Below are positions 1 to 64,000 of a stretch of DNA of 64,000 bases, in pieces. Location of the stretch: assembly GCA_044440125.1 (NCBI GenBank), contig JBITAJ010000012.1:160001-224000 (forward strand). The letters are read 5' to 3'. Position numbers and translations under genes: made by a program. Numbering within the stretch: the first letter of the stretch is position 1; each line of letters begins with the position of its first letter. The DNA is from Sedimentisphaeraceae bacterium JB056 (GTDB taxonomy: Bacteria; Planctomycetota; Phycisphaerae; Sedimentisphaerales; Sedimentisphaeraceae). The notes beneath the pieces were generated by a model, which saw nothing but the letters and a program-made list of their open reading frames with translations, searched no databases and was not told the origin of the DNA.

Positions 1-2
1 GT

Positions 3-1124
3 GATGACAGTGCCTACAGTATGTGCTGGTATTATCTCAATATTGGTACGGCAAGCAATAAACATCCTGGAATGATGTGTTTGGCGACCAGTGGCTACAG
101 ATTGCCGCCGGTTGTTATAGATATTGCTCTTGATGTTGCCGGAAGAGGAACATATGAAACGTATTCAAGAAGGCCCGGTTTGAATCTGATTCCAAGGCCC
201 GAAGGAGTTGCGACTGATACAAATGTGCTCGACCCTGATTACGGCGGAATTTTAAGATACACCTATGCAACGCCGGAGTATGTGATCGGAACAAGTATGC
301 TGGAAAACAGGCCGCAGGAGGATTGGACGGGTATAAGCTGTCAGAATCGCTGGCATGGTATTATATTCAGCATAGATAAGGATGCGAGGATTTTCCCGCA
401 ATGTGAGGGGCTCCCTCTTGATTATGCCAAGACATACAATCAGCAGTGGTCGGTTCAGAATAAGTCGACCCTGATCGCACAGAAGCTTAGAACCAGCAGC
501 CATACCGGTGATATGAGGGTTTATTTTTCCGGTGGTTCCAATATGATAATTTACGAAGAAGATGGATGGGTTTTCGGAAGGCTTACAAATGCCTTTGCCG
601 CAGTCCGTCCGGCATGGGGTACTTACAGTTGGGATGATGCAAATTGGATCCGTTTCAGTGACCCATACGCTCCGGCGATAATAGAGGTTGCCCCAAGCTC
701 TGATTTTTCAAACGTATTCAGTCTGTTCAAGGCAGAGGTTAAGTCTCACGTTCCGGTTGTTTCTAATGATGTGTTGACTTATGAGGGTTTGGGTGGTTCG
801 GGAACTTTTACTTTTTACACTAATTCGACGCAATTGCCAGAGATTAACGGCCAGACAATAGACCTTCAACCTGAGTTTACATTCAGCAGTCCGTTCATTG
901 CGGAAGAATTTGACAGTGGTTTGGTTACTATAAAGAAGGGCAGCAGAGAAGCTGTTTTTAACTTTGATCTTGCAGCAACAGGTTTTTGCGGCGAGTGGGG
1001 ATATTTTGGTTTTGACATTAATAAAGACTGCGTTGTCGATCTATTGGATTATTCCTTGCTGGCGACGCAATGGGCACAGTGTTCGCATCCGGCTTGGGCC
1101 GGTTGTGTAAATCCTGAGAATTGA
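3..1124 (+). CDS. SENH-family paralog 1 (5'-truncated by window edge), C-terminal half plus one dockerin-like motif
   Basis: Frame is open to the window edge (DDSAYSMCWYY matches the paralog at 37204). Has HPG, QNRWHG, YNQQWSVQ, GDMRVYF and a C-terminal DINKDCVVDLLD..W motif. Confidence 0.85.
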   Translation, partial: DDSAYSMCWYYLNIGTASNKHPGMMCLATSGYRLPPVVIDIALDVAGRGTYETYSRRPGLNLIPRPEGVATDTNVLDPDYGGILRYTYATPEYVIGTSMLENRPQEDWTGISCQNRWHGIIFSIDKDARIFPQCEGLPLDYAKTYNQQWSVQNKSTLIAQKLRTSSHTGDMRVYFSGGSNMIIYEEDGWVFGRLTNAFAAVRPAWGTYSWDDANWIRFSDPYAPAIIEVAPSSDFSNVFSLFKAEVKSHVPVVSNDVLTYEGLGGSGTFTFYTNSTQLPEINGQTIDLQPEFTFSSPFIAEEFDSGLVTIKKGSREAVFNFDLAATGFCGEWGYFGFDINKDCVVDLLDYSLLATQWAQCSHPAWAGCVNPEN

Positions 1125-1141
1125 TCTTTTTTGGAGATGAT

Positions 1142-3841
1142 ATGAAATTAGTATTGACTCTTTTATCTGTTACAATAATAAGCTCTTCGCTTTTTGCTCT
1201 TACTGACCAGGAGCTTAATGCGGTGCTCGATGGATTTGAAGCCAGACGTGATTCGATGCTTTCTTCACAGGTTTCAAGTCCGTATCCTTCAACCAATTAT
1301 CCTGAAGACGAAAATGTTGGCGGGTATGTTTGGAACAGGCAGGGATTTGCTCTTTCGGCATTGTATCTCAATACGCAATTAGCAGAGGCTAATCAGGCCA
1401 TAATCGATGCATGTAATGCGGAAAAAAATGAGCCCGCTGTTTACGATGAGAGTTTTCACTGGCGCGGGAATGTGTATTACAGGATATATAAATATTTCAA
1501 CAGCAATAGTGACTATTTCCCCGGCAGACTGACGCCGGCTGCAGAAGCGGCTATATGCGACATATTCTGGAACTGGGCGAAATATAAATCAGTACTGACT
1601 GATGCGGATTATTCACAGACAGATACGTGGCTTTACTGGGGCAGTGAAAACCACGATGCTATGCGTAAGAGCAGTTGTTGGAGTGCGGCGGATATCTTGA
1701 AAGATGTTCCTGCTTATCAGAATCTTACCTTTGATGACGGCGGCACTGCTGCACAACATTATGATGCCTGGACAGCATACTTTAAGAAGTATCTTACCGA
1801 GCGAGGTAAGAAGGGTTTACTTTTAGAGCTTGGCTCGCATACCTATCCCAAATATACGGTTCAGGGCTGGTATAATTTTTACGATTTTGCCGGCGATGAA
1901 GATCTAAGTATTCTTAGCGGTAAGTTACTTGATGCATGGTGGGCCGATTATGCACTTAATCAGTTTAACGGTGTTCGCGGCGGTGCAAAGATGAGGGTTT
2001 ATCAGGATGTCGCAACTTCAGGTCTTTCTGATGGAGCTCTTGGCATGTGCTGGTATTATCTTGATATCGGTACTGCGAAAAGCCGCCATCCTGGCGTGAT
2101 GTGTCTGGCAACAAGTGCTTACAGGCTTCCGCTTGTCGTGATGGATATTGCTCTGGATGTTGATGGCAGAGGAACTTATGAAAGCTATGAACGTCGTCAG
2201 GGTTTGCGCGATCAGTCAAAAGAAGATGATATTGAGGAAATAGGCATTGATGCTGAAACTCCGGGTATATTAACCTATGCATATCACAAACCTGAGTTTA
2301 TTTTAGGCAGCGGTATGTGGAATAAACTTCCAATGGATAGCTGGTCTCCTGTGAGCGCTCAGAACAGATGGGTTGGTGCAATCTTTTCCGTAGATGTAAA
2401 CGCGAGAATATTTCCTCAATGTGTTGGGCTTGTCAACGATAAGACATACAACCAGTATTGGAATGTTCAAAATAAAGGCACGCTCATAACCCAGAAACTT
2501 ACTACAAGCACTCAATCTGGAGATATGCGGGTCTATTTCTCCGGCGGCTCAAATATGATAATTTATGAAGAGGATGGCTGGATATTCGGAAGGCTTACAA
2601 ATGCTTTTGCCGCGGTTCGTCCTGCCTGGGGAACATACAGCTGGGATGATGCGAACTGGATCAGATTCAGCGATCCATATGCTCCGGTTATTATGGAAGT
2701 TGCGGCAAGCTCTGATTTTTCAAACGTATTCAGTCTGTTCAAGGCAGAGGTTAAGACGCATGTTCCAACAGTTGATGCTAATGGTGTTCTTACGTATACG
2801 GGGCTACTTGATTCGGGAACTTTTACATTCTACACTCAATCAACGGATCTGCCTGAAATAAACGGCCAGCCTGTGGACCTTGCACCTTCAAAGACTTTCA
2901 ACAGTCCGTTTATGAATGAAGACTGGGATAGCGGTATTATAAATGTTACAAAAGACGATAGAAGCTTGACGATTGATCTCAACTACGATCAAGAGGTTAC
3001 CTGTCAGCCGGTAACATACGACCTTAATGATGATTGTCTTGTTGATAGCGGCGACTTGGAAATTCTTGCCGCAAATTGGCTCGAGGATATTTCTTTCGAA
3101 CCGGTGCAGCAGTCTTTCGTTGATAGTAGCGGAGTTTTAGGGTTATGGCATCTTGAAGCAATAACTCCCGATAGCACTCAGGATTTCTTCAATGATGATG
3201 ATTCTGCCAACTCAGGTAGAAACAACGATTTGGGTATATGGGCAGGCGGTGCTCCTTATGTGAGTGTTATTAATGACGGCAAGTTTGGAAATGCCGTTGA
3301 TATCAATTACAGCGCAGACAGTGTATACCTTCTTTTAGCAGGTAACTGGGATCCGCTTGATACGACGTTTGCTTTCCGCGGATGGATAAGGCTTGGCGAT
3401 GAAGGAGATACGGGCGGATATCTTGCCCACGTTTATGACAGGGTTTATTTATACTGTAATACTACGACGCTTACGTTTAATGTTACAGATGGCGTTGATA
3501 ACGTAATGATAACTGCTGCCCTCGATGATGTTTCCCAGTGGCAATATGTTGAAGCGATTTATACGGCAACAGATATAACGTTAAAAACGAATATTGAAAC
3601 TGTCACTGATGCCTCTATCGGTCCGATATCAGTTAGGCCCGATAAACTCGGTTTCTATATTGGAAGTAGAAAAAATGCAAATAGATTTGTCGGACAGATG
3701 GATGAGATAAGAATCTCAACGGCTGATGAAATCGCTTGTGATGATTTTGCTGTGTTGACAGGTGATTTGAATATTGATTGTCAGGTTGACAATGGTGATC
3801 TGTCTGTGATTGCGCAGCATTGGCTTGAAATCGTTGAGTAA
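1142..3841 (+). CDS. Secreted SENH-family paralog 2 with a LamG-like domain between two dockerin-like motifs
   Basis: ATG 1142 after GGAG; signal peptide; WGSENHD, ELGSHTYPKY, GVRGGAKMR; tail GLWH...FVGQMDEIRIS bracketed by DLNDDCLVD and DLNIDCQVD. Confidence 0.85.
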   Translation: MKLVLTLLSVTIISSSLFALTDQELNAVLDGFEARRDSMLSSQVSSPYPSTNYPEDENVGGYVWNRQGFALSALYLNTQLAEANQAIIDACNAEKNEPAVYDESFHWRGNVYYRIYKYFNSNSDYFPGRLTPAAEAAICDIFWNWAKYKSVLTDADYSQTDTWLYWGSENHDAMRKSSCWSAADILKDVPAYQNLTFDDGGTAAQHYDAWTAYFKKYLTERGKKGLLLELGSHTYPKYTVQGWYNFYDFAGDEDLSILSGKLLDAWWADYALNQFNGVRGGAKMRVYQDVATSGLSDGALGMCWYYLDIGTAKSRHPGVMCLATSAYRLPLVVMDIALDVDGRGTYESYERRQGLRDQSKEDDIEEIGIDAETPGILTYAYHKPEFILGSGMWNKLPMDSWSPVSAQNRWVGAIFSVDVNARIFPQCVGLVNDKTYNQYWNVQNKGTLITQKLTTSTQSGDMRVYFSGGSNMIIYEEDGWIFGRLTNAFAAVRPAWGTYSWDDANWIRFSDPYAPVIMEVAASSDFSNVFSLFKAEVKTHVPTVDANGVLTYTGLLDSGTFTFYTQSTDLPEINGQPVDLAPSKTFNSPFMNEDWDSGIINVTKDDRSLTIDLNYDQEVTCQPVTYDLNDDCLVDSGDLEILAANWLEDISFEPVQQSFVDSSGVLGLWHLEAITPDSTQDFFNDDDSANSGRNNDLGIWAGGAPYVSVINDGKFGNAVDINYSADSVYLLLAGNWDPLDTTFAFRGWIRLGDEGDTGGYLAHVYDRVYLYCNTTTLTFNVTDGVDNVMITAALDDVSQWQYVEAIYTATDITLKTNIETVTDASIGPISVRPDKLGFYIGSRKNANRFVGQMDEIRISTADEIACDDFAVLTGDLNIDCQVDNGDLSVIAQHWLEIVE

Positions 3842-3863
3842 AGATATTTAGGAGTAGGATTTG

Positions 3864-5303
3864 ATGACCAGGACTTTTTTTTTGAAAGCCTTTTTGATTC
3901 TTTTCGTTTGTGGATTGACTGTTGCTGATATTAAGCTGCCTTCTGTGATAGGCAATAATATGGTTCTTCAGCAAAACAGTGATGCTTCTATCTGGGGATG
4001 GGGCAATGCCGGTGAGAAGGTGACTGTCGCCGGAAGTTGGCATAAAAAGATTTATTCAGCGATTGCTGACGAAGATGGCAAGTGGTCTGTTAAAGTTCTG
4101 ACTCCGAAAGCCGGCGGGCCTTACACACTGACAGTAAAAGGTGATAATCTAATCACTTTGAAAAATATTATGATCGGTGAGGTTTGGCTTTGCGGCGGAC
4201 AGTCTAATATGGCCATGACTTTTTACAGAGAGAAAAAGGCAGGCGATAAAACTATTGTTTACAAGATTGATAATCATGAGCAGGAACGTCTGGCAGCGGA
4301 TTATCCAGATATCAGAGTTTTACGTGCAAAAGCTAATCCCTGGCATTCAGAGACGCCGGTTGATGATGTGAGAGGTTCATGGCAGGTATGTGCTCCTGAT
4401 ATGGCGGAGAATATGCCGGCAGTGCCGTATTTTTTTGGCCGCGAGCTGCATAAAAAGCTTGATGTCCCTGTCGGGTTGATTGTAAACGCCGTACCGGCGA
4501 CCCGTGTTGAGCCATGGACTAACGCGGCAGGTTTTGATTCAGTACCGGAGCTTAAATCGATAGCCTCCGAGCTTAAAAAAGAAGACACTGTGCTTAAAGA
4601 CAAACCGGGTGTTCTTTACAATACCCTGGTTCATCCATTGGTCCCTTATGCGATTCGCGGAGCCATTTGGTATCAGGGTGAATCAAATCTTGGCGATCAC
4701 ATGATCTATTACCACAAGATGAGGGCGTTGATAAACGGCTGGCGAAAGGTCTGGGGACAGGGCGATTTCCCTTTCTATTTTGTGCAATTGGCGCCATGCG
4801 GCGGATTCTATGAAGATATGCAGTTGCCTAAATTGTGGGAAGCACAGGCAGCGGCACTTGATATAAAGAACACGGGTATGGCACTCAATAGCGATCTTAG
4901 CGATTTAGATTTGCATCCCGCTAATAAACAGGATGTAGGCAAACGACTGGCACAGTTGGCATTGGCTAAAAATTACGGTGTCAAAGGTATTGTTTATGAT
5001 GGACCTAGTTATAGATCAATGGAGGTTCAGGATAATAAAATTCGTATCAGCTTTAATAATGCCGGGGGCCCGCTTCAATCGAGAGACGGCAGGCCGCTGG
5101 ACTGGTTTACTATAGCAGGTGATGATAAAGTTTTTATTCCTGCTAAGGCAAAAATTGACGATGATGGAGTGGTGGTTTACAACGAAAAGATTACTCGACC
5201 GGTTGCCGTTCGTTTTGGTTGGAAAAAAGAAGCGCAGCCTAATCTGATGAATGCAGAAGGTTTGCCGGCTTATCCGTTCCGCACTGATGACTGGTCGTTA
5301 TAA
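3864..5303 (+). CDS. Sialate O-acetylesterase-like (SASA/DUF303) SGNH carbohydrate esterase, secreted
   Basis: GEVWLCGGQSNM, WYQGESN, LHPANKQDVGKRLA and NLMNAEGLPAYPFRTDDW motifs; signal peptide. Confidence 0.9.
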   Translation: MTRTFFLKAFLILFVCGLTVADIKLPSVIGNNMVLQQNSDASIWGWGNAGEKVTVAGSWHKKIYSAIADEDGKWSVKVLTPKAGGPYTLTVKGDNLITLKNIMIGEVWLCGGQSNMAMTFYREKKAGDKTIVYKIDNHEQERLAADYPDIRVLRAKANPWHSETPVDDVRGSWQVCAPDMAENMPAVPYFFGRELHKKLDVPVGLIVNAVPATRVEPWTNAAGFDSVPELKSIASELKKEDTVLKDKPGVLYNTLVHPLVPYAIRGAIWYQGESNLGDHMIYYHKMRALINGWRKVWGQGDFPFYFVQLAPCGGFYEDMQLPKLWEAQAAALDIKNTGMALNSDLSDLDLHPANKQDVGKRLAQLALAKNYGVKGIVYDGPSYRSMEVQDNKIRISFNNAGGPLQSRDGRPLDWFTIAGDDKVFIPAKAKIDDDGVVVYNEKITRPVAVRFGWKKEAQPNLMNAEGLPAYPFRTDDWSL

Positions 5304-5383
5304 AAATAGATTTATTTTAGCATCTTGTTTAAGAGTTGATAGTTAGTGTAGTTATGCTTTAAAGCTAATAACAGGGAGATATT

Positions 5384-5497
5384 ATGCGTAAGTTTTTGGT
5401 CCTTTCATCTATTTTGATTTCAATAAACGTTTTTGCTGTCAGCGATAAGGAAATTAATTCACTCAAAGAATTGGTTAAAATATTAAATGCATACTAA
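5384..5497 (+). pseudogene. 37-aa relic resembling the signal peptide and N-terminus of a SENH-family paralog
   Basis: GGGAG RBS, then MRKFLVLSSILISINVFAVSDKEINSLKELVKILNAY*. FAVSDKEINSLKE resembles FALTDQELNAVLD, AALTDSELNAFRD and ALNDEKIKALKD. Confidence 0.55.
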
Positions 5498-5556
5498 TTT
5501 GGTTGCATGTGTGTTTTATTGGTTGATTAATATCTTAAAATCATGAAAGTGAGAAA

Positions 5557-7155
5557 ATGTGCAGGGTTAAAGTAATTATTACGGTAATTTCTATGTTATT
5601 AACCGAATTTGTAATTGGAAGTACTATTGTCAGGGACTCGAATGTTTATGAAACACTCTCTCCGATACGCCAGGGTATAAAAGGTGTAACACCTTTCTGG
5701 AATGAATATGCCTTTCGATTTATTTATGTTCCGTCATTCAATTTTGAACCTGTTGATGGCGCTATAAAATATAAGTTTACTGCTACAGCTACAGATGGGG
5801 AAATGTATGAATTCTGTGCTCAACGTCCTGATGCACTGCTTACTCCGATATGGTTAGAACTTCCGATAGACCAGATAAAATTGAAGGTTGAAGCGATTGA
5901 TGCTGATGGCAAGATTATTTCTTTGGCAGGTGAGAGGGTGTTTGAGAAAGCTGCCCCCTATAATGGACCCTATAGGCAAGAGAAATATGACTATTCCAAA
6001 AGTGCCAGAAGGGCTATGGATGAATTCTTTAAGCTTGATATTGTAAAAGACTGGGGTAATACGGGTAAGCCATCGCCTGAGTATCAATACCGAAACAGGT
6101 ATGCGGCCAAAATGATGAGTGCTGTTGTTGATGGCGCAGCGCTTTATGCAAGTATGGAACCCAAGCCCGCTAATATTGATGAAGTCTTAAATATTGGTAA
6201 AGCAGCAGCAGATTATCTGCTCTCAATCCATTATCCTTCCGGCTCCCCGGTTGAAAATTTTCCGCCGACATACTACGGTATGGAAAAGGAAGGACACATG
6301 GATGTTAATAATTGTATGATTACAGAGGCAGCGAATGCAGGTCGTGCCTATCTTGATTTGTATAAAGCGACAGGTCTAAAAAAGTATCTTGAGGCCGGGC
6401 ATAAAATTGCGGATACCTACAAGAAATTGCAGCTTGCAAATGGAACGTGGTATCTTGTTGTTGATATAAAAACAGGCGAGCCTATTTTTAATAATTACGC
6501 CAACCCGCAGAGTATTATCAATTTTCTTGATGTTCTTATAAAAGATTACGGGCGTGATGATTTGGTTAGGGTTGTTAATAAAGCGGTCAAATGGACAATA
6601 GCTAATCCATGTAAGACATTCAACTGGCAGAATCAGTTTGAGGATATGGTGCCGGAGAAAGCGTATAAAAATTTATCCCGTGGCGAGGCGACAAGCTTTG
6701 CGCAGTGGCTCTTGCAAAATGCGGCAAAAGACCCTGTGTATATCGAGATGGCTAAAGAGATCATAATGTATTCCGAAGACCAGTTTGTTGTATGGTCAAA
6801 TCCGCCGATCAATACAAATAGACAAACTGAATATGTTTTGTTCCCTGCCGAATATTATTCAACGGACAAATGGATCATGCCTTGTGTTTGTGAGCAGTAT
6901 TTGTTTTGGCAGCCTGTTAATGCAAGTTCAGTAAGTATGATATCTGCTTACAGAAGTGCTTATGAACTTACCGGCGAAGAAATTTATATGGCAAAAGCTA
7001 AAGATTTGGCTGATTCAATAGTGTATGCTCAGGAAGAATATCACAGTGGCCGTTATCTTACATATCTTACGTCTGTTGAAAGGGATTACTGGATGAACTG
7101 TACTGTTGTATCTGCACGTGTAATGTATGCTTTTGGTGAGTTTGTTAAGAGATAA
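5557..7155 (+). CDS. Secreted protein of unknown function, probable alpha/alpha-barrel (six-hairpin glycosidase-like)
   Basis: 532-aa ORF with hydrophobic N-terminus; repeated helical hairpin motifs AYLDLYKATGLKKYLEA..LQLANGTW and AYELTGEEIYMAKAKDLADSI. Confidence 0.6.
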   Translation: MCRVKVIITVISMLLTEFVIGSTIVRDSNVYETLSPIRQGIKGVTPFWNEYAFRFIYVPSFNFEPVDGAIKYKFTATATDGEMYEFCAQRPDALLTPIWLELPIDQIKLKVEAIDADGKIISLAGERVFEKAAPYNGPYRQEKYDYSKSARRAMDEFFKLDIVKDWGNTGKPSPEYQYRNRYAAKMMSAVVDGAALYASMEPKPANIDEVLNIGKAAADYLLSIHYPSGSPVENFPPTYYGMEKEGHMDVNNCMITEAANAGRAYLDLYKATGLKKYLEAGHKIADTYKKLQLANGTWYLVVDIKTGEPIFNNYANPQSIINFLDVLIKDYGRDDLVRVVNKAVKWTIANPCKTFNWQNQFEDMVPEKAYKNLSRGEATSFAQWLLQNAAKDPVYIEMAKEIIMYSEDQFVVWSNPPINTNRQTEYVLFPAEYYSTDKWIMPCVCEQYLFWQPVNASSVSMISAYRSAYELTGEEIYMAKAKDLADSIVYAQEEYHSGRYLTYLTSVERDYWMNCTVVSARVMYAFGEFVKR

Positions 7156-7187
7156 AATTTATGTAAATAGGATCAGAAAGTATTATT

Positions 7188-10100
7188 GTGTGTATCAAAT
7201 TAGTTTTAGGTATGTTGTTGTTTTCAGCTGGATGGGTATATTCTTTTACGGCTCAGGAGTTGATTGAAATAAGAGATGGCTTTAACGCTCGTCGTGATGC
7301 GGCAATGGAACAAATGCGTGGTGAACCTTTGGTTATTGCTAAAAAGCTGCCTCCTCTCTCGCCGGGGCGAGGCCCATACACACGCAGCTTTGCCTGGTCG
7401 ATCACTGATTTCGCGATGAAGTCGTTATGGCTCAATGATCAGGTTGATACTGCCAACGAAGCACTCAAAACTTATAGTGAGTATTATATAAGCGACAAGA
7501 TCGGTCGCAATGACCGTGACAGTTTTTATTGGGCATCGGACTGTATTTGCAGAATCGTTGAGTTTTACGGACGTAACGGCTCGATAGCTCCGGGACGGCT
7601 TACGGCTGACACTGAAGATGCGATCCTTGATATGATGTGGCAGTATGCCAGAGAAAACTCAAAGGTTGATTCACTTGATGAGGTTTACGATGTGTACGCA
7701 AAGTGGGATTGGGGCAAAATGGGTGACGTGCCGTTGCCGGCGTCAGCAAATGTTGAACGTTCGAAAACATGGGATGTCATTGAATCTGAAAATCATCATA
7801 TGATGAAGCTTTCAACCCTGTGGCACTTTTCCAAACTATTGAGCAAATCAACTAAGTATCAGAAATTGAAATACGATGATGGGTTTGTAGCAGACGAACA
7901 TTATGCCGCATGGACTGAGTATGCGAAGGAATATTGCATCCAGAGGGCAAAGAAGGGTCTGTTTGTTGAAATGGCTGATGAAGGCTACAATGCGCAAACG
8001 CTCAAATTTCTTTACAACTATTATGACTTTGCCGATGATAAGGATTTGAGCAAGGTTGCCGGTAATCTGCTTACACTTTACTATGCCTCGTGGGCACAGG
8101 AGCAGATAGACGGAGTACGCGGCGGTGGTAAGAGCCGTATGTACGGCAAGAAAGACCACAGAGGTACGGGTCGCATAGGTGAATACATGTGGTTTTATGC
8201 GTCGATGGGTGAGCAACCGAAGGTTTCAGCGGAATTTTTCACTGTTATTACCAGCAGTTACAGGTTGCCGCTTATTGTTATAGATTTGGTATTGGATGTT
8301 CAGGGTAGGGGCGATTATGAGTTGTGGGAACGGCCTTTGGGACTTGCCAGGGATGGTTTTTATACCAATCCGCACTACAAGCTGCGAACTGATTATGGCG
8401 GTATCGTCCGTTACAGCTACTGTACCCCGGATTTTATAATGGGTCTGCCTATGGTCGAAGCAAGGCCGTTTGAGGACTGGGTGCTGATAAGCAGTCAAAG
8501 CCGTTGGCAGGGTGTTATTTTTGAAGGTGATCAGCTTGCGAGGATCTATCCGCAATGCAAACCTGATGATGGCAGTGTTTCGTTCAATCAGCAGTGGGGT
8601 GTGCAGAAGAAGGGAACCATGATCACGCAGCGATTGAGTGAGTCAATGGCTAAAGGTGCCGGTGCAATGCGGGTATGGTTTGGAAGCGATGGTTTAAGCG
8701 AACCTGTGGAAAATGACGGCTGGGCATTCTCGCAGTCTAAAGGTGCTTATGCCGCAGTTCGCCCTGCACGCGGAGGGTATTCATGGCAGCCATCTGATGT
8801 TTTACCTATAAAAGGGCGATGGATGACATTGGCTGATACCTTCTCTCCTGTTATAATTGAGGTTGCACAAAGAAGCGATTTTGCCGATTACAACGCGTTT
8901 CAAACGGCGGTAAAAGCACTGCCTTTACTTTGGAAGGGTGAGCAGCTCAACTTTACAGGTCTTGGCGGCCATACGTTTACTTTTTATGCCGATTACTCAC
9001 ATAGCCCAAAGATCGACGGCAAGCAGGTTGATTATGCACCTGAAAACGTTTTTAAGAGTCCATTCATTAATTCCAAATGGGATAGCGGAATCGTTACAAT
9101 AACAAAAGAGGGCAGAGAGCTTGTTCTTGATTTTGTCGATACTACCGGCGCTCTCAATGATGAAAAGATCAAGGCTTTGAAAGATGGTTTCGATGCAAGA
9201 AGCAAGAGTGTGCTTGAAAGTCAGGTGGCTTCGCCTTATCCGGGTATTGACACTTTTGTCTGGAACAAACAGGATTTTGCTCTTTCGGCATTGATGCTCA
9301 ATACAAGGCTTGACGATGCCAACAGGGCAGTAATTGAAGCTTGTGATTATATCCTCGAAAATGAAAAATGTCCTGTGGAGTGCAGTCTGCATTGGAATAT
9401 AAATTTGTTTTTCAGAATCTATGAATATTTCAATGCTGAAAGTTCGCATTATCCGGGCAGACTAAGCTCTGAAGCAGAGAAAAAAATAATCGATGTTATG
9501 TGGTTCTGGCTTGAGAGCAATTCGAAGATTTCCGATGCGGATATTGCAAATTATAAGACATGGCGGATATGGGGAAGTGAAAATCATGATGGGATGAAGA
9601 ATACCTCAAATTGGTCGGCGGCTAAAGTGCTTTCGCGTTTGCCGCAGTATCGTGATAAGAAATGCAAGGACGGCAAGAGTGTTGAAAAGCATTACGCCGT
9701 TTGGACGGATTACTTCAAGGAATATCTCAGGGAACGGGCCATAAGAGGCGGGCTTATTGAGGATGGAGCTCATTCGTATTCAAAGTATACGCTTCAGGGC
9801 TGGTATAACTTCTATGACTTCGCCGATGATCCGGTACTTCAAAAACGTGCTGAATATTCGCTTGATCTTTGGTGGACTTGCTGGGCTCTTGAACAGATTG
9901 AAGGGTTAAGGGGGTCTGCAAAGTCGCGTACTTACCATGATGCCTTGCAGCCATTCAGGGATAATGCCTATGGGATGTGCTGGTTCTATTTTGGTATTGG
10001 TACTCCAAGAAGCAAGCATCCGGGAATTATGTGTTTGGCCGCAAGTGAATATAAGCCTGCCGATATTATATATGATATCGCTTTGGATATCGACGGCAGA

Positions 10101-10919
10101 GGTGAATATGAATTTTATACGAGGAAGCTTGGTCGTGTGAGCGTGCCCGTTGAGGTTGATGGACACAATCCGATTTATATTTTTGATACCGATAAAGGCG
10201 GGCTTGTAAAATATACTTATGTCTGTCAGGATTTTGTGATGGGTAGCTTTCTGCAGAAAAAATTGAATCATGATACAGATTGGGCCTGGATAAGCGATCA
10301 GAATCGCTGGAGCGGGGTTGTGTTTAAGGGAGGTAAAGATGCGGCGGTTATTCCTTCATGTGATGCGATGAGAAGTAATAACCGTACTAATTACAATCAG
10401 TATATTGGTGTGCAGAAAAATGGTGCAATGTTGGTTCGCAAGATATTTGAAGGTTCTGTTGCTGTAGGTGATATGCGTGTCTATTTTGGAAACGATATGA
10501 ATGCGAGGCTGTTTAATGATACGTTTGTCGCAGCATCATGTGAGAATGGTTATGTCTTTGCAAAACCAGCATGGGGAAAGCTCGAGATGGTTGATGATAA
10601 CTGGTATCGGATGAGTGACTCCAAGTCGCCGCTGATTATAGAGGCTACAGGTAAAGAGGGTTCGATGGAAGAGTTTGTCAGAAAAGCTGCCGCTTCTAAT
10701 GTTGTTGTTGATAAGGATAAAACAAAAGCTGTGTACAAAACTTTTGATGGACACAAACTTTGTCTTTATTTTGATGATAAGCTTTCGGAAATCGATGATA
10801 AGCCAATTGAATTATACCCTGACTTTACATACAAAAGCCCTTATCTAAATTCAAAATGGGGCGATGGGAAAATAGTTATTCAAAAAGGTGAAAGAAAAAA
10901 GATATTAGATTTCAATTAA
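7188..10919 (+). CDS. Secreted tandem fusion of two SENH-family domains (paralogs 3a and 3b)
   Basis: Two full motif sets: ESENHH/EMADEGY/GVRGGGKSR and GSENHD/EDGAHSY/GLRGSAKSR; junction LVLDF-VDTTG-ALNDEKI near 9135-9150. Confidence 0.85.
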   Translation: MCIKLVLGMLLFSAGWVYSFTAQELIEIRDGFNARRDAAMEQMRGEPLVIAKKLPPLSPGRGPYTRSFAWSITDFAMKSLWLNDQVDTANEALKTYSEYYISDKIGRNDRDSFYWASDCICRIVEFYGRNGSIAPGRLTADTEDAILDMMWQYARENSKVDSLDEVYDVYAKWDWGKMGDVPLPASANVERSKTWDVIESENHHMMKLSTLWHFSKLLSKSTKYQKLKYDDGFVADEHYAAWTEYAKEYCIQRAKKGLFVEMADEGYNAQTLKFLYNYYDFADDKDLSKVAGNLLTLYYASWAQEQIDGVRGGGKSRMYGKKDHRGTGRIGEYMWFYASMGEQPKVSAEFFTVITSSYRLPLIVIDLVLDVQGRGDYELWERPLGLARDGFYTNPHYKLRTDYGGIVRYSYCTPDFIMGLPMVEARPFEDWVLISSQSRWQGVIFEGDQLARIYPQCKPDDGSVSFNQQWGVQKKGTMITQRLSESMAKGAGAMRVWFGSDGLSEPVENDGWAFSQSKGAYAAVRPARGGYSWQPSDVLPIKGRWMTLADTFSPVIIEVAQRSDFADYNAFQTAVKALPLLWKGEQLNFTGLGGHTFTFYADYSHSPKIDGKQVDYAPENVFKSPFINSKWDSGIVTITKEGRELVLDFVDTTGALNDEKIKALKDGFDARSKSVLESQVASPYPGIDTFVWNKQDFALSALMLNTRLDDANRAVIEACDYILENEKCPVECSLHWNINLFFRIYEYFNAESSHYPGRLSSEAEKKIIDVMWFWLESNSKISDADIANYKTWRIWGSENHDGMKNTSNWSAAKVLSRLPQYRDKKCKDGKSVEKHYAVWTDYFKEYLRERAIRGGLIEDGAHSYSKYTLQGWYNFYDFADDPVLQKRAEYSLDLWWTCWALEQIEGLRGSAKSRTYHDALQPFRDNAYGMCWFYFGIGTPRSKHPGIMCLAASEYKPADIIYDIALDIDGRGEYEFYTRKLGRVSVPVEVDGHNPIYIFDTDKGGLVKYTYVCQDFVMGSFLQKKLNHDTDWAWISDQNRWSGVVFKGGKDAAVIPSCDAMRSNNRTNYNQYIGVQKNGAMLVRKIFEGSVAVGDMRVYFGNDMNARLFNDTFVAASCENGYVFAKPAWGKLEMVDDNWYRMSDSKSPLIIEATGKEGSMEEFVRKAAASNVVVDKDKTKAVYKTFDGHKLCLYFDDKLSEIDDKPIELYPDFTYKSPYLNSKWGDGKIVIQKGERKKILDFN

Positions 10920-10936
10920 TGTGATTGTTGAATATT

Positions 10937-12670
10937 ATGCAAAGACGTAATTTTATAAAATTGATGGCCGGTACTGCTTTTTTAGGAGCGGGCGGATGCA
11001 GCATGAATCTTGGCAGAGAAGATGGGGCCGTTCGTAACAGACCGAATGTGATCTTGTTTTTGACTGACGATCAGGGCTACAGTGATGTTGGTTTCAATGG
11101 CAACAAGATTGTGAAGACACCGAACATCGATAAGTTCGCTTCGCAAGGAACTGTATTTGATCGTTGTTATGTATGCCCTGTTTGTTCACCGACTCGCGCG
11201 AGTCTTATGACCGGCCGTTATCATTTCAGGACCGGTGTCCTCGATACGCAGGGGGGCGTCTCAATGCTCAAGCCAGGTGAGGTTACCATTGCCGAAGCCT
11301 TGAAAAGTGCGGGTTACAAAACCGGCATGTTCGGCAAATGGCACCTGGGGGATAACTGTCCTACACGTCCGATAGATCAGGGATTCGATCATTCGCTTAC
11401 TCATGTTGGCGGAATGATCGGCGCTCCTTACAACCCGCTTGATGCCAACAGTTATTTCGAACCCGTCTTGCTTGAAGATGGCATCGAAAAGAAATTCAGT
11501 GGTTACTGTTGTGATATTTTTGCCGATGCGGCGATAGATTTTATTGATGCAAATAAAAATGACCCTTTCTTTATTTATCTTGCACCAAATACGCCGCACC
11601 ATCCATTGACGGTTCCGGAAAAATATGCTGAGCCTTACAAAAAAGCAGGGCTCAGTGAGGAAACCTCTCGTTTTTACGGCATGATTACCAATATTGATGA
11701 TAATTTCAAAAAGCTGACTGATAAGCTTAAGTCGTTGAATATTCTTGATAACACCGTGATAATCTTTCTTGGTGACAACGGTACTTCGAGTCTGCATAAG
11801 CAGGATGATCTCTGGGAATGCGGTCTGCGTGGCCGTAAGACATACGTGTATGAAAACGGTATTCGCGTGCCTATGTTTATTTGTATGTCAAATAATATGA
11901 AAGCAGGGCTGAGGGTAAATGATATTTGTGACGGCATAGATATCATGCCTACGATACTCGACCTTTGCGATGTTCAGAAGCCGGCAAAAGTGAATTTTGA
12001 CGGCATAACCCTTGCCCCATTTATAAGAGACGACAAGGCTAAGCTGCCTGATCGAAATGTTTATATTCAGTGGCACAGGGGGGCTAAGCCTGACAAATAC
12101 CGTAACTTCGCGGTCATAACAGATAAGTATAAGCTTGTTCAAAGCGGGGGACGAGCCGGTCTTGATTTTGATGCTTCAGAGATAAAATACGAACTTTATG
12201 ATATTAAGGAAGATCCTTTCGAGAAAAATGACATCTCGGACGAGCACCCACATATTGTTGCCCGGCTAAAGAGTGATTACGATAGATGGTATGAAAGTGT
12301 GGTTGCCGCAAGCAATTTTACTCCGACAAGAATTTTTATTGGCAGTGAATGTGAAAATCCCGTAATGCTTACCCGTCAGGACTGGCAGGGCGGCGGGCTC
12401 TTTGACGGCGATTACGGCTTTTACGACCTTGATATTAAAACTTCCGGAGATTATCGGATAACCTGCCGACTTACCGATATGCTTCACGAAACGCATACTG
12501 TAACATTGAAAATAGACGATCAGGTATATAAGAAAGATATCCTATATGCTGAATCCCAGTGCCGTTTTGATAGTATTGAGTTGCAAGAGGGCCCGGCGAG
12601 TCTTGAAGCCTGGGTTGATATGGATGGCAAAAAGTATGGTTTCAGGTTTATAACTATAGAGAAACTTTAA
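10937..12670 (+). CDS. Formylglycine-dependent (S1) sulfatase, Tat-exported, probable lipoprotein
   Basis: RRNFIK Tat motif, AGGC lipobox-like, PNVILFLTDDQG, CSPTRASLMTG, GKWHLG, GDNG, YENGIRVP. Confidence 0.93.
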   Translation: MQRRNFIKLMAGTAFLGAGGCSMNLGREDGAVRNRPNVILFLTDDQGYSDVGFNGNKIVKTPNIDKFASQGTVFDRCYVCPVCSPTRASLMTGRYHFRTGVLDTQGGVSMLKPGEVTIAEALKSAGYKTGMFGKWHLGDNCPTRPIDQGFDHSLTHVGGMIGAPYNPLDANSYFEPVLLEDGIEKKFSGYCCDIFADAAIDFIDANKNDPFFIYLAPNTPHHPLTVPEKYAEPYKKAGLSEETSRFYGMITNIDDNFKKLTDKLKSLNILDNTVIIFLGDNGTSSLHKQDDLWECGLRGRKTYVYENGIRVPMFICMSNNMKAGLRVNDICDGIDIMPTILDLCDVQKPAKVNFDGITLAPFIRDDKAKLPDRNVYIQWHRGAKPDKYRNFAVITDKYKLVQSGGRAGLDFDASEIKYELYDIKEDPFEKNDISDEHPHIVARLKSDYDRWYESVVAASNFTPTRIFIGSECENPVMLTRQDWQGGGLFDGDYGFYDLDIKTSGDYRITCRLTDMLHETHTVTLKIDDQVYKKDILYAESQCRFDSIELQEGPASLEAWVDMDGKKYGFRFITIEKL

Positions 12671-12736
12671 GTTATGAAAAAGGGATATACGGAAAATTGA
12701 TTTAACGGAATTTGAAAAAAATTGCAGAGGAAGTTT

Positions 12737-14632
12737 ATGAAACTATATTTATCAAATATTTCAACCGCATTAGCGTTGGTTTTCGTTTTATCACTGAATG
12801 TATCGGCAGTTGAGAAAAAAAGACTTGATCAATACGAGGCGGTTGTCTTTTCGGGATATTATAAAACCGCGGAACAATTCGAGGCTTTTGCCGTGGAGGC
12901 AAAGGAATTGGGTGCCACTCATGTGATTATCAGTTCCGGTTTGCCATTGGGAATGTGGAAGTATGATACCCCGGGTGATCCATACCCGGCGTGGCTGGAG
13001 CACCAGGTAGGGCTTTTAGAAATATTTCCACCGCAGGCGATTCGTGAGCATATTCCCCAATCACGGACACAGGCTCTCCAGTGCGAGTTAAAAAGTCGCA
13101 GTGAGATACTTCGTCGTCTTGGGCTGCGAGCGATGTTCGGCAACAATGAGCCCCAAGTCGTGCCGGAGGGCATTTTCGAGGATCATCCGTTATGGCGAGG
13201 CCCTCGGGTTGACCATACACTTCGTTCACGGGTGCCTCGTTTTGCGATGAACGTAGATAACCCGGATGTTCTTGCCTTGTATAGAGAGGCGGCGGAAAAA
13301 CTTATTGCCAACTATCCTGAAATCGATCTTTACAGGTTAGTTACTACTGATGCCGGTTCCGGGTTTGACTGGAGTCCGGGGTTGTATCCCGGCATTAACG
13401 GCAACACCCTGTATAAGGATCGTCCAATGTTCGATCGAGTCAACGGCTTTTTACAGGCATTGCGGTCGGGTGCCCGTGCAAGCGGAGGCAGCCTGGATAT
13501 CAATGTTGTTCCCATTAAGCCATATTCATGGATGATACCAAGCTTTGAGAATTACTCGCAGTATGCCTTGCGTTTCGATGAAGGGCTGGCGATGGCAAAT
13601 CTTGAAGGCTCTGATGCTTCGCCGTTCATGTCAAATGCTGGGATTTCGTGGAATTGGAATTTCTTTTTCCCTGTGGCAGGTTTAGAGCAGCCCGTATCTG
13701 TGTTGCGTCAATTGGTCTCCGCCGCTGACAGCCTGGCACCGCGGCTGATGATGACGCTCGACCCCTGGACCGGAGATTTGTATCCGACGCTTTTTGAGCG
13801 TTTCTGGAAGGAGCCTGCAAAGAACGAAATTGAACAATTGGAGTTGCTGCGTGAAATAGCTGCCCGGCGTGTTGGCGATAAACACGCCGACAATCTGTTA
13901 AAAGTGTGGCTGGCAACCGACGATGCTCTCAAAAGCGCGAGCGTCTTGAAGATTCACATGCCGCTGATGACCGGAGGCGTGCACCAGCGTTGGCTGATAA
14001 GGCCTCTGGTGCCTATGCCTGAGCTTTTAACACCTCAGGAAACGCGATATTACGACCAGTATGTTTTTCAGGCATTGGATGAGGGCCATGCCGCAAATTA
14101 CGCTGATCTGCAGGCTACGCAGGTTTATGGCGGCTGGGAAGGTAAGTTTTTCGTTGAGCAGATCACTTTCAATGTTAATAATGATCTAAATCGTGCCCGC
14201 AAATATCTGGCTCCGATCATTGAAGATCTTTCAGGGCCGATGAAAAAGAACTACCAATTGCTGGATCTTCGTCTGCAAGCGGCTAACTGCATTGTTAATA
14301 ACGTGCGGCATTTCGCAAGCTACCAGGGACAATTGGATCGCGTTAAAGATTTGCAGATAAAACCCCAGTACCATCCGGTACTGGGCACACAAAGCAATTG
14401 GGATAGAACTCTCATTATGAACACGGCACGCGAGGAGCTTGACAATACCGCTCTTTTGATCGACATTCTGCAACGAACCTCAGAGACGGTCATTATTACT
14501 GCTGAAACACCTGAAGAAGAACGTATTCGGATGTTAGGCCCTGAATTGATCTGGCAACTGCAAAAAAAGTTAAAGATCATGAATTCGCACTGGAATGATT
14601 ACGATCGCATCTTCACCCGACCCAATCCATAG
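12737..14632 (+). CDS. Unknown-family protein (ELGATH/PNP family), exported copy
   Basis: ATG after GAGGA; signal peptide; colinear paralog of 22110..23924 (ELGATH, GDPYxAW, NEPQV, RGPRVD, TTDxGSGF, C-terminal PNP). Confidence 0.8.
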   Translation: MKLYLSNISTALALVFVLSLNVSAVEKKRLDQYEAVVFSGYYKTAEQFEAFAVEAKELGATHVIISSGLPLGMWKYDTPGDPYPAWLEHQVGLLEIFPPQAIREHIPQSRTQALQCELKSRSEILRRLGLRAMFGNNEPQVVPEGIFEDHPLWRGPRVDHTLRSRVPRFAMNVDNPDVLALYREAAEKLIANYPEIDLYRLVTTDAGSGFDWSPGLYPGINGNTLYKDRPMFDRVNGFLQALRSGARASGGSLDINVVPIKPYSWMIPSFENYSQYALRFDEGLAMANLEGSDASPFMSNAGISWNWNFFFPVAGLEQPVSVLRQLVSAADSLAPRLMMTLDPWTGDLYPTLFERFWKEPAKNEIEQLELLREIAARRVGDKHADNLLKVWLATDDALKSASVLKIHMPLMTGGVHQRWLIRPLVPMPELLTPQETRYYDQYVFQALDEGHAANYADLQATQVYGGWEGKFFVEQITFNVNNDLNRARKYLAPIIEDLSGPMKKNYQLLDLRLQAANCIVNNVRHFASYQGQLDRVKDLQIKPQYHPVLGTQSNWDRTLIMNTAREELDNTALLIDILQRTSETVIITAETPEEERIRMLGPELIWQLQKKLKIMNSHWNDYDRIFTRPNP

Positions 14633-14701
14633 GGTTTGATTTGCTCCATCAATAAAAGTGGAAGATTTGATAAGAAAATGAGTTTAGAAAGGTTTTTGAG
14701 T

Positions 14702-14809
14702 AGATTTGACCAGATAGCATTTCCAACGGGAGAGACAAAGCTTGAGTCTTGGGTGGATATGGGCAGAAATAGATATTGTCTCAGGTTTATTGAAATAGAA
14801 AAATTATAG
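14702..14809 (+). pseudogene. Relic of the 3' end of a second sulfatase gene
   Basis: RFDQIAFPTGETKLESWVDMGRNRYCLRFIEIEKL* aligns without gaps, 19/35 identical, to the last 35 aa of the sulfatase (12563..12670). Confidence 0.85.
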
Positions 14810-14825
14810 TTATAAGGATTATATA

Positions 14826-17483
14826 ATGAAGAGAGCGTTAATGATTTTGATGATAGGATTATGTTTTGTTGTTACATGTTTGAATGCGGCAGAAGTTAAA
14901 TATCTGGATTGTTATGAAGAAGAGGCTCGTCTTTTTGGTGTCGCTGATTTGCAGAATAATATAGATATCGATCTGGAAAAGCGGCTTCAGGCGCCTTATT
15001 ATTTTGTCGCCGGGCATAAGAGTTATAAAACACCTGGTTTCGAATATGATTATTGCGATAAGCAAAATGGTGATTTCAGTGTAACCTTTAATCCGGCGGA
15101 ATCTTCGAATTCACCCAGATTTGGCTTTATGACAAATCTTTGGGGACATTACTATCCGCTTGATGAGAATTTCAGCCTGAAGTTTTATTTGAAAACCGAG
15201 AATATTACGGATGCTCAGAATAGCTGGAAGGTTCGATTTGTTGATGCCGATGATAATACTGCGGTATCTGTTTTGAATGATACTGACACTAAAGGACAGT
15301 GGAAAGAATTCATATTGCCTCTCAATGAATTGGAAAAAGAAGGGTCTTTTGATTTTAAAGCGATAAAGTTATGCGAGTTTGAGACAGCAGAGTTTCCGAA
15401 GAATGCTTTATTGAAATTTGATTTTGTGCATTTTGCAGATAACAAGGGTGTTGTTATCGGTATTACCGACAAGACCATCGACCAGCGAATATTTGAGCAG
15501 AAGGCTACAAAGGACATTCGTATACAAAAGGCTTTCGCTGTATCGGCAAAGAAAGCTCATCAACCGGTAATAAGTGCTTTTGCGATGCTTTATCTGGGTG
15601 AGAATCTGGAGAAGGCTAATCAAATTCTGCGTGAAGATTGTTTGGGAGAGGGACAAGGTAATCCATGGGATTTATTACGTACCCCACTCTATTGCAGGTC
15701 GTATTTGCTGTTTTCGAGTCGTTGCGGTAAATTCTCCGGCCGTCTTGAGAAAGAAACCGAGAAGGTGCTTCTGGATACAATCTGGAATCGTACAAAAATC
15801 AAGAACGATATTTATTGGGCGCGTCAAAGTACATGGTATCTTGACGGCAGTGAAAATCATGACCTGAATGCAAAAGCATCTAACCTTGTTTCTTCCTTTA
15901 TCTTTATGAACGAGCCGGAGTATAAGGATCGTGTCTATCCCGATTACGGTTTTGGCGGCGGCTATCATTACGGCCATGCCGGATATTACGGCAAGGGAGT
16001 CGATATTGAATCACGACACGGCGGCGGCAGGGCAAACCTTTCAGATGGAAAAGAATATACGGCCAAAGACCATTACAAGGCGTGGCTTGGCTTTATGAAG
16101 GAATATTTCCGTGAGCGTGCTAAGTATGGATTCTTTGTGGAAAATTCCTCATGTATTTACAGCAAGCATACAATGAATATGATTGATCTGGTTTATGCAT
16201 ATTCGGGTGATGATGAGTTGAGAAGCATTGTTGATGATTTTATGACACTCTATTGGGCGGATTGGGTTCAGACCGGTATTGCCGGCATATCGGGTGGTCC
16301 AAAGACAAGGCATCACAAAAGTGTTGGCAGTTATGGGGCTAATAAGGGGATGGTCGGTTTTTATCTTGGCGGACCGGCTGATGGCGGCATATGGGGCTAT
16401 TGGAATAATATCAACGGTTATGAAATGCCCGAAGTGGTTCAGATGATGGCACTCGATAGAGAGGGTATGGGGAGATTTGTTTACCGCAGCCGGGGGATTG
16501 GCGAAGCGCAGCCAAATCAGCCGCGACCTATGGGTACAGAGCGAACACTTGTGATTAAGCCGGAATCGAAATTTCTTAAATATTCTTATGTAACACCTCT
16601 ATATACTTTGTCAACACAAATGGATCATCCGTGGGCTGTTCATTCTCATTTGAGTAAGGCGGCTCGCTGGCATGGAATGACTGTAACCGAGGATGCAAAT
16701 GCCAGAGTCGTACCTGTTGTATTACCGATTGAACCTGATTTTAATGGTAAAACAAAACTTTACGGCATGGACGGAATGTATAAAACTGTGCAGGATAAGA
16801 ATACTCTTATAGTTCAGAGAAGCCGGTCGTTTTCGGAGGTTAATCCCGATTGGTATCCGCTTTATAAGCAGCGTACAGATCAGGGTATTTATGTAGGCAG
16901 TGCATGGGATGAAAAAGAAGAAAATGGCGGCTGGATATTCCTGCGAAAGGGAGATGTGTATGCTGCAGTACGGGTTGTGCTTCGTGATGCGGATTATGAA
17001 GAAAAGAAAAAGCTTAAAACCACCGGTACTCAGGTAACTTTCCATCACCCTGAAGATGATGCAAAGGTGAAGCTCTCTGATAAGGCTTACAGTTGGAGTG
17101 ATAATCAGGAGATTATTGTACTCAATGATCGTTATTCTCCGGTTATTATTCAGGCTGGGGACCAGGATCACTATGGAAGTTTTGAAACATTTATGACAGA
17201 TATTCAAAATGCTCCTATCGCGTTGTATAAAACTGTTGTGCCGACATTCAATATCCTTGCATTCACTTCACCGGAAGAAGGTGCTCCGGAGATGGTATTC
17301 AATGCGGCAAACAATGAAATACCTATGCTTGACGGTGAGTATATCAGCTATGAGCTGCCCAAGACTTTTGACAGCCCATATATTCAGTCAGAGTTTAGGA
17401 GCGGGAAGATTGATATTGAATATGACGGTGAAAAACTTAATCTTGATTTTTCTGACGGTCCGTGGTGGGCTTTCTGGAAATGA
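14826..17483 (+). CDS. Secreted SENH-family paralog 4 (subfamily B) with N-terminal CBM-like domain
   Basis: Signal peptide; DGSENHD, ENSSCIY, GISGGPKTR, QMDHPWAVHSHLS. Confidence 0.85.
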   Translation: MKRALMILMIGLCFVVTCLNAAEVKYLDCYEEEARLFGVADLQNNIDIDLEKRLQAPYYFVAGHKSYKTPGFEYDYCDKQNGDFSVTFNPAESSNSPRFGFMTNLWGHYYPLDENFSLKFYLKTENITDAQNSWKVRFVDADDNTAVSVLNDTDTKGQWKEFILPLNELEKEGSFDFKAIKLCEFETAEFPKNALLKFDFVHFADNKGVVIGITDKTIDQRIFEQKATKDIRIQKAFAVSAKKAHQPVISAFAMLYLGENLEKANQILREDCLGEGQGNPWDLLRTPLYCRSYLLFSSRCGKFSGRLEKETEKVLLDTIWNRTKIKNDIYWARQSTWYLDGSENHDLNAKASNLVSSFIFMNEPEYKDRVYPDYGFGGGYHYGHAGYYGKGVDIESRHGGGRANLSDGKEYTAKDHYKAWLGFMKEYFRERAKYGFFVENSSCIYSKHTMNMIDLVYAYSGDDELRSIVDDFMTLYWADWVQTGIAGISGGPKTRHHKSVGSYGANKGMVGFYLGGPADGGIWGYWNNINGYEMPEVVQMMALDREGMGRFVYRSRGIGEAQPNQPRPMGTERTLVIKPESKFLKYSYVTPLYTLSTQMDHPWAVHSHLSKAARWHGMTVTEDANARVVPVVLPIEPDFNGKTKLYGMDGMYKTVQDKNTLIVQRSRSFSEVNPDWYPLYKQRTDQGIYVGSAWDEKEENGGWIFLRKGDVYAAVRVVLRDADYEEKKKLKTTGTQVTFHHPEDDAKVKLSDKAYSWSDNQEIIVLNDRYSPVIIQAGDQDHYGSFETFMTDIQNAPIALYKTVVPTFNILAFTSPEEGAPEMVFNAANNEIPMLDGEYISYELPKTFDSPYIQSEFRSGKIDIEYDGEKLNLDFSDGPWWAFWK

Positions 17484-17530
17484 AAATATTAAATAAGTTA
17501 ATTGGAATTATATTTATTCGGAGTTATGGA

Positions 17531-20137
17531 ATGAAACTTACATCGATTATGATTTTATTGGCAATTTTGGTTATTACCCAATTGGGATTTTCTGCAGAGC
17601 GTGTAGACTTTTGGGCAGAGGAATTGGCAATGTTCGGCTCTGCGCCGCAAGGTCAGCTTATTACCTCAAAACTTGGGGGCAATATTATCGATAAGAAAGC
17701 CAATAAAGCGATTGCCATAGACACTACTGATAAACGCAATGGTGATTTCAGTATGTGTTTCAATGCTTTCATGGCTGCCGGTCATAATCAGGTTGGTTTT
17801 TATTGCGGAAAATATCAGGATAATTGGCCAATCAACAACAGTTGGTCGCTCCATCTGTTCCTTAAGGCAGAAATGAAGAAGACAGAATTTAATCCTTTTC
17901 TGGTTTTGATAGATTCGACAGGTAGAAAGGCGAGATTGATACTTAATGACTTTGCAGCAGATGGAAAGTGGCATGAGCTTACTGTTGCTTTCAGAGACTT
18001 TATAGGCGAAAGAGGTTTTGACTCATCAAAGATCAAGATGATTGTTTTACAGGATGAGTTTACCAAAGATGTTAAAGTGTGGTTCGATGATGTTTATTTT
18101 GTTAGTTCGGCGGGTGAAATTCTTGGCGTAACAGATAAAAGCATTGAGCAGAGAATGTCTGAGGCCGAAGCTAATCGTCAGAAACGAATTCAGGAAGCTT
18201 ATGAGTATGGTGCTGTAAAGGGCGTGAAGATGTGGTACGTTCAGTTTTTTGCACAGCTTTATCTCGGTGAGAATCTTGACTCAATCAACAAGGAATTGCT
18301 GGAAGTACTTTCTTCAGAAGAACCGGAAGTCCGCAGAGCTTATGGACATGATAACTTTTGGGATTTGGCTGTCAATAACACATTGATCAAGATTTATTAT
18401 GCTTTTGGTGACAAGGGCATTGTTTTTCCCGGCAGATTGTATCCGAAAACTCAAAATGCACTTCTGGAGCTTCTTTGGTATCGTACTGCAGATAAGAATG
18501 ATATTGCCGTGGCTCGCCAGAGTACATGGTGGATGGCAGGCAGCGAGAATCATGATCTGAGTTTTAAGATGAGCTGTTATCTCACTTCTCAGATATTCAA
18601 GAACGAGCCGGAATTTGCCAATCGAATTTATCCCGACGCAGGGCATGGCGCAGGCAGCGGTTACTGGTTTCATAGAATTGACGGAAAGGCTTTTCATGGA
18701 TATGATGCAAGGGCCGACCTTGCAGACGGAAAAGAATATAATGCCCAAGACCACTACAATGAGTGGGTAAGATTCTTTATTGAATATTTCAGTGAACGTG
18801 CCAAACGCGGATTCTTTCTTGAGACACACTCGCCTACTTATATGAAATACACAGGATCTTTTATTTTCAGTATATATAATTTTTCGGAAGATAAAATCCT
18901 CAAGCAGCAGGCTCATAAGTTTCTTGATCTGATGATGGCAAACTGGGCACAGGATCAGTTCAATGGAGCCAGAGGCGGAGCAAAAACCCGCGTTAAGGCA
19001 AGTCATTATGCTACCAATGGTACAAGTGATTCTTTTTATGCGTTATCTGAATTTCTGCTTGGCGGCGATGGGAAAGGCATGGCAAGTGCGGCATTCAGCT
19101 TTGTTCCTTTAAGTGATTACAGGCTGCCTAAGGCAATTTGGAAGATGGCACTCGACCGTGAGTCGCTGGGCTGCTTTGCTTACATTTCACGCAAGCCCGG
19201 TGAAGAAGAAAATGTCTGGCCAAGGCCGCTTGGGCTGGAGCGTTCACTGATGTGTGATACCCATTCAAGACTTCTGCGATATAGTTGGATAACGCCGGAT
19301 TATATTATGGGTACCCAGATGGATCATCCCGGTGCGGTTCACAGTCATTTGTCCTGTCAGGCAAGATGGGAGGGTATAAGCTTCTCGACAAATCCGAATA
19401 TTAAGATATTCCCGCGTGGTATTGAAGAGCAGCCGGGTGGAAAATGGAAAATGACTACCCGTTTTTACAGAAGCGTTCAGGATAAGAGGGTTTTGATAAC
19501 TCAGCAGAACAGAAGCTGGTTTGTTATGCATCCAGATTGGTTCCCGGGTAAGAGTATGGACAGTGAGCCTTTTGGTGTGCATATTGGTAAAGGACATGAT
19601 AAGCTCATCGAAAAAGACGGCTGGATATTCATTCAGCAGGGCAATGCTTATGTCGCTATAAGAGTTATTCTTGATAAGAAGGTTGACCTGCAGAATGAGC
19701 AAGATGTTGAGTGGTATAAAAAAACTGAGGCTTTGGTTGCAGAGCTTGATGATGATTCTTATCACTGGAATAAAGATCATACAATAATTATGTTTACCGA
19801 CAGGTTCAGCCCCGTTATATTTGAGACCGCCCGCAAGGCTGATTATCCAACGCTCGAAGATTTCCAGGCTGACATTCTCGATAATCCGATCAAGCTTCAA
19901 AATACTGTAGTGCCGGAGTGGTACACTCTTACCTATACCGGCTGCGGCGACGGTGCAAAAGAGATATATTTCAATGCGGCCAATTCGGAAATACCTATGG
20001 TTGGCGGCGAGCGAATTGATTACTCATATCCAATGACATTTGACAGCCCGTATTTGAAATCGAAATACAACAGCGGAAAGGTCTTTATTAATTGCGGCGA
20101 TGATTCACTTGAACTTGATTTTAACTGTAAACCATAG
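17531..20137 (+). CDS. Secreted SENH-family paralog 5 (subfamily B) with N-terminal CBM-like domain
   Basis: Likely start MKLTSIMILL (in frame with ORF 17462); AGSENHD, ETHSPTY, GARGGAKTR, QMDHPGAVHSHLS. Confidence 0.85.
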   Translation: MKLTSIMILLAILVITQLGFSAERVDFWAEELAMFGSAPQGQLITSKLGGNIIDKKANKAIAIDTTDKRNGDFSMCFNAFMAAGHNQVGFYCGKYQDNWPINNSWSLHLFLKAEMKKTEFNPFLVLIDSTGRKARLILNDFAADGKWHELTVAFRDFIGERGFDSSKIKMIVLQDEFTKDVKVWFDDVYFVSSAGEILGVTDKSIEQRMSEAEANRQKRIQEAYEYGAVKGVKMWYVQFFAQLYLGENLDSINKELLEVLSSEEPEVRRAYGHDNFWDLAVNNTLIKIYYAFGDKGIVFPGRLYPKTQNALLELLWYRTADKNDIAVARQSTWWMAGSENHDLSFKMSCYLTSQIFKNEPEFANRIYPDAGHGAGSGYWFHRIDGKAFHGYDARADLADGKEYNAQDHYNEWVRFFIEYFSERAKRGFFLETHSPTYMKYTGSFIFSIYNFSEDKILKQQAHKFLDLMMANWAQDQFNGARGGAKTRVKASHYATNGTSDSFYALSEFLLGGDGKGMASAAFSFVPLSDYRLPKAIWKMALDRESLGCFAYISRKPGEEENVWPRPLGLERSLMCDTHSRLLRYSWITPDYIMGTQMDHPGAVHSHLSCQARWEGISFSTNPNIKIFPRGIEEQPGGKWKMTTRFYRSVQDKRVLITQQNRSWFVMHPDWFPGKSMDSEPFGVHIGKGHDKLIEKDGWIFIQQGNAYVAIRVILDKKVDLQNEQDVEWYKKTEALVAELDDDSYHWNKDHTIIMFTDRFSPVIFETARKADYPTLEDFQADILDNPIKLQNTVVPEWYTLTYTGCGDGAKEIYFNAANSEIPMVGGERIDYSYPMTFDSPYLKSKYNSGKVFINCGDDSLELDFNCKP

Positions 20138-20237
20138 CCTTGGAAGGATATATGTGATCAAAAAATCATAAGAAATTATTATAGTAAAAGAAAATCACGG
20201 TGAAATTGAATATGCTTTTATTAAGAGGTAAATAAAA

Positions 20238-22106
20238 TTGAAAAAAACAGCCTTATTAATGGTAGTAATAACCGCGATTATTGGCTTTAATGCCTTTGCC
20301 GCAAATGTTGAAGTCGGTGATTCGTTAGAGCAGAAAGCCGCTCGGGCGATTGCTGAGACCGAAATGCGTCAAGAGTCCATTATGCGTCAGCAACTTCGCA
20401 AGCCTTTCCCTAAAACTGGCTTGTGGAAATACGAATGGCAGGCTATGGCAAATTATCATTTCAACGAAGACACAGCCAAGGCAGATGCAGAGCTTCTTCA
20501 GCAGGCTGAAGAAACACGAGGCAAGATCGGTCCGGGCTTCCACTGGCATGCTTATTTGCTTTCTCGCATATACATGTTGTATTCTTCAAATAGTGAGTAT
20601 TATCCGGGAAGGATGAGCAAAGCCGCCCAGGAAGCTGTTTTGTCTATGATATATGAATGGACACAGAGCAAGCACGAAGAAGTTTCTAAACAAATGACTG
20701 ACCCGCAATGGATATGGCGTTACTGGGGCAGCGAAAATCATCATTTACAGTTTTATGTGAGTGCGTGGAGTGCTGTTCATGTTCTAAAGGATGCACCTGG
20801 TTATGAAGACAAAACGACTACTGACGGGGTCTCATGGCAGGAAATGGCTGGTCTGCTTGATGAATATTTCAAGAATTTTCTAAGCCAGCGTGCCATGAAA
20901 GGTCTGTTTCTGGAAGTTGAGTCTCCCGGTTATGAAAAATATTCACTCAACACTATATTCAATCTTTATGATTTTGCCGATGATCCTGAACTCAAGGAGC
21001 TTACTGATAAATTTTTGAATTTGTACTATGCTGATTGGGCCGTGGAACAGTTAAATGGTATGTATGGCGGCTCATGTCATCGTGCTTACAGCAGTCTGGA
21101 AAAGACCGAAAGCTTTGGGTATATCTCATTTGGCCTGGGAAAAATGGATGTGCATCCGGGACGCATGTCGCCGGCGACAACCTCCTGGCGACCGAATCCT
21201 TTGGTCGCACAGCTTGCTTTGGCACAGGCCGATCGCGGTATCTATGAATCAATCTCCAGACGCCCCGGAAAAGTTGACAAAGCAGGTCAGGAAAACGCGG
21301 TAGATCCCGATGGTGGAGATTTGCTAAAGTACACTTATATGACACCTGATTTCATGATGGGTATTAGTATGAATTCAGCAGAAGCGGCTTTTGTCGGGGT
21401 TAGCGCCCAGAACCGCAGAAATTACATCACTTTGTTCGATTCAGCAGGACCAAAGACAATTTCCACCATGCGTCCACAGCCCAGTCGTGGAAGTGTTTAC
21501 AATACAGAGTGGGGAGTACAGGACAAAGGTGTGATGATATTGCAGGCACGCAAACATGCCAAAGGTCAGAAAATATATTTTCCCAATGCACTAAAACGTT
21601 CTCAGCTAAGAGGCTGGATATTTATTGAAACTTCTCAGGCTTATGGAGCGATCAAGGTTGTAGATGGAAAAGTTAAAATACGTAAACCTCAACTTGAAGA
21701 TTTTCGTGATAGAAAGGGTGATGTAAATGCCGGTATATTTATTGTACTTGAGAAATTTGAGTCTCCTATAATCTTCGAAGTTGTTGCTAAAGATAAATAT
21801 AAATCAATGAATGATTTCAAAAAGCAGATTTTGAGTAATTATCTTAGATTTAAAGATAACGAGCTTAATTATGAAAGCGCTGCTTATAAAAATAAGCTGA
21901 CTTTGTTTGCCGATTATTCAAGACCGCCAATGCTCAATGGTAAAGCAATTGATTTGAACCCGGATTTTGTCTACAAATCTCCATTTATCAATGCCAAATT
22001 TGGAGAAGGCAAAGTAAGCATCAAGTACGGTGAAAATGAATTGTCTCTGGATTTTCAAATAGAAAAATCTCAGAAGATAATTGATGATTTTATGAAAGAA
22101 CGATAG
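20238..22106 (+). CDS. Secreted SENH-family paralog 6
   Basis: TTG start after GAGG; signal peptide; FHWH, YPGRM, WGSENHH, EVESPGYEKY; divergent GMYGGSCHR. Confidence 0.85.
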   Translation: MKKTALLMVVITAIIGFNAFAANVEVGDSLEQKAARAIAETEMRQESIMRQQLRKPFPKTGLWKYEWQAMANYHFNEDTAKADAELLQQAEETRGKIGPGFHWHAYLLSRIYMLYSSNSEYYPGRMSKAAQEAVLSMIYEWTQSKHEEVSKQMTDPQWIWRYWGSENHHLQFYVSAWSAVHVLKDAPGYEDKTTTDGVSWQEMAGLLDEYFKNFLSQRAMKGLFLEVESPGYEKYSLNTIFNLYDFADDPELKELTDKFLNLYYADWAVEQLNGMYGGSCHRAYSSLEKTESFGYISFGLGKMDVHPGRMSPATTSWRPNPLVAQLALAQADRGIYESISRRPGKVDKAGQENAVDPDGGDLLKYTYMTPDFMMGISMNSAEAAFVGVSAQNRRNYITLFDSAGPKTISTMRPQPSRGSVYNTEWGVQDKGVMILQARKHAKGQKIYFPNALKRSQLRGWIFIETSQAYGAIKVVDGKVKIRKPQLEDFRDRKGDVNAGIFIVLEKFESPIIFEVVAKDKYKSMNDFKKQILSNYLRFKDNELNYESAAYKNKLTLFADYSRPPMLNGKAIDLNPDFVYKSPFINAKFGEGKVSIKYGENELSLDFQIEKSQKIIDDFMKER

Positions 22107-22109
22107 GAA

Positions 22110-23924
22110 ATGAACACAAAGATAAAAAGACTTTTTTCTTTTGGATGTCCTTCTTTAGAGGCATTTGAAAAGAATGCGCGGCGAGCAAAGGAGCTTGGTG
22201 CGACACATATTCTGATTACAGAGAATCTTCCGCCGTCTATGTGGCAGTACGAAGAGACCGGCGATCCTTATACCGCGTGGTTTGTCAATAATCCGGGGCT
22301 GCTGAAAATATTTCCGCCGCAGATTTTGAAGCCTTTTGTCAATGTTGAATATGCCGACAGAGTTGCCGGTATGCTTAAAGAGCGGTGTGAGGTGTTGCGT
22401 AAGCTGGGACTTAAAGGGCACTGGTTCTCAAATGAGCCTCAAGTTTTACCGGAAAGTTTTTTTGTTGAGTATCCGCACCTGCGAGGACCGAGAGTAGATC
22501 AGTCCAATCGTGCACGAATGGCTCATTTTGCACCTTGTGCAGGTCAAAAGCAGGTGCTTGATATGTATAATGAATCTGTGAAGCTGCTTTTGAAGCAATG
22601 TCCTGAGATAGAGATATTTTATTTTCTTACTACAGACTCTGGTTCTGGGTTCTGTTGGGCGCCTGCTCTGTATCCGGGCAAAAACGGCAGGACCGAATGT
22701 AAATCTATACCGATTGAAGAACGGGTGGCCGGTTTCCTTTTGAATATGCGAAATGCTGCTCAGCAGGTTGATAAGTATATTGAAGTTGATATTGTTGAAG
22801 TTGCCGCCCGATCATGGATGCTTCCTACATTCGAGAACCCGATGGCTATAGTAAAAAGATTGCCTGAAGGGTTAGCGGTTAATCATCTTGAAGGGCCTGA
22901 TGGAAAGCGTTTTATAAGTAAGGACCGCGAACCCGTATGGTGGAATGTTTTCAGTCCTGTAGTGGGAATAGCGAGGCCGTTTGATTTCATACGAAAGTGT
23001 GTTGAGGAGAGGAAAAATGAATCTCAGCGATGTGTGCATACTATAAATGATATTGAAAACACTGATTTCTGTTTTGATTTGCTTGAGGCATACTTCAGGA
23101 AACAGCCTGAAACTGATTTCGAGATCATGACTTTGCTGCGTCAAGCTGCGGCAGATATTGGCGGCGAAGGCCAGGCTGATAAGATTCTTTCTTTGTGGAT
23201 GGCCATAGACGATATCGAGAAATATCTGGGTACGCTTGATTTCGGTCATCTGTTTATAATGACCACTCTGCTGACTCGCTGGCTTACAAGGCCGCTTATT
23301 CCATTTCCCGAGGAGCTGCCTGAAGAGCAGAAGCAGTATTATAGTAAATATATACTTCAGGCTAAGGCGCAAGAGCAGGCTGATAATCTCCTTGATATTC
23401 AGGCGATGGATATGTTCAAGGGTTGGGGGGCAATGCTGATAGTTCAAAATGTTCTGGAAAAGGTTGAGGCGAAGATAAAGTCGGCACAGACTATTTCGTG
23501 TGAACTTGCCGAGAAATCTGATTCGAATTCAGAACAATGGAAGTTGTTGAATCTAAAGCTTGATGTATTGACTTGCCTTGTAAGGAATGTGAATAATGTT
23601 GTGAGGTATCAGGCTCATCTTGACAGAGTAAAGCCTGCTGTTGAGGAAAATCCGGTCGATCAAAATCCACCCCTTGGTACGCAAGGCAGTTGGGATTATG
23701 AGGATATGACGAATATCGCCCGTTCTGAAATAGATAATGTGATACATCTCAAATCTTTGCTTGAAAGTACGGATCAGCCTCTGATAGATTTTGCTGAAAT
23801 TCCAGAAAATGAGAATGTTCTTCGTTTCGGGCCTGAGCTGAAGTCGCACTTAAAGCTTAAGGTTGATATTATGAACGAGCATTGGCAGGATTATAAGCGT
23901 CTATTCGTAACTCCGAATCCATGA
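22110..23924 (+). CDS. Unknown-family protein (ELGATH/PNP family), copy without signal peptide
   Basis: Colinear paralog of 12737..14632; no hydrophobic N-terminus. Confidence 0.8.
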   Translation: MNTKIKRLFSFGCPSLEAFEKNARRAKELGATHILITENLPPSMWQYEETGDPYTAWFVNNPGLLKIFPPQILKPFVNVEYADRVAGMLKERCEVLRKLGLKGHWFSNEPQVLPESFFVEYPHLRGPRVDQSNRARMAHFAPCAGQKQVLDMYNESVKLLLKQCPEIEIFYFLTTDSGSGFCWAPALYPGKNGRTECKSIPIEERVAGFLLNMRNAAQQVDKYIEVDIVEVAARSWMLPTFENPMAIVKRLPEGLAVNHLEGPDGKRFISKDREPVWWNVFSPVVGIARPFDFIRKCVEERKNESQRCVHTINDIENTDFCFDLLEAYFRKQPETDFEIMTLLRQAAADIGGEGQADKILSLWMAIDDIEKYLGTLDFGHLFIMTTLLTRWLTRPLIPFPEELPEEQKQYYSKYILQAKAQEQADNLLDIQAMDMFKGWGAMLIVQNVLEKVEAKIKSAQTISCELAEKSDSNSEQWKLLNLKLDVLTCLVRNVNNVVRYQAHLDRVKPAVEENPVDQNPPLGTQGSWDYEDMTNIARSEIDNVIHLKSLLESTDQPLIDFAEIPENENVLRFGPELKSHLKLKVDIMNEHWQDYKRLFVTPNP

Positions 23925-23958
23925 TTTTTATAATATGATTTAATGATAAAGCTATATT

Positions 23959-25797
23959 ATGATTAAGAAAATACTAAATTCTATTCTGTTCGTGTATCTT
24001 AGTTTGGTTTGCGTTCAATCATTGAAGGCAGATTATCAAGAGCAGTGTGATATGTTTTTTCAGCTTCAAAAAGGTAAGCCTTTTGCGGCAGGAAAAATTC
24101 TTTATGATTGGCGCGATCGCGGAGATTTTACCAGACATTACGGCCAGAGCGTTGTCGTGTTTGCCATGAAGTCGTTCTATCTCGATCAGGATATTGAGCA
24201 GGCGAACAATGAGCTTGTCAAACTCTGCAATTATCATATTGAGCGTCCGCAAACATTTTACGAGATACACAGCTTCCCATCTTTCAGTCAGGCTTTGATA
24301 AGACTGTGCAAACTCTATGGACCCGGCGGAAGCGGGCAGATGTCAGATGAGGCTTATGAGATAATACAGCAGACAATGTGGCTTTGGCTTAACGAAAAAT
24401 CGGATATATCCGAGGCTGAATATGAAAAGTCAAAGACTCTTGTTGTGCGCGATTCGGAAAACCATCACGCTCAGCATTTTTCAACGTGCTGGGGATTTGC
24501 GATGGTTCTCAAGGATAGCGATGAATATAAGAGTCGTAAGCTTAAGGATGGTCTTACGGTTTCGCAGCATTTTGAGAAGTGGAGTGCGTATATAAGCGAA
24601 TATCTGCTGCAGCGAGGCCGCAAGGGTATGCTTGTCGAGATCGCCAGTCCTTCCTATGCAGCGGCAACATTAAAAGCAGTGTATTATGTTTATGATTTTG
24701 CCGAAGAGCCTGTCCTCAAACGAAGAGCAAGTAATTATCTTTCGCTTTACTGGGCTCTCTGGGCACAGGAACAGCTTGACGGTGTTCGCGGTGGTGGAAA
24801 GACAAGAAGTTATGCTAAGTCATCTTTCCGCGGCGAAGATTTCATAAGACGAGCGGCATGGTTTTATTTCGGTATAGGCGATAAGCCTTTCATTCACTCT
24901 ACGATGCTTTGTTTTGCAACGAGTTCATGGGTTATGCCGCAGATTATAGTTGATATTGCCATGGGTTCGAAAGATTACGGCAGTTATGAGATAATTCAAC
25001 GACGTATGGGGCTTGTCGAGAAAGGTTTCAACGAACCGCCTTTATACAAGCTTAGAGGTGATAACGGTGGAATACTCAGGTACAGCTATGTTACCTCTGA
25101 TTACATTCTTGGGTCTCTTATGACAGATGCTTTGCCTAATGAGAGCTGGGCCGCTATAAGCAGTCAGAACCGCTGGCAGGGCGTAATATTTGCTTCTGAT
25201 GTTGATGCGAGAATCTATCCTCATTGTAAAGTTCTTGGTGACAGCAGCTACAATCAATACTGGTCGGTTCAAAGTAAAGGCACGCTTATTACCCAAAAAC
25301 TTGAAACGAGCAAGCATACCGGCGATATGATGGTATGGTTCTCTTCTGCAGGGATCAATGAACCCGTTTATAAAGGTGGCTGGATATTCGCAGATGCAGG
25401 AAAAAGCTGGGCAGGCGTGAAAGTAATTGACGGCAAGTTTTCATGGAGGAAACAGGACAAACCCGTTGAAGGACGTTGGCTGATATTGGAAAACGAATAT
25501 TCGCCTATTATTATGGAGACTGCCGGAAAAGAAAAATTTGACAGCTTTACGGATTTTATTAATGCTGTGATCAGGTCTGGTATTAAGTATAAAGATGACG
25601 TGCTTGTATATGAAAGTATTTACGGTGATGAACTGACTTTCTACAGTGATTATTCATCACGGCCAAAGATCAATGATATTGAGGTGAATTATACTCCAAA
25701 ATTTGTATACGACAGTCCTTTTGTGAAGTCTGTTTATGACAGCGGTGTTGTTGTTATTAAAAACAGTGGTGAATCTGTGGTTCTTGATTTTAATTGA
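23959..25797 (+). CDS. Secreted SENH-family paralog 7
   Basis: Signal peptide; DSENHH, EIASPSY, GVRGGGKTR, SSQNRWQG; closest by eye to domain 3a. Confidence 0.85.
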   Translation: MIKKILNSILFVYLSLVCVQSLKADYQEQCDMFFQLQKGKPFAAGKILYDWRDRGDFTRHYGQSVVVFAMKSFYLDQDIEQANNELVKLCNYHIERPQTFYEIHSFPSFSQALIRLCKLYGPGGSGQMSDEAYEIIQQTMWLWLNEKSDISEAEYEKSKTLVVRDSENHHAQHFSTCWGFAMVLKDSDEYKSRKLKDGLTVSQHFEKWSAYISEYLLQRGRKGMLVEIASPSYAAATLKAVYYVYDFAEEPVLKRRASNYLSLYWALWAQEQLDGVRGGGKTRSYAKSSFRGEDFIRRAAWFYFGIGDKPFIHSTMLCFATSSWVMPQIIVDIAMGSKDYGSYEIIQRRMGLVEKGFNEPPLYKLRGDNGGILRYSYVTSDYILGSLMTDALPNESWAAISSQNRWQGVIFASDVDARIYPHCKVLGDSSYNQYWSVQSKGTLITQKLETSKHTGDMMVWFSSAGINEPVYKGGWIFADAGKSWAGVKVIDGKFSWRKQDKPVEGRWLILENEYSPIIMETAGKEKFDSFTDFINAVIRSGIKYKDDVLVYESIYGDELTFYSDYSSRPKINDIEVNYTPKFVYDSPFVKSVYDSGVVVIKNSGESVVLDFN

Positions 25798-25810
25798 GGT
25801 TAGGTTTTTT

Positions 25811-27892
25811 ATGAAAAAGACAGTTTACTTAGTGGTACTTTTCTGTATATCTTTAGTTTTTGCCGGTAATTTTGATAATCCGATTCAGGATTTGGATTTT
25901 ACTTATTCACAAGAGGCTATTCAGGCTCTGATGCAGCAAGCAGAGGAGACTAAGCCTGATCGCATCAAAGATGCATTTGAAAATACCACCGGCGAAGGAT
26001 TGAGGGAGGGTATGTGCCCGTATTTCGCCGCTCTTTGGCTTGGCAATGACCTTGACAAGGTGAATGCGAGATTGCTGGAATTATACACTACCGAGGATAC
26101 TGACCTTCAGGAAAAATACAGGCTCAATGATCCGTGGTGTCTGGCAGCTAACCAGCAACTTTATCATATGTATTATGCTTTCGGCAGCAAGGGAAATGTT
26201 GCCCCGGGACGTTTATATCCGGAAACGGAGAAGGCGGTGCTTGAGTTTTTGTGGAATCGGCTCAAATACAAAAATGATATTCATCTGGCAAGGCAAAGTA
26301 CATGGTGGATGATAGGTAGCGAAAATCATGATTTGGTTTCTAAGGTGAGCAGTTTAATATCGTCGCAGATTTTTATGAACGAGCCGGACTACAAAGACCG
26401 CATCTATCCCGACCTTGGGACAGGAGGCGGTCATGCTTACTGGTTCCATCATATGTATGCCAAGGAACGCATTAAGGGCCCTGAGGGACGTGCTGATTAC
26501 AAAGATGGTAAAGAGTATACGGCGGCCGATCATTATAATGCGTGGATTAATTATTTTGATGAGTATTTTACAGAGAGGGCGAAGAAGGGATTCTTTCTTG
26601 AGGTTGCATCTCCCGGATATATGGCGGTTAGCGTTTCTTACCTGACCGATATCTATGATCTTTGCGAAGATAAAAAGCTGACAGACAAGGCAGAGAAGTT
26701 TCTTGATCTTGTCTGGGCGGATTGGTCGCAGGATCAGCTTAACGGCGTACGCGGCGGCGGCAAGACCCGTGCAAGCGGACATAATCGCGGCGACCGATGG
26801 GCCGATTCTATGTATAAGATGTCGCGGTTTTATTTTGGCGGTGAAGGTAATTCGGGAACTCATTTCTTCACGCAGCTTCTAAGCAGTTATGAGCTTAAAC
26901 CGATTATCTGGAAGATTGCCTTCGATCGGGAGGGGTTAGGTGAGTTTGAATATATATCCCGAAAGCCCGGTGAGGAGGAGAATGTGTGGCCAAGGCCTCT
27001 GGGAGCTGAACGCACTATGCTGTGCGATACTGAGTCTCGTTTTGTTCGTTACAGTTGGGTGACGCCTGACTATATCATTGGATGCCAGATGGACCATCCC
27101 GCGGCAGTTCACAGTCATTTGAGTTGTCAGGCTCGCTGGCAGGGTGTCATATTCAAAGGAGAAAACGGTCCGAGAGTTTTTCCGACGGCTCTGAAGAAAG
27201 ATGATGATGGCTGCTGGGCTGAAGATACAAGCGGCTACAGCAGGGTTGTGCAGGATAGAAATGTGATGCTGGTTCAGCAGGCTCGCAATTTTGTTCAGGT
27301 GAACCCTGATTGGTTCCCGGGGAAATCAAAATATAATTTTGACTATGGTGTGAGTTTTTACGAAGATCTCGACAATGTGGTTGAGAAGGACGGCTGGATA
27401 TTTGTTGAACATGGAGATGCTTATCTGGCGGTAAGAGTGGTTGTTGGAGAATATTCACAAGGCTGGAGGATATTGAAAGATGATGCTACACCGGGGCTTA
27501 CAAGTGAACTTGTTGAAGACAGTTATCAATGGAGCAAGGATAGGAATTTTATTCATATTAAGGATAATTATGCCGGTATGATTTTTGAAACGTCCCGACG
27601 TGAGCATCACAAAAGTCTTGATGCATTTATTTCCGACATACTTGATAATCCTTTATCTCTTGATAAGACCGTCGTTCCTGGTTGGCATATTCTTCGTTAT
27701 CGTGGTTGCGGCGAAGATGCAAAAGAGATTTATTTCAACCTGGCCAATAATGAGATGCCGATGGTTGACGGCGAAAGAATTGATTATTCTCCAGAGATGC
27801 TTTTTGACAGTCCATATATGAAGTCAGTATACAATAGCGGTGTTATAGAGGTTGTCAAAGGCGGTAAGAAGATGCTTTTGAATTTTAATTAA
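25811..27892 (+). CDS. Secreted SENH-family paralog 8 (subfamily B, lacking the N-terminal CBM-like domain)
   Basis: Start MKKTVYL; IGSENHD, EVASPGY, GVRGGGKTR, QMDHPAAVHSHLS. Confidence 0.85.
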   Translation: MKKTVYLVVLFCISLVFAGNFDNPIQDLDFTYSQEAIQALMQQAEETKPDRIKDAFENTTGEGLREGMCPYFAALWLGNDLDKVNARLLELYTTEDTDLQEKYRLNDPWCLAANQQLYHMYYAFGSKGNVAPGRLYPETEKAVLEFLWNRLKYKNDIHLARQSTWWMIGSENHDLVSKVSSLISSQIFMNEPDYKDRIYPDLGTGGGHAYWFHHMYAKERIKGPEGRADYKDGKEYTAADHYNAWINYFDEYFTERAKKGFFLEVASPGYMAVSVSYLTDIYDLCEDKKLTDKAEKFLDLVWADWSQDQLNGVRGGGKTRASGHNRGDRWADSMYKMSRFYFGGEGNSGTHFFTQLLSSYELKPIIWKIAFDREGLGEFEYISRKPGEEENVWPRPLGAERTMLCDTESRFVRYSWVTPDYIIGCQMDHPAAVHSHLSCQARWQGVIFKGENGPRVFPTALKKDDDGCWAEDTSGYSRVVQDRNVMLVQQARNFVQVNPDWFPGKSKYNFDYGVSFYEDLDNVVEKDGWIFVEHGDAYLAVRVVVGEYSQGWRILKDDATPGLTSELVEDSYQWSKDRNFIHIKDNYAGMIFETSRREHHKSLDAFISDILDNPLSLDKTVVPGWHILRYRGCGEDAKEIYFNLANNEMPMVDGERIDYSPEMLFDSPYMKSVYNSGVIEVVKGGKKMLLNFN

Positions 27893-28000
27893 AGTTTCCA
27901 AAATAAGGATGGAGGTGAAAAATGACATAACTTAGTTTTGTGAAAGGTGCGGTTCGTTTAAAAGTAGTAATGATTTATTGTTTTAAGTGAGGTTAGAGTA

Positions 28001-31000
28001 ATGAAAAAAATTGTTATCTCTGTAATGTTGATGTTTGTTATTACTTTATTGGTGAATGCTGATATTGTTGATGACCGAAGTGATGATGTGTTGTCGGGAT
28101 ACATAAACGATCCATGGCCAGACCCGAATTCTACAACAGACGGTGAAAAGCTCTGGGGCAGAGCCGGGTATGCATTGGCGTGTCTGTATATGAATACTGA
28201 TACTGCAAAAGCCAATGACTACATCGATTGGATTCATGACAATTATAATGTGGCCACAGGTACGGATATTGGTTTTGACAGTTATTTCAAGATGCCTATG
28301 CTCTGGCGTTTGTATCTGGATCCAACAACAAATGCAAGGCTGACATCTACGAGTATTGACGACATAGAAGAAATGATGTGGAGATGGGTTTACAGCAGGA
28401 GTACTGTTGCCGATGCACAGGACAGTGTTTGGCGGATTCAGGATAGTGAAAATCATGATGCCGTGCAAAAATCCTGTTATCTCCTGGCATGTCAGGCTTT
28501 GATTGATGCCGGTTCACCTTATGGCCCGAGTGTTACTTTGGATGATGGCAATACTCTTCAAGAACATTATGATGCCTGGGTAAAATACTGGTTTGAATAT
28601 TTCCGCCAGCGTGTCAGAGATGGTTTGTCTTGTGAGATAGCTTCTCCGGGTTATGCAAAATATACCTTAGCGTGTTACTATAATATATATGATCTTACTG
28701 ATAATACTGCGCTTGCATATATGGCTGAAGATATGCTGACGGTTTACTGGGCCGATGCCGCAAGTGATTTTCTGCCTGCGACAGGTCTGCGTGGTGGGGC
28801 TGAGACAAGGGCGTACAAAGACGCTTTGAGTAATGGCAGTGATTCGGTTCAGGATCTGGTATATTGTTATGACTGGCATGATAATGTGCCTGATAATGTC
28901 CATCCTTATCTGCTTACGTCTATAGCTTCTTCATATCGTAATCCTGCGATTGTAGACCTTATTGCTTCTGACAGAACTAAAGAACCTTATATCCACACCA
29001 CGCGTCGTTTTGGTCGCGGAGGTAATTGGGTAAACAACGAATACACTGTTACATTTGATACCGATCAGGCATCCAATATGTCTCGTCAGACTTATGTCGA
29101 TCGGGACTACGTTATGGGTACTCTGTCGCTTGATACTTCTGATGGGTATATCGCTCTTGTCGATCAGAACCGCATGATGGGAGTATTTTTTGCTGCAGAT
29201 GCTGATGACCGAATTGCCATTCATGGTAAAGGTACTTATGACAGCGGGCGAACCGGTATGACCGAAATTCACGGTGTTTGCGGCGATCAGTGCATGATTG
29301 TTGCTCGTGACAGCGGGGCGTATAATAGTGACGGCACAAGAATTTTCCTCTCTGACGGCGAGCTTGAAGATAATATTGTATCTGATTCGGGTTGGATATT
29401 TACCAAGACAGGTCCTTACGGAGCAGACGGCAGGTATTTTGTTCCTGACGATAACTCTGCTGACAAAAGCCGTGAAAATAATTTACTGCTTGGAACCAGT
29501 ACTTCAAGCTTCAGCGGTACAGAACCTGCAATAACCGCAGCCAATACCGGTTATGACAGTACGGGCAGCGCACTGGATTTTGATGGTACTGACGATCTTG
29601 CTTATTCTTCGAAAGGTTGGGCGGGGCACGATTCTGTTGAGATAGACCTTTATTTCAATGCTGATGTTGACAATCTTGGTACTCAGCTTCTTGTCAATGC
29701 TATAAGCACATGGCAGGTTGCGATCAATTATGATGATGTCTCTTTCACTGTATGGACTGATCTTTCTGCACGTACGCTTTCTATTGCCGATGTCGTTTCT
29801 ACAGGCACATGGCAGCATCTCGTTGCAAGCATTGATGCCAGCGGTAATATGAGTCTGGCTGTTGATACCAGTTCCACAAGTGGCAGCGGTGATACTCTTA
29901 AACAGCAGTCAAAAGATATCGTTCTTGGTAATAAACCCGGGACTACCAGATGGCTTAACGGTAAACTCGATGCAGTTGAGATTTCTGTGCCGAGCAGCAG
30001 TGAAGTGCTTTCATGTTGGCAGATGGACAGTGAAGAGTGCCGTGATGTTTATTGCGGTATAAAGATTGCCAATGGTTCCTATACTTCCACGGCGGTAGCG
30101 GCAGGTGTGATGCTTGATCTTTCTGATATGTGGTCCCCGATTATTGTTCAGATGGGACTTGCTGAAGATTATGCGAGCTATACAGCGTTCAAAAATTCCG
30201 TAAAGGCTAACTATGTCGATTATTCAAGCGGCAGGGTTGAGTATTTTTCTGAGAATTATGATAAGTATCGTTTCTGGTCAAACAGTACTACACTGCCGCA
30301 GATTAATGATGCTGATGTTGAGCTCAATCCTACAAAGACATATGATGGTCCGTATCTGTCAGCTTATCACGGCAGTGATGTCGTAACTATCAGTCATCCC
30401 GATGCAAGTGATCTTACTATTGACATGAACTATCATTCAAGTCCGGCGTGGGATGATTACAAGACCGTTGCTTTGTGGCATATGGACATTAGTGTAAGCG
30501 GTGAAGTTATTGATGATGATCTCGAAAATTCAGGAAGAAATAACGATCTTCCTCTGACAGGCGCATCTATTACGACAGGTGATGGCGGTTATTTCGATGA
30601 GGCGTTGAGCTTTGATGGTGTTAATGACGAAGCCTCTGTTACCGGAGCATGGATCGGTGCAGAAGAATTCCAGGCGGATATGTGGATATATCCTACAGAT
30701 GGAGACGGTTCAAATATTGTACTGCAAGCCAGAAATGTATGGTCTATTGGTATTGGAAACGGCAAGCTTTCTCTGACAACATGGAACAGCAACAGCACTG
30801 CTACTGCATTGGCATGGTCAACGAATATTACTTACAATACGTGGCATCGTGTTATTGCTTCCTGTGATGCCGATGGTAATCGCAAACTGACATTGGATGG
30901 TGTAACTATAACTGATAATGCCGGTGCAGGATTGGTTACAGATTCTGCTGCGATTGATATGGGCAATAAACCTGGATATTCACGTTATTATGATGGCAAG

Positions 31001-31681
31001 ATTGATGATGTGAAGATAACGGTTCCCCAGATTACTGCTGCTGATGATACGCCCGCAGAATTTGCTGATGATGGTATTACCATTGGTTTGTGGCATTTTG
31101 ATACTTACTATACTGATGGTGATGTTTATTATCCTGATGATGACAGCGAAAATTCCGGACGTGACAATGATGTTCATGAATACAGCAGTGCTGCTTCATA
31201 TATAAGTCAGGTCTCTGGTGGTTTTGACGGGACTGGTTACGGCTTGCAGTTGGATTATTCTGCAACAGACATATATATGCTTCTGGCCGATAATTGGCCT
31301 GCTGCTGCCGACACTTTCATGTATCAGGGTTGGATAAAGCTCGGATCAGGTGATGGCGGTTATCTTGCTCATATTTATGATCAGGTATGGCTGCATTGCT
31401 ACGAAAGCACGGGCCAGATTACTTTCCAGGTTGATCCTGACACAACCGACAGCACTGACACGGTGAGTATAACAGCGGATATCAGTTCAACTACGGATTG
31501 GCAGTTTATAGAAGCCATTTATGATGGTGATCAGATCATTCTTAAAACCGAGGTGGAAACCGTTGTTTCTGCCGGAACCGGTGTGATAGTTCCTGATCGC
31601 TGCAATGTTTATATAGGCAGTCGAAAAAACAAAAATCGTTTTGTAGGATGTATGGATGAAGTAAAACTTTCTGCACCTTAA
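28001..31681 (+). CDS. Secreted SENH-family paralog 9 with three LamG/concanavalin-like domains (one inserted inside the family domain)
   Basis: DSENHD, EIASPGYAKY, GLRGGAETR; LamG motifs ALDFDGTDD/ALSFDGVND, WQHLVAS/WHRVIAS, GKLDAVEI/GKIDDVKI/GCMDEVKL. Confidence 0.85.
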   Translation: MKKIVISVMLMFVITLLVNADIVDDRSDDVLSGYINDPWPDPNSTTDGEKLWGRAGYALACLYMNTDTAKANDYIDWIHDNYNVATGTDIGFDSYFKMPMLWRLYLDPTTNARLTSTSIDDIEEMMWRWVYSRSTVADAQDSVWRIQDSENHDAVQKSCYLLACQALIDAGSPYGPSVTLDDGNTLQEHYDAWVKYWFEYFRQRVRDGLSCEIASPGYAKYTLACYYNIYDLTDNTALAYMAEDMLTVYWADAASDFLPATGLRGGAETRAYKDALSNGSDSVQDLVYCYDWHDNVPDNVHPYLLTSIASSYRNPAIVDLIASDRTKEPYIHTTRRFGRGGNWVNNEYTVTFDTDQASNMSRQTYVDRDYVMGTLSLDTSDGYIALVDQNRMMGVFFAADADDRIAIHGKGTYDSGRTGMTEIHGVCGDQCMIVARDSGAYNSDGTRIFLSDGELEDNIVSDSGWIFTKTGPYGADGRYFVPDDNSADKSRENNLLLGTSTSSFSGTEPAITAANTGYDSTGSALDFDGTDDLAYSSKGWAGHDSVEIDLYFNADVDNLGTQLLVNAISTWQVAINYDDVSFTVWTDLSARTLSIADVVSTGTWQHLVASIDASGNMSLAVDTSSTSGSGDTLKQQSKDIVLGNKPGTTRWLNGKLDAVEISVPSSSEVLSCWQMDSEECRDVYCGIKIANGSYTSTAVAAGVMLDLSDMWSPIIVQMGLAEDYASYTAFKNSVKANYVDYSSGRVEYFSENYDKYRFWSNSTTLPQINDADVELNPTKTYDGPYLSAYHGSDVVTISHPDASDLTIDMNYHSSPAWDDYKTVALWHMDISVSGEVIDDDLENSGRNNDLPLTGASITTGDGGYFDEALSFDGVNDEASVTGAWIGAEEFQADMWIYPTDGDGSNIVLQARNVWSIGIGNGKLSLTTWNSNSTATALAWSTNITYNTWHRVIASCDADGNRKLTLDGVTITDNAGAGLVTDSAAIDMGNKPGYSRYYDGKIDDVKITVPQITAADDTPAEFADDGITIGLWHFDTYYTDGDVYYPDDDSENSGRDNDVHEYSSAASYISQVSGGFDGTGYGLQLDYSATDIYMLLADNWPAAADTFMYQGWIKLGSGDGGYLAHIYDQVWLHCYESTGQITFQVDPDTTDSTDTVSITADISSTTDWQFIEAIYDGDQIILKTEVETVVSAGTGVIVPDRCNVYIGSRKNKNRFVGCMDEVKLSAP

Positions 31682-31702
31682 TAAATGATTTCAATAATGA
31701 AA

Positions 31703-31741
31703 GAAGCTGGGCTTAGTTCAAACTTAAGCTCAGCTTCCTTT
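31703..31741 (+). terminator. Rho-independent terminator
   Basis: GAAGCTGGGCTTA...TAAGCTCAGCTTC stem followed by CTTT. Confidence 0.7.
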
Positions 31742-31784
31742 CGTCTATGGCAATATTAAGCTTAAAGTCTGTTTATTTGGGTAA

Positions 31785-31850
31785 TTATAGCTACAGTTGT
31801 CTCTTAAAGATCTGTTTTTGGCCGAATTGTGCTTGTTGTTATAGCTACAA
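31785..31850. promoter_or_regulatory. Candidate GntR operator pair
   Basis: TTATAGCTACA occurs exactly at 31785 and 31839; the second copy lies in the dyad TTGT-TATAGCT-ACAA directly upstream of the regulator gene. Confidence 0.55.
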
Positions 31851-31883
31851 TATGCTATATTGAAAATAAATAAGGACTTTGTT

Positions 31884-33047
31884 ATGAATGACACAATGAC
31901 TGAAAATCACAGAACCGAGAGCTCCCGCGACAGAATTGCCAACTATATCCGCGGAAAGATACATTCAAAAGAGTTTGCGCCCGGAGATAAATTACCTACT
32001 ACCCGTGAACTTGCTCAGGCGGCAAGCGTGAGTGGTCATACCGTGCGGCTTGCCATGAGCAGGCTTGAGGATGAAGGGCTTGTATATTCCGCAAGAGGCA
32101 GCGGAACTTTTGTTTGTGAGGAGGCAGTAATTGAAAATGGTGATGATACGAACCTGAAGTCAGTTGCCATCATGGGTGTATTGAGCGATGATCAGGAACT
32201 TCCTGACCGCTACAGATATGAAACGAGCGCTGGTTATATGGAGCAATTAGAGGCTGACGGCTTGATAGCCCAGCTATTTCCTAATTATTACCGGAAATTA
32301 CCTGCCGCTCAATTAACTAAAACAATGATCAAAATGGGATGCTGCGGCGTAATATGGTCGGGACCTACAGAAGCTGAACGCAAAAAGATTGAAGAGATAA
32401 TTGCTGCCCGGATGCCGGTCGTAATAACTTATAGAGCTGATGTGACCGACTGGTTGCCGATGGTAGCCGCGGACTTTGTCTATGGCGGTTATAAAGCGGG
32501 ATGTTATCTGAAATCTAAAGGTTGCAGAAGGGTATTTGCAATAGGTTACGATATATGTTCCAATCATCATCCTAACACCATGCAGAGCGGTTTACCGAAT
32601 GGTTTGATTAACGGTCTAAGCGAGGGCTTGGGGCTTGATATTTTAGATAATGAGAATATAAGCAGAGATATAATATCAGGTTATGAAAAGTCTTCGAGTG
32701 AGATGATATTTCATATTTTGAATAATCTTGAACCGGAAATGGGTGTGGTTTTCTCCAATTCTTACCATTTTCGTAATTTTTTAAGGGATTTTGGCTCTGT
32801 TGCAAAGCAAATTTTAGCCTCAATTCCGTTTGTTATTATCGGAAATACAACGATTATCCGGAAAATAAGTCCATTTGCTCAGGAAATGAACTTTCCGGTT
32901 ATTGGTGATCCATTTGAAGAAATAGCCAGGGTAGCCGTGCAAAAACTTGTGAATATTGCCGGCGGTAAACTTGAAAATACCAAAACTTTGCTGAAACCGT
33001 ATTTTGAGATGTTTTGGGATATCGAAGCTGCTAAGGGTAATGATTGA
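31884..33047 (+). CDS. GntR-family regulator with LacI/periplasmic-binding-type effector domain (AraR-like architecture)
   Basis: PGDKLPTTRELA..VSGHTVRLAMSRLEDEGLVYSARGSGTFV wHTH; C-terminal DFVYGGYKAGCYLKSKGCRRV and PFEEIARVAVQKL. Confidence 0.88.
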   Translation: MNDTMTENHRTESSRDRIANYIRGKIHSKEFAPGDKLPTTRELAQAASVSGHTVRLAMSRLEDEGLVYSARGSGTFVCEEAVIENGDDTNLKSVAIMGVLSDDQELPDRYRYETSAGYMEQLEADGLIAQLFPNYYRKLPAAQLTKTMIKMGCCGVIWSGPTEAERKKIEEIIAARMPVVITYRADVTDWLPMVAADFVYGGYKAGCYLKSKGCRRVFAIGYDICSNHHPNTMQSGLPNGLINGLSEGLGLDILDNENISRDIISGYEKSSSEMIFHILNNLEPEMGVVFSNSYHFRNFLRDFGSVAKQILASIPFVIIGNTTIIRKISPFAQEMNFPVIGDPFEEIARVAVQKLVNIAGGKLENTKTLLKPYFEMFWDIEAAKGND

Positions 33048-33065
33048 TTTTAAGGAGATATAAAA

Positions 33066-33872
33066 ATGAAAAAAAGAGCTTTTACATTAATCGAATTATT
33101 GGTTGTTATATCTATCATTGCGATACTAATGGCAATAATGATGCCCGCTTTGAAAAGAGTAAAGGAGCAGGCTACCGGTGTAGTTTGCAGATCTCATTTT
33201 AAAGATATTGGTGTTATGTTGAATTTATATATGCAAGATAATGAAGGTTGTATGGTTTCTAATCGCTATCACGCCAGTGGTACAGCTTCTGGTACCGGAC
33301 GCTGGACAACCAGACTTGGGCAATATTATAATGCAAATGACAAAGATGTGGTAGGTCATGGCAGATATAACACTGAAATATTTCATTGTCCGATAGAGTG
33401 GAGAAAAAGAGAGAAGACTGGTACTGTGGGATATGCAGTTAATGGCGGTTTTTACTATGAAATAAACGGTCTTATTTCTAACGGTGGTGATAACGATAAT
33501 GTTATTCAAAGTAAATTTGAAAAATCGCTTACATGGAAAAATGCATCAACTCTTCCTCTATTTCATGATAATAACAGTGATGTACCTGAGTTTATGTTTA
33601 GTACAAGAAAGCTAATGTATCCTTCCCAAAATCTCGCTAAGTACGGTTGGAATCTTGGTAGTCCCAGAAATCCCAATATAGATACCTTTGGACCTGCGGC
33701 AAATCACGGTAGAGGTATCAATTATCTGTTTGGCGATAATCATGTAGATATGACTTTATGGCCCTACGAGAATACAATGAGTAATCCTGAGCCTCAAGAA
33801 TATTATTATAAATACTGGCACCCTCTACACGATTTGAGTATAAAATCTCATGAAGATGCGAAGCCATTATAA
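33066..33872 (+). CDS. Prepilin-type N-terminal cleavage/methylation protein (DUF1559 / H-X9-DG type)
   Basis: AFTLIELLVVISIIAILMAIMMPAL, FHCP and HGRGINYLFGDNHV. Confidence 0.9.
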   Translation: MKKRAFTLIELLVVISIIAILMAIMMPALKRVKEQATGVVCRSHFKDIGVMLNLYMQDNEGCMVSNRYHASGTASGTGRWTTRLGQYYNANDKDVVGHGRYNTEIFHCPIEWRKREKTGTVGYAVNGGFYYEINGLISNGGDNDNVIQSKFEKSLTWKNASTLPLFHDNNSDVPEFMFSTRKLMYPSQNLAKYGWNLGSPRNPNIDTFGPAANHGRGINYLFGDNHVDMTLWPYENTMSNPEPQEYYYKYWHPLHDLSIKSHEDAKPL

Positions 33873-33925
33873 AGTATAAGCAAAATTCGACTGTGTTTTT
33901 TTATTTTTTTCAAAGGAGATTTTTT

Positions 33926-36900
33926 ATGAAAAAGCTAACGGTTTTATTGACGATTGTATTTGCCGGCGTTTCTCTGGCGAATTATCAATCACCTTATTTT
34001 GATGATACTGACACCACTGGTTTGTGGCACATGCAGTATATTGATGGTGGTGATATCAAGGATGACAACAGTGCTGATCTTGCCAGAGAGGCAAATATAG
34101 ATCTTGCCGGCGGTACTACTGTGGTTAGTCCTGTCGATGAGGGTATAGGTTATCCGGCGGGTAATTCAGCATTCGCTAATTGTATGCATCTTGATGGTGT
34201 TGATGATAATGCCTTGATAATGAATACAGGTATTGAATTTGATCTTAATGATGTCTGCTTTGAGGGTTGGTTCAAGGCTGATGCCGCTACCGACGGTACT
34301 GTCTTGCTCGATCGTTGGGGACAGCTTGTTATATGGGCACAGTCAACTAAGATCAGTGTGTACGCCTGGGACAGTTTAGGTGTTGTTAATACTGGTATTA
34401 ATGCAAATTATTCTACATCAGGTGCAGTGCCGACAGATTGGACTCATTTTGCAGTTGAGATCCTCAACGATGAACTTAAGGTATATATAAATGGTGTTGA
34501 GTCTGTAACGGCTGCTGTGACCGGCGGCCTTGTAGCAGAACCAAGCAAAGGGGCAACTTATATCGGACGTAGATATAATGGGGCCAATTTGTTTGCCGGT
34601 TATGTTGACGAATACCGTATTTCAAAGGCAAGTGTTCTTCCTTCAGACGGTGTTCAAACTGATAAAATTGCCGGGTTTGAGGCCATATGGCACTTGGACG
34701 AACTGGCTGATCCGATAGAGACAGGCTTGGCTTATGAAGTGACGCCCGATGACGATAGTGCAAATTCAGGCCGCAACAATGATATTACACTTAAGGATGC
34801 GGATGTGGATGTTGCAGTTGCAAGCGGCACCGGTCCGGCAGTAGTAGACCCTGTTGTCGAGGGAATTGGCTATCCTTACGGGATTTCGTCATTTGCCAAT
34901 TGCATGAAGTTTGATGGTGTTGATGATAATTTAGCCATATCAAATTCTACTGTTAATGTTGATCTTGAAAATTTTGCGATTGAATGCTGGGTAAAACCTG
35001 ATGAAAGCATTACATCTCTTACAGGCGGCGGCAATAGTCTTCAATATGTTTTTGATCGCTGGGGCGAAGTATGCATTCGTTTTGATCATTTAGATATTGG
35101 TGGTGCAGGTGAGAGATTCAGATATACTGCAATGATATGGGACAATGAGCTGGCAGATGAATATATCTATGGTTATTGTGATACTCTTGGTATGAATCCT
35201 ACTGCCTGGGCTCACTTGAAATTAGTTGGTTATCAAGGACAGCAGCGTTTCTATATCAATGGAGTGCTTGTAGGAACAAGCGAGTTTAGTATAACTTCTA
35301 CTACAAGGGTTTCTACTCGTGTAGGAGCAAGGTATAATCCTCAGGATTATTTCTTTGGCTATATTGATGAGGTTAGTATTGGTCAGGCTGTTTATGTTGC
35401 GCCTGAGTGGACAGTTCCTCATATTGATTTACTTGGTGAAGTGTCTGCTCTTTGGCATTTTGACGAATTTGCCGATCCTAATACTTCCGGTACTACAGAT
35501 GAACTCTTGCTTGATGATGATAGTGCCAATCCCGGTCGTGATGCGGATCTTAAGCTGTACAGCATAAATTCGGTTGTCGGTGCCGGTGATGGAGACGGGC
35601 CTACTTTGGTTGACCCCGATGTTGAGGGGATCGGTTATCCGATGGGTGATTCTGCGTTTGGCAACTGTGCTTTCTTTGATGATCCTGTATTGGTGGAAGC
35701 TGATTCTTTCAGGGCTCCGATAGATGATGTTGTATTTGACTCTTCGAATGTGTCAATACAGTTCTGGCTCAGACCGGCAGAAGGTTTGCTTGAGTTTACT
35801 CCGGACCAGGATACTTTCTATTATATTTTCGATCGCTGGAGTCAGATAGTTTTCAGATTCATTCAGAAAACAAGCGGTGATTATCAGGTGCAGGCAATTG
35901 TCTGGGATGCAAATGGTTCTGCAGGCTACCTGACTGCTGCTTACAGTTCTTTGGGTATTGATTCAAGTGACTGGGTTCACGTGGAATTCGAGAATTATCA
36001 GGGTGCGGCAGCTCTTTATGTCAATGGAAGTTTGGCAGACAGCTCGGCACTGGCAACGCCGGGGCTTGGCAGTCCGAATAAAAGCAGTTTATACATTGGT
36101 TCGAGATACAGTCCGCAGGAATGGTTCTGGGGATATATGGACGAAATGATGATAAGTCAGGTTGTGGGAAATATTCCTTGCGGCGCATGGGATTATCTTG
36201 ATGGTGATCTTTCTCAGGACTGCGTTGTGAATCTGCTTGATTATGCTATGCTTGCTGACGAGTGGCTTGCTGACTATACGATAGACGGTTCGGGCAGTGA
36301 TAATTATCCGGTTCTTACAGAGGATTTCTGGCCGTTACCCGGTAACTACAATATTCCTCGTGCAACGGTTACTCCTGCAATTGACGGTACTATCGCTACG
36401 GGTGAGTGGGAAGACGCCAGAACTATTGAAATGATCTATCCTACACTCACAGAAGCTCCGAACACCGGTACTTTGAGACCTGGTACATCGGAACCCGATA
36501 ACAATGCTGATTTCAGTCTTTGGTGGTATGTAAAGTGGGATGATAATTATCTCTATGTTCTCGGTGTAACGTATGATGATATTTACAACTCTGCGGCAGG
36601 TCAGGATGAGCCTCAGCTTTGTTTCAACTATCTGAATAATCAGAGCGCGGGATACCTCACGGAAGCATTCATATGGAATCTTGCTGTTGACGGCACTATA
36701 AACACCAATGGCGGACCAGCTCCAACCAGTTCCGATCTTTCCGGTCAGCTCAATAGTGGTTTGTTCGGAGACAGCTATGTACTTGAGGCGAGATTCGCCT
36801 GGAGCGATCTTGAAGTTGGAACTACCGGTTACAGCCCTGTTGCCGGTGATATTCATGGTTTCGGTCTTGCATGTCAGGATCATGATGCCGGCGGTACCCG

Positions 36901-37126
36901 TGAACACTTCCTGCTTGATTTCGGCAGTGGTGCGATTGCTATGGATGATCTTTCAACATGGAATACGGTAACGCTTGTTGAAGAAATGCCTCTGTTAGAA
37001 GCGGGCACATCAATTGCTGACTTGAATCTTGACGCTTTTGTTGACCCAATTGATCTCAAAGCAATGGCCGCAGATTGGCTCAATTGCAGTGATCCTATGG
37101 ATGCATCATGTGTTGACGCACGTTGA
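33926..37126 (+). CDS. Secreted non-catalytic multidomain protein: 3 LamG-like repeats, CBM9-like domain, two dockerin-like motifs
   Basis: ATG after AAGGAG; three repeats with LWH, DDxSA, EGIGYP, DRW, F.GY.DE; PAIDG...GEW and YVKWDDNYLY (CBM9/DOMON-like); DLSQDCVVN and DLNLDAFVD. Confidence 0.8.
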   Translation: MKKLTVLLTIVFAGVSLANYQSPYFDDTDTTGLWHMQYIDGGDIKDDNSADLAREANIDLAGGTTVVSPVDEGIGYPAGNSAFANCMHLDGVDDNALIMNTGIEFDLNDVCFEGWFKADAATDGTVLLDRWGQLVIWAQSTKISVYAWDSLGVVNTGINANYSTSGAVPTDWTHFAVEILNDELKVYINGVESVTAAVTGGLVAEPSKGATYIGRRYNGANLFAGYVDEYRISKASVLPSDGVQTDKIAGFEAIWHLDELADPIETGLAYEVTPDDDSANSGRNNDITLKDADVDVAVASGTGPAVVDPVVEGIGYPYGISSFANCMKFDGVDDNLAISNSTVNVDLENFAIECWVKPDESITSLTGGGNSLQYVFDRWGEVCIRFDHLDIGGAGERFRYTAMIWDNELADEYIYGYCDTLGMNPTAWAHLKLVGYQGQQRFYINGVLVGTSEFSITSTTRVSTRVGARYNPQDYFFGYIDEVSIGQAVYVAPEWTVPHIDLLGEVSALWHFDEFADPNTSGTTDELLLDDDSANPGRDADLKLYSINSVVGAGDGDGPTLVDPDVEGIGYPMGDSAFGNCAFFDDPVLVEADSFRAPIDDVVFDSSNVSIQFWLRPAEGLLEFTPDQDTFYYIFDRWSQIVFRFIQKTSGDYQVQAIVWDANGSAGYLTAAYSSLGIDSSDWVHVEFENYQGAAALYVNGSLADSSALATPGLGSPNKSSLYIGSRYSPQEWFWGYMDEMMISQVVGNIPCGAWDYLDGDLSQDCVVNLLDYAMLADEWLADYTIDGSGSDNYPVLTEDFWPLPGNYNIPRATVTPAIDGTIATGEWEDARTIEMIYPTLTEAPNTGTLRPGTSEPDNNADFSLWWYVKWDDNYLYVLGVTYDDIYNSAAGQDEPQLCFNYLNNQSAGYLTEAFIWNLAVDGTINTNGGPAPTSSDLSGQLNSGLFGDSYVLEARFAWSDLEVGTTGYSPVAGDIHGFGLACQDHDAGGTREHFLLDFGSGAIAMDDLSTWNTVTLVEEMPLLEAGTSIADLNLDAFVDPIDLKAMAADWLNCSDPMDASCVDAR

Positions 37127-37146
37127 TACTGAATAATAATTTAATC

Positions 37147-37178
37147 AAGGCAGCCGTCTTAGAGGCGGTTGCCTTTTT
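37147..37178 (+). terminator. Rho-independent terminator
   Basis: AAGGCAGCCGTCT-tag-AGGCGGTTGCCTT followed by a T run. Confidence 0.8.
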
Positions 37179-37203
37179 CCTTTGACTGTATAAGAGGTAA
37201 GAT

Positions 37204-39969
37204 ATGAGATTCAAGCTTAATATATTATTCTTATGTTTGATGGCTTCTTTTGCCGCAGCTTTAACTGACTCTGAATTAAATGCGTTTAGAGATGGTTTTG
37301 AGTCGAGAAGAGACGGTATGCTTTCCAGGCAGGTCTCAAGTCCTTATCCGGGGATTGACAGCTATGTATGGAATAAACAGGATTTTGCGCTTGCCGCCTT
37401 ATACCTCAATACTCAATTACCAGAGGCTAATCAAGCGATAATAGATGCTTGCGATTATCTTAAAGCCAATCCAACTGAGTATGATGTGGATTTTCACTGG
37501 AAAGGCAATCTCTTTTACAGGATATATAAATATTTCTATCACGACAGTGAATATTTTCCCGGCAGATTGACGACTGAGGCAGAGGCGGCCATATGTGACA
37601 TATTCTGGAACTGGGCAAAGTATAAGTCAGTCCTTTCAGACACTGATTATTCTCAATACCTGAGCTGGACTTGTTGGGGCAGTGAAAATCATGATGCGAT
37701 GAGGAAGACAACCAGTTATAGTGCAGCAGATATATTGAAAGATGTTCCCGCTTACCAAAATTTATTGTTTGATGATGGACATACTGCACTGGAGCATTAT
37801 AACGGATGGAACAGTTATTTTAAGGAATATTTGAGAGAGAGGGCAAAGAAGGGTTTGCTTGTTGAGATTGCTTCTAACGGTTATGCCAAATATACTATTC
37901 AGGGTTGGTACAATTTTTATGATTTTGCGCCTGATACTGAGCTGAGAAAACTTGCCGGGATGACTCTTGATCTTTGGTGGGCGGATTGGGCACAGGATCA
38001 GATCAACGGTGTACGCGGCGGAGGTAAGTCGAGGATTTATCAGGACGGGGATAAATATGCCAATGATGACAGTGCATACAGTATGTGCTGGTACTATTTT
38101 GATATTGGGATTGCCAACAGCAAGCATCCGGGTGTGATGTGTCTTGCTACAAGCGGTTATCGAATCCCTCTTGTCGTTATGGATATTGCTCTTGATATTA
38201 ACGGCAGGGGTGTTTATGAGACGTATTCGAGACGTCCGGGATTGAAGCTGTTACCGCAGCCACAGAATCCTGCACCTGAAACGTATTATTTAGACCCTTA
38301 TTTTGGAGGCATTCTACGATATACTTATGTTACACCCGAATATGTGATCGGTACCTGTATGATGGGAAACAGACCTGCTGACGAATGGACCGCTATAAGC
38401 AGTCAGAATCGATGGCATGGTGTGATATTCAGTAAACATAAGGATGCGAGAATATTGCCGCAATGCGAAGGTATACCTCTGGATTACGGCAAGACATACA
38501 ATCAGCAATGGTCCGTGCAGAATAAATCGACGCTTATTACACAAAAGATAAGGACGAGCGAACATACCGGTGATATGCGGGTTTATTTTTCCGGCGGTTC
38601 GTATATGACGCTGATTGAAGAGGGCGGCTGGATATTTGCCGACCTTACAGATTCCTTTGCCGCAGTTCGACCGGCTTGGGGCGGCTATCTTTGGGATGAC
38701 GCTAACTGGATACGCTGCAATGATGAGTATTCACCTGTTATTATTGAAGCAGCGAGAGCAAACGAATTCAGCAGTTTCAACTCTTTCAAGCAGACATTGC
38801 TTGCCAAGACGATAACGATCAATAATGGCGTGCTGACATACGAGGGACTGAAGGATTCGGGAGTGTTTACTTTTTATACAACCACAACGCAATTACCCCA
38901 AATTGATGGAGTGGCAATAGACTTGCAGCCGGATAAAACATTTGATGGTCCCTTTGTGAATGAAGATTTCGCATCTGGTGTTGTGAGTATAGATAAGGAT
39001 TCAAGATCTCTTGTGCTTGATTTTGATCAGGCTTTGAGCGGCAGTTGCGGGCAGTGGGGATATTTTGAATCTGACATCAACTTTGATTGTGTTGTAGATA
39101 TGCTTGATATCAGGATGATGATTGAACAGTGGCTTGATGATAAGTATTTTGAAAGTTCAGGAAGTGATAATTACCCTGATTTAGAGCAGCAGAATTGGCC
39201 TTTGCCTGGTAACTATAATGTGCCTTCGGCTGATGTTGTTCCTGTAATCGATGGAGTTGTTTCAACGGGTGAATGGACTGATGCGAGGGTTATTGAAATG
39301 GTTTATCCTTCGCTTATTACTGTACCTAATACCGGAACATTGTATTCAGGTTCGGTAGCTCCAGATAACGCGGAAGATTTTAGTTTGTATTGGTATATTA
39401 AATGGGATAGTATGAACTTGTATATGCTTGGCGTTGTATATGATGATATCATTGATTCGCAAGACACGCCGGTTTTTTGTTTTAATCCGATGAATAATCC
39501 TTCAGCGGCTTTCCCGGGTGATATGTTTTTGTGGGTTCTTTCTACTGCTGGTAATATTATTCCGTTTTATACTGCCGGGCCAACGGACTCTGCTTTAGCA
39601 GGTACTATAGCCGGCGGGCATTATATTCTGGAGGCAAAATTCCGGTGGAGTGATTTTGGTATAGCCGGATATAACGCTCAAATAGGTGATGTGCATGGCT
39701 TTGGACTGGCTTGTCAGGATTTTGATGCAGGCGGTGTTAAAGAACATTATTTTCTCGATTTTGGTTCAGGCGTTTCGAATGTTGCTGATGCAGGTACATG
39801 GAATACTATAACACTTGTTGATGAATTGCCTGTGAGCGATAAAGGGATGTATGCATCCGATACCAATGATGACTTGAAGGTCGATCTGAATGATTATTCT
39901 ATGATAGCTGAGCAGTGGCTTGATTGCAGCAGCCCTGTTGTAGAAGGTTGTGTTAATGCTTTGGATTAA
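37204..39969 (+). CDS. Secreted SENH-family paralog 10 with a CBM9-like domain between two dockerin-like motifs
   Basis: WGSENHD, EIASNGYAKY, GVRGGGKSR, SSQNRWHG; tail closely similar to that of 33926..37126. Confidence 0.85.
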   Translation: MRFKLNILFLCLMASFAAALTDSELNAFRDGFESRRDGMLSRQVSSPYPGIDSYVWNKQDFALAALYLNTQLPEANQAIIDACDYLKANPTEYDVDFHWKGNLFYRIYKYFYHDSEYFPGRLTTEAEAAICDIFWNWAKYKSVLSDTDYSQYLSWTCWGSENHDAMRKTTSYSAADILKDVPAYQNLLFDDGHTALEHYNGWNSYFKEYLRERAKKGLLVEIASNGYAKYTIQGWYNFYDFAPDTELRKLAGMTLDLWWADWAQDQINGVRGGGKSRIYQDGDKYANDDSAYSMCWYYFDIGIANSKHPGVMCLATSGYRIPLVVMDIALDINGRGVYETYSRRPGLKLLPQPQNPAPETYYLDPYFGGILRYTYVTPEYVIGTCMMGNRPADEWTAISSQNRWHGVIFSKHKDARILPQCEGIPLDYGKTYNQQWSVQNKSTLITQKIRTSEHTGDMRVYFSGGSYMTLIEEGGWIFADLTDSFAAVRPAWGGYLWDDANWIRCNDEYSPVIIEAARANEFSSFNSFKQTLLAKTITINNGVLTYEGLKDSGVFTFYTTTTQLPQIDGVAIDLQPDKTFDGPFVNEDFASGVVSIDKDSRSLVLDFDQALSGSCGQWGYFESDINFDCVVDMLDIRMMIEQWLDDKYFESSGSDNYPDLEQQNWPLPGNYNVPSADVVPVIDGVVSTGEWTDARVIEMVYPSLITVPNTGTLYSGSVAPDNAEDFSLYWYIKWDSMNLYMLGVVYDDIIDSQDTPVFCFNPMNNPSAAFPGDMFLWVLSTAGNIIPFYTAGPTDSALAGTIAGGHYILEAKFRWSDFGIAGYNAQIGDVHGFGLACQDFDAGGVKEHYFLDFGSGVSNVADAGTWNTITLVDELPVSDKGMYASDTNDDLKVDLNDYSMIAEQWLDCSSPVVEGCVNALD

Positions 39970-39974
39970 GATTT

Positions 39975-40841
39975 ATGTTGAAAACTTCTGGAATACAAAT
40001 CAGGGACCCGTTTATAGTTAAAGATGATTCCTGTTTTAAGTGTTATATGTATGGAACTACAGATACCAATTGCTGGGGCGGCCCTGGAATTGGTTTTGAT
40101 TTTTATGTAAGCAGTGATCTTGAAAACTGGGACGGCCCGTTCCCGGCATTTCGTCCTGACGATAAATTTTGGGGTAAAGAAAATTTTTGGGCTCCCGAGG
40201 TTCATAGATACAAAGACAAATATTATATGTTCGCAACTTTTAAGAATGAAAATTCTTGCAGGGGTACGGCAATACTTGTCTCCGAGTCTCTCGATAAGCC
40301 TTTTATTGAACACAGTAAGGGTGCGGTAACGCCGGATGACTGGGAGTGTCTCGATGGTACTTTATTTGTTGATGATAATGATAAGCCCTGGATTATCTTT
40401 TGCCACGAATGGCAGCAGATATATGACGGTACGATATGTGCAGCGCCTTTAGCTGACGATCTTATCAGAATTTCAGGTGAGCCGACAACTCTTTTCTCAG
40501 CATCTCAAAGCGGCTGGGCTCATGAGTATAAATGGCAAGGCAAAAAAGGATACATTACAGACGGGCCTTGCCTGTTTAAGCATGATGGGAAGTTGATTAT
40601 GTTGTGGTCGAGTTTTGTTGATGATCTTTATGCTATTGGTATAGCAATTTCTGAAAGTGGTAATATTGAAGGCCCCTGGGAACACATTGCTGAGCCTGTT
40701 TATCTTGGTGGCGGTCATTGTATGATATTCGAAGATTTCAGTGGTAGAAGGGTGCTTACTTTCCATCAGCCTAATGACACTCCTGATGAAAGAGCGGTTT
40801 TTCTCGATTTTGAAAAAATATTTAACCAAGTTTTTTGTTAA
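39975..40841 (+). CDS. Glycoside hydrolase family 43 (five-bladed propeller), no signal peptide
   Basis: IRDPFI, FWAPEV, CLDGTLF, ITDGP and GGHCMIF motifs. Confidence 0.88.
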   Translation: MLKTSGIQIRDPFIVKDDSCFKCYMYGTTDTNCWGGPGIGFDFYVSSDLENWDGPFPAFRPDDKFWGKENFWAPEVHRYKDKYYMFATFKNENSCRGTAILVSESLDKPFIEHSKGAVTPDDWECLDGTLFVDDNDKPWIIFCHEWQQIYDGTICAAPLADDLIRISGEPTTLFSASQSGWAHEYKWQGKKGYITDGPCLFKHDGKLIMLWSSFVDDLYAIGIAISESGNIEGPWEHIAEPVYLGGGHCMIFEDFSGRRVLTFHQPNDTPDERAVFLDFEKIFNQVFC

Positions 40842-40861
40842 AACCAGTAAGGATAGTTATT

Positions 40862-43468
40862 ATGAAGAAAATGTTTTTGAGTTGTATGTTTTTGATATTC
40901 ACGGCCAGTCTTTTTGCCGTTGAAGGAAAGCTTCTTGATTTTTGGGATGAGGCTCCGCGTTTGTTCAATTCGGTTGCCGATGAACATGATGTTGACAGAG
41001 ATATGGATAAACGGAATGAGTTTAATTATAAACCTGCAGCTTTTTCTTGTGACAGAAGTGATTTTAAGGTTGGTGATTTCAGTGTTGTCTACACAGTTGC
41101 TAAGTCTGCTCATAAGCCTGTATTTGGTTTTTCAAGCAGTCTCTGGGGACAGACCTGGAAGCTTAATAAAAATATGTCGCTCAAGTTTTTTGTTAAAGTA
41201 AGCGGCGAGAAAACTTTCGATAAGTGGGATGTTGTTTTTGTTGATGAAACGGGCAAAAAGGCTGTAGGGACTATTGAAGGTGTTGGTTTTGAAAAGTGGC
41301 AGAAAGTTTCATTGAAGCTTTCAGTATTAAAACCGGAAGATGGTTTCAATTGGAACTCGGTTAAGTTATGTCAGTTTAAAGGTGCTTTTTCCGCTGATAG
41401 TAAAGTCTGGTTTGATGGAGTAAGATTTGAAACTGCTAACGGGAATATTATTGGTGTTACGGATAAGCATCTTTCACAGTGGATGAATGAGGCTGAAGAT
41501 ACCCGCGAAATTCGTATCGATAAAGCGATGTCAGATACGGCAAGGAAAGATGCTTTTGCTGTTGTAAGTGCGTTTGCGAAGATGTATCTGAACCAGGATC
41601 TTGACGCAGCGAATAAAGCATTGGTTGAGGAGCTTAAAAAGAGTGATGAAGGCAATGCCTGGAGCCTGCTGCATACACCCCTTTACTGCCGTTTCTATTA
41701 TAATTTTTCAAATAGAGTCGGAAAGTATCCGGGGCGTATGACTCCTGAAACAGAAAAATTATTACTCGAAACTCTTTGGGAACGTACTGTTGCCAAGAAT
41801 GATATTGCCTGGGCAAGGCAGAGTACATGGTGGATGGACGGCAGTGAGAATCACGATCTAAATGCTAAGGCATGTAATTTGGTAACCAGCCGTATTTTTA
41901 TGAATGAGCCGGAATACAAAGATCGTATTTATCCTGATTATGGTTATGGCGGTGCTTATCATTATGGTCATGCCGGTTATTACGGCACAGGTGTTGATCC
42001 GGATCGACACGGCGGCGGCAGGGCGGAGCTTGCTGACGGAAAACAGTATAATGCTGCAGATCATTACGAGGCGTGGCTTGCTTATATCAAAGAATATTTT
42101 TCAGAAAGAGCTCGCCGCGGATTCTATCTCGAAAGAGCAGCTCCCGGCTATACACATCATACTTTTAATTTTGTTGAACTTGCCTATACCTATAGCGGTG
42201 ATAAAGAGCTTGAAGGCATAATTGATGATTTTATGGATGTCTTTTGGGCTGATTGTGCACAGGAATCCATAGGCACGATAAGGGGCGGCCCTAAAACACG
42301 CCATCATTATAAGGTCGGCAGTGCTACTGATGGAGTTCATGGATTTGTGGAATTCCAGCTTGGAGGACCGGGCAACGGAGCCTGCTGGTGGTATTACAAT
42401 ATGATAAACGATTATCGTTTACCGGCGGTAGTGTGGGCGATGTCGATAGACAGACAGGGTATGGGATGCTTTGAGTATAAGTCTCGCGGAATTGGTGAAG
42501 AACAGAATATCTGGCCTCGCCCGCTCGGTCAAGAGCGTGCAATGCTTTGTGATACGGATTCTCGCTTCCTGAAATATTCTTATATTACACCTGACTATAT
42601 CCTGAGTACCCAGATGGATCATCCCGCAGCGGTCCATAGTCATCTCAGTGTTGCAGGTCGATGGCACGGAATGGTATTTGGTGAGTCTGATGCGGCAAGA
42701 ATTGTGCCTATTGGATTACCTTCGGTTGATGCCAAGACTAAAAAGAAATCACAGGTCGATATGGAAATGATGTATAAGACGGCTCAGTATAAAAATACTC
42801 TCATTGTTCAACAGTCGCGTAATTATAACGTTGTTCACCCTACATGGTATCCATCATATTACGGTCGTCACGAAAAACCGATGGGCGTGTGGCTTGGTAA
42901 TGATTGGGACAAGCTTGTGGAGAAGAGCGGCTGGATATTTGTGCAGAAGGGCAACGCTTATGCTGCTGTTCGCGTGGTACTCTGGGATGAAGAATATGAG
43001 AAGCAAAAGAAAGAGAAGCAAGCTGAGGGTAATCAGAAATTTTTCCATGGAACCAATGATGATCCAACAGTTAAGCTGAGCGAAGACTGTTATTCATGGA
43101 ACGAAGCTCATACCATTATAGAGTTCAAGAATATATTCAGCCCGGTAATAATCGAAGCAGGCAGAAAGGCTGATTATTCTTCGCTCGAAGATTTTATGGC
43201 CGATGTGCTTGATAATCCGATCGCACTTTATAAAACGGTCGTCCCCGGCTTCGATATTCTTGTCTATACCGGTTGCGGTAAAGATGCTCCGGAAATTGAA
43301 TTTAACGGCGCTAACAATGCTATCACTACTTTCAACAGGGAATATATTGACTACAGTTACCCAATGACATTTGATAGTCCGTTTATTAAATCACCGTACA
43401 AGAGCGGAATTATTGATTTCAGTTTTGACGGTATGAATAAGCAAAATATCTTTAAGTTCAAAAGATAA
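40862..43468 (+). CDS. Secreted SENH-family paralog 11 (subfamily B) with N-terminal CBM-like domain
   Basis: Start MKKMFLS; DGSENHD, ERAAPGY, TIRGGPKTR, QMDHPAAVHSHLS; closest by eye to 14826. Confidence 0.85.
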   Translation: MKKMFLSCMFLIFTASLFAVEGKLLDFWDEAPRLFNSVADEHDVDRDMDKRNEFNYKPAAFSCDRSDFKVGDFSVVYTVAKSAHKPVFGFSSSLWGQTWKLNKNMSLKFFVKVSGEKTFDKWDVVFVDETGKKAVGTIEGVGFEKWQKVSLKLSVLKPEDGFNWNSVKLCQFKGAFSADSKVWFDGVRFETANGNIIGVTDKHLSQWMNEAEDTREIRIDKAMSDTARKDAFAVVSAFAKMYLNQDLDAANKALVEELKKSDEGNAWSLLHTPLYCRFYYNFSNRVGKYPGRMTPETEKLLLETLWERTVAKNDIAWARQSTWWMDGSENHDLNAKACNLVTSRIFMNEPEYKDRIYPDYGYGGAYHYGHAGYYGTGVDPDRHGGGRAELADGKQYNAADHYEAWLAYIKEYFSERARRGFYLERAAPGYTHHTFNFVELAYTYSGDKELEGIIDDFMDVFWADCAQESIGTIRGGPKTRHHYKVGSATDGVHGFVEFQLGGPGNGACWWYYNMINDYRLPAVVWAMSIDRQGMGCFEYKSRGIGEEQNIWPRPLGQERAMLCDTDSRFLKYSYITPDYILSTQMDHPAAVHSHLSVAGRWHGMVFGESDAARIVPIGLPSVDAKTKKKSQVDMEMMYKTAQYKNTLIVQQSRNYNVVHPTWYPSYYGRHEKPMGVWLGNDWDKLVEKSGWIFVQKGNAYAAVRVVLWDEEYEKQKKEKQAEGNQKFFHGTNDDPTVKLSEDCYSWNEAHTIIEFKNIFSPVIIEAGRKADYSSLEDFMADVLDNPIALYKTVVPGFDILVYTGCGKDAPEIEFNGANNAITTFNREYIDYSYPMTFDSPFIKSPYKSGIIDFSFDGMNKQNIFKFKR

Positions 43469-43487
43469 ACAGGTTTATTTCTATATG

Positions 43488-43524
43488 AAAAAGGCTCGCT
43501 GTTTGATTTCAGCGAGCCTTTTTT
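43488..43524. terminator. Bidirectional terminator at the right end of the island
   Basis: AAAAAGGCTCGCTG...CAGCGAGCCTTTTT between convergent genes. Confidence 0.85.
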
Positions 43525-43528
43525 AATT

Positions 43529-44248
43529 TTACGAGCCAAGTGGGAATTTCTTTATGTCTTTGAATTCCCGTGGATATTTCGACGGTGTGTTTTTGATCTT
43601 TGTTGCTTCGATTAGTCTGCATTCACTTTGCTGCTGATCCGGCAGTTGGTAAGGCAGGTCCCTGATGTTGCCCATCCCGAGTATCTCGAGAGCTCTCTTT
43701 CCAGCGGGCATTTCCTCTGCTATTCGAGGGCCTTTCCATGTGAGAAACTTTCCGCCCTTGCGAAGGAAGGGCACCGTAAGCTCTGCAATCATTTCGAGTT
43801 TGCCAACCGCTCTCGTTACCGTAAAATCAAATTTCTGCCAGTAATCTTCTTCAGTTGCCAGTTCCTCAGCCCTGTCCTGAATTATATCAATGTTGTCAAG
43901 GCCAAGCTGCTCAACGACAAGATTCTGGAAATCAGTCTTCTTTCCCGTTGCTTCAACAGAGGTGAAATTCCAGTTCGGGAAAGCGATGGCAAGCGGAAGT
44001 ACCGGGAAGCCTGCGCCTGAGCCTATATCTATGAGGAAAGGCATGGAGCCGCTTTTCTCTTCGTATGCTTTCATGAGATCAAAGGCAGCGAGGCTGTCAA
44101 TGAAATGTTTGGTCATTATCTGATCAGGCTCTACGATTCTCGTGAGATTACATTTGAGGTTTTCTGTTATAAGCAGCCGGCTTAATTTTTCAAACTGGTC
44201 TTTTTGATTTTGAGAAAGCTGGTCGTATGCTTTTTGAATGTCATTCAT
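43529..44248 (-). CDS. rsmG: 16S rRNA m7G527 methyltransferase
   Basis: NLTRI, KHFIDSL, DIGSGAGFP, RAEE, TRAV, TPSKYPR. Confidence 0.93.
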   Translation of the reverse strand: MNDIQKAYDQLSQNQKDQFEKLSRLLITENLKCNLTRIVEPDQIMTKHFIDSLAAFDLMKAYEEKSGSMPFLIDIGSGAGFPVLPLAIAFPNWNFTSVEATGKKTDFQNLVVEQLGLDNIDIIQDRAEELATEEDYWQKFDFTVTRAVGKLEMIAELTVPFLRKGGKFLTWKGPRIAEEMPAGKRALEILGMGNIRDLPYQLPDQQQSECRLIEATKIKNTPSKYPREFKDIKKFPLGS

Positions 44249-44251
44249 ATA

Positions 44252-45211
44252 TTATTTTTCAGATTCCGTTTTTTCGGATTGTGTTATTATTGGTTTTCGT
44301 ATCCATTTGTTTTTACGGTTTTTCATGCTGCTCAGAAGGCTGTACATTGCAAAACCGCAGAAAGATACGACAAGCGATATGGACAGCGATACAAATATCA
44401 TCGCTATTATACCGACACACCAGATGAGTGTTACGACGGGTTTTTGACCTTTAAAGATAAGGTTCAGCAAGTGGGGATACTTGATTCTGCTTATCATCAA
44501 TATTCCCAGTCCGATAGCTATTAATGGAAGAGTGTATGATACTGTTACTTCGAATACTTGAGACAATATTGAATCTGGTCCCGGGTTTAGGAACAGTCGC
44601 TGCTGGAAAACGATAAGACTTGTGAGTACGCCTGCCGCAGCCGGAGATGGTATTCCGACAAAATACATATGTGCACTCTCATCTTCTTCATTCTCAACAT
44701 TGAATCTTGCGAGTCTTATTGCGGTACAGGCAAGATATATCGCCGCTGAGAACCAGATGAATCTAAAGAACAGACTTTCACCCATTGCCGGAAGTGTTAC
44801 GGCATTTTCAAATTCGTGTTTCAGAAACTGCCACATCAAAAATGCCGGTGCTATACCGAAACTTACAATATCGCTTAGGCTGTCAAGCTGACCGCCGAAG
44901 CTTGATGTCGTCTGGCTCATTCTTGCCACGCGGCCGTCAAGCACATCCATTATCATCGCGATGAAAATCATAAGGCCGGCAAGACCGAGGTTTGTGAATT
45001 CCAGATCATGCAAACGGAACATCGGCTCGCCATCCTGAAATCCCTTGCTCGCAAGGCACATTGATGCGAAACCGAAAACGCAATTCAGCAAAGTGATCAA
45101 AGAAGGCAATACCGCAATATATTTGAGGCGTTTCTTTCTCACCTTACGTAAAAAACGCCGGCGGTTCGAGGAGCCTGTTGATATTGCTTTGCTTTTTGAT
45201 TTTTCTTGCAT
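44252..45211 (-). CDS. pssA: CDP-diacylglycerol--serine O-phosphatidyltransferase
   Basis: DVLDGRVAR..TSSFGGQLDSLSDIVSFGIAPA, RLARFN; adjacent to psd. Confidence 0.9.
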   Translation of the reverse strand: MQEKSKSKAISTGSSNRRRFLRKVRKKRLKYIAVLPSLITLLNCVFGFASMCLASKGFQDGEPMFRLHDLEFTNLGLAGLMIFIAMIMDVLDGRVARMSQTTSSFGGQLDSLSDIVSFGIAPAFLMWQFLKHEFENAVTLPAMGESLFFRFIWFSAAIYLACTAIRLARFNVENEEDESAHMYFVGIPSPAAAGVLTSLIVFQQRLFLNPGPDSILSQVFEVTVSYTLPLIAIGLGILMISRIKYPHLLNLIFKGQKPVVTLIWCVGIIAMIFVSLSISLVVSFCGFAMYSLLSSMKNRKNKWIRKPIITQSEKTESEK

Positions 45212-45217
45212 ACAGTT

Positions 45218-45913
45218 TTATCCCTCAAGATCAAATTCGATCAGTTTGTTTAATCCTGCTCTTACTTTGTCGCCAGGTTTTACGAGACACTTGAAATTGT
45301 CACCGGCAGGCATGTAAATCTCTGTGCAGGAGCCGAATTTTATCATGCCGAATTTCTGGCCGCATTCAAACTCATCACCTTCCATTGCATCACATACAAT
45401 TCGTCTGGCGATAGCACCACTGACCTGCCTGATTATCAATTTGTATCCAGGTTCATTTAGCATGCGGACAGTAACTTCGTTTGCCTCGTTTACTTTTGCG
45501 CAATCGGCATCAAGAGCATTGATGAATTTACCCGGCTTATATGTTATGTTCTCTACAACACACTTGGCAGGCATTCGGTTGACATGCACATTGAATACAC
45601 TCAGGAATATACTTATCCTGAATGCTTTGCCCCCCTCGAATCTTTCATCATCTACAACTTCCGCCACGGTTATCTTGCCGTCAGCCGGTGAAATAAGAAA
45701 GTCATTTCCTGTCGGCACTTTTCGCGGAGGGTCGCGGAAGAAAGACAGTTCCCATATAAATATTATTGCGGCGATAGAAAACAATGTCCACATTACAGGC
45801 TGGGGCATATATTTTTTCAGACAAAATATAATGATCATCAGCACTATTGTAATTAGCGGATAAACCACTACCTGCGGAAAGCCATATTTAGTTATAGGTA
45901 TCATATGTTTCAA
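45218..45913 (-). CDS. psd: Phosphatidylserine decarboxylase proenzyme
   Basis: FFRDPPR, SPADG, SIFLSVFNVHVNR, GMIKFGS self-cleavage site. Confidence 0.92.
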   Translation of the reverse strand: MKHMIPITKYGFPQVVVYPLITIVLMIIIFCLKKYMPQPVMWTLFSIAAIIFIWELSFFRDPPRKVPTGNDFLISPADGKITVAEVVDDERFEGGKAFRISIFLSVFNVHVNRMPAKCVVENITYKPGKFINALDADCAKVNEANEVTVRMLNEPGYKLIIRQVSGAIARRIVCDAMEGDEFECGQKFGMIKFGSCTEIYMPAGDNFKCLVKPGDKVRAGLNKLIEFDLEG

Positions 45914-45930
45914 TTATCCGTAAAGGTCAA

Positions 45931-47727
45931 TCAGTCATCATTCTTAAGTACGCTCATGAAGGCATCCTGTGGAATATTAACAGAAGCAATACTCTTCATA
46001 CGCTTCTTTCCTTCCTTCTGCTTCTTGAGCACTTTCATCTTACGCGTGATATCTCCGCCGTATAATTTTGCGGTAACATCCTTACGGTACGCCTTGATTG
46101 TTTCACGCGCAATTACTTTTCCGCCTATCGCTACTTGCAGAGGCACTTCGAATTGCTGACGCGGTATCGCTTTTCTCAGTCTGGTTATGAGTTTACGTCC
46201 GCGTGGTTCGGCGTTGCTCCTGTGAACGATGATCGAGAGGGCATCGACCGGTACCTTGTTAACAAGAATGTCGATTCTCACCAGGTCACTTGCTCTATAG
46301 CCGCTAATCTCGTAATCCATGGTGGCATAGCCCCTTGTTGCACCTTTAAGTATGTCATAGAAATCATAAACTATCTCGGCAAGCGGAGCATCGAATTCCA
46401 TCATTACCCTTGTCTGGCTGATGTAATCGGTTTTAACGAGTTTACATCGTCTTTGCTCTGCAAGCTGCATCACCGTACCTATAAAGTCTTTCGGTATGAT
46501 TATCTCAAGTTTTATGAAGGGTTCACGAAGCTCTTCTATGGTAGATCGGTCGGGCATTTGTGATGGTGAGTCGACTTTTATTACCTCGCCATCGGTAGTC
46601 AACACCTCATAGCTTACACTTGGTGCTGTCTGCAATACGCCGATATCGTTTTCTCTCTCAAGCCTCTCCTGAATGATTTCCATATGGAGCAGACCTAAGA
46701 AGCCGCATCTAAATCCGAATCCCAGAGCCGGTGAGTTTTGAGGTATATAGGTAAAGCTTGAATCATTGAGAGCAAGCTTCTCAAACGCTGCCCTCATTTT
46801 AGGGTAATCAGAAGAGTCGGTCGGGTAAAAATCTGAGAATACCATCTGCATTGGAGGCTGGTAACCCGGCAATGGATCAGGTGCAGGATGTACGGCATCT
46901 GTTATGGTATCTCCGATATTCACATCAGCGATACTCTTGATATTTGCTATTAGATAACCAACTTCGCCGGAGCTGAGAGTGTCAACCTCCGTCATAGAAG
47001 GTTTGAATTTTCCGAGTTCTGTTATGACATATGAGCTTTTTTCGCCCATAAACTCTATCTTTTGTCCCTTCTGGAGGGAACCGGAGAACATACGGATATA
47101 ACATATAACACCGCGATAGCCGTCAAAGTGGCTGTCAAAAACCAGTGCCCTTGTAGGCTCATCGTTTCTGTCCTTAGGAGCGGGGAGCTTTTCGATGATT
47201 GCCTCAAGTAGTTGTTCCATTCCAACGCCGCTTTTAGCACTGACTTTATGGCAGTCTTCGCCTGGTATGCCTAAGACATGCTCTATTTCCTCGGCTACAA
47301 CATCAGGTTGTGCCGCGGGGAGATCTACTTTATTTAGCACAGGCAATAATTCAAGGTTGGCATCAACTGCAAGATAAGCATTGGCAACTGTTTGCGCTTC
47401 TACTCCCTGAGCCGCATCAACTACCAGAAGAGCACCTTCGCATGCAGTCAGCGCTCTGGATACTTCATAACTGAAATCCACGTGGCCGGGAGTGTCGATA
47501 AGGTTCAGCATGTATTTCTGGCCCTTATACTCTGTCTCCATCGTTACCGCGGAGGCCTTGATGGTGATTCCACGTTCACGTTCAAGTTCCATGCTGTCCA
47601 GAAGCTGCTCATGGAATTCTCTCTCCGTCACAGCTCCAGTAATAAGCATGAGTCTGTCGGCTATAGTACTCTTGCCGTGGTCAATATGTGCCACGATTGA
47701 GAAATTTCGTATAAATTCTGTTTTCAT
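45931..47727 (-). CDS. lepA: Elongation factor 4 (LepA)
   Basis: IRNFSIVAHIDHGKST, DTPGHVDFSYEV, GFRCGFLGLLHMEI, KDVTAKLYGGDITRK. Confidence 0.97.
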   Translation of the reverse strand: MKTEFIRNFSIVAHIDHGKSTIADRLMLITGAVTEREFHEQLLDSMELERERGITIKASAVTMETEYKGQKYMLNLIDTPGHVDFSYEVSRALTACEGALLVVDAAQGVEAQTVANAYLAVDANLELLPVLNKVDLPAAQPDVVAEEIEHVLGIPGEDCHKVSAKSGVGMEQLLEAIIEKLPAPKDRNDEPTRALVFDSHFDGYRGVICYIRMFSGSLQKGQKIEFMGEKSSYVITELGKFKPSMTEVDTLSSGEVGYLIANIKSIADVNIGDTITDAVHPAPDPLPGYQPPMQMVFSDFYPTDSSDYPKMRAAFEKLALNDSSFTYIPQNSPALGFGFRCGFLGLLHMEIIQERLERENDIGVLQTAPSVSYEVLTTDGEVIKVDSPSQMPDRSTIEELREPFIKLEIIIPKDFIGTVMQLAEQRRCKLVKTDYISQTRVMMEFDAPLAEIVYDFYDILKGATRGYATMDYEISGYRASDLVRIDILVNKVPVDALSIIVHRSNAEPRGRKLITRLRKAIPRQQFEVPLQVAIGGKVIARETIKAYRKDVTAKLYGGDITRKMKVLKKQKEGKKRMKSIASVNIPQDAFMSVLKNDD

Positions 47728-47839
47728 ATATGTTTATGGTAAATTAATCTAAATCGAAAACATCGGCAAAAAACAAATGCCGATGCAAATATTATCCATA
47801 CTCATTATCATTGTAATGAAATACAAACGCAAAGTCGCA

Positions 47840-47867
47840 ATTATACCATAACCTTATCCGTTGTCAA
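47840..47867 (-). promoter_or_regulatory. Sigma70-type promoter of the lepA operon
   Basis: Minus strand TTGACA-16 bp-TATAAT with a TGn extension. Confidence 0.75.
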
Positions 47868-47970
47868 AAGGGATTATCAGGCAAACCGGTATCATAGGTA
47901 TTTATTGATAATTCAGAAATTGTGTAACCATTCACGGTGTGTTACAAAATTTACATTTTCATGTATTATT

Positions 47971-48145
47971 TGCCCGAAGGGCTTAAAAACAATAGCCCGC
48001 GGCAACGCCGTGGGAATAGATGGTATCGCATATTCTTCCCCTCCCTCCTGTTTTCAGCTTGGCTGAAAACAGGAGGGAGGGGGCTCGGTTTTCCAATTAT
48101 CCAGGGGCGATGCCCCAGGCTATATTATGTAGCCTCTTCGAGGCA
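47971..48145. repeat. Nested palindromic REP/REPIN-like element
   Basis: Perfect 21-bp inverted repeat (48038-48058 / 48062-48082) flanked by two inverted imperfect arms, each carrying two small hairpins. Confidence 0.8.
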
Positions 48146-48280
48146 TAAAACAGTAGTATTTGTGAATGCTTACGAAATTGTGGACAGAGTATTTTTCTTT
48201 TGAGTTAAGTAAATAATCTATAGAATATACTTGTATCTATCTGTATATAATCAACTTAAATTTAAGAATCCAAGCCGGCC

Positions 48281-48919
48281 TTATAATTTTCTTCTTGTGC
48301 ATACATATAAGCAGCTTGTAGCTAGCAAAGCGAATGTTGAAGGTTCAGGAACAGTATCAGGTGTTGGCAGATGACCTGTCACAGATATATCCGTTATTGG
48401 TAAGGTTGGATCTGCCGCCAAAAAGCCCGAATTGCAAATGGTGTTGGTGATTTCATCGCCTGCGTTGCCGTCTTTTGCGTAAAAATCGCCCCATACAGGG
48501 CTGCGATAGCTGTCAAATTTCAATGTTAAAGCTGTCCCTGCCGTATCATCGAATTTGATTCCGTAAATGTCTCCCGGCATGTAAGGGTTTCCCGGACCTG
48601 GTGTAAAAGAACCGATTTCTATTGATGATCCGGGGCTTTCTATGTTGAATATGTCAGATACATCAAAATTGATTGAAGTCTCAAGTATAAAATGGCTGAC
48701 ATTGCCCCTGTAAACATTGAGTGTATATTCGTAATGCCATACACCATCCACTGTCTTTGAGACATTCCATTCCAATGTCGCCGGAGTCCAGTTATCTATT
48801 CCGGTTCCATCTATCCATACCCCTGTTCCTTCCATTTGTCCTGTAACTGCCGATAAAACCCCATAGCCGGCAATTACGCTGGACGCCGATAATAGCAATA
48901 AAATATAACCGCACTTCAT
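48281..48919 (-). CDS. PEP-CTERM sorting-domain surface protein
   Basis: Signal peptide; C-terminal VPEPSTFALL...RRKL. Confidence 0.85.
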   Translation of the reverse strand: MKCGYILLLLSASSVIAGYGVLSAVTGQMEGTGVWIDGTGIDNWTPATLEWNVSKTVDGVWHYEYTLNVYRGNVSHFILETSINFDVSDIFNIESPGSSIEIGSFTPGPGNPYMPGDIYGIKFDDTAGTALTLKFDSYRSPVWGDFYAKDGNAGDEITNTICNSGFLAADPTLPITDISVTGHLPTPDTVPEPSTFALLATSCLYVCTRRKL

Positions 48920-49160
48920 ATTGCCACCGCTTCCTTTCTCCCAAAATAATAATATATTTTAGTGCTTTCTGATGTCAGAAAGCCCCTCCATTTGCGGGAA
49001 CTGTCAAGATGTACGTATTTAAACTACTAAACAGTATGTCCTGGTGCTTAGATAACTTTAAACATCAGACTTGCTTTTATGCGGAGATTTAGATGCAATG
49101 CTAAGAAGATTTGTTAAGTAAACAACCCCTATCTACTCCTCTATTTCCTACAGGAAATTC

Positions 49161-49188
49161 ATTATACCATACGGTTGCCTGTAATCAA
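49161..49188 (-). promoter_or_regulatory. Candidate sigma70 promoter for the PEP-CTERM gene
   Basis: Minus strand TTGATT-16 bp-TATAAT with a TGn extension. Confidence 0.45.
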
Positions 49189-49338
49189 AACTTTTTTGTG
49201 CTGACATGGTCTATATTGTGAATTTTGTTTGATTTTGTATTATGAAACTATTTTGAACGCAAAACTTTACCGAACTTGTTATATTTTAAAAGCATTGTGA
49301 CGTATATAAATGGTGTTTTAATTTTAAGGAATTTGAAA

Positions 49339-50373
49339 ATGGCTCAAACATCTCGTGAGGTTGTTAGAAAAACGCTTAAATTTGACTGTCCGGATCGCAT
49401 TGCACGGCATACCTGGGTGTTGCCGTGGGCGACTGATAATTATAAAGAAGATATAAAGAGGCTTGCGACTGAATATCCCGATGATATTGTGACTGCGCCT
49501 AATGTCTACAATAAGTCATCTATAGTAAAGGGCGATCCCTATGAAATAGGTGTGTATATAGATGAGTGGGGCTGTGAATTTGAAAATATACATAAAGGGA
49601 TAATCGGCGAGGTTAAAAAGCCTGCTATCGAAGACCCTAAAGACCTTCCAGGTCTGCATTGCCCCTATGATATATTGCCGGAAAATAAGGAGCAGGCAAA
49701 GAAGAAAGTTAATGATTTTTGCGCATCAACAGATAAATTTGTTATGGCAGGCTGTTGCCCGAGACCATGGGAAAGGCTGCAGTTTCTTCGCGGCACAGTC
49801 AATGCCATGATGGATATAATGATGCCTGATAGCGGTGTGAAGGAGCTTATAAATGAAATCCACAAATTTTACATGGCAGAGCTTGAATTTTGGGTAGATA
49901 CCGATGTCGATGCCTTGATGTTTATGGATGACTGGGGTTCACAGACGAGCCTGCTTATTCCACCGCCGCTCTGGGAAGATATATTCAAGCCTCTATATAA
50001 GGATTATTGTGATATCGCACATAAGAACGGCAAATTCATAATGATGCATAGTGATGGCTGTATTACCGCTATATATCCTCATTTGATAGAAATAGGCGTT
50101 GATGCTGTTAATTCGCAGCTTTTCTGCATGGATATGGATGAGCTTGCTAAGATTGCCAAGGGGAAGATAACTTTCTGGGGTGAGATTGACAGGCAGCATG
50201 TAATGCCTTCGGACAATGTGCAGGATGCGATAGATGCGGTTGATAAAGTTGCTTCATTTCTTTACCAACCATCTGGCGGAGTTATAGCTCAATTTGAGGT
50301 TGGCCCCGGAACTAATATCGAGAACGCCTTTGCAGTACACAGAAGATGGCAGCAGATCGCTGAAAATAAATAA
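49339..50373 (+). CDS. Uroporphyrinogen decarboxylase / MtaA-CmuA methyltransferase-like family protein
   Basis: DEWGC, ERLQFLRG, FMDDWGSQ, MHSDG, FWGEIDRQ. Confidence 0.8.
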   Translation: MAQTSREVVRKTLKFDCPDRIARHTWVLPWATDNYKEDIKRLATEYPDDIVTAPNVYNKSSIVKGDPYEIGVYIDEWGCEFENIHKGIIGEVKKPAIEDPKDLPGLHCPYDILPENKEQAKKKVNDFCASTDKFVMAGCCPRPWERLQFLRGTVNAMMDIMMPDSGVKELINEIHKFYMAELEFWVDTDVDALMFMDDWGSQTSLLIPPPLWEDIFKPLYKDYCDIAHKNGKFIMMHSDGCITAIYPHLIEIGVDAVNSQLFCMDMDELAKIAKGKITFWGEIDRQHVMPSDNVQDAIDAVDKVASFLYQPSGGVIAQFEVGPGTNIENAFAVHRRWQQIAENK

Positions 50374-50398
50374 TTCTCCTGTTAACTTAAGTCTATTC

Positions 50399-50448
50399 AC
50401 ACCCTTTTGCCTTTTACTATTGAAAGTGAAACGGCAAAGGGGTGTTTT
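50399..50448 (+). terminator. Probable terminator hairpin
   Basis: ACACCCTTTTGCC...GGCAAAGGGGTGT followed by TTT. Confidence 0.6.
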
Positions 50449-50642
50449 ATTTGGTTGTTGGTTTCTTTTTTGTCATTTTATGTTATTCCATCCTTTAAGA
50501 CATTAAACAAGCGTATATCCTGTAACTATTTTCTTTTTTATTCTTTACTTATCAATTGGATTTGAGTATAAAAGTAATTAACTCATATTGCGGTCTTGTA
50601 CCGTCTGATGCATATATAGCCGATAGTTTGAAAGGAATGGTA

Positions 50643-51116
50643 ATGGAGAGTTTTCTTGAGTGGTTAAAGGAATTTGGCAAGCCTGAAATAATTTGGTTTA
50701 TAATCGGCCTTCTTCTGGTCATCCTCGAATTTGCCGTACCCGGCCTGATTGTCATATATTTTGGACTTGGCGCGATTTTAACTGCAATTTTATGTGTCAT
50801 CTTCAATATCTCGATTAATGTCCAGATCATCTTTTTTGTCCTGTTTTCCATTGCCTCACTTCTATTGACAAGACGATACCTCAAAAATATCTTTATCGGC
50901 ACAAATCGTGCGACTGATGATGGTATAGATACTGAAAATGAGTATGTGGGCAAAAAAGCTATCGTTGTCGTGCCTATCGATGCCGGCGGTGAAGGCAAGA
51001 TCGATTTTCAGGGTTCACACTGGAAAGCCACAAGTAAAGAATCCATAGAAGAGGGTTGCCGTGTTGTCATAACAGGTCACTGTAACCTCACTATGAGCGT
51101 AGAGAGAGAAAAATAA
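50643..51116 (+). CDS. NfeD-family (YbbJ-like) membrane protein
   Basis: WFIIGLLLVILE..PG, VGKKAIV, GKIDFQGSHWKA; directly upstream of an SPFH gene. Confidence 0.85.
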   Translation: MESFLEWLKEFGKPEIIWFIIGLLLVILEFAVPGLIVIYFGLGAILTAILCVIFNISINVQIIFFVLFSIASLLLTRRYLKNIFIGTNRATDDGIDTENEYVGKKAIVVVPIDAGGEGKIDFQGSHWKATSKESIEEGCRVVITGHCNLTMSVEREK

Positions 51117-51189
51117 GAGTAGGAAAGGCCTTTCAGCAAAGTCGTGAGGTCATTGAAATAAAATTATTGGTATCATAGGAGATCATATT

Positions 51190-52176
51190 ATGTTGTTAGC
51201 GGCAATAAATGCCTGGACAGTGATTCTGATTATCATAGTCCTTTTTGTTGTAGTGGCGTTCTTTAAGACGCTTACCATCGTACCTCAGAAACATGCTTAT
51301 ATCATCGAAAGGCTTGGAAAATATTCCGATTCACTTTCGGCCGGATTGCATATACTTGTTCCTTTCATTGATAAGGTGGCCTACAAGCATACAATGAAGG
51401 AGCAGGCAATCGATGTTCCGCCGCAATCTTGTATTACGATGGATAATATTACCGTTGAAGTTGACGGTGTGTTGTATCTGCGCGTTATTGATCCTGCAAA
51501 GGCATCTTACGGCATCGATAATTATCTCTTTGCTTCAATTCAGCTTGCACAGACAACTATGCGAAGTGTTATCGGTAAGCTTGAGCTTGATAAGACGTTT
51601 GTTGAGCGTGAGACGATAAACAGTGTTATCGTTGATGCTGTTGACAAGGCCTCGGATCCTTGGGGTGTTAAGGTTACTCGTTATGAGGTGAAGAATATAT
51701 CTCCTCCTCAGACTATTCGTGATGCGATGGAGAAGCAGATGAGAGCAGAACGTGAGAAGCGTGCTCTAATTGCCGAGTCTGAAGGTCAGCGACAAGCTAA
51801 GATCAACCGTGCTCAGGGTCTTAAGCAGGAAGCTATCGCAAAGAGTGAAGGTGAGAAGATGAAGCGTGTTAATGAGGCAGACGGTCGTGCCGCGGAAATC
51901 GAAAGAGTGGCTACTGCTACTGCTCAGGGTATTCGTGAGATTTCTAAAGCTATCAATGAGCCGGGTGGTAAAGATGCTGTTAACCTCAGAATTGCTGAGC
52001 AGTATATAACTGAGTTTGGTAACCTTGCAAAAGAGAATAACACTATGATTATTCCGAGTGATCTGGCCGATGTCGCAGGCTTTATAAAGACTGCTGCATC
52101 AGTAATAAAGCTGAACGATCCGCAATCCGCTAAATCTGTTGACTCGAAGCCAACACACAAGCATATGTCAGAATGA
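51190..52176 (+). CDS. SPFH/band-7 stomatin-like protein (QmcA/paraslipin type)
   Basis: IERLGKY, ITMDNITVEVDG, LAQTTMRSVIG, WGVKVTRYE, AMEKQMRAEREKRA. Confidence 0.92.
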   Translation: MLLAAINAWTVILIIIVLFVVVAFFKTLTIVPQKHAYIIERLGKYSDSLSAGLHILVPFIDKVAYKHTMKEQAIDVPPQSCITMDNITVEVDGVLYLRVIDPAKASYGIDNYLFASIQLAQTTMRSVIGKLELDKTFVERETINSVIVDAVDKASDPWGVKVTRYEVKNISPPQTIRDAMEKQMRAEREKRALIAESEGQRQAKINRAQGLKQEAIAKSEGEKMKRVNEADGRAAEIERVATATAQGIREISKAINEPGGKDAVNLRIAEQYITEFGNLAKENNTMIIPSDLADVAGFIKTAASVIKLNDPQSAKSVDSKPTHKHMSE

Positions 52177-52218
52177 GGATTTAGGTTAGTTTTTAATTAG
52201 TATTTTCAGGAGGTCTTT

Positions 52219-52611
52219 ATGAATTATTCAGAAACAACTTTTTCAGCTACTTTTGTTATATTATTCGCTTTATTTGCGGTAATATGGATAATTTCGACAT
52301 GGAAGATATTTGAAAAAGCAGGCGAACCGGGTTGGGCATGCATTGTACCTTTCTATAACCTTTGGGTATGGTGTAAAGTGGCAGGTTTACCTGGCTGGGC
52401 ATTTATCGGTTTTTTAATACCTTATGTAAGCGCTGTTATGGGCCTTATAGTGACGATATTGATGGCTAAGAATTTTGGCAAAGGCATTGGATTTATGCTT
52501 GGTCTGATCTTTCTGCCGTTTATATTCTTTCTGATATTGGCATTTGGTGATAGTGAATACACCGGCGGGCTTCCTCAGAGTCAGCCTTATCAGCCACAGG
52601 ATCAATTCTAA
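52219..52611 (+). CDS. Small membrane protein, DUF5684-like
   Basis: WKIFEKAGEPGWACIVPFYN, AKNFGKG, LAFGDSEY. Confidence 0.75.
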   Translation: MNYSETTFSATFVILFALFAVIWIISTWKIFEKAGEPGWACIVPFYNLWVWCKVAGLPGWAFIGFLIPYVSAVMGLIVTILMAKNFGKGIGFMLGLIFLPFIFFLILAFGDSEYTGGLPQSQPYQPQDQF

Positions 52612-52636
52612 TTTGAATTCTATTTATGATTTACAT

Positions 52637-52670
52637 AAAGGGGTGTTCCGTAATGGTGCATCCCTTTTTT
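52637..52670. terminator. Probable bidirectional terminator
   Basis: AAAGGGGTG...CATCCCTTTTTT between convergent genes. Confidence 0.55.
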
Positions 52671-52684
52671 ATTTTTTTGAGAGA

Positions 52685-53386
52685 TTAGTTTCTTTTCCGT
52701 CTCATCAATACCATTATGCTTCCCAAGGCGAATACTCCTATAGTAGCAGGTTCGGGAACAACGTAATAAGAATCATTTGCGTATGTCGGATCAGGTGAAC
52801 CTAAATTAGTGCCATTATTGTTGGCGAAATCTTCGATGCATTCGTACCTAAAGGTTTCACCATTAAGATTGCTCACACGATATATGCAGTTGTTTATTGC
52901 AAAGAATCCATCATGCTCATATTCAGGCTGCGTTCCTATTAATACAAAATTGCGATTGTTGATTACATCGTCGATAGTTTTGTATTGCCATATTTTACCG
53001 TCACGAAGTCCAATTCGATATATACCTGGACCGAAAGTGAACCATTCAGCAGCAATAAAATCGGGTTCATCACCTCTAAGTAGACGTAAGTTGGTATTAT
53101 CCATGAAATCTTTAGGAGAATTATATGAATAAAGGTACCCCGCACTGGTTGTACGATAAACTTTACCGTCAAAATAGAACCAGCCGTCATCTGAATATGT
53201 ACTTGAAGGCGCCGGTTGGAAATAACTTTGCGTATCATTCGCAAAGTTTTCCATACTGTCGTAAGTAATTATATTTCCGCCGTTTGTGATGCGATAAACA
53301 ACCGCATTTTTGTACGCAACGGCACCGCACAGGGCTGATGCCAGGCCTAAAACGAGGCATAACCCGACCGCAATACTTTTGGCCAT
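52685..53386 (-). CDS. PEP-CTERM surface protein with four internal ~45-aa repeats
   Basis: Start MAKSIAV after GGAG; signal peptide; four [VI]YR...Y..F..N repeats; VPEPATI...RRKRN. Confidence 0.85.
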   Translation of the reverse strand: MAKSIAVGLCLVLGLASALCGAVAYKNAVVYRITNGGNIITYDSMENFANDTQSYFQPAPSSTYSDDGWFYFDGKVYRTTSAGYLYSYNSPKDFMDNTNLRLLRGDEPDFIAAEWFTFGPGIYRIGLRDGKIWQYKTIDDVINNRNFVLIGTQPEYEHDGFFAINNCIYRVSNLNGETFRYECIEDFANNNGTNLGSPDPTYANDSYYVVPEPATIGVFALGSIMVLMRRKRN

Positions 53387-53440
53387 AGTTATACTCCAAT
53401 AAAATGACACAAAAATCCACACTTTATGTTCCGCACTACC

Positions 53441-53469
53441 AGAGTAGCACTTTTGTGGTGAAATGTCAA
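53441..53469 (-). promoter_or_regulatory. Candidate sigma70 promoter
   Basis: Minus strand TTGACA-17 bp-TACTCT with a TGn extension. Confidence 0.55.
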
Positions 53470-53617
53470 CTAAATACTGAACTATAAAAAAACAGCAAGA
53501 TGATGTTTTTCTGCCTAAAAGTATATTCGGCTATGTTATTTCTGTTTTAGGAATCTGTTGTGAAGTTGTTTATGTAATGAAAGAAAACTGTGTTGGCAAA
53601 ATATATTTTGTGGTGTT

Positions 53618-54658
53618 TTATTTCTCTACCGGTTGCTTTTCGAGGAAGGCGTCTATTCTATTTTTGACGTTCTCTTTGATATTGTCATACCAGAATGCAT
53701 AATCATAGCGGTGGTAAACCTGTTTTGGCCAGCGTCCCATATTAACAAGGTCGATTTTTTCTGATTTCGGCGTTTGGATATCTGTGGCTATCAATGCGCC
53801 GGTATCGGTATTGATGTAGGCTCCTGCAAAATTATCAATTGTTTCGATAAGCTCGCCTGTAGCATCATTGAAAAACCTTGCCTTGATATCATTGTCTCTG
53901 GTCGCCGGCGTAGAATCTGTTTTCCAGTTCAGCGGGTTGATTGCTACAGCACCATCAAGCAGTACCGGTGAACCGGCGGCCTCGGGGCCTTGAGTATTGA
54001 ATGTTATTATTACACCCGTATCAGTCTCACCACTGGCAAGCTTTATCCATGGGTATGTTTTCAGATCTTTCTTTGTTACTGAAAAACCTATCGGATACGC
54101 GGCTATCATGCGTTTCTGAAGCTCTGGGTTGTTGAGTCGCTTGCGAAGAAGTTCTATCACAACCATGCTTCCCTGACTGTGGCCGGCAATAATGAACGGT
54201 CTGCCGTTGTTGAGATTTTTGATATAATAGTCGAAAGCTCTTTCCACATCACCATAACCGGTTTGGAATAGTGGGTCGATAAATGCATTGCGTCCGCCGT
54301 TATTGGGCTCCATGCTTTGAGTCGCAGCAGTCTGCTGACGATAAAATGGAGCAAACAGGTTTGCGTGCGGCGAATATACACCTGCCTGAGCAGTGAGCAG
54401 TCCTTTGGCATTTGCGCGAAGTGCAGGGTTGTTTGTATCCATATTCTGCGGCTCTTTGCCTACGTAAATCGTTGGATACACATAAAATACATCGACTGCC
54501 TTTTCTATTGTTTCAGGCTTGGCAACCCATGATGAATCAGCATTGTAATCCGGTGCTGCCGGAGTTTCTAACGTATTATTAGCCTCTTTTTTGACATCAT
54601 CACAACCGCTCATAATAAAAATCCCCGCTACAATAATAAACAATCTGAAAATCTTCAT
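53618..54658 (-). CDS. DUF3089-type alpha/beta-hydrolase lipoprotein
   Basis: Lipobox MSGC; DVFYVYPT, FAPFYRQ, GRPFIIAGHSQG, NPLNW, YHRYDY. Confidence 0.85.
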   Translation of the reverse strand: MKIFRLFIIVAGIFIMSGCDDVKKEANNTLETPAAPDYNADSSWVAKPETIEKAVDVFYVYPTIYVGKEPQNMDTNNPALRANAKGLLTAQAGVYSPHANLFAPFYRQQTAATQSMEPNNGGRNAFIDPLFQTGYGDVERAFDYYIKNLNNGRPFIIAGHSQGSMVVIELLRKRLNNPELQKRMIAAYPIGFSVTKKDLKTYPWIKLASGETDTGVIITFNTQGPEAAGSPVLLDGAVAINPLNWKTDSTPATRDNDIKARFFNDATGELIETIDNFAGAYINTDTGALIATDIQTPKSEKIDLVNMGRWPKQVYHRYDYAFWYDNIKENVKNRIDAFLEKQPVEK

Positions 54659-55536
54659 TCCAATAACCCTTTCTTTGCAATTATTAAATTCATAACATTT
54701 AATATCAAAACATTATCATACCAAATTAAACCACCATTGCAACATTATTGGTAAAGCCTGCGCGTTTGTGTTTTTTTTTATAGGCATAAGGCAGGAGGCA
54801 ATAGGTCAGTTGTCAGTAATCAGTGATAAATAGTGAGTGATTTGGTAAGTTGTTGGAGAAGAATGGTTTATGGTATTAAAAGTATGAAACGTGTGAAGGG
54901 TGCTAAAGGATAAAGTGGGATTTTTTTTATTTTTTAGAATTGGCGGTAGTCTTTGGGTGATTTTGTGCGAAAATGCAAGCAACCTGCACACTTGGTTTGT
55001 CTTGAATAGCAAGATAGTATAACTTTTTTTGCCCCGAATTTAACCAAAACTGGTCTCAAATGCGTCCAAACGCGCGCTTTTTGCTCTTTTTTCAACGATT
55101 TTTGATCAATTTCAGGGTAAAAAAGGGGAAAGTCTCACGTGACCGGGAAAGGATTAACGCAAAGACGCTAAGGAGTATATTTTAACCATGAAGGGAAGAA
55201 GATATTGAAGGTTGATAATTTATAGTTTTGGAAATTTTCCGTTTCATAATTGTTGGTGAAGATTGTTTGCAGTGGGGGATTTCTTTCTTGTATAATTCTC
55301 ATCGGAGAATATTATAGTTTAGTATGATTACGGTAATAAAACTTTTGGCAGCTTTGATAATCTTGACTATACACTGGTAGATATCGTTGTAAGTTATTGT
55401 AAATGAGGGGGGGTAGTGATTAAAAAAAGAAACCTTTTCTACAGAGCATCTCTGACCTCTTTAACTCTCTCTCAGAAAAATAATAAATAGGCTTTTGATC
55501 TTATGGGTACTATGTAAATTATGAACATGATGCGGA

Positions 55537-55797
55537 ATGGTTATTAATTTAAACAAGAATATATTGTTATTAATCGTTAGTGTATTAACTATTATTGCTG
55601 TTGTTTTTAGTTTGGCCGGATTCGCTGACCAGGCAGAAGCAGTTAAAGCTCAACGAGATGTTTTGCTTGTCTCAGTACTGAACTTACTGATATTGGTTTT
55701 TAACATTCAACGGGGAAAAATGGCGTTTAAAGTTATTAGTGGCGTTCTGGTCTTAATAAATCTATTATTGATAGTTTATGGAATATTTACTATATAG
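55537..55797 (+). CDS. Small hydrophobic protein (three TM-like segments), possible orphan immunity protein
   Basis: 86-aa AT-rich ORF next to an Rhs fragment. Confidence 0.45.
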   Translation: MVINLNKNILLLIVSVLTIIAVVFSLAGFADQAEAVKAQRDVLLVSVLNLLILVFNIQRGKMAFKVISGVLVLINLLLIVYGIFTI

Positions 55798-55819
55798 ATT
55801 TGTCAAGGTGTATAAGGCA

Positions 55820-56263
55820 ATGAATTTTGGCCGTGAGGTCAGCTATGAGTATACAACGGGCGGAAGACGCAGCAAGCTGACATGGCTAGATGGCTTCTAT
55901 GTTACCTATGGATACGATGCTTATGGTAGACTCAATGCTGTTTACAATAGCAACAGCAGCGTACTTTGGTCGTGCAGCTATGATGCCGCCGGTCGCCGTA
56001 CTCAAACAACGGGTGTATATGGGCTGACAACCACCTATGATTATGAGGATGTATCAAGTACCGTTGAAGATGAACGGGAAATTTATCTTGATGGGCTGAG
56101 TGGATATTCGGGTGTGAGATTTTTTGGAAATCTTGACTCTTTAGTTGATCATGGTGGGCTTGATGATCCAGAAAGTATTAGGGATATCAATCGTGGTGCA
56201 AGGGATGCCGCAAGAGATATTTTAACTATAGGTGGGATATTAAGAAGATCGATAGGTTATTGA
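55820..56263 (+). pseudogene. Rhs/YD-repeat gene fragment
   Basis: YEYTTGGRR, YGYDAYGRL, SYDAAGRR and TYDY repeats, then an unrelated tail; far too short for an Rhs protein. Confidence 0.7.
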
Positions 56264-56270
56264 GAGGTAT

Positions 56271-56975
56271 ATGATGAAAAAAGTTATAATATTATTATTT
56301 TTGTCAGTGATTTTTATTATATTGACTATTGGATTTAAGTTTGTATATCATCCAATTCTACTTTTAGTTGGCTTTCTAACTGGAATAATAAACATCTATT
56401 TCTCCATTAGATTGCTTGTGAAAAAAAACGACAATAAAAGAGCTATATTGTTATCAGTAGCGGCTGTTTTATGGGGAGTTGTCTGTCTGTTTGGTATATT
56501 GTCAGTAAGCAGAAGTGGCGTAAGATTTGTGTTGAAGAAATACATACTTGATACTTATGATCAGGAACGTATATATTTTGTTTTTGAAGATTATATTAAG
56601 AGAGATTGTGGTGGATATGTGAATCTATCTGATAACTGGCGAAGTGTTCTTTCTAAAAGGGATTGGTATGTTAGGCCAAGCACATTTAATCTTTCTGAAA
56701 AAGGTCGTTCATGGATTACATTAAACAAAGGTCTCATAGGGAAAAATATTAATGAATTGCCTGATGATATAGTTCTGTTTTTTGAGATGGATGACGGGAA
56801 TTTGGCTATTGCTTCTAAAGAAGATTTTTTATCACAAGATTGGGAATCAGATCAGGGGCGACTTATTATACTTGCAAACGGCAGAAGCTCTAAATATTAT
56901 AAATTAAGAGGTGGTTTTCAGTTTTTTAATACAGAAACGCAGAAAGTTGGCTATAAAGCATTAAAGTGGGAATGA
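56271..56975 (+). CDS. Membrane-anchored hypothetical protein, possible immunity protein
   Basis: GAGG RBS, 7 bp after the Rhs fragment; three N-terminal hydrophobic segments; AT-rich. Confidence 0.6.
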   Translation: MMKKVIILLFLSVIFIILTIGFKFVYHPILLLVGFLTGIINIYFSIRLLVKKNDNKRAILLSVAAVLWGVVCLFGILSVSRSGVRFVLKKYILDTYDQERIYFVFEDYIKRDCGGYVNLSDNWRSVLSKRDWYVRPSTFNLSEKGRSWITLNKGLIGKNINELPDDIVLFFEMDDGNLAIASKEDFLSQDWESDQGRLIILANGRSSKYYKLRGGFQFFNTETQKVGYKALKWE

Positions 56976-56991
56976 TGGTAAATAGTTTGGT

Positions 56992-57017
56992 GGAACGTCG
57001 GGGACGACGTTCCCTAC
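56992..57017 (-). repeat. GTAG-type REP palindrome
   Basis: Minus strand GTAG-GGAACGTCG-tccc-CGACGTTCC; partial copy CGTTCCCTA follows at about 57023. Confidence 0.7.
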
Positions 57018-57135
57018 GGTACCGTTCCCTATCATATATGATATACACCTGTTATGATGTGTGCAGAACATTGTGGACGAATTGTTATTAATTTTGTATA
57101 ATCTTGCGATTGATATTATTAAAACAGGTTTTTTG

Positions 57136-57666
57136 ATGAGTTACAGCGACGACTGGTTATACGAAAAGAATAAGGACAATTCTGCGAGATATATTCTTGG
57201 TCAGAAAGGCTTGCGGCCATTGGTTTGTGTTGGTATCAATCCCAGCACTGCCGTGCCGAACGATCTCGACCGTACCTTGACTAATGTGAGGCGTTTTTCG
57301 CAAATACACGGCTATGACGGCTGGTTGATGCTCAATGTTTATCCGCAGCGTTCGACCGATCCCAACGGTCTTGACAGTGATATCAACAGTAAAGAGCATA
57401 CATTGAATGTGAAATATATCGCTGAATATCTGGCGAAATATAAATCCGTTGATGTATGGGGAGCCTGGGGTACGTTGATTGAGAAGCGGAAGTATCTTCC
57501 TGAGGTTCTCAGGGATATTGTTGATGCGATTGATCGCAAAGGTGTGAGGTGGGTGCGAATTGGCAAGCTGAGCAAGAAAGGCCATCCTCATCATCCCCTG
57601 TATCTTTCGCACAAATCAACAGTTGAGCATTTTGATATAGATAACTACTTGGAAAGTTTTTCCTGA
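57136..57666 (+). CDS. DUF1643-family protein
   Basis: RYIL, GINPSTA..DRT, LNVYPQRSTDP, AWG, GHPHHPLY. Confidence 0.85.
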   Translation: MSYSDDWLYEKNKDNSARYILGQKGLRPLVCVGINPSTAVPNDLDRTLTNVRRFSQIHGYDGWLMLNVYPQRSTDPNGLDSDINSKEHTLNVKYIAEYLAKYKSVDVWGAWGTLIEKRKYLPEVLRDIVDAIDRKGVRWVRIGKLSKKGHPHHPLYLSHKSTVEHFDIDNYLESFS

Positions 57667-57691
57667 ATTATTTCAGTTGCTGAATAAAGTA

Positions 57692-57726
57692 AAACAGGGG
57701 TACCCGGGGTGTGGGTATCCCTGTTT
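57692..57726. terminator. Bidirectional terminator
   Basis: AAACAGGGGTACCC...GGGTATCCCTGTTT between convergent genes. Confidence 0.7.
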
Positions 57727-57760
57727 AAAAGGGGAAAAGGGATATTAATAAAGAATCTGT

Positions 57761-58702
57761 TTATCTGAAAACAGATTCAAATTTTTCTTTTATTTCATCT
57801 TTGTCGAGCTGCCATGCAATAACGACAAATGCCGTCTTATCAAGCCTGCCGCAGCTTTCACCTCTGAGTATCTCGCCAGCAACTACTTCAAAATATTGGC
57901 TGCCATTGCCGAAATCGATATTGCCTTTGAGTCTGAGCAGTTTTTCTCCAAGCTCCTCAATAAGAGCCAGAAGTGCATCTTCATCAACGCTTGCCTGTTC
58001 ATTGAAGGAGAGCGAGAATATCGGCTCCGGTGCGCATTCAAGTGCATCGCCGTCACGCAGCGTATGCTTAATCTGATCAAGGAAATCAGGGTCAAAGTCT
58101 CCTTTTTCTGCCGTGATTATGTCTGCCTGCTGATTGTAGTCAGCGGCTACAGCCTTAAGTCTCTCCACCTCATCGTTGCTGACAAGGTCAGTTTTATTTA
58201 TTATAACGCAGTCGGCCCAGCGGAGCTGAGAAGTAACCGGTTTGAAGTAGGGGGCTGTTTTGGTGAAATTTACAGCATCAAGGATGCATAAATTGGCCTT
58301 CATCTTAAATTTACCCTTTAAGTGAGGCTCCTTGATAAAACTTTCGATGTCGCGTGTCTCGGCTATCCCGGTTGCTTCAATAATGAGCAGATCCGGTTTA
58401 ACATTTTCCGAGATGTCGGTAAGATATTTCACAAAATCTGTCTTCGTGCAAATACAGAAGATGCTTCCTCTGTTTATTTCGTACTTCGGATAGTTTCCCG
58501 GTTCAACAAGCTTGCCGTCAACTCCAACTGTACCAAATTCATTGATTATCAGAGCAACGTTCTTATCTTTTACCCACTCTGTTTTCAAGAGTGCGTTAAG
58601 AGTGGTCGTTTTTCCTGAACCGAGATATCCTGTGAATGTTATTACCGGTATTGCCATAGTTTTATAAACGGCGGCAGGTATAAGACCGGCCGCCGTATCC
58701 AT
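57761..58702 (-). CDS. CobW/COG0523-family P-loop GTPase (metallochaperone); start may be 58657
   Basis: TGYLGSGKTT, INEFG..GVDG, GSIFCIC, IEATG, INKTD, LLRLKG. Confidence 0.88.
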   Translation of the reverse strand: MDTAAGLIPAAVYKTMAIPVITFTGYLGSGKTTTLNALLKTEWVKDKNVALIINEFGTVGVDGKLVEPGNYPKYEINRGSIFCICTKTDFVKYLTDISENVKPDLLIIEATGIAETRDIESFIKEPHLKGKFKMKANLCILDAVNFTKTAPYFKPVTSQLRWADCVIINKTDLVSNDEVERLKAVAADYNQQADIITAEKGDFDPDFLDQIKHTLRDGDALECAPEPIFSLSFNEQASVDEDALLALIEELGEKLLRLKGNIDFGNGSQYFEVVAGEILRGESCGRLDKTAFVVIAWQLDKDEIKEKFESVFR

Positions 58703-58708
58703 TAATGA

Positions 58709-60067
58709 TTATTTCTTTGCGTCGAGTTTTTTCTGGATGTATTCCACCAGCTCATCTTTCGGGGGAATTCTTGAGATGAAAGATACTTCGCCGTCTATGC
58801 AGATTGTCGGAATATTCTTTACGCCCAAGGCACCCATGATTCCAAGCCCGTCTTTGGTCTTGATCTTGTGTTCATGCCACTCTATCTTGTCGCCGAAATC
58901 AGCTTCTACGGCTTTAACCGCGTCAACCATGTACTGGCATGGTGCACAGGCCTCTGAGTCAAGAGTGATTATGTTGAGTATGACTTTGTCAGGGTTGGTG
59001 TAATCAGGCAGCTGCACATCTTCGCCGGCAGCGGCTTCAACTTCCATGTTTCTCGCTATATCTCTCTGATACTCATCCTGAACAATCTTGGTTACTGCCG
59101 CAAGGTTGGCTTGGGGAGTAGCGTAAGGAAGGTCGCAACCTGGAGCAAGTACGAAGCCCTTCTCGCCGCCAAGGTCAAGACATCTCAGTGCGTCTTTCTG
59201 TGCCTCAAGCTCTGTTCCAAGCAGTAGAACTGTAGTAAGCTGCAGATTGCCGCCAAAGCTTATACCTCTCTTGAGACATTCATCACGAACGAAATCGAGC
59301 GGTATATTTTCGTCGATAGATACGTTGTCAGGTTTACACTCACACATAGCAACGATGTTCTGCTGTGCATGACCGCAAACAAAGAACGAGCCTGCAGCTC
59401 CTTCATTTCTGATATACTCGAAAAGGTCTGTCGCTGCCGGTGAAACGAACTGCTCGAACTGAGCTGGGCCGATCTGGCTTGTCATCGGGTCAACAACAGC
59501 TACAACATCGCATCCTGCCTCTATGTAGTATTTACTCATCGCCTTGCCGACTTCGTTGCAGAAATCAATAAGTTTGAGTACATAATCAGGGTCTTCAAAC
59601 ATTTTCATGAAGATGTCTGTTCCCTGAAGGTGAAGTGCGAGAGTGAAAGGGCCGGTTATAGTAGCGTAAAGAGCTACATCAGGATTGGCCTTCCTTATAG
59701 CTTTTGCGGCGTCAAGAACCGTTTTGATTCTGCCTTCATCAGGTCCTGGAATCTTGATTTCATCGAGAGTCTTGCCGCTTACAAGCGGGTGGCCGCAGAC
59801 GGCAGGAGGGTTGTCGGCTGAGTATTTTACATCGCAGCCAAGTACTTCCGCTTCTATCTGGAGGTCGAAAGTTACCGGTATTCCATCCGGATCATACTTC
59901 TCTATGGCCAACTGTGCACCATTAGCGATGTTTTCGGCTGATTTGAAATAAGTTTCCGCATCTATACCGAGAAGTGATGCCGCATGACTTCCTACGAAAG
60001 GAACCCATGGAACTCTGTCTACTTCCTGACACTTAATTGCGTTCAATACTCTTTGCTTACCTGTCAT
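58709..60067 (-). CDS. URO-D/MtaA-like methyltransferase-family protein fused to a C-terminal thioredoxin-like domain
   Basis: DLQIEAEVLGC, GPFTLA, FVCG, GGNL, LAPGCDLP; tail CAPCQYM...IPTICIDG. Confidence 0.85.
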   Translation of the reverse strand: MTGKQRVLNAIKCQEVDRVPWVPFVGSHAASLLGIDAETYFKSAENIANGAQLAIEKYDPDGIPVTFDLQIEAEVLGCDVKYSADNPPAVCGHPLVSGKTLDEIKIPGPDEGRIKTVLDAAKAIRKANPDVALYATITGPFTLALHLQGTDIFMKMFEDPDYVLKLIDFCNEVGKAMSKYYIEAGCDVVAVVDPMTSQIGPAQFEQFVSPAATDLFEYIRNEGAAGSFFVCGHAQQNIVAMCECKPDNVSIDENIPLDFVRDECLKRGISFGGNLQLTTVLLLGTELEAQKDALRCLDLGGEKGFVLAPGCDLPYATPQANLAAVTKIVQDEYQRDIARNMEVEAAAGEDVQLPDYTNPDKVILNIITLDSEACAPCQYMVDAVKAVEADFGDKIEWHEHKIKTKDGLGIMGALGVKNIPTICIDGEVSFISRIPPKDELVEYIQKKLDAKK

Positions 60068-60272
60068 TTTTTAACCCTTTTTTGCTTCCTGTAATAAACT
60101 AATATATTATTTCTATACTACTTAAGGTGACAAGTATACGGCGTAATCTTCCGTAATTCTTTAATGATACGACTGAAAATTAACACTATCTTGCTAAAAA
60201 AACACCTTTGGGGTAACCGCTCACGATATTTCACAAAATTTATGATTTTACGTATTAGTTGCCCGCAACTAT

Positions 60273-60365
60273 ATTAAGGAGCAGGCGGGTATTAGCATCG
60301 TGGATTACATAACCAACGTGCGAATAGAAGTTGCGAAAAATCTGCTCGTATTAAATGACTATTAA
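60273..60365 (+). pseudogene. Fragment of an AraC-family HTH regulator
   Basis: IKEQAGISIVDYITNVRIEVAKNLL matches the AraC FK..TG.S...Y....RI..AK.LL segment; bounded by stop codons with no plausible start upstream. Confidence 0.7.
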
Positions 60366-60587
60366 ACAGGGGACAGTGGGGCTGTTGAAAAAGCTCTGTT
60401 TTGCCCGCTGAACTGCATCTATTTTTTGTTTTCGTTTTTGGTATCATATCTCTGTATCTCTGCGCACTGCTCGTCTGAGACCATGCATTTGCTTGACTTC
60501 GCTGTGGGCGAAACGGGGTTATGTTTCTTTTATCTCTTTTAATAATAGGTATTTATGTTTGAGGAAACGGGTAACTGTCCCCTGTTT
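60364..60587. repeat. Segment bounded by a perfect 14-bp inverted repeat, enclosing a degenerate MITE-like palindrome
   Basis: AAACAGGGGACAGT (60364-60377) / ACTGTCCCCTGTTT (60574-60587); inner imperfect arms 60393-60408 / 60504-60519. Confidence 0.6.
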
Positions 60588-60759
60588 GGGAAGAGATTGA
60601 GAAAAAATGGTCTGCTTTGGCTGGACTCGATGGCTTGCTTTTTATTTTTCTGGTGATACAATAAGTTCAGGTGAGCCGAATTGTTTAATTTCTTTAGCGG
60701 CTTAATGGAGAAATGGTGATTTATTATATACATTTACAATTAATTAACAGGGGAGTTCT

Positions 60760-61467
60760 ATGAGCTTAACGCTTTTTGTTATTGTACTTACGGCTTCTTT
60801 CGTAATTGTAAGAATTGGTGCGATAGCATTCCAGCTTACAGGCCTTGAGTGGTCACTGGCGAAATTTCAGGCGTTATCCTGTTTCAGTGGTACCGGATTT
60901 ACTACTCGTGAGTCTGAGCTGGTGACCGGTAACCCTCAAAGACGAAAAATTGCCACGGTGCTTATGGTTTTGGGTAATGCGGGAATAGTAACTCTTATCG
61001 GTACTTTTGCCAATGCCCTCAATACTGAGAGGTCTATGTGGAAGACTGTCTCGGATAGTATTCTGCCTTTTGCAATACCAGATTTTCTTGTGCCGTGGAT
61101 AAATCTTATAACTATATTGATACCTGCGTATCTAATCTATAAGCTCTTTACTAACAGGCTTTTCCTGAGAAAGCTTACGAATTCGCTGAGAAAGAGGATT
61201 CATAGAAACTTCTTTACCTCGGTGACGATTGAAGAGCTGGTCGTTATAACCGGCGGCTATGGAGTGGCGAGAATAGAGGTAGATAATAAGAGCCAGGTGA
61301 TAAACAAGACTCTTGCTGAGTCACATTTAAGAGAAAATGATATAACCGTACTTGCTATATCCAGAGGAGAAGAGACAATCTCCAATCCTCCGGCAAGCAC
61401 AAAAATACTTGAAGGCGATGAGTTGATCTCATTCGGAAACCTCGAGAATTTACGAAATTATACCTAA
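60760..61467 (+). CDS. Membrane protein with C-terminal TrkA-C (RCK_C) domain
   Basis: FQALSCFSGTGFTTRESE pore-like segment; KTLAESHLRENDITVLAISRG...ILEGDEL. Confidence 0.82.
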   Translation: MSLTLFVIVLTASFVIVRIGAIAFQLTGLEWSLAKFQALSCFSGTGFTTRESELVTGNPQRRKIATVLMVLGNAGIVTLIGTFANALNTERSMWKTVSDSILPFAIPDFLVPWINLITILIPAYLIYKLFTNRLFLRKLTNSLRKRIHRNFFTSVTIEELVVITGGYGVARIEVDNKSQVINKTLAESHLRENDITVLAISRGEETISNPPASTKILEGDELISFGNLENLRNYT

Positions 61468-61488
61468 GAGTTTTGCTAACAATGTTTT

Positions 61489-62079
61489 ATGGAGAAAGTT
61501 TTGACCGAATATCCCGAAATATACCAATGGATAATACTGCCGTTTCTGATTTTTCTTTCAAGAGTTGCCGATGTGTCGCTGGGTACGATACGTGTTATTT
61601 TCATATCCAGAGGAATGAAGTATCTTGCGCCGGTAATTGGATTTTTTGAGATATTTGTGTGGCTGCTTGCAATTGGGCAGGTAATGCAGAATCTTTCAAG
61701 TCCTGTTTGTTATTTAGCTTATGCATTAGGGTTTTCGGCAGGTAATTATATAGGTATAAGGATAGCGGAAAAGCTGTCTTTAGGCAAGGTATTGGTGAGG
61801 GTAGTTACTCAACGCAATGCATCGGAGCTGATGAAGGCAATGAGCGAAAGTGGATACGGAGTGACAACAGTTGATGGTCAAGGTGCTTACGGGCCTGTTA
61901 AAATAATCTTTACTATAATTCCAAGAAAGAAACAGCAGCATGTATTTCAACTGGTTCAGGATAACAATCCGAGGGCTTTCTGTACAATTGAAGAGATTGG
62001 AAATACTTATGATGGTACGTTTCCTATAAATCAGAGCAGGTTTTCGTTCAATTTTCGTCCGGCAAGAAAAAGTAAATAG
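61489..62079 (+). CDS. DUF2179/UPF0316-type membrane protein
   Basis: IFLSRVADVSLGTIR, GFFE, AYALGFSAGNYIG, GYGVTTVDGQG, NPRAF. Confidence 0.82.
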   Translation: MEKVLTEYPEIYQWIILPFLIFLSRVADVSLGTIRVIFISRGMKYLAPVIGFFEIFVWLLAIGQVMQNLSSPVCYLAYALGFSAGNYIGIRIAEKLSLGKVLVRVVTQRNASELMKAMSESGYGVTTVDGQGAYGPVKIIFTIIPRKKQQHVFQLVQDNNPRAFCTIEEIGNTYDGTFPINQSRFSFNFRPARKSK

Positions 62080-62427
62080 TGAAAAATGTGCCGTTTTGGG
62101 ATTCTGTATTTTATAATATTTGTTTTTCTTTTAAGAGAGGGAGACCGCTTAAAATCTTGGTTTTGCGCCTGTATGGCTTGTTTTTGGAAACAATAGTTTT
62201 TGAAACGTATAAAAGTTTCTTGTAAGAAACTTTACAGCAAGAAAGATTCTTGTTATAAAAGGGGGTTCATATGCAAGGTGTACTCTTGTGACCGCTTAAT
62301 TTCATCTATAGTTAATTATTTTCTCCCATAATCTGCGACAGTTATGATTTTAAGCGCTGAGTCACAATCATAATATATTTAATAGTAAGAATTTGAACAA
62401 AACCAAGACGAAAATAGAAAGGGAATC

Positions 62428-63681
62428 ATGACGAAGAAATTCTTATCAGTAGTAATTTTAATACTTGCAAGCCAGTTGAGCTTTGGTCTTGAAACTAATG
62501 GAACCGATTCTGAGTCGGCATTTGACAGTATCTCGTTTGGCACAGGTGAGCCTGATGCTTCATGGGATGAGCAGGTTGTACCAATGACAATTGGTAATTT
62601 CAAAATTGGCGGAGCTCTTCGCTGGAATTATGTATACAAGAGCTGGGATCATGAATATGAAGAAGGTGGAGAGGTTGACCTTGATACAATCAGAGTTGAC
62701 ATAAATCTCATAGATGCCAAGCCTTTTATAGGTTCATTCCAGTATCGTTATTATCGCACACCGCGTGCCGATCCTTCGCATTTTTATCACATGCTGCATC
62801 ACGGCTGGTTGGGTTATGAGTTTGACAATGAAGATACCGTAAAAGTTGGTGTCCATCAGGTGCCGTTCGGAATCCTTCCTTACGCTTCACATAACTGGTT
62901 CTTCCAGCTTCCTTACTATGTAGGTCTTGAAGATGACTATGACCTCGGTATCAAATACACTAAGAAAGATGGTGACGTAACACAGGATTTTGCTTATTAT
63001 TATGGTGATGAAGGAAGTTACTATGGTATGAGTGAGGATTCCGCGAGATATTCATACGATGTGGTATCGGATGACAGTTATGTAGATTCTGACAATACCG
63101 AAAGAAATCAGATTAACTACCGTATTGCCAAGCTTTTCAAGCATGATGATGATAATTCTACTGAATTGGGATTTTCAGCGCAATGGTCGCAGATTCATAA
63201 TTCAAAAACAAGCGATGACGGCAGTCACTATGCATTAGGTGCCCATATTGATGGTAATTATGGTGATTACAACCTTAAAGCAGAAGCCATAAGGTATGAA
63301 TATTCAATGGAAAACCCTGACGGTGTCAGAAATGATATTGTTGTAATGGGTGCATATGATTTCCCGTACAATGTTGCTGCTAAGGGTACAATGCTTGTAG
63401 CTGGTCTTAGCAAAGACATTGAAGTTGAGTGGGGAAAAATCAAGAAAATTACAGTTTACAATGATTACAGTGTATTGCTGAAAGACGAGGGTGATTTCGG
63501 AAGTTCTCAGCAGAATGTGCTTGGTATGTCGTTTGGAATTGGAAGATTCTTTACCTATATCGACCTTGCAATGGGACGTAATCAACCATGGATAGGTCCG
63601 GGCTGGACAAGCGATCTTGCAGAGGGACCAAGCGATTCATGGCATACACGCTTTAATATAAATGTTGGGTATTATTTCTAA
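62428..63681 (+). CDS. Outer-membrane beta-barrel / porin-like protein
   Basis: Signal peptide, alternating aromatic strands, QVPFG, C-terminal RFNINVGYYF. Confidence 0.75.
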   Translation: MTKKFLSVVILILASQLSFGLETNGTDSESAFDSISFGTGEPDASWDEQVVPMTIGNFKIGGALRWNYVYKSWDHEYEEGGEVDLDTIRVDINLIDAKPFIGSFQYRYYRTPRADPSHFYHMLHHGWLGYEFDNEDTVKVGVHQVPFGILPYASHNWFFQLPYYVGLEDDYDLGIKYTKKDGDVTQDFAYYYGDEGSYYGMSEDSARYSYDVVSDDSYVDSDNTERNQINYRIAKLFKHDDDNSTELGFSAQWSQIHNSKTSDDGSHYALGAHIDGNYGDYNLKAEAIRYEYSMENPDGVRNDIVVMGAYDFPYNVAAKGTMLVAGLSKDIEVEWGKIKKITVYNDYSVLLKDEGDFGSSQQNVLGMSFGIGRFFTYIDLAMGRNQPWIGPGWTSDLAEGPSDSWHTRFNINVGYYF

Positions 63682-63730
63682 TAGCTGCATTAATCCAAGG
63701 CGAGAATAAAAACACTTTAAGGAACTCTGT

Positions 63731-64000
63731 ATGGATCAGATAAAAGTAGAAAATCTGTATAAGATCTTTGGTAAAAACCCGCAGCAGGCGTATAAGCTTG
63801 TGCAGAAGGGTGTATCCAAAGATGAAATACTCAAGAAAACAGGCTGCACTATAGGTGTGAACAATGCCTCTTTTAATGTGAAAAAAGGTGAGTTCTTTGT
63901 GATAATGGGCCTATCGGGAAGTGGTAAATCTACTCTTGTGAGATGTATCAACAGACTGATAGAGCCTACAAGGGGTGATGTTGTAATCGATGACCAGAAC
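63731..64000 (+). CDS. proV: Glycine betaine/proline ABC transporter ATP-binding subunit (ProV/OpuAA), 3'-truncated
   Basis: [14 protein letters not shown]...[38 protein letters not shown]; absent from the ORF track because it runs off the window. Confidence 0.9.

Follow-up and report, generated by a model that had tools for sequence, protein, structure and literature searches.

Paralogous genes in the locus

The window analysed here is a stretch of 64,000 nucleotides from Sedimentisphaeraceae bacterium JB056 (assembly GCA_044440125.1, contig JBITAJ010000012.1, positions 160,001 to 224,000), and it contains a series of paralogous genes, which lie on the forward (+) strand together with the accessory genes described below. 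The gene of main interest, paralog A (1121..3841), encodes a protein of 906 aa with a signal peptide, a family domain (approximately aa 1-640), a dockerin-like motif and LamG, and its SENH and ELGSHTY motifs are located at 1643-1654 and 1826-1846, respectively. It is preceded by a twelfth copy (3..1124), of which the start of the window leaves only the C-terminal 373 aa. This copy is complete in the genome (C12:159142-161121), and SENH, E..Y and R are kept in it.

Paralog B (7188..10919; 1243 aa) has two tandem family domains, with SENH at 7785-7796 and 9576-9587, EMADEGY at 7968-7988 and EDGAHSY at 9759-9779. Paralog C (14826..17483; 885 aa) consists of an N-terminal domain of about 215 aa, for which no significant Pfam match was found, and a family domain in which an insertion separates SENH (15849-15860) from ENSSCIY (16140-16160). 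Paralog D (17462..20137) is listed as 891 aa, and its true start is probably later; its N-terminal domain gave a weak CBM30 match (Pfam, E 0.057), and the family domain that follows has SENH at 18542-18553 and ETHSPTY at 18821-18841. Paralogs E (20238..22106; 622 aa; SENH 20730-20741, EVESPGY 20913-20933) and F (23959..25797; 612 aa) are single family domains. Paralog F was the basis of both structure models in this study, and its numbering is used throughout: S166-E167-N168-H169 is encoded at 24454-24465, E227...Y233 at 24637-24657 and R283 at 24805-24807. Paralog G (25736..27892; 718 aa as listed) has an insertion in the family domain (SENH 26318-26329, EVASPGY 26600-26620), and paralog H (28001..31681; 1226 aa; SENH 28445-28456, EIASPGY 28634-28654) has one of about 210 aa within the beta-sandwich, as well as LamG modules. 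In paralog I (37204..39969; 921 aa; SENH 37681-37692, EIASNGY 37864-37884), the family domain is accompanied by a dockerin-like motif and a CBM9-like module. Paralog J (40835..43468; 877 aa) has an N-terminal domain without a Pfam match, and a family domain with an insertion, in which SENH starts at 41843 and ERAAPGY follows about 95 residues on. Signal-peptide-like N-termini were recognized by eye in all ten paralogs A-J, suggesting that the proteins are exported.

Among these genes are those for a SASA-type carbohydrate acetylesterase (3861..5303), a sulfatase (10925..12670) and, between paralogs I and J, a GH43 glycoside hydrolase (39975..40841). A GntR regulator (31860-33047), a prepilin-type N_methyl protein (33066-33872) and a triple-LamG/CBM9 protein (33893-37126) form an operon head (31860..37126), which is also present upstream of family genes on contigs C15, C21 and C22.

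Conservation of the motif

The sequence-only reading of this DNA had described SENH, a downstream E-x5-Y and a Gly-rich stretch running to an Arg. This arrangement is present in all 11 complete domains of the window, and the E-x5-Y strings are exactly those listed in that reading. In paralog A, the region 1640-1995 is in frame with the ORF 1121-3841 and is translated as GSENHDAMRK...ELGSHTY...NGVRGGAKM. The closing Arg of GVRGGAKMR is encoded by nucleotides 1994-1996, and its codon therefore straddles position 1995, where the region had been taken to end. The spacing from N to Y is 65 residues in six domains, 67 in one and 97-101 in four, and the last four bear an insertion rich in Gly, Tyr and His. 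Although identity to the reference domain is only 29-61%, none of the residues S, E, N, H, D, R, G, E, Y, Y, L, G, R, R, G and R varies among the paralogs, and the conservation of the motif is therefore far beyond chance.

The same residues stand out in the wider family. In 85 diverse members with a mean column identity of 25%, N168, E227, Y233, R283 and P587 are invariant. Among 264 family domains, the conservation is 99.2% for N, 95.5% for H, 99.6% for E227, 100% for Y and 99.6% for R283. Apart from H169, no His reaches 85% in these 264 domains. In the beta-domain, the polar positions that are conserved are R348, R374, Y375, S401, Q403, R405, R418, Q438 and Q446, and no conserved cluster of His, Asp, Glu or Asn of the kind that a metal site would need was seen in the C-domain sequences.

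The full N-H-E-Y-R pattern is found in 252 of the 264 domains; of the other 12, two are degenerate and ten have I, L or R in place of H alone. In the genome under study, N, H, E, Y and R are all gone from the copy at C12:233151-235013, and N and H from that at C28:95245-97869. Such copies would suit a non-catalytic glycan-binding or scaffold protein that retains the lyase fold alone. For the family as a whole we regard this role as most improbable, because the full pattern persists despite the low column identity, and separate binding modules are already present in the proteins (LamG, CBM9 and the N-terminal domains without a significant Pfam match). Furthermore, in a Bacteroidota locus the family genes account for three of the eight called ORFs beside SusC/SusD; of the other five, four have no Pfam match except to SusC, SusD, Por_Secre_tail or Fib_succ_major, and the fifth has none at all.

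E167 is kept in 99.2% of the 264 domains, and the two glutamates E167 and E227 thus equal N and Y in conservation. This would be in line with a glycoside hydrolase, or another non-eliminative enzyme that cleaves glycans, built on a lyase fold, in which Glu167 and Glu227 serve as acid and base and the part of N, H, Y and the arginines is limited to binding of a sugar that is acidic or sulfated. The evidence described in the following sections makes this explanation an unlikely one.

Predicted fold and structural neighbours

The AlphaFold2 model of paralog F has a pLDDT of 96.3 and a pTM of 0.94. According to its DSSP assignment, helices extend to about residue 335 and strands start at residue 343, in agreement with the earlier view of a helical N-half and a beta-rich C-half. 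The model thus divides into a toroid (approximately aa 55-335) and a beta-sandwich (343-612), and the predicted fold is that of the PL8, PL12, PL15, PL17, PL21, PL33, PL35 and PL39 lyases and DS-epimerase 1 (DS-epi1); of these, PL12, PL15, PL17 and PL21 had also been named from the sequence.

In a Foldseek search against the PDB, the best 50 rows were all two-domain lyases or DS-epi1, and human DS-epi1 (6HZN) was the best match with an E value of 1.5e-7. A search independent of Foldseek, over 48,161 chains, likewise gave two-domain lyases or DS-epi1 in its best 19 rows. Z scores from VIA-align were 12.2 for 5jmd (430 aligned residues, rmsd 6.7), 10.7 for Alg17c and 10.3 for 1cb8; for a protein of 612 residues, Z scores of 8-13 for the model indicate a distant match. 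Single-domain toroids (PL5, GH105 and GH88) were lower in the 48,161-chain search, at Z 7.4-7.9.

Toroid hydrolases of single-domain type do match the N-domain (GH105 Z 7.7, GH76 7.6, GH88 7.4), as a hydrolase would. However, every hydrolase ranks below the two-domain lyases, and a toroid followed by a sandwich is the order found in lyases; in the toroid hydrolases known so far, the domains are arranged the other way round.

Position of the Asn-His pair

A second model of paralog F was truncated so that its residue 1 is S166. The position of N-H was read from the first aligned pairs with each solved structure, on the assumption that the first four residues of each alignment are ungapped. The residue numbers of the neutralizer Asn and the catalytic His in these structures are those given in Table 4 of PMC12088678 and in passages of PMC11848413 and PMC8006597. 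With 4mmh, the first pair was 4<->241, which places H169 on residue 241, adjoining the neutralizer N240. The first pair with 4nei was 1<->199, placing N168/H169 on N201/H202. Similarly, the pairs 1<->184 with 6jpn and 1<->334 with 6lja lead to N186/H187 and N336/H337, respectively, and those with 3afl (1<->308), 2fuq (1<->199), 8r6z (1<->236) and 6hzn (1<->202) lead to H311, H202, N238 and H205. The match of N168-H169 is exact in PL12, PL15, PL17, PL21, PL33, PL39 and DS-epi1, and is at most one residue off in PL8 and PL23. The superposition on eight solved enzymes thus bears out, at the level of the model, the earlier suggestion of an Asn-His pair of the lyase type. The location of N-H exactly at the carboxylate-neutralizing position of eight lyase or epimerase structures argues against a hydrolase.

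The superposition of H169 on His205 of DS-epi1, together with the first place of this enzyme in the Foldseek search and Z scores of 10.4-10.8 over both domains, would also fit a polymer-level uronate C5-epimerase, in which the same His/Tyr apparatus inverts C5 and leaves the chain uncut. Small changes have been argued to turn a lyase into an epimerase (passages of PMC8006597 and PMC11848413). However, the His450/Tyr473 pair and the Mn site (His452/Glu470/Asn481), described for DS-epi1 in PMC8006597, have no conserved counterparts in the family, in which only His205 has an equivalent (H169). No DUF4962 match was obtained either, and the family does not appear to belong with DUF4962/DS-epi1. DS-epi1 is a eukaryotic Golgi enzyme, whereas the proteins of the family are secreted and belong to catabolic loci with sulfatases, esterases and GH43, or with SusC/SusD in Bacteroidota. 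In addition, epimerization does not readily explain why a single degradative locus should have twelve paralogs, and we consider this reading very improbable.

The candidate catalytic tyrosine

In the AlphaFold model, Tyr233 follows N168 by 65 residues and opens the next-but-one helix. In the PL12, PL15, PL17, PL21, PL33, PL35 and PL39 lyases, the catalytic Tyr is expected 53-57 residues past the Asn, at the next-but-one helix. By hhalign against a PL12-like profile, SENH was aligned with GNH and E-x5-Y with ELSxxY(294)H, at E values of 0.0077-0.018 and a probability of 2.6-5%. The score was 26.4, compared with 21.7 and 22.9 for reversed profiles, and one of 30 block shuffles also reached 26.4. 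When a PL12-like alignment of four sequences was used, the E..Y region alone was aligned (E 0.11), and a heterogeneous profile of 12 sequences gave an out-of-register alignment (E 0.079). Tyr233 had earlier been suggested as the acid/base of a lyase. The alignment does pair it with Tyr294 of PL12, but the score is marginal against these controls, and as a sequence match it points only weakly to Tyr233 as the counterpart of the catalytic Tyr. The E-x3-5-Y motif is found in PL12 and PL35 lyases too, where Glu242 and Tyr246 are named in PMC12088678, and this also argues for a lyase over a hydrolase.

Comparison with known polysaccharide lyases

PL12 heparinase III, compared through Pedobacter heparinus HepC (4MMH), Bacteroides thetaiotaomicron BT4657 (5JMD/5JMF) and 4FNV, is the best structural match, and it shares the domain order. 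The truncated model gives Z scores of 12.0-13.1 with 309-317 aligned residues, and the full model gives 11.2-12.2 with 423-430. In the marginal hhalign alignment, SENH...G-x3-E-x5-Y of the family corresponds to GNH...DG-x3-E-L-S-x-x-Y294-H of PL12. On the other hand, the N-to-Y distance is 65 residues in the family and 54 in PL12, there is one more residue between E and Y, and His424 of PL12 has no counterpart.

The two-domain fold is also shared by PL15 (Atu3025, 3A0O/3AFL; exoHep, 6LJA), PL17 (Alg17c, 4NEI), PL21 (heparinase II, 2FUQ), PL39 (Dp0100, 6JP4/6JPN) and PL33 (BT4410, 8R6Z), and their structures match the models at Z 7.2-10.7. In these enzymes the beta-domain contributes a further His (H531, H555, H413, H406, H405 and H444) and, in several of them, a second Tyr and a structural metal as well. 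Judged from the sequences, such features are not conserved in the family, and the same holds for the beta-domain His of PL12 and of PL35 (H401). The absence of this His is a feature that would favour a hydrolase. The Pfam models of PL15, PL17, PL21, PL39 and PL33 gave no match to the family. The region had originally been read as heparinase II/III-like, but because the Pfam models fail and the beta-domain His of the 'Tyr-His-Asn triplet' is not conserved, the family is not a member of heparinase II/III.

The catalytic Asn/His/Tyr of PL8 (chondroitinase AC, 1CB8/1RWA; hyaluronate and xanthan lyases) and PL5 (A1-III, 4E1Y; AlgL, 4OZW) come entirely from the toroid, as we propose for the family. 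The catalytic set in PL8 and PL5 also takes an Arg from the toroid. PL8 matches at Z 9-11.7, and its neutralizer Asn183 is within one residue of the N-H position. In contrast to the family, the His of PL8 is apart from the Asn (His233 and Asn183 in 1RWA; Table 4 of PMC12088678). The toroid of PL5 matches the N-domain at Z 7.6-7.9, but it is a single-domain protein without the beta-sandwich, which is always present at the C-terminus in the family. No Pfam match to Lyase_8 or Alginate_lyase was found in the 11 window proteins or in 14 other copies of the genome.

Distribution and genomic context of the family

With respect to Pfam, NCBIfam and PDB sequences the family is new, as had been proposed. 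Hepar_II_III_N, Hepar_II_III_C, DUF4962 and Alginate_lyase gave no match in the 11 window proteins at E<=0.1, nor at E<=1 in 14 other genome copies. The core domain had no match in NCBIfam, nor in a sequence profile search of the PDB at E<=10, and a literature search found nothing on this family. It comprises at least 2762 clusters at 50% identity, with 26 copies in this Phycisphaerae genome, and the database labels of its members, wherever seen, are 'hypothetical'. In the ESM Atlas, the nearest 30 clusters were all 'hypothetical protein' without Pfam, and the nearest named ones (Lyase_8, heparinase II/III and Ulvan_lyase_N) scored 0.75-0.78, below the level that was counted. By the names and taxa given for them, the members belong to Planctomycetota, Verrucomicrobiota, Bacteroidota, Acidobacteriota and Paenibacillaceae, and a scan for related loci with a single protein as the query gave only three loci.

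Elsewhere in the same genome there are 28 Hepar_II_III_C matches, and none in the window. Other genome copies of the family adjoin genes for PL12-like, DUF4962/Hepar_II_III_C and PF14099 lyases and five sulfatases, and the fusion partners in relatives elsewhere are a GDSL esterase, a CE4 deacetylase and DUF1961. A link to sialic acid was considered on account of the SASA esterase, fusions to BNR and a NanM match below threshold. It was dropped, because folds of this kind occur as general carbohydrate modules and the active site is not suited to the chemistry.

GH88/GH105 enzymes are the usual partners that digest lyase products. They are nearly missing from this genome, with four weak matches, of which two were above the cut-off and none was in the window, and no GH88/GH105 fusion was found among 37 longer relatives; their scarcity would be easier to understand for a hydrolase. 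This near-absence and the possible use of E167/E227 in hydrolysis are points against a lyase, as are the beta-domain His and metal-binding loop without conserved counterparts, the marginal Tyr alignment and the distant Z scores.

A proposed toroid-only lyase family

From the models, the family appears to be a remote relative of the toroid and beta-sandwich polysaccharide lyases, with PL12 heparinase III as the closest. We propose, at a probability of roughly 0.55, that the genes code for exported enzymes belonging to a large family so far without annotation, which would be a new family of lyases whose catalytic centre lies in the toroid only. These enzymes would carry out beta-elimination at a uronic-acid residue, in which Asn168, aided by the invariant arginines R219, R283 and R405, would neutralize the C6 carboxylate. 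Tyr233 would protonate the leaving glycosidic oxygen and, for syn substrates, would also abstract H5, and His169 may be the base for the other C5 configuration, like His202 in PL21 and His311 in PL15. No beta-domain His would take part, unlike in PL12, PL15, PL17, PL21, PL33, PL35 and PL39, and the catalytic centre would therefore be confined to the toroid, as in PL5 and PL8. The twelve divergent domains, with the acetylesterase, the sulfatase and GH43, may jointly depolymerize a complex acetylated or sulfated acidic glycan, which is probably algal.

More tentatively, and at slightly less than even odds, the 26 copies in this one algae-associated Phycisphaerae genome may be the founding set of a new PL family with an Asn-His-Tyr-Arg centre confined to the toroid and neither a His nor a metal in the beta-domain. 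Each paralog would then have its own target linkage in a complex algal glycan that is acidic, acetylated or sulfated, and without a known depolymerase.

The present results pinpoint the residues N168, H169, Y233 and R283, and a compact single-domain paralog. If the proteins are lyases, the carbohydrate-enzyme classification would gain one more family, and dozens of genes in the polysaccharide loci of marine and soil glycan degraders would be given a function. The heparinase-type fold would then be able to work without the beta-domain His.

Distribution and conservation of the domain

The stretch 1640-1995 is contained in the frame of ORF 1121-3841 (paralog A), and its translation reads GSENHDAMRK...ELGSHTY...NGVRGGAKM. 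Eleven complete copies of the domain, each of about 600 residues, were found across ten large ORFs in the window; ORF 7188-10919 has two of them, and a twelfth copy is interrupted by the window start. SENH, the E-x5-Y strings listed in the sequence-only reading and the G-x-R-G-G-x-K-x-R stretch are indeed present in 11 of the 11 complete domains. Identity of the window paralogs to the reference domain is 29-61%, and S, E, N, H, D, R, G, E, Y and several Arg are among the columns that do not vary. In four paralogs (14826-17483, 17462-20137, 25736-27892 and 40835-43468), an insertion of 32-36 residues, rich in Gly, Tyr and His, separates SENH from E-x5-Y. All of these except 25736-27892 also have in common an N-terminal domain of about 215 residues, which showed no significant Pfam match, the only hit being a weak one to CBM30 in a single paralog (E 0.057). 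Paralog H (28001-31681) carries an insertion of about 210 residues within the family beta-sandwich, followed by LamG modules, and its HMM match is in two pieces, residues 32-479 and 690-819. As listed, ORFs 17462 and 25736 begin inside the upstream genes (17462-17483 and 25736-25797), and an internal signal-peptide-like Met (MKLTSIM... and MKKTVYL..., respectively) is the likelier start.

The core domain was unmatched in Pfam (window proteins, E<=0.1; 14 further genome copies, E<=1) and in NCBIfam, and all PDB sequences, searched with a profile at E<=10, gave no hit either. Among 1.84 billion cluster representatives, a profile matched 2762 at E<=1e-3, of which 708 reached E<=1e-30, and a word-index search gave 756 relatives. 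Among the 120 relatives listed of these 756, all source names are "hypothetical protein" except one, which stems from a fused GDSL esterase. Members of the family clusters are likewise nameless, and in the ESM Atlas each of the 30 closest clusters is labelled "hypothetical" and lacks Pfam. Of the 201 Planctomycetota genomes sampled, only 9, the source genome included, have a match at E<=1e-20.

With residues numbered as in paralog F (ORF 23959-25797), N168, E227, Y233, R283 and P587 are invariant among 85 diverse members with a mean column identity of 25%. In 264 domain instances, the conservation was 99.2% for N168, 95.5% for H169, 99.2% for E167, 96% for R219, 99.6% for E227, 100% for Y233, 99.6% for R283 and 96.6% for R405. 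The full N-H-E-Y-R set is kept in 252 of the 264; the His alone is replaced (I, L or R) in 10, and two are degenerate. In the 4.5-Mb source genome, where the window spans C12:160001-224000, 25 reading frames encode 26 family domains, 12 of them in the window locus and the remainder on contigs C3, C4, C15, C21, C22 and C28. Of these domains, 24 retain N and 22 retain H, while E227, Y233 and R283 are each retained in 25. In one degenerate copy, C12:233151-235013, about 9 kb beyond the window end, all five residues of the N-H-E-Y-R set are gone, and in another, C28:95245-97869, the loss is limited to N and H; both are possible pseudo-enzymes. That the family as a whole is a non-catalytic binder, with such copies on one side and the 252 full sets on the other, seems very improbable.

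Predicted structure and candidate active-site residues

An AlphaFold2 model of paralog F was built with an 85-row alignment (pLDDT 96.3, pTM 0.94); it shows a helical toroid at residues ~55-335 and, C-terminal to it, a beta-sandwich at 343-612. Foldseek against the PDB gave 59 matches at E<=0.001, with low TM-scores of only 0.2-0.42, and the best 50 of the 59 were all two-domain polysaccharide lyases (PL8, 12, 15, 17, 21, 33, 35, 39) or human DS-epimerase 1. When VIA-align was applied to these matches, heparinase III (5jmd) gave Z 12.2 with 430 aligned residues and an rmsd of 6.7, followed by 4mmh (11.4), GAGase VII (11.4), Alg17c (10.7), DS-epi1 (10.4), Atu3025 (10.3) and chondroitinase AC (10.3). 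In a second, Foldseek-independent search over 48,161 chains, the top 19 rows were two-domain lyase classes or DS-epi1 (Z 8.3-12.1), and single-domain toroids ranked below (PL5 7.6-7.9, GH105 7.7, GH88 7.4). The model thus has the lyase architecture, with its domains in the lyase order, although the relationship is distant. DS-epi1 lies among the matches, most of which are lyases, and a C5-epimerase appears improbable. A hydrolase using E167 and E227 has in its favor the conservation of both Glu residues and against it the lyase neighbors of the fold; we regard it as a minor possibility beside the lyase reading.

The position of the N-H pair agreed with that in lyases and DS-epi1. A truncated protein starting at S166 was folded (pLDDT 96.8), so that residues 3 and 4 are N168 and H169, and their placement was read from the first aligned residue of each solved enzyme, assuming that the first four aligned residues are gap-free. 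The pair falls on N201/H202 of PL17 4nei (first pair 1<->199), N186/H187 of PL39 6jpn (1<->184), N336/H337 of PL15 6lja (1<->334), and N240/residue 241 of PL12 4mmh (4<->241), the latter being a His according to a separate alignment. It also falls on H311 of PL15 3afl (1<->308), H202 of PL21 2fuq (1<->199), N238 of PL33 8r6z (1<->236) and H205 of DS-epi1 6hzn (1<->202). In these eight structures, the positions are those reported for the neutraliser Asn or the catalytic His, according to Table 4 of PMC12088678 and excerpts of PMC11848413 and PMC8006597. A one-residue offset was seen in PL8 (1rw9, 1<->180, N183) and PL23 (3vsm, 1<->233, N236).

Y233 is predicted at the start of the next-but-one helix after the N-H helix, 65 residues from N168, compared with an Asn-to-Tyr spacing of 53-57 residues for the known families in Table 4 of PMC12088678. 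By hhalign against a 27-sequence PL12-like profile (E 0.0095 for the N-domain, 0.0077 full length), SENH pairs with GN(H/W), and G-x3-E-x5-Y with DG-x3-E-L-S-x-x-Y-H, whose Tyr corresponds to Tyr294 of 4mmh in a separate alignment; a 4-sequence profile reproduced the pairing (E 0.018). The score, 26.4, is marginal: reversed profiles gave 21.7 and 22.9, and 1 of 30 block shuffles reached it; with a heterogeneous 12-sequence profile the alignment was out of register. Therefore, we only infer from these alignments that Y233 is the equivalent of the lyase catalytic Tyr.

A His on the beta-domain loop that wraps a metal is common to the related families, some of which also have a second Tyr, as described in excerpts of PMC11848413 and PMC12088678. 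Besides H169, no His reaches 85% conservation in the 264 domains, and among polar residues the sandwich conserves Arg, Gln, Ser and Tyr. Therefore, the catalytic centre would be toroid-only, as in PL5 and PL8. The sequence-only reading had proposed a heparinase II/III-like lyase active site in a remote, new lyase or epimerase family. It is partly supported: its fold, its novelty and the place of the N-H pair are upheld, and the role of the Tyr and the lyase chemistry are putative. Two features that define heparinase II/III proteins, the match to their sequence models and the beta-domain His, were not found in the family.

Genomic context

Accessory functions encoded in the window comprise a sulfatase, a GH43, a SASA-type acetylesterase and an operon head of the GntR/prepilin-type/LamG-CBM9 kind. 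Elsewhere in the genome, family loci are accompanied by the same operon heads, five sulfatases, PL12-like genes with CBM96, a PF14099 lyase, a DUF4962/Hepar_II_III_C gene, a deacetylase and a stand-alone DUF1961, and GH88/GH105 are nearly missing from the genome (4 weak matches). The DUF1961 gene (C3:53900-54859; L044:5900-6859) directly adjoins a family gene. Among the 120 relatives listed of 756, DUF1961 is fused in 10 and a GDSL esterase in 2; because of these fusions in other organisms and the adjacency on C3, DUF1961 and the family are probably functionally linked. Fusions among 37 longer relatives were to DUF1961+GDSL (3), a CE4 deacetylase (1), LamG (5), PATR repeats (11) and a beta-helix (1), and none to GH88/GH105. 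Proteins of about 950 aa from three other Planctomycetota genomes (L032:76-2925, L033:73-2922, L034:706-3546) join an Asp-box/BNR propeller to the domain, as does an Acidobacteriota cluster in the Atlas; the Planctomycetota proteins, which are remote relatives, match the family from the SENH motif onward only, and retain TENH, E-x5-Y and the Arg. A Bacteroidota locus (L084:44-13399) encodes, in this order, SusC, SusD, a small unknown ORF and three consecutive family genes, two of which have Fib_succ_major as N-terminal domain, followed by one Por_Secre_tail and one Fib_succ_major protein.

Other genes of the window were also inspected. The products of 12722-14632 and 22110-23924 (636 and 604 aa, 39% identical) are paralogs of another family, unmatched in Pfam, NCBIfam and PDB sequences, and are its sole copies in the genome, both within the glycan locus; the ESM Atlas gives TIM-barrel glycosidases (GH20, GH67M, GHL6; scores 0.91-0.92) as leads only. 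The 532-aa product of 5557-7155 has a sole, sub-threshold Pfam match to GH47 (E 4.7e-4, 19.7 bits against a cut-off of 22.9), and the genome encodes two homologues. Since one homologue lies within a 1178-aa protein also bearing a Hepar_II_III_C match (C21:80322-83864), the 532-aa product may be another lyase-type toroid. Two URO-D-fold genes and a CobW-type GTPase (49276-50373, 57761-58702, 58709-60067) lie just downstream of the glycan locus, and the C3 family locus contains another URO-D gene.

Discussion

Apart from the lyase, hydrolase, epimerase and binder readings, the remainder goes to an unforeseen reaction. In a lyase mechanism, Asn168 and the Arg residues would act as neutralisers and Tyr233 as the acid, or the acid/base, with His169 as an alternative base. 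The likeliest explanation, with a probability of roughly 0.55, is that the domain represents a new family of exported enzymes acting by beta-elimination on uronate-containing glycans that are acetylated or sulfated.
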